In this document: in pieces, positions 1 to 64,000 of the stretch
Layout: every line of letters starts with the position of its first letter
How positions within the stretch are numbered: the first letter of the stretch is position 1
Origin: an uncultured Methylomirabilota bacterium
Lineage (GTDB): Bacteria; Methylomirabilota; Methylomirabilia; Methylomirabilales; 2-02-FULL-66-22
Length of the DNA: 64,000 nt
Direction: 5' to 3'
Assembly: GCA_963705305.1 (NCBI GenBank)
Contig: OY970067.1
Coordinates: 4,224,001 to 4,288,000, forward strand
Program-made: the position numbers and the translations under genes
The notes under the pieces: model-generated
What the model was told of the DNA's origin: nothing
Seen by the model: the letters and a program-made list of their open reading frames with translations, nothing else
Database searches by the model: none

Positions 1-445
1 GCCCCAACCAGAAGATGGGCATGGACACACCCGTCAGCGCCACCAGATGGGACAGCCCGTCCAGCACCGAATTGCGCCGGACGGCGGAGACGATGCCCAT
101 GGGGACCCCGACCAGGACGGCGAGGCAGATAGCGGCGACCGCCAGCTCGACCGTGGCGGGAAACCGGCGCCAGAGGTCGCGCAGCACTGGGTCCCCCCGC
201 AGGATGGATGTCCCCAGGTCGCCCCGCAGGATCTTGTGGGCGTAGATCAGGTACTGCGCGTAGAGCGGCCTGTCCAGGCCCAGCTGGGCGCGGACCTCCG
301 CCACCCGCTCGGGCGTGGCCCGCTCTCCCAGCATGGCCACGGCCGGATCGCCAGGGATGAGGTGGATGAAACCGAAGACGATGACCGAGATCCCGACGAG
401 GACGGGGACGATCGTGAGGAATCGCTTGATGGCGTACTGGCCCAC
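1..445 (-). CDS. dppB: Dipeptide/oligopeptide ABC transporter permease (N-terminal part, runs off window edge)
   Basis: Manual translation from GTG at 445: MGQYAIKRFLTIVPVLVGISVIVFGFIHLIPGDPA, the typical DppB/OppB N-terminus; directly downstream of the peptide-binding protein gene. Confidence 0.85.
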   Translation of the reverse strand, partial: MGQYAIKRFLTIVPVLVGISVIVFGFIHLIPGDPAVAMLGERATPERVAEVRAQLGLDRPLYAQYLIYAHKILRGDLGTSILRGDPVLRDLWRRFPATVELAVAAICLAVLVGVPMGIVSAVRRNSVLDGLSHLVALTGVSMPIFWLG

Positions 446-476
446 GGCGCACCCGTTCTCGCCGGCTCTCTTCCGA

Positions 477-2093
477 CTACTGAACAGAGACGGTGTTGAA
501 GTACTCGGTATTGGTGGGGTTCGCCACGTACCCCTTCACCGTCTTCAGGAACGCCAGCGGCGGCTGGTTGTTGGCGATGAAGATCCGCGCGACATCATCG
601 TGGATCATCTGCTCCGCCTTGCGGTACAGCTCCGCCCGCTGTTTCTGAACGGTCAGCTTCTGCGCATCGAGCAGGACTTCGGTCAGCGCCGGGTTGGCGT
701 AGAAGCCCTCCCGCGAGGCGCCGGGGCTGCAGAAGAAGTAGCAGACGAAGTTATCAGGGTCGCCGTTGTCCCCCGTCCAGCCCAGCATGTACAGGGGGAG
801 CTGCCCGTTCTTCCGCTTGTCCAGATAGACGGCCCAGTCCGTGGTCTGGAGCTGCACCGTGATCCCCACCTTGGCGAGATCCGCGGCCATGGCCTCGGCG
901 ATCTCCTTGGGGTTGGGGTAGTACGGCCGGGACACTGGCATGTACCAGAGCTGGAGCGGCTCTTTCCGGCCGTCCGCCCAGGTGATCTCCTTGAGGCCCT
1001 GGGCGAACCCGGCGTCTTTCAGAAGCTGGCGGGCCTGCTGGGGATTGTACGCGTAATCCTTCAACTCGGAGTTGTACCCCCACAGGGCCGGGGGCTGGAA
1101 CTCCTTGGCCAGAATGCCCGTCCCCCCGTAGAGGGCGTCCACGATCCCCTTTTTGTTGATGGCCTGGTCGATGGCCTGACGCACACGCCCGTCCTGGAAC
1201 TCCTTCACCTTGTAGTTGAAGGCCAAATATCCCGTGTTGTTCGCCGGCCGCAGGATGATCTGGAGCTTCGGATCGGCCTGCACCACCTTAACGTCATCGG
1301 GATTCAGGCCCTCCATGCCGTGGATCTCCCCGGCCTTCAGAGCGGCCAGCCGCTGGGAGCTGTCCTTGATGTTCCGCACGATCACCCGCTGAACCTTGGG
1401 CATGCCGGCCTTGTCCCAGTAATCCTTGTTTGCCTCCAGGACCACCTCCTGCCCCACCTTCCACTCGACGAACTTGAAGGGGCCCGTCCCCACGGGATGC
1501 TTGGAGTACTCAACCCCCCACTTCTCCACCGCCGTGGGACTGACGAGGTCGAAGACGTACATGGCCAGGTTGGCCAGGAAGGGGCCCTGCGGCGTCTTCA
1601 GGGTGATGCGGACCGTGTGCGGATCCACCGCCTCCACTTTGGTAATGAGGCTCTTGTCGTCGAAGCCGCCGAATTGCGCCTCGTAGTACTCGAAGGTCTT
1701 CCCGGCCTTGATCTGGTTCTCGTGCTGGGGGTGCGTGCTGAAACGCCAGCGTTCGAAGTTCCAGACCACCGCCTTGGCATCGAAGGGGGTCCCGTCCTGG
1801 AACTTGACGTTCCTCCGCAGGGTGAAGGTCCAGACCTTGCCATCCGGACTCACCTGCCACTTTTCGGCCAGCCCCGGAATGATATCGGTCGTGGCACCCT
1901 TGTACTTCACCAGCCCCTCGTAGATCTGTCGCGTGATGCGCGAGGAGATCCCGTCGGTGATGATGGCGGGATCGAGATCGACGGGCTCGCCCTGCGCCCC
2001 GAAGATGAAGGTGGATTGGGCCAGGGCTGTTCCCGCCCCCGACACGAGCAGAGCCAGAATCGCGAGACCGACCAGGCGGACCGCAGTACGCAT
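477..2093 (-). CDS. dppA: Peptide ABC transporter substrate-binding protein (SBP family 5)
   Basis: Signal peptide; LDP...IYEGLV...PGLAEKW...WTFTLRRNVKFQDGTPF and PVGTGPF motifs. Confidence 0.9.
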   Translation of the reverse strand: MRTAVRLVGLAILALLVSGAGTALAQSTFIFGAQGEPVDLDPAIITDGISSRITRQIYEGLVKYKGATTDIIPGLAEKWQVSPDGKVWTFTLRRNVKFQDGTPFDAKAVVWNFERWRFSTHPQHENQIKAGKTFEYYEAQFGGFDDKSLITKVEAVDPHTVRITLKTPQGPFLANLAMYVFDLVSPTAVEKWGVEYSKHPVGTGPFKFVEWKVGQEVVLEANKDYWDKAGMPKVQRVIVRNIKDSSQRLAALKAGEIHGMEGLNPDDVKVVQADPKLQIILRPANNTGYLAFNYKVKEFQDGRVRQAIDQAINKKGIVDALYGGTGILAKEFQPPALWGYNSELKDYAYNPQQARQLLKDAGFAQGLKEITWADGRKEPLQLWYMPVSRPYYPNPKEIAEAMAADLAKVGITVQLQTTDWAVYLDKRKNGQLPLYMLGWTGDNGDPDNFVCYFFCSPGASREGFYANPALTEVLLDAQKLTVQKQRAELYRKAEQMIHDDVARIFIANNQPPLAFLKTVKGYVANPTNTEYFNTVSVQ

Positions 2094-2209
2094 GACTCCT
2101 CCTCCTTCCGCGAGACGCGCCGTGTGGTTCGGGCGCGCCGGGGCGACTCCTCACCCGGCGGCCTCCGACGAGCCCCGCGACGCGGCCGGCCGGCCGCGGC
2201 GCGGGATGT

Positions 2210-3405
<1,196 letters not shown>

Positions 3406-3409
<4 letters not shown>

Positions 3410-3912
3410 GTCTGCCTCCTTCCAGAGGGCGTGTGGCTCGCCCGCTGCCGGAGCAGGGTGGCGGCCAGGGGCGGGACGAGGTCGTCCACGGCGCCACCCA
3501 GCAGGGCCACCTCCTTCACGAGACGCGAGCTGAGGTAGGTGTAGGATTGGTTGGGCATGAGGAAGATCGTCTCGATCTCGTCGTTGATCTTCCGGTTCAT
3601 GAGGGCCATGGCGAATTCGAACTCGAAGTCCGAGACGGCGCGGACCCCCCGCACGATGACCTGCGCCCCCTTGCTCCGCACGTAGTCGACCGTCAGGTCG
3701 CTGAAGCTGTCCACCTCGACGCGATCCAGGTCCGCGGTGGCCTCCCGCACGATCGCCAGCCGCTCCTCCAGGGTGAAGAGGGGGGTCTTATGGGGATTGT
3801 TCGCCACCGCCACGACCAGCCGCGAAAAGAGCCGCGTGGCCCGGCGCACCAGGTCGATATGGCCGTTGGTGAACGGGTCGAACGTCCCCGGGTAGACCGC
3901 GGTTATTTGCAT
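3406..3912 (-). CDS. coaD: Phosphopantetheine adenylyltransferase
   Basis: MQITAVYPGTFDPFTNGH, RGVRAVSDFEFE, SSRLVKE; start refined to ATG 3912. Confidence 0.95.
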
Positions 3913-4466
3913 GGCAACTCCTTGCGATAGAGGGTCAAGCTGTTGCTGCCGTAGCGCCGCTGGCGGATGCGCCTGAGCACCCCGGCCTGCTCCGGAAGGA
4001 TCGTTTTGTGAAACGCCTGCACAAAAGCGGCGCCATTCTCCCTCAAGTGTTCTCCGGACGCAAGGGCTTCGATGCATTCGCGGGCGAGCTCCGTGGCGTA
4101 GGGAGGATCGACGAAAATCACGTCGAACGTCTCCCCGGCCGCCGCCAGCCGCGCCAGCGCCGACACGCCGTCGGCCTCCATCACGCGGGCCCGCGCCGCG
4201 CAGTCCAGCGCGGCCAGATTGGCCCGCAGGCTGCGGACGGCCACCCCGTCGCGCTCGACGAAAGTGGCATCAGCGGCCCCCCGGCTGAGCGCCTCCAGTC
4301 CCACGGCGCCCGTACCGGCGTACAGATCCAAGACCCGAGCACCCCGGATCCCCGGACCGACGATGTTGAAGAGGGCCTGGCGCAGGATGGCCGGCGTCGG
4401 TCGGGTCCGGCCGCCTTTGGGGCTCTGCAGGCGGTGTCCCCGCTTTGCTCCCCCTTCGATTCGCAT
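3903..4466 (-). CDS. rsmD: 16S rRNA (guanine(966)-N2)-methyltransferase
   Basis: MRIEGG..RG..L, TRPT, LDLYAGTGAVGLEALSRGA, DPPY; conserved rsmD-coaD synteny. Confidence 0.93.
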   Translation of the reverse strand: MRIEGGAKRGHRLQSPKGGRTRPTPAILRQALFNIVGPGIRGARVLDLYAGTGAVGLEALSRGAADATFVERDGVAVRSLRANLAALDCAARARVMEADGVSALARLAAAGETFDVIFVDPPYATELARECIEALASGEHLRENGAAFVQAFHKTILPEQAGVLRRIRQRRYGSNSLTLYRKELPCK

Positions 4467-4602
4467 GCATCCTCCGGGAATACCCCGCCTGTGTTGTGCC
4501 TTGGAAATCTGTTGCCGTGTCGTCACCGCGGCTCTAGCCCGAGCTCATTCTCGCGAATGTTAGGGGCGTGGTAAACTCGAACGGGGGGAGCAGATGGTTT
4601 TT

Positions 4603-4671
4603 CGTCACCCCGGTGAAAACCGGGGTCCAGAACTGCGCCTCGCCTGGATTCCGGCATTCGCCGAAATGACG
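4603..4671. repeat. REP-like doublet (two palindromic units in inverted orientation)
   Basis: CGTCACCCCGGTGAAAACCGGGGTCCAG ... CTGGATTCCGGCATTCGCCGAAATGACG in the recG-rsmD intergenic region. Confidence 0.75.
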
Positions 4672-4719
4672 GAAGGGGATCTGGGGTGCCCCTCCTCGGC
4701 TCTCAGCAGCCTGTTAGGC

Positions 4720-6780
4720 CTACCCCACCCGGGCCAGCCCCACACGGGCCGCCCAGCGCGCCTCCACCGCCCGGCGGAGACCCGCCCAAGGCCCGTCCAG
4801 CTCCGGCGCTTCCGAGAGGACCGCCGCGGCCGCGGCGCGCGCCTCCTCCAAGAGCGCGAGGTCGGCCCGCAGATCCCCCAGCCGGAATCCGTCCACGCCG
4901 GCCTGCCGGGTTCCGAAGAACTCCCCGGGACCGCGCTGGGCCAGGTCCGCCTCCGCCAGCGCAAACCCGTCCCGCTCCCGGACCAGCGCCTCGAGGCGCG
5001 CCCGCGCGTCCTCGGTGATCTCCCCCTGCTCCGCCACCAGGAAGCAGCAGCCCGGGCGATCGGCGCGCCCCACCCGCCCCCGCAGCTGGTGAAGCTGGGC
5101 CAGTCCCAGCCGGTCCGGGTGCTCGATGACGATCGTCGTCGCCTCCGGCACATCCATGCCGACCTCGACGACGGTCGTCGCCACCAGCAGCCCCACCCGT
5201 CCCTCGCGGAAGGCGGCGATCGCCGCCAGCTTCTCGGCCGCGGGCAGGCGGCCGTGGACCAGTCCGACCCCGAACCGGCCCAGGGGGCCGCGCCGGTACA
5301 CATCGGCCGTCTGGACGGCCGCCGTGAGCTCCGCCGCCGACTCGTCCACCACCGGGCACACCACGTAGGCCCGCTCGCCGCGGGCCAGGCGCTCCGCCAG
5401 CATCGCCTGGATGCGGGGCCGCTCGGCGTCCCCCACCCAGGCGGTCTCCACCGGGCGGCGACCGGGGGGCATCTCGTCGATCACGCTGATGTCCAGATCG
5501 CCGTACAGGACCAGCGCCAGGCTCCTGGGGATGGGCGTGGCCGTCATGACCAGGACATGCGGGTGTCCCCCCTTCTGCTGCAGGCTGGCCCGCTGCAGGA
5601 CGCCGAACCGATGCTGCTCGTCCACGACCGCGAAGCCCAGCCGGCCGAAGCGCACGTCCTCCTGCAGCAGGGCGTGGGTCCCGATGACCAGGCACGGAGC
5701 CCCCGACGCCAGCGTCTCCAGGATCGCCTGCCGCGCGCGGCCCGCCACACCGCCCGGCAGGTGCGTCACCGCAACGCCCAGGGGCTCTGCCAGCGCGCGG
5801 GCCCGCTCGGCGTGCTGGGCGGCCAGGATCTCGGTGGGGGCCATCAGGGCCGCCTGGTATCCGTTCCCGACGGCCGTCAGCGCCGCCAGCAGCGCCACGA
5901 TGGTCTTCCCCGAGCCCACGTCGCCCTGGAGGAGCCGCCGCATCGGTTGCGGCTGCGACAGATCGGCCCAGATGGCCTCCAGGGCTGTCCGCTGTCCCGC
6001 CGTCAGGATGAAGGGCAAGGCCGCCAGCGCCTGCTCGGCCAGCGGGCCCGGGGCGCACATTGGAAACCCGGCCAGGCTCGCGCCGGCGCGGCGCGCCTGC
6101 AGCAGCCCCAGGCTGAACAGAAAGAACTCCTCGAAGGCCAGCCGGCGGCGGGCGGTCTCCGCCTCCCCCATCTCGGCTGGCAGATGCAGTCCGGTGATGG
6201 CCTCCGCCAGGGAGACCAGCCGGTGCCGGGACCGCAGGCATTCGGGTAGGACATCCGCCAGGCCGCCGGCGCAACCCCGCACGAGGTCGGCCAGGAACCG
6301 GCGCAGGAAGCGCTGCGACAGACCGGCCGTCAAGGGATAGATGGGGACGATGCGGCCCGTGTGGTACTGCGCATCCTCCCCGTCCAGGACCTCGTACTCC
6401 GGATTGACCATCTCGCGGGGCGGATAGGAGGGTAGCTTGCCCGCCAGGACCAGCGAAAGGCCGCGGCGGAAGATGCGCGAGAGGTACGGCTGGCGGTACC
6501 AGCGCGCCAGGAGCGTTCCGCTGCCGTCCTCCAGCATGATCTCGCAGTAGGGGATTCCCCGCCGGGTCCGGCCGGCGCCCACGGCCTTCACCCGTCCGGC
6601 CACGCTCTGGAACTCTCCCGGGCGGAGGCGCCCGATCGGCAGCAGGGCTCGGCGGTCCTCGTAGCGCCGCGGCACCAGGAGGAGCGCCTCGCCGACCGTC
6701 CGGGCGCCCAGCCTGGCCAGGCGCCCGGCCCGGGACGGCCCGATGCCCGTCAGGGCCGCCAGCGGGGTTTCGGGCGTCAT
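4720..6780 (-). CDS. recG: ATP-dependent DNA helicase RecG
   Basis: Wedge/OB domain, LQGDVGSGKT, DEQHRFG, MTATPIPRSL, QLRGRVGR, RGPGE; start uncertain (6780 or 6828). Confidence 0.95.
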   Translation of the reverse strand: MTPETPLAALTGIGPSRAGRLARLGARTVGEALLLVPRRYEDRRALLPIGRLRPGEFQSVAGRVKAVGAGRTRRGIPYCEIMLEDGSGTLLARWYRQPYLSRIFRRGLSLVLAGKLPSYPPREMVNPEYEVLDGEDAQYHTGRIVPIYPLTAGLSQRFLRRFLADLVRGCAGGLADVLPECLRSRHRLVSLAEAITGLHLPAEMGEAETARRRLAFEEFFLFSLGLLQARRAGASLAGFPMCAPGPLAEQALAALPFILTAGQRTALEAIWADLSQPQPMRRLLQGDVGSGKTIVALLAALTAVGNGYQAALMAPTEILAAQHAERARALAEPLGVAVTHLPGGVAGRARQAILETLASGAPCLVIGTHALLQEDVRFGRLGFAVVDEQHRFGVLQRASLQQKGGHPHVLVMTATPIPRSLALVLYGDLDISVIDEMPPGRRPVETAWVGDAERPRIQAMLAERLARGERAYVVCPVVDESAAELTAAVQTADVYRRGPLGRFGVGLVHGRLPAAEKLAAIAAFREGRVGLLVATTVVEVGMDVPEATTIVIEHPDRLGLAQLHQLRGRVGRADRPGCCFLVAEQGEITEDARARLEALVRERDGFALAEADLAQRGPGEFFGTRQAGVDGFRLGDLRADLALLEEARAAAAAVLSEAPELDGPWAGLRRAVEARWAARVGLARVG

Positions 6781-6810
6781 CGCCGGAGGCGTGGAACGAC
6801 TAGAAAAGGC

Positions 6811-6839
6811 TTGCCTTTGCGGGGTCAATTCAGTATAGT
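6811..6839 (+). promoter_or_regulatory. Putative sigma70 promoter of rpmB
   Basis: TTGCCT-17 nt-TATAGT about 50 nt upstream of the rpmB ATG. Confidence 0.55.
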
Positions 6840-6890
6840 TCGGCGCCGTTGTCCGACAGACGCCAGACTCGAGAGAAGGGAGAACTGCTT

Positions 6891-7085
6891 ATGCCTGCCA
6901 CGCGATGCGAAGTCTGCGGGAAAGGGCCGCAGGCCGGTGCCCAGGTCAGTCACGCGCACAACGTCTCGCACAAGCGCCGCTTCCCCAACATTCAGCGCGT
7001 CCGCGCCATGGTGAACGGGGCGCCGCGCTACATTCACGTCTGCACCCGCTGCCTCCGCTCCGGCAAGGTCCAGAAGGCGGCCTGA
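6891..7085 (+). CDS. rpmB: 50S ribosomal protein L28
   Basis: RCEVCGKGP..G..VSHAHN..KRRFPNIQ...VCTRCLRSGKV. Confidence 0.95.
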   Translation: MPATRCEVCGKGPQAGAQVSHAHNVSHKRRFPNIQRVRAMVNGAPRYIHVCTRCLRSGKVQKAA

Positions 7086-7182
7086 GCCGCTCGATTCGCC
7101 AGTCGACGGGCGCCCCGTCCGGTGTGGGTCGGGCGCGGCTCGTTCGGCCAATTGACGAATCGACCCGTCGACCATTTGACTA

Positions 7183-9348
7183 TCACAAGGACTTGACCCG
7201 CTCCACCCCCACCACCCCATCCACCTTTCCGATCGCCTGCATGGCGGCCTGGAGCTGCCGCAAGTCGTTGACCTCCAAAACGAAGGTGTTCACCCCCGTC
7301 CGCTCTTCCGTGACCCGGATCTCGGCATGGGAGATGTTGGTGTTGGTGCTGGAGATGGCGGTGGTGATCTCCGCCAGCAGGCCGGGACGGTCCGTGCCGA
7401 TCTCCACCCGGATCTTGACCTGGTGGGCCTCCTTCCGCTGGCCGTCCCATGAGACCTCGATCTGGCGATCGGGATCGGACATCAGGCTGGCCGCATTGGG
7501 GCAGTCCACGGTGTGGACGGAGACCCCGCGGCCGCGGGTGATGAAGCCGATGATCTCGTCGCCCGGCACCGGGTTGCAGCACTTGGAGAAGCGCACCAGG
7601 ATGTCGTCGATCCCCCGGATGCGCACCCCCTCTTCCGCCGTCTTGGCCCGCGCCGGCTTGCGCTCGACCTTCTTTTCCTGCGCCTCCTCCGCCTCGGTCA
7701 GCGCCTGGAACTCCTCCGGGGACAGCAGGCGTCCGACTGCCTGCCGCGGGGACACCTTGCCGTAGCCGATGGCGGCAAACAGCTCGTCCTCGGCCTGCAT
7801 CCCGTAGCGCTCCAGTGCCAGGGCCACCGCCTCGGGCTTCAAGAGCTGGGAGGGGCTCTTCCCTAGGCGACGGATCTCCTTTTCCAGCATGTCGCGGCCC
7901 AGGCTCACGCTCCGCTGGCGCTCCTCGTTCTTGATCCATTGCCGGATCTTGCCGCGCGCGCGGGGGGTCTTGACGATCTTCAGCCAGTCCCGGCTCGGGA
8001 GGTGCGTCGGCGAGGTCAGGATCTCGACGATATCTCCATTCTGCAGCTCGGTCCGGAGGGGCACCAGCCGGCCGTTGATCTTGGCCCCGACGCAGTGCAG
8101 CCCGACATCGGTGTGGACCGCAAACGCAAAATCGATGGGCGTGGCCCCCTTGGGGAACTGCTTCACATCGCCTCGCGGCGTGAAGATGTAGACCTCGTCG
8201 GGGAACAGATCCACGCGCAGGGTGTCCAGGAACTCGCGGGAGTCCTTCAGCTCGCGCTGCCACTCCAACAGCTGCCGCAACCAGACAAAGTTCTGGTCCG
8301 TCTGGTCGATGCTGCTCTTGCCCTCTTTGTATTTCCAGTGGGCCGCGATCCCCTCCTCCGCGACACGGTGCATCTCGTGGGTGCGGATCTGGATCTCGAC
8401 GGGATCCCCCTTGGGGCCGATGATGGTGGTGTGCAGGGACTGGTAGCCGTTGCTCTTGGGCACGGCGATGAAGTCCTTGAAGCGGTGCGAGATCGGCTTC
8501 CACAGCGTGTGGATGACCCCCAGGGTTCCGTAGCAGTCCTTGAGCGAGTTGGTGATGACCCGAACCGCCGTGAGATCGTAGATCTCCTCCAGCTCTTTCC
8601 CCTGGTCCTGCATCTTCTTGTAGATGCTGTAGAAGTGCTTCGGCCGGCCGGTGATCTGCGCCTTGATCTCCACCTCGGCCAGCTTCTTGGTCAGCAGGAG
8701 GATCAGGTCGTTGATGTCGCCTTCCCGTTCCTGGCGCTTCTTGGAGATGTGCGCGGTGAGGTCGCGATACGCTTCCGGATCCAGGTGCCGCAGGGCCAGG
8801 TCCTCGAGCTCGGCCTTGATCCAGGAGATGCCCAGCCGGTGCGCCAGCGGCGCGTAGATCTCCAGCGTCTCCTTGGCGATGAGGCGGCGGCGCACCTCCG
8901 GGAGGGGGTCCAGGGTCCGCATGTTGTGCAGGCGGTCGGTCAGCTTCACCAGGATCACCCGGATGTCCTTGGACATGGCCAGGATCATCTTGCGGATGTT
9001 TTCCGCCTGCGCCTCCTCGCGGGTGCTGAAGGGAATGCGGGACAGCTTGGTCACCCCGTCCACCAGGGCGGTGATCTCGTCCCCGAAATGTTCTCGCAGC
9101 TCGTCCAGGGTGGCGTGGGTGTCTTCCACCACATCGTGCAGCAGCCCGGCCGCCACGGTGGAGGTGTCCATGCGAAGCTCGGTGAGCAGGCCGGCAACTT
9201 CCAGCGGGTGGGTGAGGTAGGGTTCGCCCGAGATGCGCTCTTGCCCTTTGTGGGCCTTCGCCGCATAGACGTATGCCCGCATCACCGGATCGACGTCTGC
9301 CTGGGGATGGTATTCGTGAATCTTGTCCAGGATGCCTTCTATCCGCAC
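7183..9348 (-). CDS. relA: Bifunctional (p)ppGpp synthetase/hydrolase (RelA/SpoT homolog)
   Basis: HD motif (LHDVVEDT), RPKHFYSI, YQSLHT, EIQIRT, TGS (TPIDFAFAVHT), CC and ACT domains. Confidence 0.95.
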   Translation of the reverse strand: MRIEGILDKIHEYHPQADVDPVMRAYVYAAKAHKGQERISGEPYLTHPLEVAGLLTELRMDTSTVAAGLLHDVVEDTHATLDELREHFGDEITALVDGVTKLSRIPFSTREEAQAENIRKMILAMSKDIRVILVKLTDRLHNMRTLDPLPEVRRRLIAKETLEIYAPLAHRLGISWIKAELEDLALRHLDPEAYRDLTAHISKKRQEREGDINDLILLLTKKLAEVEIKAQITGRPKHFYSIYKKMQDQGKELEEIYDLTAVRVITNSLKDCYGTLGVIHTLWKPISHRFKDFIAVPKSNGYQSLHTTIIGPKGDPVEIQIRTHEMHRVAEEGIAAHWKYKEGKSSIDQTDQNFVWLRQLLEWQRELKDSREFLDTLRVDLFPDEVYIFTPRGDVKQFPKGATPIDFAFAVHTDVGLHCVGAKINGRLVPLRTELQNGDIVEILTSPTHLPSRDWLKIVKTPRARGKIRQWIKNEERQRSVSLGRDMLEKEIRRLGKSPSQLLKPEAVALALERYGMQAEDELFAAIGYGKVSPRQAVGRLLSPEEFQALTEAEEAQEKKVERKPARAKTAEEGVRIRGIDDILVRFSKCCNPVPGDEIIGFITRGRGVSVHTVDCPNAASLMSDPDRQIEVSWDGQRKEAHQVKIRVEIGTDRPGLLAEITTAISSTNTNISHAEIRVTEERTGVNTFVLEVNDLRQLQAAMQAIGKVDGVVGVERVKSL

Positions 9349-9877
9349 CGTCGTTTCCCCCGGCGCCCGAGCGCCTGCAAAGGTAGTCTACACGGCGCTT
9401 TTCGGGGGTTCAAGGAATATCTCCGGGGCCACCGCCGCGTGCCGGCGGGCCTCTTTCGGCGGCTGGCTGGGCGCGATCGCCCGGCGGCTCATGCGCCTCA
9501 TGCAGCGTCCCGCAGGCGGCACCGTCTGGGTGGATCCGCAGGTCGTGGTGGCGATCCAGTATGCCGACCTGCGAAGAACCCCTGTATCCTGACGGCATGG
9601 CTCTTCGGGTCGCGAGGATCGCCCGCATCCGGGACGACAAGGCGCCCGCCGAGGCCGATTCCATCAAATTAACAAATCTATTCAAGAATTAAGCGATATC
9701 TTAAATTCGATATACTAATTATTGACTATAACTATTTTTCATATCTATTTATTAATACAGTCTGGTCGTCGCATGATTGTGATGTGAACCGAACCTCTCC
9801 CCTGTCCGCACTTTGCCAGCGGGTGGGCATCAGATCTTGAGTCCAAGCAACCTGTCTCACTGATTGGGGGAGCGGGG

Positions 9878-10096
9878 ATGCGAACGCGCAGGTTGAAACC
9901 TCTGAGATCGGCCGACATCCTGGAAGAAATGCGAGCCTGTCCGGTGGTCTATCTGCCTCTCGGAGCGCTGGAATGGCACGAGCCCCACCTGCCGTATGGA
10001 ACGGACCCGCTCTACGCCTACGAATTCGCTCTTCGCCTGGCCGCCACCGACGCCCCGGTCGGTTTCCTGCACAGGAAGCTCCACGCCCGGGCCTGA
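9878..10096 (+). pseudogene. Truncated creatininase/creatinine amidohydrolase-family gene remnant
   Basis: VVYLPLGALEWHEPHLPYGTD matches the family N-terminal E-x-H-G-P-H-L-P-x-G-T-D motif (G replaced by E); only 72 aa. Confidence 0.7.
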
Positions 10097-10194
10097 TGGC
10101 ACCGCTCTTTACGCGGGTGGGAACGCTCCCCGGCCGGCTGGTCGCAGGCGCCAGCCGGCCGGGGCGGAAAGCTCTTGCGTGGCCCCGGTCCCGG

Positions 10195-10755
10195 TCAAAC
10201 CCTTGCCAGGTCCCGGCTGCGCTCGCGGACCAGCCACCCGCCCGTGCACAGGTCGAAGCACTGCATGCAGGCGCTGCACTCCTCCTCCATCCCCGGGACC
10301 AGGGCCGGGCGCCGATCGATCCCGCGCCCCTTGAAGTAGATGGCGTTCTTCTTGGCCACCTCCGCGCAGAAGCGCACGCACTTCCCGCACAGGCTGCAGT
10401 CGAGGTGCTCCGTGCTGAAGCGGGACCCGGTGATGCCCAGCTCATTGGCGAACTGGGTCGAGGCCGGCCAGAGCAGCTCGACGATCAGCCGGCGGATCTG
10501 GCGGATCCGGTCCGTGGCCGTCCGCACGACCAGTCCCTCTTCCGCTTCGTGCACGCAGGCTGCAACCAGCTTGCAGCGGCCGCCCCGTGCAATCTCCACC
10601 ATGCAGAGCCGGCAGTCGCCGGCGGGCTTGAGCCGGTCGTCGTGGCACAAGGTCGGGATATAGATCCCCGCCTTTCGCGCCGCCTCCAGGATCGTCATGC
10701 CCTTCTCGGCTGTGGTCTTTTTCCCGTCGATTTCCAGCTTGACTATCGTCTTCAT
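10195..10755 (-). CDS. NuoG/HydA N-terminal-like Fe-S protein (2Fe-2S + 2x4Fe-4S), no catalytic domain
   Basis: IPTLCH...CRLC...AAC; CSLCGKCVRFC; CSACMQCFDLC. Confidence 0.88.
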   Translation of the reverse strand: MKTIVKLEIDGKKTTAEKGMTILEAARKAGIYIPTLCHDDRLKPAGDCRLCMVEIARGGRCKLVAACVHEAEEGLVVRTATDRIRQIRRLIVELLWPASTQFANELGITGSRFSTEHLDCSLCGKCVRFCAEVAKKNAIYFKGRGIDRRPALVPGMEEECSACMQCFDLCTGGWLVRERSRDLARV

Positions 10756-10777
10756 GGTCGTCCCCTTCCGGTGCCTG

Positions 10778-12685
10778 CTAGTGAGCAGACAGTGCGGGGG
10801 CCGGCTCGGGCTTCGCCGCCGGCGCCGCGGTCACCTTGCGGACCGCTCGCGATTTGTCCGGGCAGGCCGTCAGGCAGCTCCCGCACTTGATGCACAGCTC
10901 CTGGGAAATCACGTGGGGGGTCTTGGGCGCTCCCGAGATCGCCCCGGTTGGACACGCCTTGACGCACAGGTGGCAGCCCGTGCACTTGTCCGGGTCGATC
11001 CGGTACTCGATCAGCTCCCGGCACACCCCGCTCGGGCAGCGGCGCTCGCGGATATGCGTCTCGAACTCGGGCCGGAAGTGGGTCAGGGCGCTCAGGACCG
11101 GATTGGCCGCGCTGGTTCCTAGGGCGCACAGGGAGGCGTCACGAAGCAACCCGCACAGCTCCTCCAGAAGCTGGAGGTCGCCCTCGCGGCCCCTGCCCGC
11201 GGCGATGTTATTCAGGATGCGGAGCATTTGCCGCAAGCCCTCCCGGCACGGCACGCACTGGCCGCAGGATTCATGGGCCAGGAAGTCCACATAGAATCGG
11301 ACGGCGTCCACCATGCAGGTGTCCTCATCCATGACGATCATGCCGCCCGATCCCATCATGGAGCCGGCCTTGGTCAGCTCGTCGAAGTCCACCGGGAGGT
11401 CCAGCAGACTCTCCGGCAGGAAGCCGCCGGACGGGCCGCCCGTCTGCACGGCCTTGAACCGTTTGTCGCCGGGGATGCCGCCGCCGATCTTGTAGACGAT
11501 CTCCCGCAGGGTGATTCCCATCGGCACCTCGACCAGGCCGGTATTCCGCACCTTGCCGACGAGCGAGAACACCTTGGTGCCGCTGCTCCCCGGGGTGCCC
11601 AGGCTGCGGAACCAGTCCGCCCCCTTGGTGATGATCAGGGGAACGTTGGCCCAGGTCTCCACGTTGTTCAGATTGCTTGGGCACCCCCACAAGCCGCTGA
11701 TCGAGGTGTGCACGTACTTGGGTCGGGGCCTGCCCACGCTGCCCTCGATGGCATTCATCAGCGCGCTGGACTCGCCCGAGACAAACGCGCCGGCGCCCCG
11801 ATGCACGGCCACGTCGAAGTCGAAGCCGGAGCCGAGGATCTCCTTTCCCAACAGGCCGTACTGGCGGGCTTGCGCCAGGGCCTGGAGCGTGTTCTCCACC
11901 GCCAGCGGGTACTCCTGTCGCACGTAGATGTACCCCTGGTGCGCACCGATGGCGTACGCGCCGATGGCAAGGCCCTCCAGGATGCTGTGCGGGTTTCCCT
12001 CCAAGAGGCTGCGGTCCATGTAGGCGCCGGGGTCGCCCTCGTCGGCATTGACGATCACATACTTGGTCTCGCCGGGGGCATTGCGCGTGCTCTCCCATTT
12101 CACGCCCGCCGGGAAGCCGCCGCCGCCCCGGCCGCGCAGGTTGGACTTCTTGATGCGATCGATCACCTCCGCCGGCTTCATCGTGAAGAGCACCCGGGCC
12201 AGGGCGCCGTAGCCGCCGATGGCGATGTAATCCTCGATCTTCTTCGGATCGATCAGCGTGTTGCTGTGCAGCAGGAGGCGCATCTGGTGCGAGTAGAACG
12301 GGATGTCATCCATCGAGGGGAGCCAGCGCCCCGCCTCATCCTGGAAGACGAGCCGCTCCACAACCCGATGCTTGCCGAGCGTCTCGCGGACGATTTCGGG
12401 AACATCCTCCGGCTTGACCCCGAGATAACAGATGTTCTCCGGCTGGATGACCACGACCGGCCCCCGCTCGCAGAAGCCGTAGCAGCCCGTCCGCCGCAGC
12501 TCGATCTCGCCCTCCAGGCCAAGTCGGGCGATCTCCTCCGCAAAGGCCTCGGCGCAAGGCCCGGACTTCGCCGCCACGCAGCCGGTGCCCGAGCAGACGC
12601 TCACGCACCGCCGCCTCCGCTCGCGTTCGGCGGCTTTCTGTCGCTGCAATCCCAGCAGATCCTCGGGTGAACTCAGTCTCGGCAT
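10778..12685 (-). CDS. HydB/NuoF-like NADH-binding flavoprotein (module 2)
   Basis: N-terminal thioredoxin-like 2Fe-2S (CSGTGC, GCYGFC), LRGRGGGGFP, NADEGDPG, GGPSGG, ESCGQCVPCREG, C-terminal 2x4Fe-4S. Confidence 0.92.
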   Translation of the reverse strand: MPRLSSPEDLLGLQRQKAAERERRRRCVSVCSGTGCVAAKSGPCAEAFAEEIARLGLEGEIELRRTGCYGFCERGPVVVIQPENICYLGVKPEDVPEIVRETLGKHRVVERLVFQDEAGRWLPSMDDIPFYSHQMRLLLHSNTLIDPKKIEDYIAIGGYGALARVLFTMKPAEVIDRIKKSNLRGRGGGGFPAGVKWESTRNAPGETKYVIVNADEGDPGAYMDRSLLEGNPHSILEGLAIGAYAIGAHQGYIYVRQEYPLAVENTLQALAQARQYGLLGKEILGSGFDFDVAVHRGAGAFVSGESSALMNAIEGSVGRPRPKYVHTSISGLWGCPSNLNNVETWANVPLIITKGADWFRSLGTPGSSGTKVFSLVGKVRNTGLVEVPMGITLREIVYKIGGGIPGDKRFKAVQTGGPSGGFLPESLLDLPVDFDELTKAGSMMGSGGMIVMDEDTCMVDAVRFYVDFLAHESCGQCVPCREGLRQMLRILNNIAAGRGREGDLQLLEELCGLLRDASLCALGTSAANPVLSALTHFRPEFETHIRERRCPSGVCRELIEYRIDPDKCTGCHLCVKACPTGAISGAPKTPHVISQELCIKCGSCLTACPDKSRAVRKVTAAPAAKPEPAPALSAH

Positions 12686-12729
12686 GGCGTCACCTCAGTT
12701 CCTTCTCCATAATTCAAGGGCACGGAGCC

Positions 12730-13902
12730 TTATTGCGCCTCTTCCGGGTCCCGGCCCGGCCCGGGCCCGCCGCAGTCCTCGGCCGTCGGGGTCCATGCTG
12801 CCACCAGTTCCCGGGATGCCGGCCCCTTCTCCTTGTAGCCACCGAAGATGGCCTTCAGCTGCTTCAGGGACGGGTTGCTGTGGTACTCCCCGTCGATCTT
12901 CATGACGGGGGCGAGGGCGCAGCACCCGAGACAGTGCACCTCCTTCAGCGTGAAACACAGGTCGGGGTCCGTCTCCCCGGGCTTGAGGCCGAGCAGCGCC
13001 GAGACGGTCGCGCCCAGCTCCCGGGAGCGGCGGACATGGCACGCGGTCCCCATGCAGACCTGGACGGTGTGTCTCCCCTGCGGGGTGAGGCTGAACGCCT
13101 CGTAGAAGTCGGCGATCTCGTAGATCTTGCGCACGGGCACGTTCAGCCGGCGGCTGATCCAGACCAGGGCATGCCGGGGCAGCCAGTGCTTCTCCTCCTG
13201 GATGTCCAGCAGGATCTGGATCAGGGCGTGCTTCTTGAATGCGTGGCGCTCGATGACGCGGTCCACCATGTGGAGGTCATCCAGCAGACCGGCCACCGCC
13301 TTTTCCTTCTCCCGGATCTGCCCCAGATTTCGCACATGGTAGTCCGCCTCCGCCTCCAGGGCGCGCAGCTCCGCGTCGAGGCTTTTGTCCGCCATCCCGA
13401 GCGCGTAGAACTCGCGCTGCACTTCCAGCCCCTTCAGCAGCACGTCGGGCTCGGTCACCGCCGCCGGCGCGGGGACGGCGGGCGGCTCGGGGGCAGGCGC
13501 GGGCGGCTCGTACTTGCGCATCCCCCGGTGCACCGCCTCCAGCAGCTGATCCGGGTCGAAGGGCTTCCGGAGAAAGTCCGAAGCGCCCAGCTTCATGGAG
13601 GCCACGGCGGATTCCACCGATCCGTAGCCCGTGATGACAATCGGAACGATCCGGGCATCGATCTTCGCCAGGGCCTCGAGGACCTGGATCCCGCTCATGC
13701 CGGGCATGCGCAGGTCCAGCAGGACCACCCGAGGCCTCGCCTGTCGCGCCATCTGCAGCCCCGTGTTGCCGTCGGTCGCGACGGCCGCGCGAAAGCCTTC
13801 TCCTTCCAGGGCCTGCCGGCAGCCCTCGCGGATGGACTCCTCGTCGTCGATGACGAGAACGTCCACGCCGGGACTCCTCGTGTCGGTTCGGGTCGTGTTC
13901 AT
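12730..13902 (-). CDS. Response-regulator receiver domain fused to a HydC/NuoE-like 2Fe-2S subunit
   Basis: N-terminal VIDDE...LLDLRMPG...ITGY...KPF receiver; C-terminal LIQILLDIQ...VCMGTACH...CLGCCALAP NuoE domain; one continuous ORF. Confidence 0.9.
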   Translation of the reverse strand: MNTTRTDTRSPGVDVLVIDDEESIREGCRQALEGEGFRAAVATDGNTGLQMARQARPRVVLLDLRMPGMSGIQVLEALAKIDARIVPIVITGYGSVESAVASMKLGASDFLRKPFDPDQLLEAVHRGMRKYEPPAPAPEPPAVPAPAAVTEPDVLLKGLEVQREFYALGMADKSLDAELRALEAEADYHVRNLGQIREKEKAVAGLLDDLHMVDRVIERHAFKKHALIQILLDIQEEKHWLPRHALVWISRRLNVPVRKIYEIADFYEAFSLTPQGRHTVQVCMGTACHVRRSRELGATVSALLGLKPGETDPDLCFTLKEVHCLGCCALAPVMKIDGEYHSNPSLKQLKAIFGGYKEKGPASRELVAAWTPTAEDCGGPGPGRDPEEAQ

Positions 13903-13959
13903 GGCGTGCCTCTCCTTGCGCGAAGGTCCGTTTCAATGCTGTGGACAAGCATCCGTGGG

Positions 13960-13975
13960 AGCAATACCGATGCCA
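13960..13975 (-). promoter_or_regulatory. Sigma54 (-24/-12) promoter for the REC-NuoE/NuoF/Fe-S operon
   Basis: Minus strand TGGCATCGGTATTGCT: GG-N10-GC, about 60 nt upstream of the start codon. Confidence 0.8.
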
Positions 13976-14096
13976 TCCGGGGAGGCGGCGGTGATCCGGG
14001 CCCCTGGAACGGGGGAACCGCTGTTCGCGCCGGAGGTTAGAGGGAGCGCAGCGATGAAACGGCCGTCCCGCCGGGCCCCTGCCCTCCCGGAGAGCG

Positions 14097-14142
14097 GGTA
14101 CGTTTCCGGCCGGCGACACCGATGGAGGGGAGGAAAAGTACC
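14097..14142. promoter_or_regulatory. Putative enhancer (UAS) for the adjacent NtrC-like activator
   Basis: Inverted pair GGTACGTTTCC ... GGAAAAGTACC, about 120-170 bp upstream of the sigma54 promoter. Confidence 0.45.
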
Positions 14143-14148
14143 AGGGGA

Positions 14149-15520
14149 TCAGTCGGGCGAGAGGGCGTACCGCTTCACCTTCTCGCGGAGGGTCTTGCGG
14201 TTGATGCCGAGGTAGTCGGCGGCCTTGGCCATCTGCCAGTGGAAACGCTCCAGGGACTGCGCGATCTCGCGGCGCTCGACCTCGGCGAGGTGGCCCTGGC
14301 CGCAGGCTTCATTCGCCTGGCCCGGGGGGGCGGCCTCGGGCATCGGGCTGTAGAAGAAGAGGTCGCCCGGCGGGATGGTGGCGGCCTCGGTCATGACCAG
14401 GGCGCGCTCGACCGTGTTCTCCAGCTCCCGGACGTTGCCCGGCCAGTCGTAGGCCTCCAGGGCAGACAGGGCGCCCTCCGTGAACCCGCTGACGCGGGGA
14501 TTGCGCCGCGCGGCGTACCGCCGGAGGAAGTGCAGCGCCAGCACGCGGATATCGGCCCGGCGCTCCCGGAGCGGGGGCAGGCGGATGGGGACGACGCTCA
14601 GCCGGTAGAACAGGTCCTCCCGGAAGCGTCCGGCCCGGACCTCCTCCAGCAGATCCTTGTTGGTGGCGGCGATGATCCGGAGGTCCACCTTGATCCGCTG
14701 CGTGCCGCCCACCTTCACGACCTCCCGCTCCTGGAGGACGCGCAGCAGCTTCGCCTGCACATCGGGCCCGATGTTCCCGATCTCGTCGAGAAAGATGGTG
14801 CCCCCGCTGGCCAGCTCGAATTTGCCCGTGGTGGTCTCGGTGGCGCCGGTGTAGGCCCCCCGGACGTGGCCGAACAGCTCGCTCTCCAGCAGGGATTCGG
14901 CCAGGGCGGCGCAGTCCACCACCACGAAGGGCTTGTCGCGCCGGTAGCTCTGGGCGTGAACGGCCCGCGCCGCCAGCTCCTTGCCCACCCCGGTCTCGCC
15001 CGTCAGGAGGACCGTGGCATCCGTGGGGGCGACCTTCTGGATCAGCTTGATCACCTCGGAGATAGCGGGGGAATCGCCGATGATGGTCTCCGGTCCCGAG
15101 CGCTCCTTGAGGGTCAGGCGCAGGGCCAGGTTTTCCATGGCCAGCTGTCTGCGGTCCAGCGCGCGCCCGACGACCGTGGTCAGGACCTCGGGCGTGAACG
15201 GTTTGGGGACATAGTCGTACGCTCCCTGCCGGATGGCCTCGACCGCCGACTCGACCGTCGCGTAGCCCGTGATGACCACCACGACCGTATTGGGGCTGTC
15301 CTCCCGCAGGCGGGCCAGCACTTCCATCCCGCCCATCCCGGGCATCTTGAGGTCGAGCAGCACGACGTTCGAACGACTCCTCGTGCACGGCCCGCAGGCC
15401 CGCCCGGCCGTCGGCTGCGGTCTGTACGCGATAGCCCTCGGCCTCCAGCGCCTGGCGGCACCCCTCCCGTATGGATCCCTCGTCGTCCAGGACGAGGATG
15501 TTCGCCGCTGTCCGGCTCAT
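14149..15520 (-). CDS. NtrC-family sigma54-dependent response regulator (REC-AAA+-HTH), one +1 frameshift at about 15368
   Basis: MSRTAANILVLDDE... joins VVLLDLKMPG after removing one base; [33 protein letters not shown], Fis-type HTH. Confidence 0.9.
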
Positions 15521-17442
15521 GACGGCCGCTCCGCGACAGGGAGACGGATGAAGAAGGTGGTGCCGCGGCCGACCTGGCTGGTGACCCAGATCGTGCCGCC
15601 ATGATTTTCGACGATCCCCCGGCTGATGGACAGGCCGAGCCCGGTGCCCCGGCCGACCTCTTTGGTGGTGAAGAACGGTTCGAACAGACGGTCCAGGTTT
15701 TCCGCCGGGATGCCGCAGCCGGTGTCCCCCACGCTGATCTGGAGCGCCTCCCCCTGCTCGGTCGGCTGGGTGGCGAGGCTTAGCTTTCCCTTGCCCTCCA
15801 TGGCCTCGACCGCGTTAAGGATCAGGTTGATGAACACCTGCTGGAGCTGCGACGCATCCACGCGCACGGGGGGCGCCTCCGGCGCATACCGGCGGATGAC
15901 CTGCACGTCGTGGAACATGGCCTGATGCTCGACGAGCTGAAGGGTCTTGTCCATGAGTTCGGCGACATCGAGCAGCTCCGGCTTGAGCTCGCGCTGGCGG
16001 GAGAAATCCAGCAGCCCCTGGACGATCCGCTGGCAGCGCGCGGCCTCTCCCGCGATCCGCTCCAGGTTCTCGCGCTGCGGGGCGTCGGCTGCGGTCTTGC
16101 GGAGCAGGAGATTGCTGAAGAGCATGATGCCGCCCAGCGGATTGTTGAGCTCGTGGGCCACGCCCGCCGCCAGCCGTCCCACCAGGGCCAGCCGCTCCGC
16201 CTTGCCGACCCGCTCCTGGGTTCGGTACTTCAGCTGGAGGTCCCGCTCCTGAATGGCGGCCGCCATCCGGTTGAACCCCTCCCCCAGCTCCCCGAACTCC
16301 CGGATGGTGCCGTCCGGGTCGACCCGCCGGCCCAGGTTCCCGGCCCCCAGACCGCGGACCCCGTCGACCAGTCCGCGGATCGGATGCATGATCTTCCGCG
16401 CCATGAAGCCGGTGATGGCCAGCGAGAGCAGGACGCCGCCCAAGGTGATGCCGAAGAACAACGCAAAGGCGTCTGCGCGGACGGCCGTGAACTTGCTCTC
16501 GGGAATCCCGACGGCCAGGATGCCGACGACCGCGCCGGTGACATCCCGGATAGGCTCGTAGGCGGTGATGTGCCGCTCGCCGACGACCGTGGCCGGGGCC
16601 ACAAACGGCTTCCCCTCCGCCAGCACGCGCTGCCGGACAGCCTGGTCCAGGCGTGTGCCGAGGGCCGGCCGGCCGTCCCCCAGCTTGGCGTTGGTGGCAA
16701 TCCGGATGTCCCCCAGGCAGATCGTCCCCTCGCCCACCTCCTGCTCCCGGTACGTCTCCCCCTGGTAGGCCGTGCGCTTGATCTCGTCCACGATCCCGGT
16801 GTCGCGGTTGAGGAGTCTGGCCCCGTAGAGGATGCCCAGGCGCCGGCCGTCATCCGCCACGATCGCTGCGGCGGCGCTGAGCAGCATCCCCGACTCCAGG
16901 TCGGGGGCGACCTTCGGGGGGGTCCCGCTCACCGGCAGGATCGGAATGCGGGCCTGCCGGGCCAGCTCCGGGTCCTCGCGCTCCAGCGCCCTATGCCCCG
17001 CGATCGTGGTCGCCGCCATGACCTCCCGTCCGGCGATGACTGCCCGGATGACCGGATCCTCTGCCAGGTCGTCTCCCTCCGCCTTGGGACTCTGAACGCG
17101 CAGGAGGACACGGCCCTGCGGATCGGTCACATCCAGGATGTCCAGCGATTCCCGCGCTCGCACGGCGGCCAGCTCGCGCGACACGGGGGTGAGGCGTCCC
17201 CGCTCGAGCGCTTCATGGATCACCGGGTTGGCCGCGTTCAGGCGGACCGAGTTTCGCACCTCGCCCAGCGCGCCACGGTACACGAGGCGGGCCGCGCTCA
17301 GGTCGTGGCGGGCGCTGTCCTGGGCCTGGTTGGTCACGACCCTGACGATCATCCAGGCCCCCACGAAGCTCGACACCAGCCCGATGGTGAGGATGGCCGC
17401 CAGGAACCCCATCACCAGCCGGGCGTGCAGGCCCAGCCTCAT
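15517..17442 (-). CDS. Membrane sensor histidine kinase (periplasmic Cache-like domains, HAMP, HisKA, HATPase)
   Basis: Two TM segments, AHELNNPL H-box, QVFINLILNA, DTGCGI, FFTTK, GTGLGL; start refined to ATG 17442. Confidence 0.92.
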   Translation of the reverse strand: MRLGLHARLVMGFLAAILTIGLVSSFVGAWMIVRVVTNQAQDSARHDLSAARLVYRGALGEVRNSVRLNAANPVIHEALERGRLTPVSRELAAVRARESLDILDVTDPQGRVLLRVQSPKAEGDDLAEDPVIRAVIAGREVMAATTIAGHRALEREDPELARQARIPILPVSGTPPKVAPDLESGMLLSAAAAIVADDGRRLGILYGARLLNRDTGIVDEIKRTAYQGETYREQEVGEGTICLGDIRIATNAKLGDGRPALGTRLDQAVRQRVLAEGKPFVAPATVVGERHITAYEPIRDVTGAVVGILAVGIPESKFTAVRADAFALFFGITLGGVLLSLAITGFMARKIMHPIRGLVDGVRGLGAGNLGRRVDPDGTIREFGELGEGFNRMAAAIQERDLQLKYRTQERVGKAERLALVGRLAAGVAHELNNPLGGIMLFSNLLLRKTAADAPQRENLERIAGEAARCQRIVQGLLDFSRQRELKPELLDVAELMDKTLQLVEHQAMFHDVQVIRRYAPEAPPVRVDASQLQQVFINLILNAVEAMEGKGKLSLATQPTEQGEALQISVGDTGCGIPAENLDRLFEPFFTTKEVGRGTGLGLSISRGIVENHGGTIWVTSQVGRGTTFFIRLPVAERPS

Positions 17443-17906
17443 CCTGCCGCGACCTCCTCTCGGGCCGCCGCTCGATCGCCGGCCCCTTCCCGGGCGGACG
17501 CCTCCGGCAGGAACTCCAGGGCGCGCGTCGGACAGAACGGGACGCAGCGCGGCTCGCCGCCGCACAGATCGCACTTGGCCGGCCGCTGCGCGAACCCATC
17601 CCACGCCAGGTTGCCGAACGGGCAGGCCGCCACGCAGACGGCGCAGCGGATGCAGCGCTCCTCGAGCACGCGGATGGCGCCGGTCTGCTGATCCCGGACG
17701 AGGGCGTTCGTGGGGCACAGGGCCGCGCAGGCGGCCTCGTGGCACTGCAGACAGGTCAGCGGGATGCCTTGCTCCACGCCCCGGCGCACCACGTGAATGC
17801 GCGGGATTCCCGGCAGGCCCGCCTGCCCATGGCTGAACGCGCAGGCGAGCTCGCACTTGCCGCAGGCAATGCACCGCTCGACGGTCACGCGGAAGATCCC
17901 ACCCAT
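17439..17906 (-). CDS. 4Fe-4S polyferredoxin (CooF/DmsB/AorA-like)
   Basis: CIACGKCELAC, CLQCHEAACAALCP, CIRCAVCVAACP, KCDLC...CVPFCP. Confidence 0.9.
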   Translation of the reverse strand: MGGIFRVTVERCIACGKCELACAFSHGQAGLPGIPRIHVVRRGVEQGIPLTCLQCHEAACAALCPTNALVRDQQTGAIRVLEERCIRCAVCVAACPFGNLAWDGFAQRPAKCDLCGGEPRCVPFCPTRALEFLPEASAREGAGDRAAAREEVAAG

Positions 17907-17918
17907 ACGCTCTTCTCC

Positions 17919-18072
17919 TAGGCTCCTCAAATCTCCATTTCGCCCAGGCTGCTCAAAAGGGCCCAGATGCAAGGCGGTCCGCGATGGGCCGAGTGAGGCG
18001 TACTTCCGGTACGCCGCAGCGAGTGCCCGAGCGGGCCAACGCAGCAGATGGGACTTTTTCAGCAGCCTGTTA
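17919..18072 (-). mobile_element. MITE-like non-autonomous element, copy 1
   Basis: Reverse complement aligns with 31048-31264 (AACAGGCTGCTGAAAAAG.CCCATCTGCTGCGTTGGC...GCTGCGGCGTACC...GCCTTG/CATCTGG...TTTTGAGCAGCC). Confidence 0.8.
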
Positions 18073-18870
18073 TCCGCTCGCGCCCAGCCGCGCGATGGTC
18101 GCCGCCGTGGCGGCCCGCTTGCAGGCGTCGCAGGTCTCGAATTCCCGGCGCGGCACTTGCGAGCGGCCGGCCCAGTAGTCGGCCTGAGCAATCGTGATGT
18201 GGGCCCGACCGCACACCGGGCAGCGCAGCATTGCGAAGCTTTTCCCCCAGATGCGCCGCTCGGCGTCGGATTGCTCGAAGGGGATGTGGCCGGTCGGACA
18301 GATCTCCGCACAGGCCAGACAGCCGATGCAGTCCGGCGGCGGCTGCCCGAACGGCGGGGCCACCGCCTTGGCGACGCCACGCTCCACCAGCGAGATCGCC
18401 GAGACACCCAACCGGTCGCAGACGCGCGTGCACAGGCCGCACAGGATGCAATCGGTGGGCTCGCTGCTTACCCGGTGGCTGGTTTCCGCGATGCCGTATG
18501 ACCGGGCCAGCCGCTGGATCAACGGCGCATCCGGGCAGCGGGCCAGCAGCAGGTCCAGGATCTCGCGGCGGGCGGCCCGCACCCGCTCCGAATCCGTGAG
18601 GACGATCAGTCCCTCCTCGGCCGGGTACATGCACGAGACGACCATGCGGTACTGGCCATCCCAACCCTCCCGTGTGATGTCCACCAGGCACAGCCGGCAG
18701 GCGCCCCAGGGCTCGACCGCCTCGTGGTGACACAGGGCCGGGATGTCGATGCCCGCCGCGCGCGCGGCCTGCAGCAGGCTGGCCCCGGCCGCCGCCCGAA
18801 CAGGCCTTCCGTTCACGGTCAGGGCGACTCGGCCGGCCCCGGGCGCGGCGGTCCTGCGGAGGAGATCCAT
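18070..18870 (-). CDS. NuoG/HydA N-terminal-like Fe-S protein (module 1)
   Basis: IPALCH...GACRLC...VSC, LLARCP, CILCGLCTRVC, CIGCLACAEICP, extra CPVC...CDAC. Confidence 0.88.
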   Translation of the reverse strand: MDLLRRTAAPGAGRVALTVNGRPVRAAAGASLLQAARAAGIDIPALCHHEAVEPWGACRLCLVDITREGWDGQYRMVVSCMYPAEEGLIVLTDSERVRAARREILDLLLARCPDAPLIQRLARSYGIAETSHRVSSEPTDCILCGLCTRVCDRLGVSAISLVERGVAKAVAPPFGQPPPDCIGCLACAEICPTGHIPFEQSDAERRIWGKSFAMLRCPVCGRAHITIAQADYWAGRSQVPRREFETCDACKRAATAATIARLGASG

Positions 18871-20762
18871 CACGCGGCCCTCCTCTCGTCCCGGATCCCT
18901 CCCCGTGGCAGGAACCGGACCGCGCCGGTTGGACACGCGTCATAGCAGGCGCCGCAGCCGACGCAGGCCTCGGGGTCTATCCGATGGGGGCCCTTCGGCT
19001 CGCCCGCGATCGCCTCGACCGGGCAGGCCTTGACGCAGGCGTGGCAGCCGTTGCACACGTCCGCGGCGATCTCGTACACGGTGAGATCCCGGCAGATTCC
19101 GGCCGGACACGCGCGGCGCTCGAGGTGGGCCGTGTACTCGTCCCGGAAGTATAGGAGGGTCGACAGGACCGGGTTGACCGCCGACTTGCCCAGCTCGCAC
19201 AGGCTGGCCAGCTGCATGGCCCGCGCCAGCCGCTCGACGCGCTCCAGGTCGCCCGCCCGGCCCCGCCCGGCCACCAAATCGTCGAAGATCGCCAGCATCT
19301 GCTGCAGCCCTTCGCGGCACGGCACGCACTTGCCGCACGACTCCTCGGCCAGGAAGCGCAGGAAGTAGCGCGCCACGTCCACCATGCAGGTCCGGTCGTC
19401 CATCACGATCATCCCGCCCGACCCCATCATCGAGCCGGCCTCCGCCAGCCGCTCGTAGTCGACCGGAAGATCCAGCAGCGATGCCGGCACGCAGCCCCCC
19501 GACGGGCCGCCGGTCTGCATCGCCTTGAACGGACGGTCATGCAGCACCCCGCCGCCGATGCCGAAGATGATCTCCCGGAGGCTCGTCCCCATCGGCAGCT
19601 CGATGAGGCCGGTGTTTTTGACCTTGCCGACCAGCGAGAAGGCCTTCGTCCCCCGGGACCGCTCCGTGCCCACGGCCGCGAAGGGTTGGGGCCCATGGGC
19701 GAGAATGGCCCCCACATCCGCCCAGGTCTCGACGTTGTTCAGGACGGTGGGCAGGTCGAACAGGCCGCGCGCCGCGGCATGCACGTACTTCACGCGCGGC
19801 TCCCCCACCCGGCCCTCCAGCGAGCGCATGAGCGCCGAGGACTCGCCGCAGACGAACGCCCCGCCCCCCCGCGAGATCGTGATATCGAAGGAGAGGTCGC
19901 TGCCCAGAATGCGCTCGCCCAGCAGGCCGGCCGCCCGCGCGTCCGCAATGGCCGCGCCGAGGGTGCGGACGGCCAGGGGGTACTCGTCCCGCACGTAGAT
20001 GATTCCCTCGCGCGCCCCGACCGCGAAGGCGCCGATCAGCATGCCCTCGAGGACCGCATGGGGATCCCCCTCCATGATCGAGCGGTCCTTGAAGGCCCCG
20101 GGATCCCCCTCGTCGCCGTTGCACAGGACGAACTTGCGATCGCCTGCGCTCGCCCGGCAGGCGCGCCATTTGCGGGCGGTAGGGAAGCCGGCCCCGCCCC
20201 TGCCGCGCAGGCCGGCCTGCTCCACCTCCGCGATCACCTGCTCGGGGCTCATCTCGCACACCGCCCTGACCATTCCCGCATAGGCGCCCTGGCTCACCGC
20301 GTCGGCGAGATCGCCCGGATCGATCCGGCCGATGTTGCGGAGGGCGATGCGGGTTTGCCTGGCGTAGAATGGGATGTCATGCGCCCGCTCGACGCGGCTC
20401 CCATCGGCCGGGTCCCGGTACAACAGGCGCGGGATCACCTTTCCCCCCGCCAGGGTCGTCTCGCAGATCTCGGTCACATCCTCCCGCGTCACCCGGAGGT
20501 AGAGTATCCCCTCGGGCTCGATCACGACCAGCGGGCCGCGCTCGCAAAAGCCGTGGCAGCCGGTCCGCTTGGTGAACGTGCGGACCGCCGCATCCGTTCC
20601 GCGTGCGGCCAGCTCGGCCTCGAAGGCCTCGGCGACCTCGGCCGATCCGTTGGCCAGGCAGCCGGTGCCGCAGCAGATCCGCACCTCGCGCCGGCGCGCA
20701 GCCCGGCGCTCCCGGGCCTGTGCCGCGAACGACCTGAACTGGGCGGCCGACTCGATCCTCAT
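18870..20762 (-). CDS. HydB/NuoF-like NADH-binding flavoprotein (module 1)
   Basis: ICCGTGC, GCHGFC, LRGRGGAGFP, NGDEGDPGAFKDR, GGPSGG, ESCGKCVPCREG, C-terminal 2x4Fe-4S; start refined to ATG 20762. Confidence 0.92.
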   Translation of the reverse strand: MRIESAAQFRSFAAQARERRAARRREVRICCGTGCLANGSAEVAEAFEAELAARGTDAAVRTFTKRTGCHGFCERGPLVVIEPEGILYLRVTREDVTEICETTLAGGKVIPRLLYRDPADGSRVERAHDIPFYARQTRIALRNIGRIDPGDLADAVSQGAYAGMVRAVCEMSPEQVIAEVEQAGLRGRGGAGFPTARKWRACRASAGDRKFVLCNGDEGDPGAFKDRSIMEGDPHAVLEGMLIGAFAVGAREGIIYVRDEYPLAVRTLGAAIADARAAGLLGERILGSDLSFDITISRGGGAFVCGESSALMRSLEGRVGEPRVKYVHAAARGLFDLPTVLNNVETWADVGAILAHGPQPFAAVGTERSRGTKAFSLVGKVKNTGLIELPMGTSLREIIFGIGGGVLHDRPFKAMQTGGPSGGCVPASLLDLPVDYERLAEAGSMMGSGGMIVMDDRTCMVDVARYFLRFLAEESCGKCVPCREGLQQMLAIFDDLVAGRGRAGDLERVERLARAMQLASLCELGKSAVNPVLSTLLYFRDEYTAHLERRACPAGICRDLTVYEIAADVCNGCHACVKACPVEAIAGEPKGPHRIDPEACVGCGACYDACPTGAVRFLPRGGIRDERRAA

Positions 20763-21238
20763 TGGCCGTCTCCGTCGTGCACGATCTTTCCAACGCGGGA
20801 CGCCGTCACCTTGCCGTGGTACCGCTCGCCCACGATCACGACCGGCGCCATGGCGCACGCGCCCACGCAATTGACGGTCTTGAGCGTGAACCCGAGACCG
20901 GGGGTCGTCTCGCCCGGTGCCAGGTGGAGCTGCCGCTCCAGCTCCGCCAAGAGCCGGCCTGCCCCCCGGATGTGGCAGGCGGTCCCGGTGCACACCCGGA
21001 TGACGGTCCGCCCCTGGGGGCGGAGGGCAAACGCCTTGTAGAATGTCGCCACGGAGAAGATCTTGGCCTGCGGGATCGAGAGCGCTTCGGCCACCCGGGC
21101 GAGCACCTCGCACGGCAGATAGGTATAGGAGCGCTGCACGTCCTGCAAGACCTGGATCAGCGACGCTTCCGTCGCCGGATAGCGCGCCAAGATAGCCCCG
21201 AGGGGCGCCGGGTCCACGCACATCAGGCCGTCCGTCAT
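20759..21238 (-). CDS. HydC/NuoE-like 2Fe-2S subunit (module 1)
   Basis: LIQVLQDVQ..Y.YLP, VATFY, VCTGTACH, NCVGACAMAP. Confidence 0.9.
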   Translation of the reverse strand: MTDGLMCVDPAPLGAILARYPATEASLIQVLQDVQRSYTYLPCEVLARVAEALSIPQAKIFSVATFYKAFALRPQGRTVIRVCTGTACHIRGAGRLLAELERQLHLAPGETTPGLGFTLKTVNCVGACAMAPVVIVGERYHGKVTASRVGKIVHDGDGQ

Positions 21239-22041
21239 CCGAGCATCTCCCGGCCCGCCGCCGCCGACTCCCGGATGGGGAGCGGAGCGCGGTCTCCCGT
21301 CTCCGGCGTCCTGAACACGCCCAGGGGATAGTAGGGAATCATGTTCCGCTCCAGCCAGCGGCAGGCCTCGGCGGGCGGCATCCCCCAGTTGGTCGGGCAG
21401 ATCGACAGGATCTCGACCAGCGAGAAGCAGCGGTCCTCCATCTGGCAGCGGAACGCCCGCCGCAAGAGGGCCTTGGCCGCCGCCGCGTGCCGCGGCGTGT
21501 GCGCCGCCGCCCGCGCGATGAATGCGGGCGTCCGCAGGGTGGAGAGCAGCTCCGCCATGCGGATCGGATAGCCGGCGCTCCCCACGTCGCGGCCGTCCAC
21601 CGAGGTTGTCGTCACCTGCTCCGGCAGCGTGGTGGGCGCCATCTGCCCCCCCGTCATCCCGTAGGTGGCGTTGTTCACGAAGACCACGCTTACCTTCTCC
21701 CCGCGATTGGCGCAGTGGACGATTTCGGCCGTCCCGATCGAGGCCAGGTCGCCGTCCCCCTGGTAGGCCATCACGAAGAGGTCTGGCCGGGCCCGCTTGA
21801 TGCCGGTGGCCACGGCCGGGGCGCGCCCGTGGGCGGCGGCCTGGAAATCGGTCGCGAAGTAGTTGTAGGCGAATACCGAGCAGCCCACCGGGGCGATGCC
21901 CACCGTGCGCTCGCAAAGATGCAGCTCGTCCAGGAGCTCGGCGATCACCCGGTGGATCACGCCATGGGTGCACCCCGGGCAGTAGTGGGTGCCGACCGGC
22001 TCGAGCGAGCGGGGTCGCTCGAACAGCATGGCCTCAGCCAT
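21235..22041 (-). CDS. 2-oxoacid:ferredoxin oxidoreductase beta (TPP-binding) subunit, Vor type
   Basis: THYCPGCTHG, PVGCSV, HGRAPAVATG, YQGDGD, NNATYGMTGGQMAPTT, CPTNWG. Confidence 0.92.
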   Translation of the reverse strand: MAEAMLFERPRSLEPVGTHYCPGCTHGVIHRVIAELLDELHLCERTVGIAPVGCSVFAYNYFATDFQAAAHGRAPAVATGIKRARPDLFVMAYQGDGDLASIGTAEIVHCANRGEKVSVVFVNNATYGMTGGQMAPTTLPEQVTTTSVDGRDVGSAGYPIRMAELLSTLRTPAFIARAAAHTPRHAAAAKALLRRAFRCQMEDRCFSLVEILSICPTNWGMPPAEACRWLERNMIPYYPLGVFRTPETGDRAPLPIRESAAAGREMLG

Positions 22042-23128
22042 GGACCGCCTCCCGGGTCGCCGCCCTGTCGCTTAGGATCCGCAGGGCGGCCTCGACCACG
22101 TCCTCCGGCATCAGCAGGATCCCTCCCTGGCGCCCGATAAAGTGAATCGGCCTCCGGTCCCCCACGGCCAGCCGGACGTCCTCGATCATCTGTCCGGCCG
22201 ACAGCTCGGCGACCAGCACCGCGCCGGCCTGCTCCGCCGCCCGCCGCACCGTGTCGTAGGGAAAGGGAAAGAGCGAGATCGGGCGGCAGAGCGCGGCGGA
22301 GATCCCCCGCTGGACCAAGAGCTCCAGGGCGCTGGCGCAGACGCGGGCCACCGTCCCATACGCCACGATGAGGAGGTCGGCCGGCCCGGCCGGCGCGATC
22401 TCGGCGCAGCGGACTTCATCCCGCACCATGGTCGTGTACTTCGCCTGGAGCGCCAGGTTGTGCGCCTGGAGCTGGGCGGGGTCCAGGTAGAGCGAGTTGA
22501 TGATGGCCCGCGGGCGGCCGCCGTGCCAGCCGGTGGTGGCCCAGGTCTTGGGCGCCAGCGGCCTGCAGGGGGGACGCTCGGGGGTGAAGTCCACGGGCTC
22601 CATGATCTGCCCGATCAGCCCATCGCAAAGCAGCATCACCGGGTTGCGGTAGAAATCGGCCAGGTCGAAGGCATCCCGCATGAGATCCGCCGCCTCCTGG
22701 ACGGACCAGGGGGCCAGGACCAGGCAGCGGTAATCGCCGTGCCCCCCGCCCTTGGTGGCCTGGAGGTAGTCGCTCTGGCCGGGCAGGATGCCTCCCAGCC
22801 CGGGACCCGCGCGCATGACGTTGACGATGACGACCGGCAGCTCGGCGCCCGCCAGGTACGACACCGCCTCCATCATCAGCGAGATGCCCGGCGAGGAGGA
22901 GGCGGTCATCACCCGCTCCCCCGTTCCGGCGGCCCCGTACAGCATGTTGGAGGCCGCCACCTCGCTCTCCGCCTGGACGAAGGTGCCCCCCACCTGCGGG
23001 AGGCGGCGCGACATGTATTCCAGGATCTCGGTCTGCGGCGTGATCGGGTAGCCGAAGAAGAGCCGGCACCCGGCCTGCACCGCCGCCTCCCCGATGGCCT
23101 CGCATCCCTTGATCAGCGCCCGCGGCAT
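22034..23128 (-). CDS. vorB: 2-oxoacid:ferredoxin oxidoreductase alpha subunit (3-methyl-2-oxobutanoate dehydrogenase VorB type)
   Basis: KGCEAIGEAA, FGYPITPQTE, QAESEVA, SSSPGISL, GPGLGGI..QSDY..ATKGGGHGDY. Confidence 0.88.
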   Translation of the reverse strand: MPRALIKGCEAIGEAAVQAGCRLFFGYPITPQTEILEYMSRRLPQVGGTFVQAESEVAASNMLYGAAGTGERVMTASSSPGISLMMEAVSYLAGAELPVVIVNVMRAGPGLGGILPGQSDYLQATKGGGHGDYRCLVLAPWSVQEAADLMRDAFDLADFYRNPVMLLCDGLIGQIMEPVDFTPERPPCRPLAPKTWATTGWHGGRPRAIINSLYLDPAQLQAHNLALQAKYTTMVRDEVRCAEIAPAGPADLLIVAYGTVARVCASALELLVQRGISAALCRPISLFPFPYDTVRRAAEQAGAVLVAELSAGQMIEDVRLAVGDRRPIHFIGRQGGILLMPEDVVEAALRILSDRAATREAVHG

Positions 23129-23141
23129 GTGTCCGCCCCCA

Positions 23142-23375
23142 TCAGTACGCGAAGTAATGAACCAGGGTGCCGTGCACCCGCATCCGGATGGCCGCATCGG
23201 GACAGGCGATGCAGCACAGGCGGCACCCCATACAGCGCCAGCCGTCCGCGACCTCGGCGACCGCGTACCCCTTTGCGTTGATCCCGCCCCCCAGTCGCAG
23301 GACGCGCTGCGGGCAGACCTGGACGCACTGCTCGCACCCCTTGCACAGCTCGCGGTCGATCAGGATCTGGGGCAC
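23142..23375 (-). CDS. 2x[4Fe-4S] ferredoxin (delta subunit of the oxidoreductase)
   Basis: CKGCEQCVQVCP, INAKGY, CMGCRLCCIACPDAAI. Confidence 0.9.
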   Translation of the reverse strand: MPQILIDRELCKGCEQCVQVCPQRVLRLGGGINAKGYAVAEVADGWRCMGCRLCCIACPDAAIRMRVHGTLVHYFAY

Positions 23376-23377
23376 GC

Positions 23378-24262
23378 TCAGACTCCTGGATGCCGGAACG
23401 CGCCCGTCGAAGGCGCCCACGGCGCAGCCGGGACGGCGGCCTCACGCAGGGGGACGCGCCCGCTCGGCCGGGCGGCCAAACGCCCCGTCCTCTGGAGCTG
23501 TCGCGGTTGTGTCTCGAACGGCGGGGAGACCAGGCGGCGCAGCGGCAGAACCGGACAGGGCGCCCAGCCGGGCAAAAACGCTCCGACCAAACGCTCCTCG
23601 ACCGCGACCAGGGCCACCGGCAGGCTCAGCACCGCCGCCGCCTGCTCTGTTAGCCGGAGGCCGCTCCTCACGGTGTCGGGGGTCGTCTCGGAGAGGAGAT
23701 GCGTGTTGGACACGAGGCCGCTGACGGGCAGCCGCGCCGCCGCCTCGATGGCGCGGACCGTCGCCACCGCCTGCTCGACGGTCTCCGTCTGCGGGCGCGC
23801 GAAGTTGAGGACCAGCAGGTGCTCGACGTCGCTTTTCGGCAGCGCCTCCGAGATGGCACCGAAAACCAGGGCTCCGACCGGATCGCCGCCAACGTCGACG
23901 ATGACCCGAGGCCCGCCGTTGAGGATGAGGCCGAGCGCGTCCGGCGGCACGACCGGCATGTCGGCGCGGGCGGCCTCCCCGTCCGCGGAGACGACGCGCA
24001 CCCCCCGGCCGGCCATCTCGACCTTGAGCGCTCGGCAGCGGAAGTAGGGCTTGACGACATCGAGGTCCACCAGCGTCACGGGCTCGCCGCTCCGCCCCAG
24101 CTCCAGCGCCCCGTTGACCGCGATCTCGGTCTTCCCGCTGCCAAAGTTCCCGGTAATGACGGTCACCCGGCGTGCAAACACCAGCCACCTCCCAAGCCTC
24201 GACGCACCGTCTCCCCGACTCCTCGAGAGCGGTGGCGGGCTCACCGGCGGTATACGGGGCAC
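23378..24262 (-). CDS. P-loop ATPase of unknown function (MinD/CobQ-like fold)
   Basis: ITGNFGSGKTEIAVN Walker A, DLDVVKPYFR, DVGGD..GA, VSNTHL; start uncertain. Confidence 0.8.
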   Translation of the reverse strand: MPRIPPVSPPPLSRSRGDGASRLGRWLVFARRVTVITGNFGSGKTEIAVNGALELGRSGEPVTLVDLDVVKPYFRCRALKVEMAGRGVRVVSADGEAARADMPVVPPDALGLILNGGPRVIVDVGGDPVGALVFGAISEALPKSDVEHLLVLNFARPQTETVEQAVATVRAIEAAARLPVSGLVSNTHLLSETTPDTVRSGLRLTEQAAAVLSLPVALVAVEERLVGAFLPGWAPCPVLPLRRLVSPPFETQPRQLQRTGRLAARPSGRVPLREAAVPAAPWAPSTGAFRHPGV

Positions 24263-24341
24263 GATGAAGGCCTGAAAGGTGTATGGACTGCGGTCACCGG
24301 CCCCGATCCCTGGTCATCAGTTCAAGCCCGCATTGACTTAT

Positions 24342-24357
24342 AGCAAGCGGGGGGCCA
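24342..24357 (-). promoter_or_regulatory. Sigma54 (-24/-12) promoter for the ATPase-vor-hydCBA-like operon
   Basis: Minus strand TGGCCCCCCGCTTGCT: GG-N10-GC. Confidence 0.7.
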
Positions 24358-24423
24358 TGCGGCGACCGACTCGTAACCTCGTGCACAATAAGGGCGGCCG
24401 GCCGAACGACATCAAACTGTCTA

Positions 24424-24457
24424 TTGCAAAATGCAGTGGTCTGATTTCATAATGCAA
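24424..24457. promoter_or_regulatory. Putative tandem UAS for the XylR-like activator
   Basis: Two imperfect palindromes TTGCAAAATGCAG and TTTCATAATGCAA with a 21-bp period, 70-100 bp upstream of the sigma54 promoter. Confidence 0.6.
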
Positions 24458-24469
24458 GTGGAGGGCATC

Positions 24470-26092
<1,623 letters not shown>

Positions 26093-26096
26093 TGAC

Positions 26097-26119
26097 TTAG
26101 GGGACGTTGCTTCCTTATT
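26097..26119 (+). repeat. Solo copy of the RAYT-flanking 23-bp terminal sequence
   Basis: TTAGGGGACGTTGCTTCCTTATT, 22/23 identical to 49686-49708. Confidence 0.85.
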
Positions 26120-26179
26120 CTCCTTGCTCCCCGCACTCGCCCACGCGGCCAAGGACACTCCGGGTCTCCTGCTCAAGGG

Positions 26180-26405
26180 CCAGAGGTCAGAGGTCGGCAG
26201 TCGGAGGACAGTAGCCAGAAGAGCGTTCGGGGCCTCACGCCAAGATCGCCAGGAAGGGAAAACCGGGGAACCGGAGAGCCGGGGAATCGGCGACGCGGAG
26301 AACCTGTGCCCGTGCCTTCTCTCCGTGGCTCGGTTTCCCCGTTTCCCCGTGTCTCCGGCTCTCCGATTCTCCCCCTCCCCCCTGCGTTCCTCCCTTCCCC
26401 CCTCC
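26180..26405. repeat. Degenerate heptamer/octamer tandem repeats, partly arranged as an inverted pair
   Basis: CAGAGGT-like 7-mers, then ACCGGGGA/ACCGGAGA-like 8-mers followed by complementary TCCCCGTT/TCTCCGGC-like 8-mers. Confidence 0.6.
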
Positions 26406-26507
26406 TTGACATCTTTGCTATTCGGCGCCATCCTCGCCCCGACGCAATCAGGTATGTCCCCAAAAAAGGCTCGCGCCTCCTCGTTGGCGCTCAGGGAATT
26501 GACATCC

Positions 26508-29500
26508 ATGACCCGCCGCCACCCGCTCGCCGGCTTCCACCCGGCCGTTCAGGCCTGGTTCCGCGCCTCCTTCCCAGCCCCCACCCGCGCCCAAGAGCTG
26601 GCCTGGCCCGAGATCCTGGCCGGTCGGTCCACCCTCCTATCCGCGCCCACCGGATCGGGGAAAACGTTGGCCGCCTTCCTCGCCGCCATCCAGCGCCTGA
26701 TGTTCTTCCCTCCCCCCCAGCCGCACGCCCGCTGCCGTGTCCTGTACGTCTCGCCGCTCCGAGCGCTGGCGGTCGATGTAGAGCGGAACCTGCGGGTGCC
26801 CCTGGCGGGGATCGAGCGCGAGGCTGCCCGACGGGGTCTGGCGGTCCATCCGGTGACAGTTGCCATCCGGTCGGGCGATACGCCCGGGGCCGAGCGGGCC
26901 CGCATGGCGCGAAGACCCCCGGACATCCTGATCACGACCCCCGAGTCCCTCTTCCTCATCCTCACCTCCAAGGCGCGGGCGATCCTGGCCTCCGTCGAGA
27001 TCGTCATCCTGGACGAGATTCACGCCCTGCTAGGGACCAAGCGTGGGGCACACCTGGCCCTCTCGATCGAGCGCGTGGCCGAGCTGTCGGGGCGCGATCC
27101 GCAGCGGATCGGGCTCTCCGCCACGCAGCGGCCGCTCGAGCTGGTGGCCCGCTTTCTGGGGGGCGGCCGGCCCCGCGAGCGCTGGCAGCCCCGCCCCGTC
27201 AGTATCGTGGACGCCGGCCCTGCCAAGGCCTACGACCTCAGGGTCGAGGTCCCGGTCGAGGACATGGCCCGGCCGGGCGAGGGCGTCGAGCATCGCGGCG
27301 GGGAGATCGCGGCCCCGGACCGCGGCCCGATCCAGCGGCGCTCTATCTGGCCCGCCATCCACCCGCGTCTCCTGGAGCTGATCCGCACGCACACCTCCAC
27401 CATCCTCTTCGTCAACTCCCGACGGATAGCCGAGCGCCTCGCCGCCGCGCTCAACGAGCTGGCCGGCGAAGAATTGGTGCGGGCCCACCACGGCTCCCTG
27501 GCCCGCGAAGAGCGCCTCCTGATCGAGGATGCGCTCAAAAAGGGGCGCCTTCCCGCCCTGGTGGCCACCTCCACCCTGGAGCTCGGAATCGACATGGGCG
27601 CCGTGGACCTGGTGGTGCAGATCGAGACGCCCCCCTCCGTGGCCAGCGGCATCCAGCGCATCGGCCGTGCCAGCCACCAGGCCGGCGCCGTCTCGCGCGG
27701 CGTCCTCTTCCCCAAGTACCGGGGAGACCTCCTGGCCACGGCGGCCATCACCCGGGCGATCCTGCAGGGCGATATCGAGGAGACGCGGATGCCCGCCAAT
27801 CCCCTCGATGTCCTGGCCCAGCACCTCGTCTCCATGGCGGTGGCAGGTGATCGAAAGGTGAACGACCTATACGCCGTGGTTCGGCGGGCGGCGCCCTACG
27901 CGCGGCTCCCGCGGGGCCAGTTCGAGGGCGTGCTGGACATGCTGTCCGGGCGCTACGCCTCCCCCCGGCTGGCGACGCTCCGGCCGCGGCTCACCTGGGA
28001 CCGCCTGCAGGGAACCGTGCGGCCCCGCGAGGGCGCCCGGGCCCTGGTGGTGACGAATGCCGGGACGATCCCCGACCGGGGGCTCTACGGCGTCTTCCTG
28101 GCAGGTGCGGAGCCGGCCAAAGGCGGGCACCAGAGATCCGGCGGGCGGCGAGTCGGCGAGCTGGACGAGGAGATGGTCTTCGAAAGCCGCGTGGGCGACG
28201 TCTTCGTCCTCGGGGCCTCCAGCTGGCGGATCCTGGAGATCACACGCGACCGCGTCCTGGTGGCGCCGGCCCCCGGAGAGCCGGGACGACTGCCCTTCTG
28301 GAAGGCCGACCGCCCGCCTCGACCCGCGGAGACCGGCCGCGCCATCGGCCGCCTGACGCGCGAGCTGCTGGCGCTTCCCCGCAAGGCGGCCCTCGCCCGG
28401 CTCGTCCGGGACCACGCGCTGGAGGCGCAGGCGGCGCGAAACCTCCTGGCATACCTGGACGAGCAGCGGAAGGCCACGGGCGCGCTCCCGGACGACCGGA
28501 CGATCGTCCTGGAGCGGTTCCGGGACGAGATGGGAGATTGGCGGCTCTGCCTCCTCTCCCCGTTCGGCGGCCGGATTCACGCTCCCTGGACGCTGGCGAT
28601 GGAGGCCCGGCTGCGCCGGGGCGGCGAGCCGGAGGTCGAGACCCTCTGGAGCGACGACGGGATCGTCCTCCGCCTCCCCGACCGGGATCGGCCTCCCGAG
28701 GCGGCCGCCCTCCTGCCCGATCCCGAAGAGATGGAAGACCTGGTGGCGGGGGCCCTCGCCGAGTCGGCCCTGTTCGCGGCGACCTTCCGGGAGGCCGCCG
28801 CGCGCGCCCTTCTGTTGCCGCGGCGCCGGCCCGGCCAGCGCACGCCCCTCTGGATGCAGCGGAAGCGGGCCGCGGACCTCTTGGCGGCCGCCGCCGGCAC
28901 CCGCTCCTTCCCCATCCTCCTCGAGACCTACCGGGAATGCCTGCAGGATATCTTCGATCTCCCCGGCCTGGTGGACCTGGCCGAGCGCGTGCGGCGGCGC
29001 GACATCCGGCTGGTCACGGTGGATACCGCCGCCCCGTCCCCCTTCTCGGCCTCCCTCCTGTTCGGCTACGTTGCCAATTACATCTACGACGGGGACGCGC
29101 CGCTGGCGGAGCGCCGCGCCCACGCCCTCATGGTCGACCAGCGGCAGCTGCGCGAGCTGCTGGGCGAGGCGGAGCTGCGGGAGCTTTTGGATGGCTCCGC
29201 CCTCCAGGAGCTGGAGCTGGCCCTGCAGGGCCTGGAGGAGGATCGGAAGGCGGGCAGCGCGGATCGGCTGCACGATCTGCTGCTCCGCCTGGGTGATCTC
29301 CACGCGCCACGAGAATCGCCGCCCGCGTGGCGCCACGGCGCCGGCCGGCGGAGGCGAAACCCGAGGACCCCAGGACACTGTCCGCCCGCCTCGTCGAAGA
29401 GCTGTTGCGCGACGGCCGCGCGCTGTGCGTCCGCATGGGCGGCGAAGAGCGGGCGATCGCGGCCGAGGAGGCCGGACGCTACCGCGACGCCCTGGGAATC

Positions 29501-31060
29501 CGGCTGCCCGAGGGCCTGCCGGCGCCCTTTCTCGAGCCGGTCCCCGACGCGCTGGGCGAGATCGTGGCGCGCTTTGCGCGCACCCACGGTCCCTTCCAAA
29601 CCGCGGATATCGCGAGACGCTACGGCCTGCACGAAGCGGAGACGACGGCCGCCCTCGACCGCCTGGCGGCAGCCGGCCGGATCCTGGAGGGGGAATTCCG
29701 GCCGGGAGGTCGCGGACGCGAGTGGTGCGACGCGGAGGTGCTGGCCGCCCTGCGGCGCCGATCCCTCTCGCGCTTCCGGAAACAGGTCGAGCCCGCAGAG
29801 CCGGCCGCGCTGGCACGCCTCCTGGCCGACTGGCAGGGTATTTCCCCGGAGGGTGCCGAGACCGCATCCATTCGAAGCGGTCCGGATGCGCTCCTGGACG
29901 TCCTGGAGCAGCTCCAGGGGGCGGCCATCCCGGCATCGACGCTGGAGACCGACATCCTCCCCGCCCGCCTGCCGGCCTACCATCCGCAGGATCTCGACGC
30001 CCTCCTGGCAGCGGGGGAAGTCATCTGGACGGGCGTGGCGCCGCTGGGAGAGCACGATGGCAAGCTCTCCCTCTATCTTTCCGAGGACTGGCCCCTCCTG
30101 CGCCCGGACGCCCCGCCCGGGCCGACGGGCGATCTCCACGAGGCCATCCGTCGCGTGCTCGGCCGGCGCGGCGCCAGCTTCTTCAGCGATCTGCGTGCTG
30201 CCGTCGGCGGGGCGTTGGAGCGGCAGGTTCTGGATGCCTTGTGGGAGCTCGTCTGGGCGGGCGAGGTGACCAACGATACCCTGGCCCCGCTGCGGGCATT
30301 CCTGGCCCAACGGCAGGTCGGCCGACGGGCGGGCCGCCGGATCTCGCTCTTCCGGACGCGCCGATCCGCAGCGCCATCGGCGGCCGGACGCTGGAGCCTG
30401 CTCGATCCACTCGCCGGCCGCGACGCCCCCACACCCACCGAGCGGCTGGCCGCGCTGGCGGGGCAGCTCCTGGGCCGATATGGAGTTCTCACCCGCGATG
30501 GCGTAACTGCAGAGGGGGTGACCGGTGGGTTTGCCGCGCTCTACCCGGTCCTCGCGACTCTCGAAGAACAGGGGAAGGCCCGGCGAGGCTACTTCGTCAC
30601 CGGCCTCGGCGGCTCCCAGTTCGCGGACGCGGGCGCCCTGGACCGTCTGCGGGCGCTCCGCGAAGGCGTCGGCGAGCCCCGTGCGGTCGTCCTGGCGGCG
30701 GCCGACCCCGCCCAGCCGTACGGCTCCGTCCTGCCATGGCCGAAAGGCGACGCCCGGCTGGCGCGGGTGACCGGGGCCCACGTCGTGCTGGTGGACGGGC
30801 GTCTGCTGGCGTACCTCTCGCGCGAGGAGCGGGAGCTGCGCGCCTTCCTTCCCGAGGAGGAGCCCGACTGCTCGACCCTGGCACAGGCGGCGGCGCGGGC
30901 GCTCTTCAGGTGGGCGCGGCGCACCGGACGCACGGGCCTGGGGTGGTCCGCAGAGGATGAGGCCCCCGCCTCGCAGGGCCCCCTCGCCCCCTTCCTCATC
31001 GCGGCGGGCTTCCAGGCGTTTGGCCCGGCCCTCCGCCTGCACCCTCGAACAGGCTGCTGA
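26508..31060 (+). CDS. lhr: Full-length Lhr helicase (SF2) with C-terminal winged-helix/glycosylase-like region; two +1 indels at about 29300 and 29314
   Basis: APTGSGKTLAAF, ITTPESL, DEIH, GLSAT, HHGSL, LELGID, QRIGRA, GTIPD, LWELVWAGEVTNDT, GRWSL, RRGYFV. Confidence 0.9.
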
Positions 31061-31264
31061 AAAAGGCCCATCTGCTGCGTTGGCGCACTCGCGCGACGCT
31101 GCGGCGTACCCGTAAGTACGCCTCGCGTCTGCACCCATCCTCACGGATGGGTACCCGGCGCGCCGCCTTGCCATTCGACAGGCTCATGGTCCCGAGCGAA
31201 GTCGAGGGACATCTGGACCTTTTTGAGCAGCCCGGGGGAAACGGGTTTTTTCGGCAGCCTGCTA
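31048..31264 (+). mobile_element. MITE-like element, copy 2, with nested REP-like insertion (31171-31209)
   Basis: Terminal inverted repeats AACAGGCTGCTGAAAAA / TTTTTCGGCAGCCTGCTA; homologous to 17919-18072. Confidence 0.82.
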
Positions 31265-31350
31265 ATCGCATCGCGCGGGGGGCCTATGCGGGAGCAGTCA
31301 TTCCCAATCCGAGAAATTTCGAACTTCGAATTTCGAATTCCCGCTCCCAC

Positions 31351-31992
31351 TCAGGCGAGGGGAATCTTCTCCGCGAGCTTCGCCCGGGGTATCGCGCCTT
31401 CGCGCAGCAGGCGGGCCGGCGTGACGGTGCAGTCGAGGACGGTTGACGGGACGCCCAGGGTCACGCGGCCGCCGTCCAGGATCAGGTCGATCTGGCCGCC
31501 GATGGCCCGCTGGACCGTCTTGGCGTCGGCCGGATCGGCGCCGCCGCTCTTGTTCGCGCTGGTCCCGATGCACGGGCCGTTGAAGGCGCGCAGGACGGCC
31601 TGGGCCACGGCACCGGCCGGCATGCGGACGCCGATCGTCCCGGTCGAGCCGGCCAGGGCGGCTGGAACCTTGGAGGCGGCCTTCACCACCAGCGTCAAGG
31701 GTCCGGGCCAGAACGCATGCATCAGCAGGCGCGCGTCCTGGGGCAGCACGGCCGCAAGGTCGGCCGCGGCCTCCGCCGAGCCTACGAGGACGCTCAGCGG
31801 CTTCCCGTGATGGCGCCCCTTGGTCAAAAGCACCTTCTCGATGGCGGCGGCTTCAAGGGCATTCGCCCCCAGGGCGTACAGGGTGTCGGTGGGAAACGCG
31901 ACCAGCCCTCCCCGCCGGAGCACATCCGCGGCCTGGGCGACGATCTCCGGCTGGGGGGACTTCGAATCTACCGCAAGCACGCGCGTCTTCAC
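31351..31992 (-). CDS. tsaC: L-threonylcarbamoyladenylate synthase (Sua5/YrdC)
   Basis: AFPTDTLYALG, KGR...KPL, FWPGPLT, GVRMP, TSANKSG, PSTVLD. Confidence 0.93.
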   Translation of the reverse strand: MKTRVLAVDSKSPQPEIVAQAADVLRRGGLVAFPTDTLYALGANALEAAAIEKVLLTKGRHHGKPLSVLVGSAEAAADLAAVLPQDARLLMHAFWPGPLTLVVKAASKVPAALAGSTGTIGVRMPAGAVAQAVLRAFNGPCIGTSANKSGGADPADAKTVQRAIGGQIDLILDGGRVTLGVPSTVLDCTVTPARLLREGAIPRAKLAEKIPLA

Positions 31993-32074
31993 GGATCTGG
32001 CCTCCTTCCGGTCGACGCCGAGCGCCGCCTCGCAGCCGCCCGGCAGGGGTGCGCAGCGCTCCGGCCCCTGAGTC

Positions 32075-33268
32075 TCAGCGTCCCTCGGTCTTGCCGGCCC
32101 CGCTGCCGGTCGGAGCGGCCCACACCTGCTCGAACCATCCCTGCACGTCTCCGCCCGGCTTGGCGACATAGACCACGTAGGGCGATCTCACCAGGTCGCC
32201 GCTCTTGTCCCAGCGCTGCCGTCCCAGCACCCCGTCGAAGGCGGTGGCGTGGATCGCCCGGATGACCTTCTCCAGCTCTTCGGGGCTGTTGTTCCGCGGC
32301 CGCCCCACAAGAATGGCGTGCAGCAGAACGCTCACCGCGTCGTAGGTGGTCAGGACGTACGGTCCCAGCGATCCGTACTCCAGCTCGAACCGGTGAATGA
32401 CCGCCTGCGCCGCGGGAAGCCGCTGCGGGTCGGGGGCGAAGGTCAGGTAGGTTCCCTTGGCGGCCTCTTCCCCCGCGATCTTGACGAATTCCGCGTCGAG
32501 GGCCGCGTCGTCGCTGACGAAGGAGGCCGTGAGCCCGGCCTGCCGCATCTGCCGGACCAGAAATCCGGCCTCGCGGAAGACCCCGCCAAAATAGACGGCA
32601 TCAGGCTTCAGGGCGGCCATCTGCGCCGCCAGCTCGCGGAAGTTCCGATCTCCCTGCGCGATCTCCTCGACCGCCAGGATGCGGGGCCCCCTGCGGCGCT
32701 CCAGGGCGCGGATGAAGGCCTCCGCCAGCATGCGGCCGTATTCGGTGCGGTCGTGCACCACCACGATGCGCTGCGCGCGCAGTCGGAGCAGCACGAACTC
32801 GGCCGCCGTGAGCGCCTGCTGGTCGTCGCGGCCCGTCACCCGGAAGACGTTGTCGAATCCCTGCATGGTGAGGCGCGGGTTCGTGGAGGTGGGGCTGACC
32901 ATGGGGATGCCCGCCTGGTGGTACACGGCCGAGGCGAGAATGGACGAGCTGGAGTAGAAATGGCCGACGACGCCCCACACCCCGTCCTGCACCAGCTGCT
33001 CGGCCGCGCGCTTGGCCTGGCGGGCGTCGAACTCGTCCTCCTTGACCAGCAGCGCGACCTGGCGTCCGAGCGGGCGGCTCCAGTCGCCGACGGCCATCCC
33101 GGCCGCCCGCCGCATGCTCTCCCCCACGCCGCCCATCTCGCCCACCATGGGGACCACCAGGCCCAGCGTGACGGGGGCCGGATTCGCAGCGCCGGCCGGA
33201 GCCGCCGCACATGCGGCCAGCATCATGCTGAGCAGCGCACACGGCCAGCCCAGGCGGTTCCTCCTCAT
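32075..33268 (-). CDS. Branched-chain amino acid ABC transporter substrate-binding protein (LivJ/K-like)
   Basis: Signal peptide; GVVGHFYSSSSI.AS.VY, SPTSTNPRLT, FRVTGRDDQQ, HDRTEYG. Confidence 0.9.
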   Translation of the reverse strand: MRRNRLGWPCALLSMMLAACAAAPAGAANPAPVTLGLVVPMVGEMGGVGESMRRAAGMAVGDWSRPLGRQVALLVKEDEFDARQAKRAAEQLVQDGVWGVVGHFYSSSSILASAVYHQAGIPMVSPTSTNPRLTMQGFDNVFRVTGRDDQQALTAAEFVLLRLRAQRIVVVHDRTEYGRMLAEAFIRALERRRGPRILAVEEIAQGDRNFRELAAQMAALKPDAVYFGGVFREAGFLVRQMRQAGLTASFVSDDAALDAEFVKIAGEEAAKGTYLTFAPDPQRLPAAQAVIHRFELEYGSLGPYVLTTYDAVSVLLHAILVGRPRNNSPEELEKVIRAIHATAFDGVLGRQRWDKSGDLVRSPYVVYVAKPGGDVQGWFEQVWAAPTGSGAGKTEGR

Positions 33269-33300
33269 CCGATCCTCATCGAGAGAGTCCGCAGCGCCCG

Positions 33301-33937
33301 TCAGGCCGCGCCCACCTTGGCCGCCAGCACCCGCTCGCGAAAGGCCCGCGCCGCCCCGGCGATGTCCCGGGCCGCCACGACGGCGGAGATGACAGCCGGG
33401 GCCGTGGCGCCGGCCCGGATGACGCCGGCGACGTTGTCCAGGGTGATGCCGCCGATGGCCAGGATCGGCAGATCCACGGCGGCCCGGACCTCCCGCAGCA
33501 AGTCCAGGCCGCGCGGCGTGTAGCCTGTGTCCTTGGTGCCCGTCCCGAACATCGGCCCGAAGCCGATGTAGTCGGCTCCCGCCCGCGCCGCGGCATCCGC
33601 CTGCCGGCCGTCGTGGGTGGAGACTCCCAGCAGGCGCCCCTCCCCCAGCAGGCGCCGCGCCGCCTCGGCCGGCAGGTCCTCCTGGCCGACGTGGGCCCCA
33701 TCGGCCCCGGCGGCCAGGGCCAGGTCGACCCGGTCGTTCACGATGAAGGTGGCCCCGTGGGCGCGGCACAATGCGCGGATGGCCCGGGCCTGCCGCAGGA
33801 GGTCGTGCAGGTCCCCCCCTTGTCCCGAAGCTGGATCATGTCCGCCCCGCCGGCCAGCGCCTCGCGGGCCACAGCCAGATGATCCTTGCCCGGGGCCAGC
33901 AGCGCATCCGTGATCACGCACAGGTGCCAGGATCGCG

Positions 33938-33941
<4 letters not shown>
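33301..33941 (-). CDS. thiE: Thiamine-phosphate synthase, frameshifted in a G7 run (33813-33819)
   Basis: LCVITD...[11 protein letters not shown] in one frame continues as [43 protein letters not shown] in another. Confidence 0.9.
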
Positions 33942-35284
<1,343 letters not shown>

Positions 35285-35335
35285 GGGCAGGAATGGGCGC
35301 TCGAGGTTAGTGTTCCGAGTGTCGGCCCGCCGGCG

Positions 35336-35791
<456 letters not shown>

Positions 35792-35800
35792 CCCGCCCCC

Positions 35801-36364
35801 TCAGGCGCGCTCGATGTAGGCCCCCGTCCGCGTGTCCACGCGCAGCCGATCCCCCACATTGATGAAGAGGGGCACCTGGATGACCGCGCCGGTCTCCAGC
35901 GTGGCCGGCTTGGATCCCCCCGAGGCCGTGTCCCCACGGACGCCCGGCTCGGTCGCGGACACCGCCAGCTCCACGAACGTCGGCACCTCGACCGTGAGGG
36001 GCCTCCCCCCGTGGGAGACGATGGTCACCACCATCTCTTCCTTGAGGTACTTCTGCGCACCCCCCAGCTGATCCTCCGGCAGGAAGAACTGCTCGTAGGT
36101 CTCCGTGTCCATGAAGTGGTACTCGTCGCCGTTCCGGTACATGAATTGTACCTGCCGCTCGTCCAGCTCGGCCCGCTCGAGCTTCTCCTCCGTTCGGAAG
36201 GTGCGCTCGATGACGGCGCCCGTGCGGAGGTTCTTGAGCTTGGTCCGCATGAAGGCGCCGCCCTTGCCCGGCTTCACCCACTGGAAATCGGTGACGACGA
36301 ACGGGACGCTGTCCAGCTCGATTCTCACGCCTGGTCGCAAATCTCCGCCGAGGATCACTGCCAT
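35801..36364 (-). CDS. efp: Elongation factor P
   Basis: [30 protein letters not shown]. Confidence 0.96.
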
Positions 36365-36407
36365 CTACCCCTCTGTCGCTCTCCCCCCCGAGCCCCAACC
36401 GGCCCGC

Positions 36408-37082
36408 TCACATCTCCCCCAGCTCATCCAGCGTCTGCCGCACCGCCTGCCGCATCTGGCCCCCGACCCCCTCGGAACCCGTCTCCAGTCCGCACACGAG
36501 ATCGCCGCGGCCGAAACCCAGGACCAGACGCCAGCCGGCCCCGCGCAGGCTCAGCGTACGCAGCTCGCCCCATCCGGATGTCTCCGCCACGGCGCGGACC
36601 TCGCGGACCACTCCGGCGCACTCTCCCGCCGCGGTCTCCGCGTCGCCCGGCCCCCCATGAGACGCCTGGGCCACGAGCATGCCTTCGCGATCCATCACAA
36701 ACGCCGATCGCCCTCCCCGGACCCCTTCGATCAGCCCGGTCAGCTTTGCGGTCATATTTCCCGTCACCGTCACCGGACCTCCGGCCGGCCCCCCGGCGCC
36801 TCTCGCCGAGCTTGAAGGCGTCTCGCCGGCTGCCGCCCCGTGCTGGCCCGTCGCCTTTCGCCCGTCCGCCCACCCCTTCCCGAGCTGCCGACGGATCGCC
36901 TCCGCCCGCGCCGCATCCCCTTGCGCTGCATAAAGCGCCGCCAGCGTGGGGCTGGCCAACGGATCCACCTCGGGCGCAGCCAGCCTGGCTGCAAGGGGCT
37001 CCCCGGTCTCGCCGAGGATGACAGCCGGGGGCTCGTCGCCTTCCCGCACTTCCGAGGATTCAGGTCCCGTCTTTTCAGTCAC
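36408..37082 (-). CDS. Roadblock/LC7 (MglB-like) domain protein with N-terminal TPR-like helix
   Basis: C-terminal L..LIEGVRGGRSAFVMDREGMLVA roadblock pattern; N-terminal SPTLAALYAAQG helix. Confidence 0.6.
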   Translation of the reverse strand: MTEKTGPESSEVREGDEPPAVILGETGEPLAARLAAPEVDPLASPTLAALYAAQGDAARAEAIRRQLGKGWADGRKATGQHGAAAGETPSSSARGAGGPAGGPVTVTGNMTAKLTGLIEGVRGGRSAFVMDREGMLVAQASHGGPGDAETAAGECAGVVREVRAVAETSGWGELRTLSLRGAGWRLVLGFGRGDLVCGLETGSEGVGGQMRQAVRQTLDELGEM

Positions 37083-37148
37083 GGCTGAAGAGCGTGCGGC
37101 CGGGCATCGGGCATTGATCGCAGGAACGAACAGCCCGATTCCAACCGA

Positions 37149-38288
37149 TTACGACAAAGACTGGAGGGACTCCCGGATCTCCGTCAAGTCGGAAACCGGC
37201 GCGAGGGTAACACTTCCCACCCCACGTGTCAATACGAATTGGATCACTCCGTCCTGCATCTTCTTATCGCTAACTATGTATTTTTCCAACGATTCCAGCG
37301 GTGGAATGGGCGCCGAAAGGAGCCCGAGTTTGCCCAGCAGCACCCGCAACCGCCCGGCATCCGCCCGTGGGCACAGGCCGCGTCGGACTGACAGCTCCGA
37401 CGCGAGCAGCATGCCGAAGGCCACGGCCTCCCCATGGGTAACGTTTCCGTAGCCCAAGGCGGCCTCCAACGCATGGCCCACCGTATGGCCGAAGTTCAGA
37501 ATGGCGCGGATCCCCCCCTCTCGCTCGTCCGCCTCAACCACCCTCGCCTTGATGGCGCAGGAGCGCGCCACCAGCGGTTGCAGGACCGCGGGGTCTCGCG
37601 CCAGGATCCGGCCGGTTTCCACCTCCAGGCTGGCAAAGAGCCGCGCGTCCGCGATCATGGCGTGCTTGACGACTTCGGCCATGCCCGAGCGAAACTCCCG
37701 ATCCGGCAGGGTGCGCAGCGTCAGCACATCGGCCACCACCAGCCGAGGCTGATGGAAGGCCCCCACCAGATTCTTGCCTTCCGGGAGGTTGACGCCGGTC
37801 TTCCCCCCGATGCTGCTGTCCATCTGGGCCAGGAGCGTGGTAGGAAGGTTGATGAAGGGGATACCGCGGAACAGGATCGCGGCCACAAACCCCGCCAGGT
37901 CCCCGACGACCCCGCCGCCCAGGCCGAGAATCGCCGAGCCGCGATCCAGGCGGGCAGCGACCATCTCACGGGCCAGCCGGCCCGCCTCGTCCAAGGACTT
38001 GCTGGCCTCGCCCTCGGGGACGCAGGCGACATGGGTCTCGTAACCGGCAGCGGCCAGCGAATCCAACACCCGCGGCGCGTAGCGGAAGCTATCCAACAGG
38101 ATCGGATGCGTCACCAGCCCGAGGCGGCGCCCAACCCCGAGCGGCCGGATCAGATCCCCCAGCCTCTCCAGCAGGTTCACCCCGATATGGATCTCGTAGG
38201 AGCGGCTGGCCAGGTTCACCGGCACAACCTCCGATCCGGCCGGCGACCTGTCGGAGCCAATCATAGCGTGCGGATCGAGGGCGGTCAT
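37149..38288 (-). CDS. aroB: 3-dehydroquinate synthase
   Basis: GEASKS, GGGVVGDLAGF, PTTLLAQMDSSIGGKTGVN, KNLVGAFHQP, LNFGHT, HGEAV. Confidence 0.96.
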   Translation of the reverse strand: MTALDPHAMIGSDRSPAGSEVVPVNLASRSYEIHIGVNLLERLGDLIRPLGVGRRLGLVTHPILLDSFRYAPRVLDSLAAAGYETHVACVPEGEASKSLDEAGRLAREMVAARLDRGSAILGLGGGVVGDLAGFVAAILFRGIPFINLPTTLLAQMDSSIGGKTGVNLPEGKNLVGAFHQPRLVVADVLTLRTLPDREFRSGMAEVVKHAMIADARLFASLEVETGRILARDPAVLQPLVARSCAIKARVVEADEREGGIRAILNFGHTVGHALEAALGYGNVTHGEAVAFGMLLASELSVRRGLCPRADAGRLRVLLGKLGLLSAPIPPLESLEKYIVSDKKMQDGVIQFVLTRGVGSVTLAPVSDLTEIRESLQSLS

Positions 38289-38477
38289 GGATGCTCCACC
38301 ACCTTGCTTGTCAAGAGCCCGCTGCGACGTGTCGATGCCGAATCGGCCCGGGCAGGGCCCCGAGCGGAGTCGCGGGGCCGAGAGATCGACACCCAGGATG
38401 CCCTTCCGTCATTCCGGCGCCATACACTAGCAGGGGACCGCCCTCTTGTCGACCCCATCGAGGCAACTTTGCCGTCT

Positions 38478-39347
38478 TCACTGCCCGCCCTTCCCCGCTT
38501 CCGACTCCGCATCTGCCCGCATCGGCTTTGCGGAAACGAAAAGGCGCATCCGGGGGAGCTCCGCCGGCGACACCGCCTGCATGCCGCTCCGGCCTCTGCC
38601 CGCAATTGCTTGATGAACCGCCTGGACGCGTGGGAGAAAGTCGTCGCAGTCCAGCCCCAGGACCTCCCCCCGAAACCCGGCCGTCTTGTCCAATCCCTTC
38701 GCCAGCTGATTGAGCGCCCCCTCATAGCTGCCCCGGACGGCGTGATGGAAGCCAACGCTGATCTGGATGATGCCCTGAAGAAACCGTCTCACCGGTCCTG
38801 CCGGCTCTGCCCACCAGACGCCTTCGAGGTACTCGTGAGCCTCGAAGAACAGTGCCGCGTTGAAGCACAGACCCGCCCGCAGCATGGCGTCGTGCAGCGG
38901 AGGCCGTCTGGCGGTGGTGCGGTCGATCGCTCGAAGCTCGGCGAGGACCTGCGCGTAGGCTCCCACCTGCCGCCGCAGCTCCTCCATGCCCGCGCCGACA
39001 GCCGGCCACAGCTCGACCGGGCAGGCGTCATCCCATCCCCCCGGTGGATCCGCTCCTGCGGGAGCGCCACCACCCCCCGCAGCGCGCAGGCGAAGCGGCC
39101 CGCCTGGCCCGACCAGGGGGGCCAGCGCCGCCCGCGGGTCGGCTGCCGGGAGCGCGGCCGCACTCCCGGCCTCGGCCAGATCCGCCATAGGTATCATCAG
39201 GGTGCCGCGCACCTCGCACACCCGAAAGTAGAGCCACAGCCAATCGATCGCGGTCCGTCCCTGAGGATGTTCCATGGCCGCCAGGAACAGCTCGATCAGG
39301 TGCCTTTGCACGCGGCGCGCGGCCGCGGAGATGCCATGGTCGCTCAT
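38478..39347 (-). CDS. DUF309-domain protein with N-terminal extension
   Basis: FN...FFEAHEYLE.VW...FLQGIIQISVGFHH..RG..GA. Confidence 0.8.
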   Translation of the reverse strand: MSDHGISAAARRVQRHLIELFLAAMEHPQGRTAIDWLWLYFRVCEVRGTLMIPMADLAEAGSAAALPAADPRAALAPLVGPGGPLRLRAAGGGGAPAGADPPGGWDDACPVELWPAVGAGMEELRRQVGAYAQVLAELRAIDRTTARRPPLHDAMLRAGLCFNAALFFEAHEYLEGVWWAEPAGPVRRFLQGIIQISVGFHHAVRGSYEGALNQLAKGLDKTAGFRGEVLGLDCDDFLPRVQAVHQAIAGRGRSGMQAVSPAELPRMRLFVSAKPMRADAESEAGKGGQ

Positions 39348-39469
39348 GTGTAGGAATGGAATACCACGCGAACCCGGCGCTGCAAAGCATGATTGTTCCG
39401 GCCGCGCGGGGCTCGAGGCCCTCAGGGCCGAAACTTGCGCCCCCCCGGTTGGCATCCTATACTCGAACC

Positions 39470-40072
39470 ATGAAGTACCGGTTGTTGCTTTCCGTCTCGT
39501 TGCAGCAACTCATAGCCTGGCTGATCGTGTATAAATATATGATTCTCTTTCCCATTCTGGTCTTCGAAGGGCCGATTACTACGGTGATTGCGGGATTTCT
39601 GGTCTCCCTAGGTCGCTTGAACTTCCTTATCGTCTATATCACCGCCGTGACGGCGGACCTCGTTGGCGACACTCTGTACTATCTGGTCGGACGATTCGGG
39701 CTCCCGCTGCTGGCATCCCGCTGGGGGGGCCATGTGCGGATGGACACGTCGCAAATCGAGCGGGTGAAGCGGCAGTTCGCCCGCCACGTCGGCAAGACAC
39801 TCCTAACCGGGAAGCTGACCCATGGTGTCGGCGGCCTGATCCTGTTTACCGCCGGGGCGGCCGAGATCCCCTATTCCACGTTCATGTGGTACAACACGCT
39901 GGGGACCCTCCTGAAGTCGATGGTGCTGCTTCTAGCCGGATTCTATTTCGGGCATGCCTATCAACGGATAAGCGATATCCTCGACGGTCTGGCGGCGGGC
40001 ACCGTAGCGCTCTTCCTGCTCGTGCTGACGGCGCTGCTCCTCCACAACAGGCGCCACGAGCGGAGGGCGTGA
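39470..40072 (+). CDS. DedA/VTT-family membrane protein
   Basis: EGP....AGFL, D..GDTLYYLVGRFG, GK.LL.GKL, AG...IPY..F..YN. Confidence 0.88.
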   Translation: MKYRLLLSVSLQQLIAWLIVYKYMILFPILVFEGPITTVIAGFLVSLGRLNFLIVYITAVTADLVGDTLYYLVGRFGLPLLASRWGGHVRMDTSQIERVKRQFARHVGKTLLTGKLTHGVGGLILFTAGAAEIPYSTFMWYNTLGTLLKSMVLLLAGFYFGHAYQRISDILDGLAAGTVALFLLVLTALLLHNRRHERRA

Positions 40073-40264
40073 CGGGAAGGGGAACGGCGCGTCTGAAGCT
40101 GCAACCCGAATGGCCGGCGCGCGGCGCCGTCGTTCTTCGAGCGACCTCCAACGGCGGGCCCGCCTGCAGATATCCGGCGGTGGATGGGCGGCGCCCGACC
40201 GAGCAAGGAGGCCCTGACTCTCTGCGGGCGCAGGGGGACAGGGCCGTTGTCATTGGGCGTCCGC

Positions 40265-40933
40265 ATGGCGCACGCAATGAAAAACGTGAAGGCGATTGCC
40301 GACGAATACAGGGTGTGTCTGACCGACCACACGTTCCTCAGGTCGTTCAGCGTCGGCTTCCTCTACCTTCTCGGCAGCCTGATCATTAATTATCTGGCGG
40401 GCACCTATGCCTCTCTGCACGCCGGCAAGCCCGTGCGCGATCTCATCCTCGATCATGTCCCCACCTTCCAGGTCGACGATCTGTTCGTCTACGGCGCGTT
40501 CCTCATGTGGCTGTTCGTGCTGCTGGTCCTTCTCTACGCGCCCCGCACGTTTCCGTTTGTCTTCAAGGCCCTGGCCCTATTCATCGTCATCCGCTCCTTC
40601 TTCATTATCCTGACGCATATCGGTGGACCGGCGCACGAGGCCCTGCTGGACCCCAATCGAGTCTTCGACAAGCTCACCTTTTCAGGCGACCTGTTCTTCT
40701 CCGGACACACGGGATTCCCCTTCCTGCTTGCCCTCATTTTCTGGGAGAGTAAAATGCTTCGCGGGATCTTTCTCGTCTCTTCCGTCGTCTTTGCCCTGGC
40801 CGTGCTGATGGGGCACTTGCATTACTCGATTGATGTGTTTGGGGCGTTCTTCATCACCGACAGCATCTTCCGGATCGCGCAGCGCTTCTTCGCGCAGGAC
40901 TACGAGCGGCTGGCCGCGCAGGTGCGCTCCTGA
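40265..40933 (+). CDS. Sphingomyelin-synthase-like (PAP2 superfamily) membrane protein
   Basis: DLILDHVP, GDLFFSGHT and HYSIDV match SMS/IPC-synthase D3/D4 motifs; multiple TM helices. Confidence 0.8.
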   Translation: MAHAMKNVKAIADEYRVCLTDHTFLRSFSVGFLYLLGSLIINYLAGTYASLHAGKPVRDLILDHVPTFQVDDLFVYGAFLMWLFVLLVLLYAPRTFPFVFKALALFIVIRSFFIILTHIGGPAHEALLDPNRVFDKLTFSGDLFFSGHTGFPFLLALIFWESKMLRGIFLVSSVVFALAVLMGHLHYSIDVFGAFFITDSIFRIAQRFFAQDYERLAAQVRS

Positions 40934-40944
40934 GACGCGGCCCG

Positions 40945-42231
40945 ATGTCCCGTCGCGGGAGGCATGAGCGCGTGAGCGCGGGCGGGCCGTTGCGCATCGC
41001 GATGTTCTCCGACAACTTCCACCCGGAGCTGAGCGGCATCTCCGACTCCATCCTGACGCTGGCCGGCGCGCTGGCGTCCGGCGGGCACCGCTTTCATCTC
41101 TTTGCCCCCCGGTACACCGGCCGGAATTACCAGCTGTTGGGATTGCCTCAGGCGGAGCTGGACTTGGGGCCCGCGATCCGTATCACCCGCTGCTCTTCCC
41201 TGCCCTACCCCACGGGGACGCGGCAAGGGCGGCTGGCGATCCCCACGGGACTCCGCTGGCGGGCCCTGCGGGCGTTTCGGCCGGATCTGATCCACGTGCA
41301 CCTGCCGTTTACGATGGGGATCGAGGGGCTCGTCGCGGCCAGGGCGCTCGGGGCGCCCCTGGTGGGCACGAACCACACGCCGATCTCCGAGTTCCTTCGC
41401 TACAGCCCCATTCGCGGGCGGTGGCTCGAGCGGCTGGCCAACCGGTACGTGGGCTGGTTCTACCGGCAGTGCGATTTCGTGAGCTCGCCGGCGCAGTCGA
41501 TCTTGACGGAAATGGCGGGGGCGCTCCGGCGCGTCCCCTCCCGCGCGATTTCCAACCCCATCCGCCTCGACGACTTCGGTCCGCTGCCGGACACGGGCGG
41601 CCTCAAGCAGAAATTCGGCTTTCCCCCGTTCACCGTCCTGTACTTCGGCCGCCTGGCTCCCGAAAAGCGCCTCGACCTCGTGCTGCGGGCCGTCGCGCAT
41701 TTGGCGCCGGACCTCCCGGACCTGGGGGTGGCCTTTGCGGGCAGGGGATCGGCGGAGCACCACCTGAAAGCGCTCTGCCGCGCGCTCGGCCTGGATGCCC
41801 GGGTGAAGTTCCTGGGATTCGTCCCCGAGCTTTCGACGGTCGTCGAGATCTACAACGCGGCCGACGTGTTCGTCATGACCAGCACCGCGGAAACGCAGAG
41901 CATCTCGACCATGCAGGCGATGGCCTGCGGGCTGCCCGTGGTCGGGGTGCGCGCCTGGGGGCTCCAGGAGTACATCAATCCGACCAACGGGATCCTGATC
42001 GATCCGGGGGACGAGCGCGCCCTGCGGGAGGCGCTGCTCTCCCTGCACACCGATCCCGCCGCCAGGGCGCGGCTGGGACAAGGCGGCCAACGCTGCGTGA
42101 AGGCCTATTCGGTTCCGGCTATCGCCGCGGAATGGGAGGGGGTGTATCGCATGGTGCTGGATCGCTTTCAGGGACAGCCGGGGAACGAGGCTGGAGCCGC
42201 CTCTCCTCCCGGCGCCGGGAGACCCGTTTGA
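40945..42231 (+). CDS. Glycosyltransferase family 4 (diacylglycerol glucosyltransferase-like)
   Basis: RIAMFSDNFHPELSGI, PDLIHVH.PF..G, GTNHT, GRLAPEK, ETQSISTMQAMACGLPVV. Confidence 0.88.
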   Translation: MSRRGRHERVSAGGPLRIAMFSDNFHPELSGISDSILTLAGALASGGHRFHLFAPRYTGRNYQLLGLPQAELDLGPAIRITRCSSLPYPTGTRQGRLAIPTGLRWRALRAFRPDLIHVHLPFTMGIEGLVAARALGAPLVGTNHTPISEFLRYSPIRGRWLERLANRYVGWFYRQCDFVSSPAQSILTEMAGALRRVPSRAISNPIRLDDFGPLPDTGGLKQKFGFPPFTVLYFGRLAPEKRLDLVLRAVAHLAPDLPDLGVAFAGRGSAEHHLKALCRALGLDARVKFLGFVPELSTVVEIYNAADVFVMTSTAETQSISTMQAMACGLPVVGVRAWGLQEYINPTNGILIDPGDERALREALLSLHTDPAARARLGQGGQRCVKAYSVPAIAAEWEGVYRMVLDRFQGQPGNEAGAASPPGAGRPV

Positions 42232-42280
42232 GGCTGCGGCGGCCGCGCCGCGATTTCGCCGAGGCGTGAGGTGCCCTGCG

Positions 42281-43048
42281 ATGAAGATCAGCTTCGCCAT
42301 CCCTGCTTACAACGAGGCGGCCAATATCGGGAAGTGCCTCGAGTCCATCCTGCGGGAGAGTGCCGGAAGGGCCGGAACCGAGATCCTGGTGGTGGACAAC
42401 GCCAGCACGGACGGGACGGGCGAGACCGCCCGGCGCTTTCCGGGCGTGACGGTCGTCGCGGAGCGCAGAAAGGGGATCACCTTCGCGCGGCAGGCCGGCC
42501 TGACGGCAAGCCACGGGGATCTGGTCGCCAACATCGACGCGGACACCATGCTCACACCGGGGTGGATCGACACCGTGCTGGCGGAATTCTCGCGGGATCC
42601 GCGACTGGTGTGCCTCAGCGGCCCATTCATCTTCTGCGATGCCTCGCGCTGGGTCCGGTTCTGGACCCGCCTCTTCTATTGGGCCGGCTTCGGAACCTAC
42701 CTGATCAACCGGTTCGTGATCCGAGGCGGGTCAATGGTTCAAGGAGGGAATTTCGTCTGCCGGAAGTCCGCGCTGGAGACCGCGGGGGGGTTCGACACCC
42801 GCATCGATTTCTACGGGGAAGATACCGACATCGCCCAACGCCTTCACCGGGTGGGGCGCGTCAAGTGGACATTTCGGCTGCCCATGTTCGCGTCGGCGCG
42901 GCGGCTCAAGGCCGAGGGCGTGGTCGCAACCGGGATGCGCTACACGTTGAACTATTTTTGGATTCTGCTCTTCAAGCGGCCGTTCACCAAGCGCTCGACC
43001 GATATCCGCCCCGCTGACCATCCGGGCGGCCCGGCCGCGGCGGGCTAA
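42281..43048 (+). CDS. Glycosyltransferase family 2
   Basis: ISFAIPAYNE, VVDNASTDGT, IDAD, GGFD...YGEDTD, SARR. Confidence 0.9.
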   Translation: MKISFAIPAYNEAANIGKCLESILRESAGRAGTEILVVDNASTDGTGETARRFPGVTVVAERRKGITFARQAGLTASHGDLVANIDADTMLTPGWIDTVLAEFSRDPRLVCLSGPFIFCDASRWVRFWTRLFYWAGFGTYLINRFVIRGGSMVQGGNFVCRKSALETAGGFDTRIDFYGEDTDIAQRLHRVGRVKWTFRLPMFASARRLKAEGVVATGMRYTLNYFWILLFKRPFTKRSTDIRPADHPGGPAAAG

Positions 43049-43271
43049 CCTAGAGTGGAAAGTATTCTCCAACCGCCGTGCGGCATGAACACTCCATCTA
43101 ATACAGTAATACATTACATTAACTAATATTCATTACTATATAATAACACGCAATTATTATATTACATATCTGTGAAAAATTAGACACCAAGACACACACC
43201 TACGCTCAGGCTATTGGAACCGTAGGGCGAGGGGAAATACTGGAAGGTTGTCCGGCTAGCAGTGCTGCAGG

Positions 43272-43442
43272 TTAGCCCTGCTCCTTCTCGTGGAAGGCGC
43301 CGCACTTCTCGCAGACCTTCATCATCCGGGGGCGGGTCATGACCACCTGGGCCCAGATCAGCTCGCCACCGCACTGGCAGGTCCCGATGGACTTCCGCGC
43401 AGCACCCTGGCGAGCCACCTTCTGTACCTTGCTCTCAGCCAT
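43272..43442 (-). CDS. Small putative zinc-ribbon protein (56 aa)
   Basis: MAESKVQK...CQCGG...VCEKCG; GGAAGGAG upstream; GC-rich third codon positions. Confidence 0.65.
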   Translation of the reverse strand: MAESKVQKVARQGAARKSIGTCQCGGELIWAQVVMTRPRMMKVCEKCGAFHEKEQG

Positions 43443-43895
43443 TTCTAGCCGCTCCTTCCCGCTGCCTCGGGCAGCGTCTGTGGGCCCTGTAGGGCCCTTC
43501 CCACCAATTCGATCCCCATTCTGGCAAAAGGGTTCACGAGGACTCGATGGAAAAATCGCGGAATAATAGCCGGGTATTACCGTGCATGCAACAAAAAACT
43601 GACGTTCTTGCTCGCCCCGCAGCATAAGGCCTCCGCAGCCCCCCCCTCTGCACCCTACCCTTCGTCCGCGATAGAGGGGACATCGCCAGGGCTCATGACG
43701 AGCCCACCACATTGCTCCTTCCCCCGTCTCCGGCCCTCCTGCTGCCTCTCCGCACTGGTCCTCGCCCCTTTTTCCTTGACACTCAACAGGAAAATGGGAG
43801 AGTAATCGCCTCTGGAACGCGCGGGTGAGACGCGTCGCTCCGCAGAGCCGGCGCGTTGGCCGTGAGGTGCCGTCTTTACAGAAGGAGGAAAGACG

Positions 43896-45152
43896 ATGAA
43901 GCCGCGGGGCAGGAAGGCGGGGACGATTCGGCGCCGGGAATTTCTGAAGCTGGGAGGGGCGGCGGTTACGGCGGCGGCACTCGCGGGGGTCTGGACCCGG
44001 TCAAGCTGGGGCGCGACTGGCGGCGAACCGGTCCGCATCGGGGTGCTGGGCCCGCTCACGGATTTTACAGGACGAGACATCCTTCGGGCGGGTGAAATCG
44101 CGGCGGATGAGATCAACGCCGAGGGCGGGATCCTCGGGCGGCGGATCCAGCTCTTTTCGGCCGACTCTGAGGGAGTGCCGGAGAAGGCGATCCAGGCGTT
44201 TCAGCAACTGGCGGTTCGGGACCAGGTTCATGCCATTGTCGGCGGCTTCCGGAGCGGTGCCATCCTCGCCCTTGTGCCGTATGTGGCCCGCTTCCGCACG
44301 CCGTTCATCATCACTGGGGCTGCGAGTCCGGACATCCTGAAGCCGGTCGGAGAGAACTACAACAGCTTCAAGTACCTCTTCCGTGCCTGGGTGAATTCGG
44401 AGCGGCAGGCCCTCAGCCTCGCCTACGTTTGTCGCGACATTCTGCACAAGCAGGCCGGCCTCACCCGGTTCGCCCTGGACGCCGAGAACCTCAAATGGGC
44501 CCGCGATTACGCGGATGTGCTCAAAGCCAAGCTGCACGAGTACAACCTGGAGCTCGTCTACGAGACATACCACGATCCCGCCTCCACCGATTTCACCCCC
44601 GTGTTCAAGGCGGCCGAAGCGGCCAAGGCCCAGGCGCTTCTGGAGGTCATCTCCAACCAGGCGGGGTACGTGATCGTCAAGCAGTGGCACGACCAGCGGG
44701 CGCCCATGGCGTTGGCGGGCAACAACAATGCCTCCTACCTCATCTCCTCCTTCTGGAAGGACACGGAAGGCAAGTGCAAGTACGAGCTGTCCGCGTACAC
44801 CAAGGCCCCCCTGTCTACGAAATCGCTGCCCTTCTGGAATAAATTTGAAAAGCGGTACGGGGAGACCCCCTTCTACACGGGGACCGGCGCGTACGACGCG
44901 GTGTACCTCATCGCGGTGGCGGCGCAGGCGGCCAAATCCCTGGATCGGGATGCCCTGGTGGCGGCCCTGGAGAAGGTGGACTACGAGGGGGTGATTGGGC
45001 GCATCCGCTTCGACAAGCTCCACGAGGTCATCACGGGACCGGACGACGTCCCGGTCTCCTATGGCCAGTGGGTGGGCGATCGGCAGAAGGTCGCCATCTG
45101 GCCGGAGAAATTCGCCCAGGGCAAGTACCAGCCTCCCGCCTGGCTGAAATAG
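43896..45152 (+). CDS. Liv-type ABC transporter substrate-binding protein with Tat signal
   Basis: RRREFLK twin-arginine motif; IGVLGPLT, EINAEGGILGR, YDAVY. Confidence 0.9.
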   Translation: MKPRGRKAGTIRRREFLKLGGAAVTAAALAGVWTRSSWGATGGEPVRIGVLGPLTDFTGRDILRAGEIAADEINAEGGILGRRIQLFSADSEGVPEKAIQAFQQLAVRDQVHAIVGGFRSGAILALVPYVARFRTPFIITGAASPDILKPVGENYNSFKYLFRAWVNSERQALSLAYVCRDILHKQAGLTRFALDAENLKWARDYADVLKAKLHEYNLELVYETYHDPASTDFTPVFKAAEAAKAQALLEVISNQAGYVIVKQWHDQRAPMALAGNNNASYLISSFWKDTEGKCKYELSAYTKAPLSTKSLPFWNKFEKRYGETPFYTGTGAYDAVYLIAVAAQAAKSLDRDALVAALEKVDYEGVIGRIRFDKLHEVITGPDDVPVSYGQWVGDRQKVAIWPEKFAQGKYQPPAWLK

Positions 45153-45213
45153 GCCGCACCGGTATCGCCTGCCGGGAGGGGCGGCCCCCTGCCTCTCCCG
45201 GCGGAGGGGCGTG

Positions 45214-46080
45214 ATGGAGGTCGTCCTGACCATTGTCATCTTCGGGCTCGCCACCAGCGGAATCTACGCTCTCATGGCGGTGGGGGTTGCCCTCATCTAT
45301 GGCGTGGGACGCGTCATCAACTTCGCCCACGGCGCCTTCTATACCCTGGGCGCGTACTTCGCGTATTTCTACGCCAGCGTGTTGGGGCTAGGCTGGTGGA
45401 GCGGGGCGGTCTTGTCGGTGGCCAGCGTGGCGGCGCTGGCAGCCGTGTTCGACCGGCTGCTGGTGGATCCGCTGCGTGAAAAGGAGATCCTCGTCTGGAT
45501 CATGACCTTCGCCTTCGCCTTCGCCGTGCGCGAGCTGATCGTGCTGCTCTTCGGCGCTCGCCCCTATTCGATCCCCGCCTTCGCGCCGGGGAGCGTGTCG
45601 ATCTTCGGGCAGGTCATCGGGGCGCAGCGGCTGCTCATCGTGGTGGTCTCGGCACTTGCTATCGGGGCTCTGTGGGTGTTCCTGCAAAAGTGCCGGCTGG
45701 GCAAGGCCCTGCGGGCCGTCGCTTTCAACCGGACCGGGGCTCACCTCGTAGGCATCCCGGTGCAAACAGCCCACACCACGGTTATGGCCGTCTCGGCTGG
45801 TCTCGCCGCCCTGGCAGGCATCATCATCTCCCCCATCAACGTCGTCACGCCCGATATGGGGCTCGAGCCTCTCCTGATGTCCTTCACCATTGTGATCCTG
45901 GGGGGCATCGGAAGCCTCCGCGGGAGCCTGGTTGCCGCCCTCATCGTCGGATACGCCGGCGCTCTGGTGAGCTTCCTGTGGAATCCAGAGCTGGTGACGT
46001 TCATGGCCCTGATCCTGGTGTTCGGGGTCCTCATTGTTCGGCCGGCGGGCCTCTTCGGCCTGGCGGTCGAACGGGCGTAA
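45214..46080 (+). CDS. livH: Liv-type ABC permease
   Basis: YALMAVG..LIYGV..VINFAHG, GKALRAV, VILGGIGS. Confidence 0.88.
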   Translation: MEVVLTIVIFGLATSGIYALMAVGVALIYGVGRVINFAHGAFYTLGAYFAYFYASVLGLGWWSGAVLSVASVAALAAVFDRLLVDPLREKEILVWIMTFAFAFAVRELIVLLFGARPYSIPAFAPGSVSIFGQVIGAQRLLIVVVSALAIGALWVFLQKCRLGKALRAVAFNRTGAHLVGIPVQTAHTTVMAVSAGLAALAGIIISPINVVTPDMGLEPLLMSFTIVILGGIGSLRGSLVAALIVGYAGALVSFLWNPELVTFMALILVFGVLIVRPAGLFGLAVERA

Positions 46081-47094
46081 ATGACCGAGGCGCGCGGCAA
46101 CTCGATTCCCCTCCTGGAGGCAACTTCTGCCCGGCGCGGCATCCGCCTCGGGCGCTACTGGGCGCTCCTGCTCCTTCCTGTGGTGGCCCTGATCGGCTGG
46201 TACGGCGGCCAGCCCGTGACGATCACCCTCATCTACGGCGCGACCTGGGCGACCTACACCGTCGGCTACGACATGTTCTCCGGCTTTTCCGGCCGGATCA
46301 ACCTGGGATACGCCATGTTTCCGGCCACGGCGGCCTACACCTCCGCCGTGCTCAGCGTGCGGTTCAAGCTCTCCCCGCTCTTGAGCATCCCTGCCGGGAT
46401 CGCGGCCGCCCTACTTCTGGCGCTGGTGGTCGGTGGCTTGACACTGCGCATCCGGGGGATCTACTTCGCTCTCTCGACTTCCATCGTGCCCCTGGCCCTT
46501 TTCCAGCTCACCCACGTTTTCGGCAAATTTTTCGGCGGCGAGGAAGGCATCTGGGGCGTGCCTCCGCTTTTCGCCGATCCGCGCCACGACCTCCTGGCCA
46601 TGCTTCTCCTGCTCGGCTGCTCCATGGCGTTCGCCCTCTGGTACGTCCACTCCAAGGCCGGGCTGGTCCTGCGGGCAATCCAGGGTGGGGAGTTGACGGC
46701 GCAGGCCTTGGGCCTGAATACGTTCCGTTTCCTCCTCGCGAGCCTGCTCGCGTCGGCGGCCGTCGGCGGCGTGGCAGGCGCCTACCTGGCCCACTTTCAG
46801 ATGCTGGTCGCCCCGGACATCCTGGACATCATCACCACCCTGCAGATCATCACCTTCACCCAGATCGGAGGCCCGGGCACGATCGTGGGGCCGGTCCTGG
46901 GAAGTTTCCTGCTCATCGTCCTGAACGAGAACCTGCGCGCCTGGACTGATCTCCGGCTCTTTGCCTATTTCGCGACGCTGGTGCTGCTGCTGCGCTTCTC
47001 GCCGGATGGGCTGCTCGTCCCCGCCGCGCGGACCGCGGCTCGGCTGCTGCGCCGTGTCGGCCCTCGCCGCCGTCCCGGAAGGGGGGGCCCGTGA
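46081..47094 (+). CDS. livM: Liv-type ABC permease
   Basis: GFSGRINLG, LRIRGIYFAL.T, GGEEG, IGGPGT..GPVLG. Confidence 0.88.
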   Translation: MTEARGNSIPLLEATSARRGIRLGRYWALLLLPVVALIGWYGGQPVTITLIYGATWATYTVGYDMFSGFSGRINLGYAMFPATAAYTSAVLSVRFKLSPLLSIPAGIAAALLLALVVGGLTLRIRGIYFALSTSIVPLALFQLTHVFGKFFGGEEGIWGVPPLFADPRHDLLAMLLLLGCSMAFALWYVHSKAGLVLRAIQGGELTAQALGLNTFRFLLASLLASAAVGGVAGAYLAHFQMLVAPDILDIITTLQIITFTQIGGPGTIVGPVLGSFLLIVLNENLRAWTDLRLFAYFATLVLLLRFSPDGLLVPAARTAARLLRRVGPRRRPGRGGP

Positions 47095-47861
47095 ACCGCG
47101 ACGCTCTGGGGTCGCCGCCCGCCCTGCAGATCGACGGCGTGAGCAAGAATTTCGGGGGGCTGCTCGCGCTGGATGACGTTTACATCCGCATCGATCAGGG
47201 GGAGGTGATGGGGCTGATCGGACCGAACGGCGCCGGGAAAACCACCCTCTTCAACGTCATCAGCGGATTCGAGCGGCCGACCGGCGGGCAGGTCTTCTTT
47301 CAGGGTCATCCGGTGACCGGCCTCCCGCCGCACAGCATTGCCAGGCGCGGCCTGGCGCGGACGTTCCAGATCGTCCGCCCGTTCCCGGGCCTGGCGGTCC
47401 TGGAGAACCTGGCCCTCGGCGCCCTCAGCAATTCGATCCTCGACTCCGGCGGGGAGCTGGCCCGGGCTCGGGCCAGCGCGCTGGAAGTCGCCAAGCGCGT
47501 CGGCCTTCTCCCGTGGGTCGACCGCCTATCCACGACCCTTCCACATGGCCTGTTGAAGCGACTGGAGATCGGGCGAGCCGTCATGATGCGGCCGTCCCTG
47601 CTCCTGCTGGACGAGCCGTTTGCGGGGTTGGGCGGGCAAGAGGTCGACGAGGTGGCCGGTGTCATCTCGGAGCTGGGCGCCGGCGGGATGACGCTCGTGA
47701 TCATCGAGCACAAGCTGCGCGCCCTCATGCGCCTGGTCCGCCGGGTGATCGTCCTGAACTTCGGACGGCTGATCGCCGACGGCACCCCACAAGAGATCGG
47801 TGCCAACCCCCTGGTCCGGCAGGCATACCTGGGGGAGAAAGGGATAGCGGGATTTGCTTGA
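47091..47861 (+). CDS. livG: Liv-type ABC ATP-binding protein
   Basis: FGGLLAL, GPNGAGKTT, RTFQ, LLLDEP, IEH, V..AYLG. Confidence 0.9.
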   Translation: MNRDALGSPPALQIDGVSKNFGGLLALDDVYIRIDQGEVMGLIGPNGAGKTTLFNVISGFERPTGGQVFFQGHPVTGLPPHSIARRGLARTFQIVRPFPGLAVLENLALGALSNSILDSGGELARARASALEVAKRVGLLPWVDRLSTTLPHGLLKRLEIGRAVMMRPSLLLLDEPFAGLGGQEVDEVAGVISELGAGGMTLVIIEHKLRALMRLVRRVIVLNFGRLIADGTPQEIGANPLVRQAYLGEKGIAGFA

Positions 47862-48561
47862 GGTTCGGAGTCTTTCGGTCCATTACGAAGGGGCGCTGGC
47901 CCTTCAGGGGGTGTCGCTGCGGGTGGGCGACGGGGAGGCCGTCTCCGTCATCGGGCCCAACGGGGCGGGGAAGACCTCCTTGCTCCGCGCCATTTCGGGG
48001 CTGGTCCCCTATGACGGCGATGTGCGGTATGGGGACGTCTCGCTGCGCGGCCTCCGGCCGGATCGGATTCTCCGGACGGGGGTTGTCCACTGCCCAGAGG
48101 CCGGAGAGTTGTTCGGCGAGATGAGCGTGGCGGAGAACCTCGAGATGGGCGCCTACACCGTTCGAGACTCCCGCGTTGTCCGGGAGTCTCTCGAACGGGT
48201 GCATGTCCTCTTTCCCCGCCTTCTGGAGCGAAAGCGTCAACTGGCGGGCACCTTGAGCGGAGGCGAGCGGCAGATGCTGGCAATCGCACGGAGCCTCATG
48301 AGCCGCCCGCATCTCCTCATGATGGACGAGCCATCCCTGGGCCTATCCCCCATGATGCGTGACCGGATTCAGGAGAGCATCCAGCGCATCCACCGGGATT
48401 GGCGGGTCTCCATCATCCTGGTGGAGCAGGATTCCTCCTTGGCCCTGGAGGTGGCCGAGCGCATTTATGTGCTGGATGGCGGTCACATTGTGAAGGAAGG
48501 CTCCCCCTCGGCCGTCGCCCAGGATCGGACAATCCGCGAGGTGTACCTGGGGGTAAGCTGA
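47854..48561 (+). CDS. livF: Liv-type ABC ATP-binding protein
   Basis: GPNGAGKT, ENLEMGAY, LSGGERQMLAIAR, DEPSLGL, VEQ. Confidence 0.9.
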   Translation: MLEVRSLSVHYEGALALQGVSLRVGDGEAVSVIGPNGAGKTSLLRAISGLVPYDGDVRYGDVSLRGLRPDRILRTGVVHCPEAGELFGEMSVAENLEMGAYTVRDSRVVRESLERVHVLFPRLLERKRQLAGTLSGGERQMLAIARSLMSRPHLLMMDEPSLGLSPMMRDRIQESIQRIHRDWRVSIILVEQDSSLALEVAERIYVLDGGHIVKEGSPSAVAQDRTIREVYLGVS

Positions 48562-48625
48562 CGCGCGCGCCGCACGCGATCCGGCGATATAGCGGGGCTT
48601 CCCCCTTCCGCCCATGCCCGCCGCT

Positions 48626-49618
48626 TCAGCCGGCCAGGACCGCCTTGGGAATCATCGCGTGGACCCCTTTGTTTCCATTCACCACCTGGGTGACCCGCAG
48701 ATCCACGGCCAGGCTGGCCAAGGTGTAGGCGTCGTCGGGAGACAGCCCCGTGCTCCTGAGAAATGCGAGTGCATCCCGGAGAGCGATCTTGGCCGCCTCG
48801 TCGAGATCCCGGTGAAACCCCATGGCGATCCAGTGGCTGGGGGTTTCGCCCATCGGCCGCTCGAGCCGCATGTCCTTGCGCACCACGAAGCGTAGTCTCG
48901 CCTCGCGCAGCGCAGTTTCGGCGGCCGTGACGTTGACCTCTCCATCCCCCTGGGCCGCGTGGGCGTCCCCCGCGGAGAAAAGGGCCCCTCGAACATTCAC
49001 GGGCAGGTAGAGGGTCGCCCCCTCACCCAGCTCCTTGTTGTCGATGTTGCCGCCGAAGTAATCAGGAACGCCCGAGGGCCGCCTCTCGCCAGGATGGGGG
49101 GCCACCCCCATGATGCCCAGAAACGGCTTCAGGCGGACCCGAATCCCCGGAGCGGGCGACACGGTCATCGTCTCCAGGTCGAATTGCAGCGTCATGATCC
49201 GGCCGTTCGGAAATTCCTCGGGCAAGCCCCCTGCTTTGAAGCTGCCGGGCAGGTGATAGTTGACCCCGCCGTCTGCCAGCAACAGCCTCCCAATTCGGAC
49301 CTCCAGAACGTCTCCAGGCTCGGCCCCGCGGACGAAAATGGGACCCGTAAGTGTGTGCGGGCCCACGCCGCGATCCACATATCCCTGCCGCAGGGCCAGG
49401 AGCTCCCCCAGGCTCATCCCGCAGCGAAGCCGCCCGTCCATGAGCATCATGGTGCTGAGAACCACTGTATCCCCCGGGTCGATGCTCAGGACGGGGGAAA
49501 GCGCGCTGTCAAAATAGCCGGTATGGACTGTCTGCGGGCCGGCAAATAGCATGTGTTCTGTTGGCCGAGCACCCATGGCAGCTTCCTCCACCATGCGCCG
49601 AGTTCGTTCCGCCTCCAC
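48626..49618 (-). CDS. Acetamidase/formamidase family protein
   Basis: GPHTLTGPI.V.GAEPGD.LEV, FGGNIDN, GD.HAAQGDGEV...A.E, TQVVN..KGVH. Confidence 0.9.
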   Translation of the reverse strand: MEAERTRRMVEEAAMGARPTEHMLFAGPQTVHTGYFDSALSPVLSIDPGDTVVLSTMMLMDGRLRCGMSLGELLALRQGYVDRGVGPHTLTGPIFVRGAEPGDVLEVRIGRLLLADGGVNYHLPGSFKAGGLPEEFPNGRIMTLQFDLETMTVSPAPGIRVRLKPFLGIMGVAPHPGERRPSGVPDYFGGNIDNKELGEGATLYLPVNVRGALFSAGDAHAAQGDGEVNVTAAETALREARLRFVVRKDMRLERPMGETPSHWIAMGFHRDLDEAAKIALRDALAFLRSTGLSPDDAYTLASLAVDLRVTQVVNGNKGVHAMIPKAVLAG

Positions 49619-49685
49619 CTGCCAGCGCCGTCCATCTCATTCGAAATATGAATATCACGCCCGCCTTCCGGAGCGAACCGCAAAA

Positions 49686-50758
49686 TTAGGGGACGTTGCT
49701 TCTTTATTCGCTTTATGCTACGGTGACTCTGCCATGCCGCGCCAGCCGCGCCTCGACGCCCCCGGCGTCCTCCATCACGTGATGGTGAGAGGAATCGAGC
49801 GAACGTTCCTCTTTCGGGAAGACACCGACCGCGCGGATTTCGTTGCCCGCCTGGCCGCTCTTGCCGAGAAAGGGGCCCTGATCGTTTATGCCTGGGCCTT
49901 GCTTTCCAACCACGTTCACCTGTTAGTCCGCAGCGGTTCGCGCCCCCTGTCCCGGAGCTTGCGCAGTCTTCTCACCGGATACGCCGGGGCGTTCAACCGT
50001 CGCCACGGCCGCCGCGGCCACCTAGTCCAAAACCGCTATAAGTCCATCGTCGTCGAGGAGGAGCCCTACCTCCTGGAGCTGGTCCGTTACATTCATTTGA
50101 ATCCGATTCGGGCGGAGGTCATCCCCGATCTCCATGCGCTCGCCAGCTACCCCTGGACCGGACACACTGCCCTCTTAGGAACGATCCCTCGCCCCTGGCA
50201 GGCTACCGAGGCGATCTTGGCCGAATTCGGTCCCACCCTCGGCCACTCTCGCCGGGCCTACCAGGTCTTCGTCGCCGCAGGCATCTCCCTAGGCCGGCGC
50301 CCAGAGTTCCAAGGGGGCGGCCTGGTCCGGAGCCTCGGAGGCTGGACCGCCGTCCGGGCCCTTCGCCGGGGGCGAGAGGCGTACCAGGCCGACGAGCGAG
50401 TCCTCGGCAGCAGCGCCTTCATCGAGGAGCTGCGCCAGGAGGTAGAGTCTGGCACCCCGTCTCCCACGCGGCGTCTGGATGCGACGGCCCTCGTTGCCCG
50501 CGTGTGCGAGGCACTTCGTATCGATCCGGCGATTCTCTCTCAGGGGGGCCGCCGTCCGGCCGTCTGTCGAGCGCGTGAGGGAATTGCCTACCTGGCCATT
50601 GAGCGCTTCGGGCTCCCGGGGGTGTTGCTTGCCGCGCCCTTGGGGGTGCGGCCCGTGTCTGTGTACAAGGCTGCCCAGCGCGGGCGCGCCGACAGGGAAA
50701 AATGGGACGCGCTGGCGGAATAGGGTCATAAGGATAATAAAGAAGCAACGTCCCCTAA
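49686..50758. mobile_element. RAYT (REP-associated tyrosine transposase) element bounded by perfect 23-bp inverted repeats
   Basis: TTAGGGGACGTTGCTTCTTTATT (49686-49708) and its exact reverse complement (50736-50758). Confidence 0.85.
49734..50723 (+). CDS. REP-associated tyrosine (HUH, Y1) transposase with C-terminal helical extension
   Basis: MPRQPR...HHVMVRG, NHVHLL (HUH), FNRRH.R.GHL.Q.RYKS, RYIHLNP (catalytic Tyr). Confidence 0.9.
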   Translation: MPRQPRLDAPGVLHHVMVRGIERTFLFREDTDRADFVARLAALAEKGALIVYAWALLSNHVHLLVRSGSRPLSRSLRSLLTGYAGAFNRRHGRRGHLVQNRYKSIVVEEEPYLLELVRYIHLNPIRAEVIPDLHALASYPWTGHTALLGTIPRPWQATEAILAEFGPTLGHSRRAYQVFVAAGISLGRRPEFQGGGLVRSLGGWTAVRALRRGREAYQADERVLGSSAFIEELRQEVESGTPSPTRRLDATALVARVCEALRIDPAILSQGGRRPAVCRAREGIAYLAIERFGLPGVLLAAPLGVRPVSVYKAAQRGRADREKWDALAE

Positions 50759-50773
50759 ATGAGGGAGGAGGAG

Positions 50774-51793
50774 ATGGGCACACCGGAGGCTCTTGGTAAC
50801 AGGAGGCTGCGCATTGCCTTTGCTGGGGCGGGGGTGATCAGCGTCTTCCACCTGACCGGCTGGAGGCAGATGGCCAACGTCGAGGTCGTGGCGGTCTGTG
50901 ACCCGGTCAAGGAGAAGGCGGAGGCCCGCGCGCGCGAGTTCGGGATCCCGCGCGTGTACACCGACTTCTCAGAGATGCTGGACGCAGAGCACCCCGATGC
51001 CGTGGACATTGCCACCCCCGTAGCCACGCATGCGCCGCTCACCCGCCTGGCGGCCGACCGGGGCATTCATGTCATGTGCCAGAAGCCGATGACCCCCACG
51101 GTCGCCGAGGCCGAGGCCCTCATCGCCGCCGTGGGCGATCGCGTCCGCTTCATGGTGCACGAGAACTTCCGCTACCGCCCCCACTATGTCGAGGTCAAGC
51201 GGTGGCTGGCCGAGGGGCGGGTTGGATCGGCTCGGCACGTCCGGCTGGCTGTGCGGGGCGGAAGCATGGTCTCGGCCTCGGGGGAGATCCCCTCGCTCCT
51301 CGCGCGCCAGCCCTATCTGCAGGCCTTTCCTCGGATGCTGATCTTCGAGGTCCTCCTCCACCACCTCAACGTCCTGCGCTCCCTGCTCGGTCCCCTCCGC
51401 GTGGTGTGGGCGCGCGTCGACAAGGTGAACCAATCCCTCGCCGGCGAGGACGTCGCCCTCATCGCCCTGGAGGGAGGCGAAGGGCTGACCGCCGTCGTGG
51501 ATGGGAACCTCTCCGCCCCGGGCTACCCGCCCCTGCCGGTGGACCGGCTGGAGATCCTCGGCTTGCGAGGAACCCTGATCTTCGACGTCAACCGTCTCTA
51601 TCTGGTCGGGCGGGAGAGCGCCGCCGTCGGCTTCGACCTGGCCAAGAACTACCAGGCCTGCTTCACCACCTCGATCGGCGATTTCGTCTCGGGCCTGCGG
51701 ACCGGCGCGCCCTTCCAGACGGACCGGCTGGATAACCTGGAGAGCCTGCGCCTGATGGAGTCGGCCTACGTCGCCGCGGGGGTGCGATGGTGA
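50774..51793 (+). CDS. Gfo/Idh/MocA family oxidoreductase
   Basis: GAG.IS..H, VDIATP...H, CQKP, HENFRY. Confidence 0.9.
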   Translation: MGTPEALGNRRLRIAFAGAGVISVFHLTGWRQMANVEVVAVCDPVKEKAEARAREFGIPRVYTDFSEMLDAEHPDAVDIATPVATHAPLTRLAADRGIHVMCQKPMTPTVAEAEALIAAVGDRVRFMVHENFRYRPHYVEVKRWLAEGRVGSARHVRLAVRGGSMVSASGEIPSLLARQPYLQAFPRMLIFEVLLHHLNVLRSLLGPLRVVWARVDKVNQSLAGEDVALIALEGGEGLTAVVDGNLSAPGYPPLPVDRLEILGLRGTLIFDVNRLYLVGRESAAVGFDLAKNYQACFTTSIGDFVSGLRTGAPFQTDRLDNLESLRLMESAYVAAGVRW

Positions 51794-51837
51794 TTGACAG
51801 AACCCCGACGCTATAGCCGAACGGGAACACATCCCAT

Positions 51838-51878
51838 GAAAACACCGCGGCCGCACCGAGAATTCCCGATGCGGCCGC
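51838..51878 (-). terminator. Possible intrinsic terminator between convergent sod and gfo genes
   Basis: GCGGCCGCA...TGCGGCCGC stem followed on the minus strand by GGTGTTTTC. Confidence 0.45.
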
Positions 51879-51923
51879 AGCCGTTCCACTCCATCGCCTC
51901 CCGACGATCGGCCGGGGCGGCGT

Positions 51924-52551
51924 TTACTTACAGTACTTCTTGAACCGGTCGTTGATCCGGCCCCAGTGGAGCCCGGCCAGGAAATTGTCGATGTACTTCG
52001 CGCGGGCCGGGCCATCCTTGTGGTAGTAGGCGTGCTCGAACACGTCGCAGGCGATCAAGGGAATGCCGCCCCAGATGGCCCCGTACTGGTGCTCGTCCAC
52101 CAGGACGTTCAGCAGCCGCTGCGACATCAGGCCGTCGTAGACCAGCAGGCCCCATCCGCTCAGCTTGGCTGAGACGGCCGCCGCCTTGAAGTCGGCCTTC
52201 CAGGCGTCGAAGCTGCCGAAATCCCGCTCGATGGCCTTGTGGACCTCGGGCCCCTTCTTGGCGTCGCCGTCACCGCCCAGGACCTCCCAGTAGAACGTCG
52301 TGCAGCAGGGTCCCGGAGTGGTTCCAGGTAAACCGCCGCTTCAGCTCGCCGATGACGCTGTAGTTGCCGTTGGCCGCTGCCCGGTCGGCCGTCTCCAGCC
52401 CCTTCTCGATGTTGTTCAGCGCCGTCACGTACCCCTTGTGGTGGGTATTGTAGTGCCAGTCCGTTGTCTCCGGGCTGACGACGTTGACCAGAAGCTTCTT
52501 GGCCTCTTCATCCGAATACGGTCGCGGCTTCAGCTTCCATTCATATGCCAT
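51924..52551 (-). CDS. Fe/Mn superoxide dismutase, one +1 frameshift at about 52294
   Basis: HYNTHHKGYV, NHSG..LH then (after removing one base) YWE.LG...DFGSFDAWK..F, GWG, DVFEHAYY. Confidence 0.9.
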
Positions 52552-52594
52552 ATGCCCCTCCCCTCTCATCTCAAAGTGGTGTCGAAGTCTCCGG

Positions 52595-53116
52595 TCACGG
52601 ACGGAATCCCGATCCGGAGGGAGCGGGCTCGTACTGCTGGCCAGCCCCCAGGCCCGTGCCGGGCTGCAGCAGTTCCGGCCGCTGCTTGGCCGCTTCACGC
52701 AGCGGGAGCAGCAGCCGGTCCTTGCTGTAGATGAAATCGTCGCGATGGTACGAGGCCAGCTCGAACTCCTTGCCCATGAAGATGGCGTCCTCCGGGCAAG
52801 CCTCCTCGCACATGCCGCAGAAAATGCACCGCAGCATGTGGATCTTATACACCTTGGCGTACCGCTCTCCATGCGAGACGCGCCGCTCGTCGGTGTTCTC
52901 GGCCGCCTCGATGTAGATGGCGTCCGCAGGGCAAGCCACCGCGCACAGCTCGCAGCCCACGCACCGCTCCAGCCCATCCTCATCCTTCACCAGGAAGTGG
53001 CGTCCCCGGTAGCGCGGGGACAGCGGGAGCCGCTGCTCCGGGTAGGCAACGGTGACCGGCTTGCGGAAAACGTGCTTGAGAGTCGTCGCCAGGCCTTTGG
53101 CCAGTTCACTGAACAT
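52595..53116 (-). CDS. nuoI: NADH-quinone oxidoreductase subunit I (stand-alone)
   Basis: VTVAYPE, RYRGRH, ERCVGCELCAVACP, RCIFCGMCEEACP. Confidence 0.92.
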   Translation of the reverse strand: MFSELAKGLATTLKHVFRKPVTVAYPEQRLPLSPRYRGRHFLVKDEDGLERCVGCELCAVACPADAIYIEAAENTDERRVSHGERYAKVYKIHMLRCIFCGMCEEACPEDAIFMGKEFELASYHRDDFIYSKDRLLLPLREAAKQRPELLQPGTGLGAGQQYEPAPSGSGFRP

Positions 53117-53185
53117 GCACTCTCCTCGAGCGGTGCGCGAGCAGCGGCTCCGCGCTCCGCCGGCATGGATGGGCGGCCCGGCGGC

Positions 53186-53659
53186 TCAGCCGAGCTTCTT
53201 CACTGCTGCGGCCACCTCCTTGTAGTCCGGCTCCACCTTGGGCTCGGGAGCGACCCAGCGGTACCGAATGGTCCCCAATTTGTCGATCACGAACACCGAT
53301 CGCTTGGCCACGGTGAAGCCCTTCACCCCGGCCAGATCGTTGAAGACCACGTCGTACATTCGGATGGTCTCGCGGCCGATATCCGACAGCAGCGGGAAGT
53401 TCAAGCCGTTCTTGGCAGCGAACTCCTTGTTGGCGAACGGCGAGTCCACGCTCACGCCGAGGACGGAGGTATTGGCGCTGCCGAAGTCATTCAGCTGGTC
53501 GCGGAAGGTGCACATCTCCTTCTCGCAGACCCCGGTGAAGGCCGCCGGGTAGAACGCCAGGACAACGTTCTTCCCCGCGTAGCTCGCCAGGCTGACCGCC
53601 TTCAGATCCGTTCCGACCAGGGTAAAATCCGGGGCTTTCTGTCCAACGTCTGCCGCCAT
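53186..53659 (-). CDS. Peroxiredoxin (AhpE/BCP-like)
   Basis: [38 protein letters not shown]. Confidence 0.9.
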
Positions 53660-53692
53660 GGTTTGCTCCTTTTTGGGTAAAACAGTTAATCG

Positions 53693-53925
53693 ATTCGAAG
53701 TTCTAGGTTCCTAGTTCGAGGTTCATGCGTCGCGGTTCTAGGTTCGAGGTTCTAGGTTTGAGAACCGCCAACATCGAACCGCAGCACCTACAACTGTCAT
53801 TACTCACGGTTCCGGGTTCGAGGTTCGAGGCTTTTCCCCAACTGCAGCACCTCGAACCGCAGCACGTCGAACCGCAGCACCTAGAACCGTCTTTCCCCGC
53901 ACCTCGAACCGCCGCACTTAGAACC
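53693..53925. repeat. Intergenic short tandem repeats (GGTTC(G/T)A heptamers and complementary 15-mers)
   Basis: GGTTCTAGGTTCGAGGTTCTA runs; three tandem GCAGCAC(C/G)T(C/A)GAACC at 53844-53888. Confidence 0.8.
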
Positions 53926-55270
53926 GCTCTTCCGCGGGCATCCCGTGAAGGGACCAGTCCACCAGTTCCACCGGATGCACCGTGCGGGTTGCCAGCCCCG
54001 CCTGACGCAGACCGGCCGCGATCTGCAGCAGGCAGCCGATGTTTCCCGCGGCCACGTAGGAGGCTCCCGTCTCCTGGATGTGGGCCACCTTCCGCTGCAG
54101 CAGGCGGCCCGCCATTCCGGTCTGGACCAAATTGTAGATGCCGGCGCTGCCGCAGCAGACGTTGGATTCCGTCAAATCCGCCAGCGTGAGACCCGGGATC
54201 TGCGCCAGGATCGCTCGAGGCTCCCTGCGGAGGCGCTGCGCATGGGCCAGGTGGCAGGCCTCGTGATACGCCACGGTGAGCGGCACGGATCCCAGCGCAC
54301 CGTTCCACATGACCTCGGAGAGAACCTGGGAGATGTCCCGCACCGAGCTGCTGAACTTCTCTGCGCGTGCGCGCCATGCCGGCTCGTCGCGCAAGAGCTC
54401 CCCGTACTCCTTCATGGCCGCTCCGCAGCCCGCGGCATTGGCGACGATCAGCTCGACGCAGGCCTGCTCGAATGTTTCGATCAGGGCTTTGGCCAGCTTC
54501 CTTCCCTCGCCCGGATCGCCGGCATGCAGGTGCAGCGCCCCGCAGCAGCCCTGGCCCTCGGGTGTGACCACCTCGTAGCCCGCCGCAGCCAGCACGCGGA
54601 CCGACGCGCGGTTGATGCGGGGCAGCAGGAACCGCTGGGCGCAGCCGGTCATGAAGCCTACCCGTCCGCGGAGCTTCCCCACGGCGGGCGTGACCGGCGG
54701 AAGCGGCCGGCGTTCCGCCGAAGAGGGAACGGCCGGCAACAGCGCCTCCATCTGCGCCAGCCGCGACGACAGGAGGGACAGGATCCCGGAGCCCCGAACC
54801 GCCCGCGCGATCCCCAGCCGCTGGTACCAGTACAAGAGCGGCACCAGGCGCCCCAGGCGTTCCGGGTACGGCAACAGATGCGCCAGCAGCCAGCGGACCA
54901 GACGATCCCCGCCCGGCCGCCGATAATGCTCTTCGACCTGCTCGCGCGCCGCCTCCAGCATCGACCCGTAGGGAACGCCCGACGGGCAGGCCGCCTGGCA
55001 GGCCAGGCACCCCAGGCACTGATCCAGGTGCTTGACGATGGCGCCGCTGAAGCCGGCCGTCCCTTCGTCCAGCGCCTGCACCATGCTGATGCGGCCGCGT
55101 GGAGAGGCCATCTCCATCCCGGTCACCAGGTACGTGGGGCAGGACGGAAGACACAGGCCGCAGTGCACGCAGTCCTGGAATCCTTTCCAGGACAGGTGGC
55201 CGGCGGCGGAGGAGCAGTGCGGCATATCCCCTGCCCCGTTCGCCGCCGTCATTGTCGTCGTTGTCGTCAT
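53918..55270 (-). CDS. glcF: Glycolate oxidase/dehydrogenase Fe-S subunit
   Basis: CVHCGLCLPSCPTY, SPRGRI, CLGCLACQAACPSGV, two CCG domains. Confidence 0.9.
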   Translation of the reverse strand: MTTTTTMTAANGAGDMPHCSSAAGHLSWKGFQDCVHCGLCLPSCPTYLVTGMEMASPRGRISMVQALDEGTAGFSGAIVKHLDQCLGCLACQAACPSGVPYGSMLEAAREQVEEHYRRPGGDRLVRWLLAHLLPYPERLGRLVPLLYWYQRLGIARAVRGSGILSLLSSRLAQMEALLPAVPSSAERRPLPPVTPAVGKLRGRVGFMTGCAQRFLLPRINRASVRVLAAAGYEVVTPEGQGCCGALHLHAGDPGEGRKLAKALIETFEQACVELIVANAAGCGAAMKEYGELLRDEPAWRARAEKFSSSVRDISQVLSEVMWNGALGSVPLTVAYHEACHLAHAQRLRREPRAILAQIPGLTLADLTESNVCCGSAGIYNLVQTGMAGRLLQRKVAHIQETGASYVAAGNIGCLLQIAAGLRQAGLATRTVHPVELVDWSLHGMPAEERF

Positions 55271-55300
55271 GGGTCCCGTCGGGTTGTGCAGCGCCGCCGG

Positions 55301-56647
55301 TCAGATGCGGCCCACGTAGCGGCCTGGATTCAAGATCCCGTTCGGGTCGAAGGCGGCCTTCATGCGCCGCATCACCCCCAGCCATTCGGGGGTCCCTCCC
55401 CACACATCGAATCCTTCGAGAGCCTCCGGCGAGGCAGCCTGGACCACCAGAAAGCCGCCCAGACCCTCCACCGCGTCCCTGGCGGCCCGCACGGCCTCGG
55501 CAAGCTCGTCGGCGGTTCGCGCGCGGACCTCTCCCCGCAGGCCGCCCGCCGCCACCGTTGCCGCGATGGCCACCTCCCCTTTCCCCCGGCAGGCCTCCTG
55601 GATCGCCTGCATGGCCTTGGCGCACTCCGACGGCAGGACGCCTGCGCGCCACACGGCGCGCTGGTCCGTTCCCCCCCGGCCGGCCCAGAACAGGTCGCGG
55701 ACGCCCTGCCAGGTGCTGTCCCGATTCTCCAGCACCGTCATTCCGACACCGGTCTGCTGGGCGAACTCCGTCAGGACGGCTTCCTGCTGCTCCAGCGCCT
55801 CGGCGATGCCCGCACAGGACACCAGCAGCGTCGCACCCTCCCCGGATCCCCCGCAGGCCCGCCAGGCCCCCGCCTCCAGCAGCTCGACCCGGCTCGGCGA
55901 AAGATGCGACCCAAGGATCCGGATGGCCAAAGCCTGGCCCGAAGTCAGGTCCGGCAGGTTGAATCGCCATTCCCGTTTCTTGGCCGGCAGCGGGTAGAGA
56001 CGAAGGGTGGCCTCCAGAATCACCCCCAACGTCCCGCAAGAGCCGAGGTAGAGCTTGGTGATGTCGTAGGCCGTGGCGTTCTTCACCACCTTGGCCCCCG
56101 CCCGTGTGAGCGTGCCGTCCGCCAGCATCACCCGGGCGCCCAGCACCAGATCGCGGGCCGTCCCGTAGCGGGTGCGGAGCGGCCCCGAAAGACCCAGGGC
56201 CAGGGCGCCTCCCAGGCTGGCCTGCTCTGCCAGCGGCGGGTCCAGAGGCAGAAATTGCCCGCGCTCGCCAAGGAGCCGCTGCAGGTCGCCCAGCCGGATG
56301 CCGGCCTGGGCCGTAGCCGTCATGTCGTCGGGCTCGTGCTCCAGCAGCCGGTTCATCCGTCCCAGATCCAGGGCGACGTCGTATCGGCTCGGCGGGTATC
56401 CCACCGTCTGGTGGCAGCCGCTCCCCCAGGGAACGATGCCCAGCCGCTCGGCCGCCGCCGCGGCCAGGATCCTGGAGGCCTCCTCCTCGTCCGCGGGAAG
56501 CACGGCCAGCCGGGGCGTGGCCGGGCCCAGCCGGTAGCGGACCAGGCCATCCTCTACGACATGCTCCTCTCCGGCGATCTCGCGGAAGGCATCCGCGATC
56601 TCGGCGGAGATCGTGCCCCCCTCGGGGTTACGCTCGCGGTACATCAT
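55301..56647 (-). CDS. glcE: Glycolate oxidase FAD-binding subunit
   Basis: EPDDMTAT..AG, LPLDPP, RDLVLG, KVVKNATAYDI.KL..GS.GTLG, FDP.GILNPGR. Confidence 0.88.
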   Translation of the reverse strand: MMYRERNPEGGTISAEIADAFREIAGEEHVVEDGLVRYRLGPATPRLAVLPADEEEASRILAAAAAERLGIVPWGSGCHQTVGYPPSRYDVALDLGRMNRLLEHEPDDMTATAQAGIRLGDLQRLLGERGQFLPLDPPLAEQASLGGALALGLSGPLRTRYGTARDLVLGARVMLADGTLTRAGAKVVKNATAYDITKLYLGSCGTLGVILEATLRLYPLPAKKREWRFNLPDLTSGQALAIRILGSHLSPSRVELLEAGAWRACGGSGEGATLLVSCAGIAEALEQQEAVLTEFAQQTGVGMTVLENRDSTWQGVRDLFWAGRGGTDQRAVWRAGVLPSECAKAMQAIQEACRGKGEVAIAATVAAGGLRGEVRARTADELAEAVRAARDAVEGLGGFLVVQAASPEALEGFDVWGGTPEWLGVMRRMKAAFDPNGILNPGRYVGRI

Positions 56648-58064
56648 CTGGGAAGATCTTCCCGGGATTGCACAGGCCGGCCGGATCCAGCACCGCCTGT
56701 ACGCGCCGCATGGCCCGCAGATCCTCCGGGCCGTACATGTAGTGGAGGTACTCCCGCTTCTCCACGCCGATGCCGTGCTCTCCCGTCACGGTGCCCCCGG
56801 CCCGGATGCAGCACCGCATGATCTCCTTCTCCGCGGCGAAGGCCCGGTCCAGGTCGCCCGGAATGCTTCGGTCGTAGCAGATCATGGGGTGCACGTTGCC
56901 GTCCCCGGCGTGGAAGACGTTGGCCACCAGGACGCCGTGTCGGGCCCCGATCTCGTCGATCTCCCGCAGGACCGCCGGGAGCTTTGTCCGCGGCACCACC
57001 GCGTCCTGGATGAAATACTGGCGCGCCATCCGTCCGAACGAGCCGGCGGCCTCCTTCCGGCCTTTCCAGAGCAGCGTCCGCTCCTCCTCCGTCCGGGCGG
57101 TCTGCACCTTGAGACACCCGTGCTCGCGACAGACGGCCTCCACCCCCACCGCCTCGGCCTCGATCTCGGACCGCAGGCCCTCCAGCTCGATGAGCAGGAC
57201 CGCGCCCGCGTCCAGGGGATAGCCGGCGTGGGCGTTGGCCTCCACCGCCTGGATCGTCGGCCGGTCGATCATCTCCATGGCCACGGGGATGATCCCCTGC
57301 GCGATGATCTCCGAGACGGCGTTGCTGGCATCCTCCATGGTCCGGAACACGGCCAGGATTGTCTTGACCGCCTCCGGCAGCGGGAGCAGGCGCACCGTCA
57401 CCTCGGTGCACAGCCCCAGGGTCCCCTCGGAGCCGATGAACACCCCCAGCAGATCGTAGCCGGGCGCGTCCTGCCGCTTTCCGCCCAGCCGCAGGACCTC
57501 GCCGTCCGGGAGGACCACCGTGGCCCCCAGGATGTGGTTCGTGGTCGTGCCGTACTTCAGGCAGTGGGGTCCGCCCGCGTTCTCGGCGACGTTCCCCCCG
57601 ATGGTGCACGCCTGCTGGCTGGCCGGATCCGGCGCATAGAACAGCCCATGGGGCCGAACCGCATTGGTCAGCCAGAGGTTGATGCAGCCCGCCTCCACCG
57701 TGGCCATCCGGTTGGGGACGTCAATCTCCAGGATGCGCGTCATCCGCGCCAGCACGATGAGCACCCCGCCAACGACGGGAGTGGCGCCGCCCGAGAGGCC
57801 GGTGCCGGCCCCCCGGGGCAGGAACGGGATGCCCTCGGCCTGGCATAGGCGCACCGCGTCCGCCACCTGCCGGGTCGACGTCGGCAGAATCACCAGATCG
57901 GGCATGCCGCGGTGGTAGAAGGCGATGGCATCGCTGTCGTACACCCGCAGCTCGTCCGGATCGGAAATCACGGCCTCCGGGCCGACGATCCGCGCCAGGC
58001 CCCGGATCAGCCGCGCCCGCTTGTCGGGATCCAGTCCGTTTCCATGCATGCGATCGCTTGCCAT
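56628..58064 (-). CDS. glcD: Glycolate oxidase subunit (FAD-linked oxidase)
   Basis: RGAGTGLSGG, YAPDPASQ.ACTIGGNVAENAGG.HCLKYG, HAGDGN.HP, GEHGIG; start uncertain. Confidence 0.92.
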   Translation of the reverse strand: MASDRMHGNGLDPDKRARLIRGLARIVGPEAVISDPDELRVYDSDAIAFYHRGMPDLVILPTSTRQVADAVRLCQAEGIPFLPRGAGTGLSGGATPVVGGVLIVLARMTRILEIDVPNRMATVEAGCINLWLTNAVRPHGLFYAPDPASQQACTIGGNVAENAGGPHCLKYGTTTNHILGATVVLPDGEVLRLGGKRQDAPGYDLLGVFIGSEGTLGLCTEVTVRLLPLPEAVKTILAVFRTMEDASNAVSEIIAQGIIPVAMEMIDRPTIQAVEANAHAGYPLDAGAVLLIELEGLRSEIEAEAVGVEAVCREHGCLKVQTARTEEERTLLWKGRKEAAGSFGRMARQYFIQDAVVPRTKLPAVLREIDEIGARHGVLVANVFHAGDGNVHPMICYDRSIPGDLDRAFAAEKEIMRCCIRAGGTVTGEHGIGVEKREYLHYMYGPEDLRAMRRVQAVLDPAGLCNPGKIFPDDVPRA

Positions 58065-58153
58065 CCTTCCGGTCGCCGAGGACGGCGCGCGGACGGACAC
58101 CAGCCGTCCCCGTCCGCTGTCAGATCCTCGGCCCGCCGGTCGCGTTTGCGGCG

Positions 58154-59173
58154 TCAGCTCACGACCCAGCTTTCGCCCCGCCGGAACAGGGCGTCCATGT
58201 CCCCCGCGCCCTGCTTCTGCCGGACGGCCGCAATCTGGGCGGCAATGCCCGCCTCGTACGCCTGACGATCCTCCACGTGAAAGACGCCGATGGGGGTGGG
58301 GCGCTGTAGGTGGGCCAGCATGTAGGACAGGGCGCGATTGTTCTGGTCGTGAACCAAAAGATCCGCCTCGGTCAGACCCGCGCCTAGCGTGACCACCTCC
58401 AGGCGGCCGTTCGCGCCCAGCCGGATACCTTTGTCCCGGTTTTTCCCGAAGACCAGCGGCTTGCCGTGCTCGAGCAACAGAACGTTGTCCGCCTTGGTGG
58501 TCTTATCGGTCAGCGAGTCCCAGGCGCCGTCGTTGAAGATGTTGCAGTTCTGCAGGATCTCGATGAAGGCGCCCCCCGGATGTTCGTAGGCGCGGCGGAG
58601 CATGTCCTGCAAGTGCTTCGCCTCGATGTCGATACTCCGCGCCACGAAGCTGGCGTCCACACCCATGGCTACGGCAATGGGGTTGAACGGGTAGTCGACC
58701 GAGCCGAACGGGGTGGACTTGGTGATCTTGCCCTGCTCGGAGGTCGGGGAGTACTGTCCCTTGGTGAGGCCGTAGATGCGATTGTTGAACAGCAGGATCT
58801 TGATGCCCACATTCCGGCGGAGGGTGTGGATCAGGTGGTTGCCCCCGATGCTCAGGCCGTCGCCATCCCCCGTCACCACCCACACCGACAGGTCCGGGCG
58901 GCAGATCTTGAGGCCGCTGGCGATCGCCGGGGCCCGCCCGTGGATGCCGTGAAATCCGTAGGTGTTCATGTAGTAGGGAAACCGGCTCGAGCAGCCGATC
59001 CCCGAGATGAACACGAACTTCTCCCGCGGGAGCCCCAGCTCCGGCATGACCTTCTGCACCTGGGCCAGGATGGAGTAATCCCCACAGCCCGGGCACCAGC
59101 GGACATCCTGATCCGATACGAAATCCTTCCGCGTCAACTTGGGGGCCTCGGTGGCCGTCGCCGTGTCGTTCAT
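58154..59173 (-). CDS. korB: 2-oxoacid:ferredoxin oxidoreductase beta subunit (Kor type)
   Basis: RWCPGCGDY, SGIGCSSRFPYY, HGRA, GDGD, NNRIYGLTKGQYSPT. Confidence 0.92.
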   Translation of the reverse strand: MNDTATATEAPKLTRKDFVSDQDVRWCPGCGDYSILAQVQKVMPELGLPREKFVFISGIGCSSRFPYYMNTYGFHGIHGRAPAIASGLKICRPDLSVWVVTGDGDGLSIGGNHLIHTLRRNVGIKILLFNNRIYGLTKGQYSPTSEQGKITKSTPFGSVDYPFNPIAVAMGVDASFVARSIDIEAKHLQDMLRRAYEHPGGAFIEILQNCNIFNDGAWDSLTDKTTKADNVLLLEHGKPLVFGKNRDKGIRLGANGRLEVVTLGAGLTEADLLVHDQNNRALSYMLAHLQRPTPIGVFHVEDRQAYEAGIAAQIAAVRQKQGAGDMDALFRRGESWVVS

Positions 59174-59174
59174 C

Positions 59175-61034
59175 CTACCCCTCCAACAGTTCCCGGATCT
59201 TGCCGGTGATTTCGGAGACCTTGAAAGGCTGCCCTTGGACCTTGCTCAGGCCGATGGCGCCCACCAGGTACGTGCCCCGCAGGATCATCAAGAGCTGCCC
59301 CATGTTCATCTCGGGGACGAGCACCGTTCGGAACCGCCGGAGAATCCCCCCCAGGTCGGGCGGCAGCGGGTTCAGGTACCTGAGATGCACGTGGGACACC
59401 CCCTTGCCCTCCCGCCGCAGCTCGTCCATCGCCGCCGCGATGGAGCCGTAGGTGCTTCCCCATCCCACCACCAGCACGTCGCCGCTCTCCGCCCCGCGCA
59501 CGGTGGTTGGAGGAATATCCTGCGCCACGTTGGCCACCTTGCCGGCCCGGGCCAGCGTCATGCGCTGATGATTCGCGGGCGAGTAGCTGATGTTCCCCGT
59601 CAGATCTTCCTTCTCGATTCCGCCCACACGGTGCTCCAGTCCCGGAGTCCCCGGCCGGACCCAGGGGCGCGCCAGGGTTTTCGGATCGCGCAGGTACGGC
59701 GAGAAGTCCTCGATCTCGGTCCGGAAGCGGACCGGGATGGACGGGAGATCGGCAAAGCGGGGGACCCGCCACGGCTCGGCCCCGTTGGCCAGGTACCCGT
59801 CGGACAGCACGATGACCGGGGTCATGTACTTGATGGCGATGCGGACCGCTTCGTAGGCCGTGGCAAAGCAATCGCCCGGCGTCGACGCGGCCAGGACCGG
59901 AAGCGGCGAGTCGCTGTTCCGGCCGAAAATGGCCTGGTAGAGATCGGCCTGCTCCGTCTTGGTGGGCAGCCCCGTGCTGGGGCCGCCCCGCTGGATGTCG
60001 CAGATCACCAGGGGCAGCTCGACCATCACCGCCAGATTGATGGCCTCCTGCTTCAAGGCGATCCCGGGGCCGCTGCTGGTGGTGACCCCCAAGCACCCTC
60101 CGAAGGACGCCCCCAGGGCCGAGCAGACGCCGGCGATCTCGTCCTCAGCCTGAAAGGTGTACACGCCGAACTGCTTGTATTGCGACAGCTCGTGCAGGAT
60201 GTCGCTGGCCGGCGTGATGGGGTAGCTCCCCAGGAACAGGGGCAGGCCCGCCTTCTCCGCCCCGGCCAGAAGACCCAGGGCCAGGGCCGAGTTTCCGGTC
60301 ATGTTGCGATAGGTCCCGGGGGTCAACCGGGCCGGCCTCACCTCGTACTGCACGGAGAACAGCTCGGTGGTTTCGCCGTAATCGTAGCCGGCGCGGAGCA
60401 CCCGCGCATTCGCCTCGACCAGCTCCGGGGTTTTGCCGAACTTGTCCTGGATCCACTTCACGGTGGGCTCGATCGGCCGGCTGTACAGCCAGGAGCAGAG
60501 CCCCAGGGCGAAAAAGTTCTTGCAGCGGGTGGCCACCTTGTTGGACAGCTTGAGGTCGTCGAGGACTCGCAGGGTGATCCCGGTCATGTCCACGACAACC
60601 ACCCGATACTTCTCGAGGGAGCCGTCCTCCAGGGGATTCGTCGCATATCCGGCCTTTTTCAGGTTGCCCGCGTCGAACCCATCCCGGTCCGCCAACAGGA
60701 GACCTCCCGGCTTCAGGTCGCCGATGTTCACCTTCAGCGCGGCCGGATTCATCGCCACCAGGACATCGGGGTTGTCTCCCGGCGTGTAGATATCGATGCC
60801 GCTGAAATTGAGCTGGAAGCCGCTCACGCCCGCCAGGGTTCCCGCCGGCGCCCGGATCTCCGCCGGAAAATCCGGCAGCGTCCCGACGTTGTTCCCTGCC
60901 AGGGCCGACTCGGTGGTGAACTGCATGCCGGTCAACTGCATTCCGTCACCCGAATCTCCGGCGAATCGGATGACCACACTCTCCCGCTGCTCACGCGGCT
61001 TCGCGGCAGCCCCCGCCTCCGACGTTCTCGACAC
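59175..61034 (-). CDS. korA: 2-oxoacid:ferredoxin oxidoreductase alpha subunit (gamma-alpha fusion, Kor type)
   Basis: [50 protein letters not shown]. Confidence 0.92.
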
Positions 61035-61175
61035 TCATGGCCTTCGCAAACTCCTTTGGGTGCGCCAGGTGCACCCATGCAGGACGCGGCTCGGGGGTTG
61101 CCTCACCCCTTGACCTCTGCCACGTCCCTGCAGTTCATCAGACCTAGAAGAAAAGTCATCGATGTCAGTTGTTCC

Positions 61176-61742
61176 TTATTTATCAGTACGTTCCCACGGA
61201 AAGCTCACAAGATCCTTACGACTATTTCGCTCACCCTTGATCTTTTCCTGGAGCAGCATGATGCCGTGGATGAGCTGCTCCGGCCGCGGCGGACACCCCG
61301 GCACATACACGTCCACCGGAACGACCTGATCCACCCCCTGGACGATGGTGTACGTGTTGAAGACCCCCCCGCAGGAGGCGCAGGCGCCCATCGCGATAAC
61401 CCACTTGGGATCGGGCATCTGGTCATAGATCTTCCGCAGGACAGGAGCCATTTTCCGGCTGACCCGCCCCGCGACGATCATCAGATCGGCCTGCCGCGGA
61501 GACGCGCGGAACACCTCCGCCCCGAACCGCGCCAGGTCGAACCGAGAAGCCCCGGTCGCCATCATCTCGATTGCACAACACGCCAGGCCGAATGTCGCCG
61601 GCCAGATGGAAGAGCGACGGGCCCAGTTCACCACTTTATCCAGGGAGGTGAGCAGAATCCCCCGCTCGAATTCGGCCTCTTCCCTCTCCTGCTCCTGGAC
61701 GGTCTGTGCGTTTGATTGGACCGCTATCGTGTCGCTGCTCAT
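61176..61742 (-). CDS. nuoB: NADH-quinone oxidoreductase subunit B (stand-alone)
   Basis: [37 protein letters not shown]. Confidence 0.95.
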
Positions 61743-61802
61743 CGAGCCGCCTTTCCCGATTCCTCCACCCTGAATCCCGGGTGGTCATCACGCCGCCGCG
61801 CG

Positions 61803-61854
61803 TTCACCCCGGACGGCCCGCCCCCTGGTCGATGGCCCGGCCGTCCGGGGTGAA
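61803..61854. other. Strong intergenic hairpin between iscA and nuoB
   Basis: Perfect 16-bp inverted repeat TTCACCCCGGACGGCC / GGCCGTCCGGGGTGAA. Confidence 0.65.
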
Positions 61855-61879
61855 GCCTATCCGAAAATGCCTCGCGCCG

Positions 61880-62203
61880 CTACGCGGTAAAGCTCTGGCC
61901 GCAGCCGCAGCTCCCCTTGGCGTTGGGATTCTTCAGCGCAAACCCGGCCCCCATGAGTCCGTCGACGAAGTCGATCTCGGTCCCGTTGAGATACAGGAAG
62001 GACTTCGGGTCCACGACGACCTTTACGCCTTCCGTCTCGAAGACCTGATCGCCGGGCTGGGGAGCATCGAAGACCAGCTGATACTGGAATCCGGAGCAGC
62101 CGCCGCCGACGACCCGCACGCGCAGACCCGCTTCGCCCGGAGCCTCCTGGGCCGTCTGGATCCCCTTGATCTTCTCGGCAGCGGTGGGTGTCACTGTGAT
62201 CAT
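61880..62203 (-). CDS. A-type Fe-S cluster carrier (IscA/ErpA/HesB)
   Basis: LRVRVVGGGCSGFQY, IDFVDGLMGAGF..KNPNA..SCGCGQSF. Confidence 0.95.
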   Translation of the reverse strand: MITVTPTAAEKIKGIQTAQEAPGEAGLRVRVVGGGCSGFQYQLVFDAPQPGDQVFETEGVKVVVDPKSFLYLNGTEIDFVDGLMGAGFALKNPNAKGSCGCGQSFTA

Positions 62204-62299
62204 TGCGCAAGTCCTCCTTCGAGTTGTCCGGTTGATGCTGCCACAAAACACCATGCGGTACGGCTCTACTCCCCGCCGGGACGCAGGCGATTGCAGCGA

Positions 62300-62794
62300 T
62301 CAGGCTGCGTCAATCAAGGCCTGCATGTGCAGCGGCACCGCCTGCCTCCCCATGATGACAGGGCACTTGCCGCAGACCTCTGGTCCCGGCTCCAGCGAAC
62401 AGTGGCTGCAGCGATTCAGGATCGTCAGCGTCTCCCGCACCGACTCCTGCATGGCCCGGTACTGCGACATCCGGCTGTCCATCTCGACCAGTTGCTGCCG
62501 GAGGATTTGTTGGATCCCGGGGGCGATCTCGGAAGCCGCGCGTCCGCGCTGGCGCTCGTCAAACAGGGCCTTGACCTGCGCCAGGGGGATGTCCAGGTGC
62601 TGCAGATTTCGGATCAGATGAAGCTTTCGCAGCTCGTCCTCCTCGTAGAGTCGGAAGCCTCCTTTGGTCCGTCCCGCCGGCGCGATCAGGCCCCGCTCTT
62701 CGTAGTAGCGAATGGTCCGGAGCGTGGTCCCGGCCTTCTTGGCCAGGTCCCCGATGCGCATCAGATTCTTGCCGTTTCCGTTGCCCTGACCCAT
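62300..62794 (-). CDS. MerR-family regulator with C-terminal four-Cys cluster
   Basis: MRIGDLAKKAGTTLRTIRYYEERGLI.P..RT.GGFRLY; C-terminal CSHC-x7-CGKCP. Confidence 0.92.
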   Translation of the reverse strand: MGQGNGNGKNLMRIGDLAKKAGTTLRTIRYYEERGLIAPAGRTKGGFRLYEEDELRKLHLIRNLQHLDIPLAQVKALFDERQRGRAASEIAPGIQQILRQQLVEMDSRMSQYRAMQESVRETLTILNRCSHCSLEPGPEVCGKCPVIMGRQAVPLHMQALIDAA

Positions 62795-62822
62795 TGAAAA
62801 TACCCCGAATCAGTCCTGGATT

Positions 62823-62852
62823 AAAGTAGCAAAACATGACGTAAACGTCAAT
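62823..62852 (-). promoter_or_regulatory. Sigma70 promoter with overlapping palindromic MerR/LiuR-like operator
   Basis: Minus strand TTGACG-17 nt-TACTTT; palindrome TGACGT-TT-ACGTCA (62837-62850) covers the -35 box. Confidence 0.75.
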
Positions 62853-63086
62853 GTGTTTCCTGCGATATTTCCTGATTATTCGATAGCTGGCAGGCGATCA
62901 GGATGCATGGATAAGTTCTTGAGAATACAGTGTCTATTTTTGAATTGGTATTCCTTGACAAAAAGGAGATCACCTGGCTCTGGATTCGAATGCTGGTACA
63001 TGTTCCGACCGGTCGGTTTTGGCGCAATTGGCAAAGAGCATGGTGCATAGGGCAGTAGGCGCTGAGGCGCAAGGGCGCAGGGGGGC

Positions 63087-64000
63087 CCCTAATCTCCGGC
63101 TAAGAAGTTGAGGGGGATCGCGAATCACGCAGCGGCCCGCAGTGCGCGCGGCCCGCGGGGTTGGCATCGGCCTTGCTTGGTTTCACCCAGTGGGTGCAAA
63201 CACCACAAGGAGGAGAGCGATGCCCGACACCTCGCCCCGGTTGCCGTTCGAGATCGATGACGCGATCGACCCCACGCTGGTCACGGGCCGGGCCGGGGTC
63301 CCGCTCGTGATCGAGCTGTTCCGCCAGCTCGGGGTGGCCCAGGCCGTCGACACCCACGTTGCGGTCAAGCAGCGGCAGCGCGGATTACCCCCCTCGCAGC
63401 TCGTGGAGAGTCTCGTCGCGTTGTGGACGAGCGGCGGGGACCGCTGCCAGGACCTCACGACGCTCCGGGAGGATCAGGCCCTGGCCACGCTGCTCGGCTA
63501 CCCCCTGCCGGCCGCGACCACGGTCCGGGACTTCCTCGAGGCCTTCCACGTGGAGGACGGGCCGCTCTGGGTGGCCGGGCCCGCGGCCACGGTCCCCCTG
63601 GAGTCCGCCCCCTTGGCGGGCCTCGGACAGGCGAACCGGACGCTGGTCGCGGGCGTCCAGCGCGGGGCCCGGGCGGCGACGGCCACCCTGGATGTGGACG
63701 CGACGCTCGTCGAGAGCCACAAGGACGCGGCGACCGTGGCCTACGACGGGACCCGGGGCTACCAGCCCGTCGTGGTCCTCTGGGCCGAGCACGATGTCAT
63801 CGTGCACGACCAGTTCCGCGATGGCCAGGTGCCCGCCGGGTGCGGCAACGTGCGCGTCCTCGAACAGGCGGTGGCCAACTTGCCCCAGGGCGTGGACCGC
63901 ATCTCCCTGCGGGCCGACAGCGCCCTCTACGAGACGGAGGTCCTCCGCTGGTGCGAGGAGAAGAAAATCGCCTACGCGATTAGCGCCGATATGTCCGCGC
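63087..64000 (+). mobile_element. IS1380-family insertion sequence (left part; left end approximate)
   Basis: Transposase ORF plus about 130 bp leader; right end lies outside the window. Confidence 0.75.
63220..64000 (+). CDS. IS1380-family DDE transposase (truncated by window end)
   Basis: Manual translation MPDTSPRLPF...VTGRAG...GGDRCQD...TLDVDATLVESHK...GYQP...FRDG.VPA...LRADSALY; RBS AAGGAGG. Confidence 0.88.
   Translation, partial: MPDTSPRLPFEIDDAIDPTLVTGRAGVPLVIELFRQLGVAQAVDTHVAVKQRQRGLPPSQLVESLVALWTSGGDRCQDLTTLREDQALATLLGYPLPAATTVRDFLEAFHVEDGPLWVAGPAATVPLESAPLAGLGQANRTLVAGVQRGARAATATLDVDATLVESHKDAATVAYDGTRGYQPVVVLWAEHDVIVHDQFRDGQVPAGCGNVRVLEQAVANLPQGVDRISLRADSALYETEVLRWCEEKKIAYAISADMSA

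Follow-up and report, generated by a model that had tools for sequence, protein, structure and literature searches.

A receiver domain fused to a BfuC-type electron-transfer subunit beside an NtrC-type two-component system: a candidate for kinase-controlled electron bifurcation

Results

In a window of 64,000 nucleotides (the whole stretch of DNA that was analyzed) from an uncultured Methylomirabilota bacterium, we found a gene that joins a receiver (REC) domain with its full catalytic residue set to the NuoE/HydC/BfuC-type [2Fe-2S] subunit of a predicted Bfu-type NADH/ferredoxin module, next to genes for a histidine kinase and an NtrC-type sigma-54 activator. We tentatively propose, with somewhat less than an even chance of being right, that the BfuC-tethered receiver is a gate for assembly of the enzyme, for its access to a partner or ferredoxin, or for its bifurcating mode, that the same kinase induces the operon through the sigma-54 activator, and that such receivers evolved several times on NuoE-type subunits, including those of formate-dehydrogenase-type complexes.

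One reading frame encodes a receiver, a tether, a helical extension and a NuoE/BfuC-type domain

The fusion protein of 390 amino acids is encoded by an uninterrupted ORF on the minus strand (12730..13902, stop codon included), in a region where the plus strand is closed. Its translation matched Pfam Response_reg (PF00072; residues 15-124, E 5.5e-29, 101 bits vs a cut-off of 30.2) and 2Fe-2S_thioredx (PF01257; residues 214-356, E 4.9e-44, 150 bits, profile positions 2-144 of 145), so that the receiver occupies 13531..13860 (-) and the thioredoxin-like [2Fe-2S] domain 12835..13263 (-). Between them lie a variable tether rich in Ala, Pro and Glu (residues ~127-150; 13453..13524, (-)), recognized by column identity and pLDDT, and a helical N-terminal extension conserved in this BfuC clade (residues 151-213; 13264..13452, (-)), recognized in an AlphaFold2 model and the alignment. 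A first-pass annotation of this DNA had claimed that one ORF joins a receiver with its key residues to a NuoE/HydC domain with four cluster cysteines through a Pro/Ala linker and a helical segment, and every one of these elements was found: D19/D20, D63 in an LLDL motif, T91 and K113-P114 in the receiver, Cys283/288/324/328 in the NuoE domain, and the linker (~127-150) followed by helices (151-219 in the AlphaFold2 model). It had also proposed a domain-architecture search across genomes; in the best 120 of about 2,000 matches (51-78% identity, 353-414 aa), both Pfam domains occurred in one protein in 120/120 cases. Because the two domains are kept together in all 120 of these homologues, we regard the fusion as neither a chance event nor a product of assembly. 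The orthologues from two genomes (G593, G667) and three metagenome loci (L099, L100, L101) are single ORFs as well. Short Logan contigs from the public DNA run X1 were identical to the window where they fit, the linker bins 13408-13609 being without cover, and an Rfam search over positions 1-30000 gave no match.

The tether had a mean column identity of 0.33, and the equivalents of R126 and L156 were 23-71 residues apart (median 33). Its pLDDT was about 60 and fell below 50 at residues 138-143; such a flexible tether fits a dock-and-release mechanism. The helical extension, modeled as helices 151-167 and 175-219, showed a mean column identity of 0.63 with 14 positions at ≥90%, and it was also present in REC-less relatives (L102, L103, L187). 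It had no match in Pfam, and a search of the ESM Atlas with segment 145-222 returned no usable match. The AlphaFold2 model of the full-length protein (pTM 0.47) gave no confident inter-domain geometry, and homodimer predictions scored 0.19 and 0.18 vs a mark of 0.42, which speaks neither for nor against a dimer.

The receiver keeps its catalytic residues and resembles that of the neighboring activator

The receiver was modeled as a (beta-alpha)5 fold with five strands and five helices at pLDDT >90, and Foldseek aligned it to the solved receivers 3crn, 6ifh and 4d6y with TM scores of 0.92-0.93. The full catalytic set, i.e., acidic pair, acceptor Asp, Thr/Ser, Lys and aromatic switch residue, is kept in the fusion protein; the roles of these positions follow the CheY paradigm. 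Among the 120 family members, D19, F110, K113 and P114 were invariant, D20 was found in 116, and T91 was Thr in 117 and Ser in three. Loss of the acceptor Asp in homologues had been named in the first-pass annotation as an observation that would speak against a phosphorylation switch; position 63 was Asp in 115 of the 120 and Glu in five. With a mean column identity of 0.73 for the receiver vs 0.72 for the NuoE domain, the receiver residues are under strong constraint. The receiver of one clade member (L101) is partly degenerate, with DS for DD and R for K.

The closest paralogue of this receiver within its own genome was that of the neighboring NtrC-type regulator (53% identity). BfuC and activator receivers from the same locus shared 45-53% identity, vs 32-36% with an unrelated NtrC-type receiver, and in a REC tree they fell on one side of a weakly supported branch (SH-aLRT 83). 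The single conserved Cys of the fusion receiver is C28, and a Cys in helix alpha-1 is common to the BfuC and activator receivers. In this kinase-docking helix, the two receivers of a locus were identical at 16/19 positions (window), 11/19 (L099) and 6/19 (L100); since the similarity is so uneven, shared kinase specificity is not demonstrated by it, and we rejected it as proof.

The operon is best read as a soluble Bfu-type module with a short BfuA

The four cluster cysteines of the NuoE domain (CX4C...CX3C) were invariant in 120/120 family members, and its best solved relatives were the BfuC/HydC chains 7p5h_C, 7t2r_C, 9bov_C, 8a6t_C and 9mqx_C. A NuoF-like gene begins 44 nt downstream, a pairing seen in every related locus long enough to show it. 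Its product, a BfuB (NuoF/HydB-like) flavoprotein of 635 aa (10778..12685, (-)), was identified by Pfam domains, Cys motifs and alignment to solved BfuB: an N-terminal 2Fe-2S_thioredx domain, Complex1_51K (FMN), SLBB, NADH_4Fe-4S and two C-terminal Fer4 domains, with cysteines at C31/36/68/72, C474/477/480/520, C550/555, C568-578 and C598-608. It aligned over residues 1-615 to the bifurcating BfuB chains 7t2r_B (1.7e-228) and 9mqx_B (1.6e-222), whereas complex I NuoF chains aligned only to about residues 147-549. The Bfu family is defined by its conserved BfuBC core, and the N-terminal [2Fe-2S] and C-terminal 2x[4Fe-4S] clusters of BfuB are described as having no counterpart in non-bifurcating NuoF homologues (PMC9304861; Schut et al. 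2022). Judged by domains, Cys motifs and alignment, BfuB carries the FMN and the five cluster sites expected of this family.

The third gene (10195..10755, (-)) encodes a short BfuA of 186 aa with Pfam Fer2_4 and Fer4_7 matches, i.e., one [2Fe-2S] and two [4Fe-4S] sites (Cys37/48/51/67 and two CxxCxxCxxxC motifs) and no catalytic domain. Its residues 5-175 aligned to WorA (9mqx_A), which at 247 aa differs in having a C-terminal zinc finger and an adaptor helix. The first-pass annotation had called the genes a three-gene HydCBA-like operon, and its electron-transfer parts are as claimed, but the third product lacks an H-cluster domain. We therefore rejected the hydrogenase reading, as PF02906 also went unmatched throughout the genome (98.9% complete) but did match in control genomes. 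The complex is best read as a predicted soluble three-subunit Bfu-type NADH/ferredoxin module. It resembles WorABC of WorABCSL (PDB 9MQX; PMC12318220) and NiFe-HydABCSL (7T2R) in its NuoE-type domain and in the N- and C-terminal cluster domains of BfuB, with a WorA-like short BfuA, and it differs from WorABCSL in that no WorSL-like or other third-substrate subunit adjoins. It also differs from solved or described BfuC proteins in having a receiver and the 60-residue helical extension, both absent from them, the Foldseek and phmmer matches being at the level of domains only. No catalytic module for a third substrate adjoined the operon in the window, L099, L100, L186 or L190, and BfuA is only a short electron conduit; therefore, the third redox partner may be encoded elsewhere. 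A divergent PFOR gene adjoins the REC-less locus L102, and a separate OFOR-Bfu cluster lies upstream in the window.

A kinase, an NtrC-type activator and a sigma-54 type promoter adjoin the fusion gene

A gene for an NtrC-type sigma-54 activator (REC-AAA+-HTH_8; 14149..15520, (-)) was recognized by Pfam and NCBIfam on two overlapping ORFs. Comparison by tblastn with the orthologue from L099 placed a break between the two frames near 15366-15370, just before the LLDL phospho-acceptor motif, which amounts to a single-base frameshift; no public contig piece from two DNA runs bridges the break near 15369. The start codon of the activator gene overlaps the stop codon of a kinase gene (ATGA) at 15517..17442 (-), whose product was read from Pfam as a membrane sensor histidine kinase with the order TM, periplasmic sCache_3, TM, HAMP, HisKA and HATPase. 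The true start of the kinase is M145 of a longer ORF, as indicated by alignment to the L099 and L100 orthologues (q145-783) and by hydrophobic segments at ~152-178 and ~467-492; its ATG overlaps the stop of an upstream Fe-S gene. The neighboring kinase of the first-pass annotation is thus a histidine kinase that is indeed near, but between it and the fusion gene lies the NtrC-type activator gene, which had gone unmentioned. This activator is the obvious partner of the kinase and most probably activates the operon at a sigma-54 promoter.

A sigma-54 type -24/-12 element, TGGCATCGGTATTGCT (13960..13975, (-)), begins 73 nt upstream of the ATG of the fusion gene and matches TGGCAY-N5-TTGCW exactly, being one of only two exact matches in the 64-kb window. 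The promoter is called because of its position and conservation and not because of the match count, which by itself was not above chance (at least three matches at no more than one mismatch in 38 of 100 shuffles): TGGC-N8/9-TGC preceded the fusion gene by 73-124 nt in five of six clade loci and was found upstream in neither of two REC-less loci examined. Farther upstream, at 14097..14142 (-), the window carries two degenerate copies of the palindrome GGTAC-N5-GTACC (14128-14142 with two mismatches and 14097-14111 with three) at -240 and -209, and the two good copies of L100 are at -240 and -210. In L099, L100, L186, L190 and L101, a good copy precedes the fusion gene by 164-256 nt; a scan of 226,032 nt gave 13 matches, six of them inside these upstream regions, and the palindrome was not found upstream of the REC-less relatives examined. 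It is the probable binding site of the activator. All parts of an NtrC-type system are thus present, namely a HisKA and HATPase kinase, a REC-Sigma54_activat-HTH_8 regulator, a -24/-12 promoter and upstream sites; in this genome, the regulator is frameshifted and the sites are degenerate, which may leave the circuit defective.

The arrangement is conserved in a clade, and receivers were recruited to NuoE-type subunits repeatedly

Neighborhoods were compared for six loci of the fusion clade, three distant or split forms and three REC-less forms. The gene order kinase, NtrC-type activator, REC-BfuC, BfuB and short BfuA was found in four of the six clade loci (the window, L099, L100 and L190). 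No kinase adjoins the other two: in L186 (G593), the kinase-activator pair lies 27 kb away on the same contig, and for L101 the upstream sequence extends no farther than 3 kb. Relatives that lack the receiver but share the helical extension, BfuB and short BfuA were found (L102, L103, L187, G678); therefore, the receiver is an add-on to a working enzyme.

Eleven further clusters at 50% identity are direct REC-NuoE fusions, one of which (L147) adjoins a formate-dehydrogenase-type BfuA; a fused and a split form make a pair (P0146 vs L120). The REC tree forces at least three origins of the direct fusions, the clade described here not counted, and NuoE-type subunits acquired receivers in several independent events. 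The acceptor is Ser in P0197 and Glu in P0252, while P0162 and P0169 are without the acidic pair and Thr; from such losses, and from the Glu in five of the 120 clade members, it follows that some lineages work without phosphorylation.

Neither 40 relatives (20 from the same genus) nor the other 250 genomes of the phylum that were searched yielded the fusion. Base composition gave no signal of recent horizontal transfer, as the locus, with a GC content of 0.67-0.71, matches its surroundings; the patchy distribution remains. A contig scan with the single fusion protein as query yielded generic receiver matches in 80/80 loci (≤37% identity over residues 1-170). This fusion is common in metagenomes from sediments and wetlands, where its annotation is only 'NADH-quinone oxidoreductase subunit E', and it has thereby been systematically overlooked.

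Discussion

Our preferred reading is that control of the enzyme is dual. A membrane kinase with a periplasmic Cache domain would phosphorylate two receivers, that of the activator and that of BfuC. The phosphorylated NtrC-type activator would bind the upstream palindrome and open the sigma-54 promoter of the operon, and phosphorylation of the second receiver, held on BfuC by its flexible linker of 23-71 residues and the clade-specific helical extension, would change the docking of this receiver, whether on the BfuBC core or on a second trimer, thereby switching activity, partner binding or oligomeric state. The same signal would thus make the enzyme and license it, in a feed-forward manner. 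The chances that one kinase feeds, by phosphorylation, both the activator and the enzyme-borne receiver seem to us evenly balanced; we infer both the phosphorylation of the fusion protein by the kinase and its effect on the enzyme, including the direction of that effect. The first-pass annotation had suggested that the kinase may directly switch a flavin/Fe-S complex. This idea is sustained by the constrained receiver, by the kinase adjoining four of the six loci and by the activator receiver being the closest paralogue, but it needs amendment in three respects: the control would be dual and not direct only, the complex is not a hydrogenase, and both phosphotransfer to the fusion and any effect on assembly or electron flow are predictions.

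A somewhat unlikely alternative is that REC-BfuC, once induced, draws phosphoryl groups away from the activator or binds to the kinase, thereby damping its own induction, a feedback that the redox state of the [2Fe-2S] cluster or flavin may tune, joining the internal NADH/ferredoxin status to the external Cache signal. The synteny, the likeness to the activator receiver and the intact catalytic residues would fit such a phosphate sink equally well, and the position of the fusion gene as the first gene under the sigma-54 promoter is a classic negative-feedback layout. There is also a precedent in FixT, an Fe-S-binding single-domain receiver that feedback-inhibits the FixL kinase (PMC7078487); however, the FixT cluster lies within the receiver itself, and the BfuC receiver has C28 as its only conserved Cys. 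A sink, moreover, needs no covalent link to an enzyme, whereas the fusion is kept in all 120 homologues and fusions of receivers to NuoE-type subunits arose on several occasions. NuoE, BfuB and BfuA keep all their cluster ligands and, like their counterparts in the REC-less relatives, look like parts of an enzyme that works.

It is also conceivable, but in our judgment improbable, that the circuit is decaying in this genome, i.e., that a horizontally acquired module with a broken activator is now silent or rewired, which would be compatible with the other readings for the family as a whole. The single-base frameshift just before the phospho-acceptor motif of the activator, the mismatches (two and three) in the palindromes vs good copies in relatives, and the absence of the fusion from the relatives and other genomes searched in the phylum point in this direction. 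On the other hand, an assembly error may account for the frameshift, the ORFs of the fusion, BfuB, BfuA and the kinase are intact, the -24/-12 element is perfect, and the locus does not stand out in GC content.

Distinctly improbable, in our view, is a receiver that acts independently of phosphorylation, its fold having no role beyond structure, assembly or partner binding in the complex. Residue losses in P0197, P0252, P0162, P0169 and L101 and Glu63 in the five clade members would agree with such a pseudo-receiver, as would MSMEG_2064, which is bound in a complex I structure with its acceptor Asp occluded (PMC10068793). The catalytic set of the clade nevertheless hardly varies, the K-P pair and the T/F switch pair included, whereas pseudo-receivers do not usually retain such residues. 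A kinase and a sigma-54 activator have also remained linked to the fusion gene. Finally, a merger of two genes by sequencing or assembly error has a negligible probability and is effectively refuted by the same two-domain single ORF in 120/120 homologues from many independent assemblies and in the orthologues of G593, G667, L099, L100 and L101.

Returning to dual control of a Bfu-type enzyme, relevant comparisons exist for its separate elements. In CheB, a response regulator with an enzymatic output, a flexible linker joins the receiver to the catalytic domain, which the receiver blocks until it is phosphorylated. The fusion protein is like such regulators in combining a receiver, a flexible linker and a non-DNA-binding output, where phosphorylation relieves or imposes an intramolecular contact, and unlike CheB in that its output is not a catalytic domain but a subunit that carries a cluster within a hetero-oligomeric electron-transfer enzyme. 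The nearest precedent is Rv3143/MSMEG_2064 of mycobacterial complex I, a receiver in an NADH-oxidizing Fe-S/flavin complex that is proposed to be a modulator and whose gene lies in the same operon as the complex I genes, 5' of nuoA, which sets a precedent for a receiver as a subunit (PMC10068793; PMC9274095). MSMEG_2064 is a free single-domain protein at NuoB/A/C/I, at the junction with the membrane arm and not at NuoE, and its kinase is not known; the BfuC receiver, by contrast, is covalently attached to the NuoE-type subunit of a soluble module with a candidate kinase adjoining and no nuoA-N genes adjoining. The resemblance is functional only, on a common REC fold. FixT of Caulobacter likewise combines a receiver and an iron-sulfur cluster within a two-component circuit, but it binds the cluster through a four-Cys motif in the receiver and has no enzyme partner, whereas here the cluster is in the separate NuoE domain of an oxidoreductase (PMC7078487). 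Signaling domains also occur in Bfu-type clusters as sensory group C [FeFe]-hydrogenase subunits with PAS and histidine-kinase domains beside Bfu hydrogenases; these are sensor or transmitter modules on hydrogenase-like subunits, and none of those described is a receiver on BfuC (PMC11406978). Neither the text and one supplementary file of PMC9304861 (for 'response regulator', 'receiver' and 'CheY') nor the text of PMC11406978 (for 'response regulator' and 'receiver') contained the terms searched, and no description of a receiver fused to NuoE/HydC/BfuC was found in the literature searched, most subscription journals being outside its scope.

Bfu-type enzymes set the NADH/ferredoxin balance in many anaerobes, and their control, if considered at all, is treated in the literature surveyed as transcriptional or thermodynamic. 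The BfuC cluster has been proposed as the 'gate' of bifurcation (PMC9304861). If our reading is true, the receiver described here would be a kinase-operated switch on this gate subunit and a first instance of flavin-based electron bifurcation being placed under rapid post-translational control that depends on a signal. Two-component signaling would gain a redox-complex subunit as a class of output, for which Rv3143 is the only experimentally studied relative in the literature found. With kinase, activator, promoter, receiver and enzyme encoded within 8 kb, the locus would offer a tractable system for post-translational regulation of bifurcation.

Domain architecture and conservation of the fusion protein

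The ORF at 12730-13902 on the minus strand was intact (390 codons), and it encodes an N-terminal receiver domain (REC; residues 15-124, Pfam E 5.5e-29) and a thioredoxin-like [2Fe-2S] domain of the NuoE/HydC type (BfuC; residues 214-356, Pfam E 4.9e-44). All of the residues singled out in the first-pass annotation were confirmed, namely the acidic pair D19/D20, the phospho-acceptor D63 in its LLDL motif, T91, K113-P114 and Cys283/288/324/328, and, judged by its sequence, the N-terminal domain passes as a receiver. An AlphaFold2 model built from 120 relatives (mean pLDDT 85, pTM 0.47) had four parts: a confident (beta-alpha)5 receiver (residues 15-131), a disordered Ala/Pro-rich stretch (residues ~132-150), a helix (151-167) followed by a long one (175-219) entering the NuoE four-helix bundle, and a thioredoxin fold (278-358); the last 30 residues were disordered. 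The receiver hangs by a flexible leash on the NuoE-type domain. Foldseek and phmmer comparisons with the PDB gave domain-level matches only, the C-terminal half resembling BfuC/HydC chains of bifurcating enzymes (7p5h_C, 9bp5_C, 9mqx_C, 7t2r_C) and the N-terminal half free receivers, and no solved chain carrying both a receiver and a NuoE-type domain was found there.

A search of 5.8 billion proteins with the fusion protein yielded 2,021 matches at E<=0.001 among 7,998 candidates scored. The best 120 of these 2,021 matches (51-78% identity, 353-414 aa) all contained PF00072 together with PF01257, which bears out the architecture proposed from the single ORF; the fusion is a protein family and no accident. 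Where these homologues were named at all, they were annotated as "NADH-quinone oxidoreductase subunit E". Among them, D19 was kept in 120 and D20 in 116, position 91 was Thr in 117 and Ser in 3, the aromatic switch residue F110 as well as K113 and P114 were present in 120 each, and the four cluster cysteines were invariant. The phospho-acceptor, whose loss from homologues the first-pass annotation had taken to count against phosphorylation gating, was Asp in 115 and Glu in the other 5. Mean column identity reached 0.73 in the receiver and 0.72 in the NuoE domain; it was 0.63 in the helical segment and 0.33 in the tether, an A-, P- and E-rich stretch of 23-71 residues (median 33). The receiver is therefore constrained as much as the cluster domain.

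A further residue, C28 in receiver helix alpha-1 (motif GC-Q, about 13819-13821), was a Cys in 118/120 fusion proteins. The partner NtrC-type activators of the window and of four metagenomic or genomic loci (L099, L100, L147 and L168) have the same Cys in their receivers; an unrelated NtrC-type receiver (L099_NtrC2) and the receivers of direct fusions lack it. It is possibly a redox-sensitive or specificity residue.

The fusion protein belongs to a predicted Bfu-type complex

The gene after the fusion (10778-12685) encodes BfuB, a NuoF/HydB-type flavoprotein of 635 aa. Its N-terminus is a thioredoxin-like [2Fe-2S] domain and its C-terminus a ferredoxin domain with 2x[4Fe-4S]; it also has FMN and SLBB domains, the [4Fe-4S] site of NuoF and one further pair of Cys. 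It aligned end to end with solved bifurcating BfuBs (7t2r_B, 1.7e-228; 9mqx_B, 1.6e-222; then, in order, 8a6t_B, 7q4v_B, 9bov_B, 9n5u_B and 7p5h_B), and complex I NuoF chains spanned only its residues 147-549. Extra cluster domains are the criterion by which Schut et al. tell true Bfu enzymes apart from relatives that do not bifurcate (PMC9304861). The product of the third gene (10195-10755) is a short BfuA of 186 residues with one [2Fe-2S] site and two CxxCxxCxxxC motifs, and its residues 5-175 align with WorA (9MQX), a short BfuA of 247 residues that belongs to the tungsten aldehyde oxidoreductase WorABCSL (PMC12318220). At the sequence level, the complex thus described passes as a Bfu family member.

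The operon had been called HydCBA-like. This name holds for the electron-transfer scaffold and not for a hydrogenase: the 186-residue third subunit has no H-cluster domain, PF02906 was unmatched in the whole 98.9%-complete genome, and the HydABC reading was therefore dropped. No catalytic module for a third substrate besides NAD(H) and ferredoxin was found downstream of the operon in the window, L099, L100, L186 or L190. At L102 (5762-9655, minus strand), which belongs to a receiver-less relative, a fused pyruvate:ferredoxin oxidoreductase of 1,297 aa is divergent from the helix-BfuC/BfuB/short-BfuA operon, a neighbour which hints that the clade's missing third reaction could be the oxidation of 2-oxoacids. 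In the 850-nt gap between short BfuA and relA/spoT, a 72-codon ORF (9878-10096, plus strand) matched only the first 50 of 238 positions of the Creatininase profile (E 3.1e-10) and looks like a gene remnant.

A kinase, an activator and a candidate sigma-54 promoter accompany the operon

Upstream of the fusion operon and on the same (minus) strand lies a paralogous Bfu set tied to a 2-oxoacid:ferredoxin oxidoreductase (OFOR; 17439-23420). It comprises a ferredoxin (23142-23420), OFOR alpha (22034-23197) and beta (21235-22041), NuoE (about 20759-21230), NuoF (18870 to about 20760), a 288-aa BfuA (18070-18936) and a PadI-like polyferredoxin (about 17439-18070), and resembles the "Por-Bfu" enzymes predicted in PMC9304861. 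At its head are a sigma-54-like element with one mismatch (24342-24357) and a divergent XylR_N/V4R-type sigma-54 activator (24431-26092).

Between this cluster and the fusion gene we found two regulatory genes overlooked in the first-pass annotation, both on the minus strand: a membrane histidine kinase (TM, periplasmic sCache_3, TM, HAMP, HisKA, HATPase; 15517-17442) and an NtrC-type sigma-54 activator (14149-15520). ATGA start/stop overlaps join polyferredoxin to kinase (17439-17442) and kinase to activator (15517-15520), so the two-component genes look co-transcribed with the OFOR-Bfu cluster in this genome. An exact TGGCAY-N5-TTGCW element (13960-13975) begins 73 nt upstream of the fusion ATG, within a 246-nt gap. 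The number of such matches in the window was by itself not above chance, and the weight for the element comes from comparison with relatives.

Six clade loci with flanks were available (the window, L099, L100, L101, L186 from genome G593 and L190 from genome G667). Four of them (the window, L099, L100 and L190) share the order Cache-HAMP kinase, NtrC-type activator, REC-BfuC, BfuB and short BfuA, in agreement with the kinase neighbour noted at first pass. In G593 the operon stands alone, with the orthologous kinase-activator pair 27 kb off on the same contig, and L101 has no kinase within its 3 kb of upstream sequence. In 5/6 loci, L101 being the exception, the fusion gene was preceded at 73-124 nt by TGGC-N8/9-TGC, which occurred upstream in neither of the two receiver-less relatives examined. 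Furthermore, a GGTAC-N5-GTACC palindrome with an A/T spacer was located 164-256 nt upstream in L099, L100 (twice), L186, L190 and L101, and these six copies made up 6 of the 13 matches across 226,032 nt scanned. The element and the upstream palindromes are arranged in what would be the classic way for a sigma-54 promoter that depends on an enhancer. In the window the palindromes are degenerate, with 2 mismatches at -240 and 3 at -209, and their positions equal those of L100. The activator gene of the window is split over two frames by a one-base change near 15366-15370 (minus strand), directly ahead of the LLDL motif that holds its phospho-acceptor; no homopolymer run is present at the site (…TTCGAACGTCGTG…). 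The frameshift reflects either a real pseudogene in a decaying circuit of this organism or an assembly indel.

A second exact TGGCAY-N5-TTGCW element lies at 63162-63177 (plus strand). At L099, a divergent second set (2-5349, minus strand) of short cytoplasmic kinase, NtrC-type activator, plain NuoE and NuoF adjoins the REC-BfuC operon; it amounts to a second Bfu paralogue that has a two-component pair of its own, and recalls the pairing of modules in the window.

Receivers were recruited repeatedly to NuoE-type subunits

Clustering at 50% identity reduced the window's clade to one representative (P0031), and 11 further clusters were direct REC-NuoE fusions, shorter (284-335 aa) and devoid of the helical segment. 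In the NuoE-domain tree, 29/29 REC+helix sequences formed one clade (SH-aLRT 99), within which fell two short "helix-only" sequences that may be fragments, and 11/13 direct fusions were placed elsewhere. The neighbours of this clade were receiver-less helical forms, which head otherwise identical operons at L102, L103 and L187 (genome G541); a further protein of this form was matched in G678. In the receiver tree, the 13 receivers of the fusion clade formed one group (SH-aLRT 95) and the activator receivers of L099, L100, G667 and G593 another (98). A weakly supported branch (83) places both on the same side, along with one long-branch sequence, and excludes five of six other receivers from this genome. 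In the window the fusion and activator receivers are 53% identical and both have the helix alpha-1 Cys; on this basis the fusion clade's receiver is probably an old duplicate of its partner activator's.

Direct fusions require at least three origins in the receiver tree; receivers were thus recruited repeatedly to NuoE-type subunits. L147 (3445-9817) and L168 (9890-12332) share the order GAF-kinase, NtrC-type activator, free receiver protein (231-250 aa), REC-NuoE and NuoF, followed in L147 by a 921-aa formate-dehydrogenase-type BfuA; the free and fused receivers are 64-73% identical, with an E-D acidic pair in both. L120 (1447-5563) has a split form, in which an activator, a 340-aa REC-TPR/Cys-rich protein, a plain NuoE (152 aa), NuoF and short BfuA follow each other. 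Its receiver is sister (SH-aLRT 99) to the near-identical one fused straight to NuoE in P0146 (299 aa), and the two are split and fused versions of one system. Other add-ons of NuoE-type subunits were FUR-like, MvhD/FlpD(-like) and Fer4_11 domains, placed N-terminally, and a C-terminal B12-binding domain (P0166, P0251, P0281, P0280, P0204), and in one 578-aa protein of this group Pfam matches two stretches to the receiver profile and two to the NuoE profile. For such additions, the N-terminus of the NuoE-type subunit seems to act as a hotspot.

The wide genome searches scored few candidates per genome, and their negatives are therefore reported as "not found" and not as absence: neither 40 relatives (20 from the same genus and 20 from the same order, the unpublished genome G028 among them) nor any other of 250 genomes searched in the phylum yielded the fusion. 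It was found once, with one receiver-less form, in a sample of 401 genomes drawn from the phylum to which a Desulfobacteraceae MAG belongs, and once more, again with one receiver-less form, among 60 relatives of that match. The base composition of the locus was unremarkable.

Possible roles of the receiver

The best-supported reading, to which we give an even chance, is a branched two-component pathway in which one Cache kinase feeds both the activator and the BfuC receiver. The kinase would phosphorylate the activator, switching on the sigma-54 promoter, and would also phosphorylate the receiver on BfuC; the phosphorylated receiver may then dock differently on the BfuBC core or a neighbouring trimer, so that the enzyme is licensed or blocked. 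The main rival reverses the arrow: the induced fusion protein would drain or block the kinase, possibly redox-dependently, as FixT is described to act on FixL (PMC7078487). We regard this as a rather unlikely alternative. A structural receiver acting independently of phosphorylation, as suggested by distant fusions with Ser at the acceptor (P0197) or no acidic pair (P0162, P0169), where such receivers are real, is improbable for the fusion clade with its invariant catalytic set.

The nearest studied system is MSMEG_2064/Rv3143, an orphan regulator described in PMC10068793 and PMC9274095 as belonging to mycobacterial complex I as a structural subunit; when bound, it has its acceptor Asp occluded (PMC10068793). 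The likeness is functional and not homologous. In the full-text literature, whose coverage leaves out most subscription journals, no account of a receiver borne by NuoE/HydC/BfuC was found. As for the branched pathway, the flexible tether, the existence of receiver-less relatives that look functional and the recruitment of receivers on repeated occasions are all consistent with a regulatory domain that was added on.
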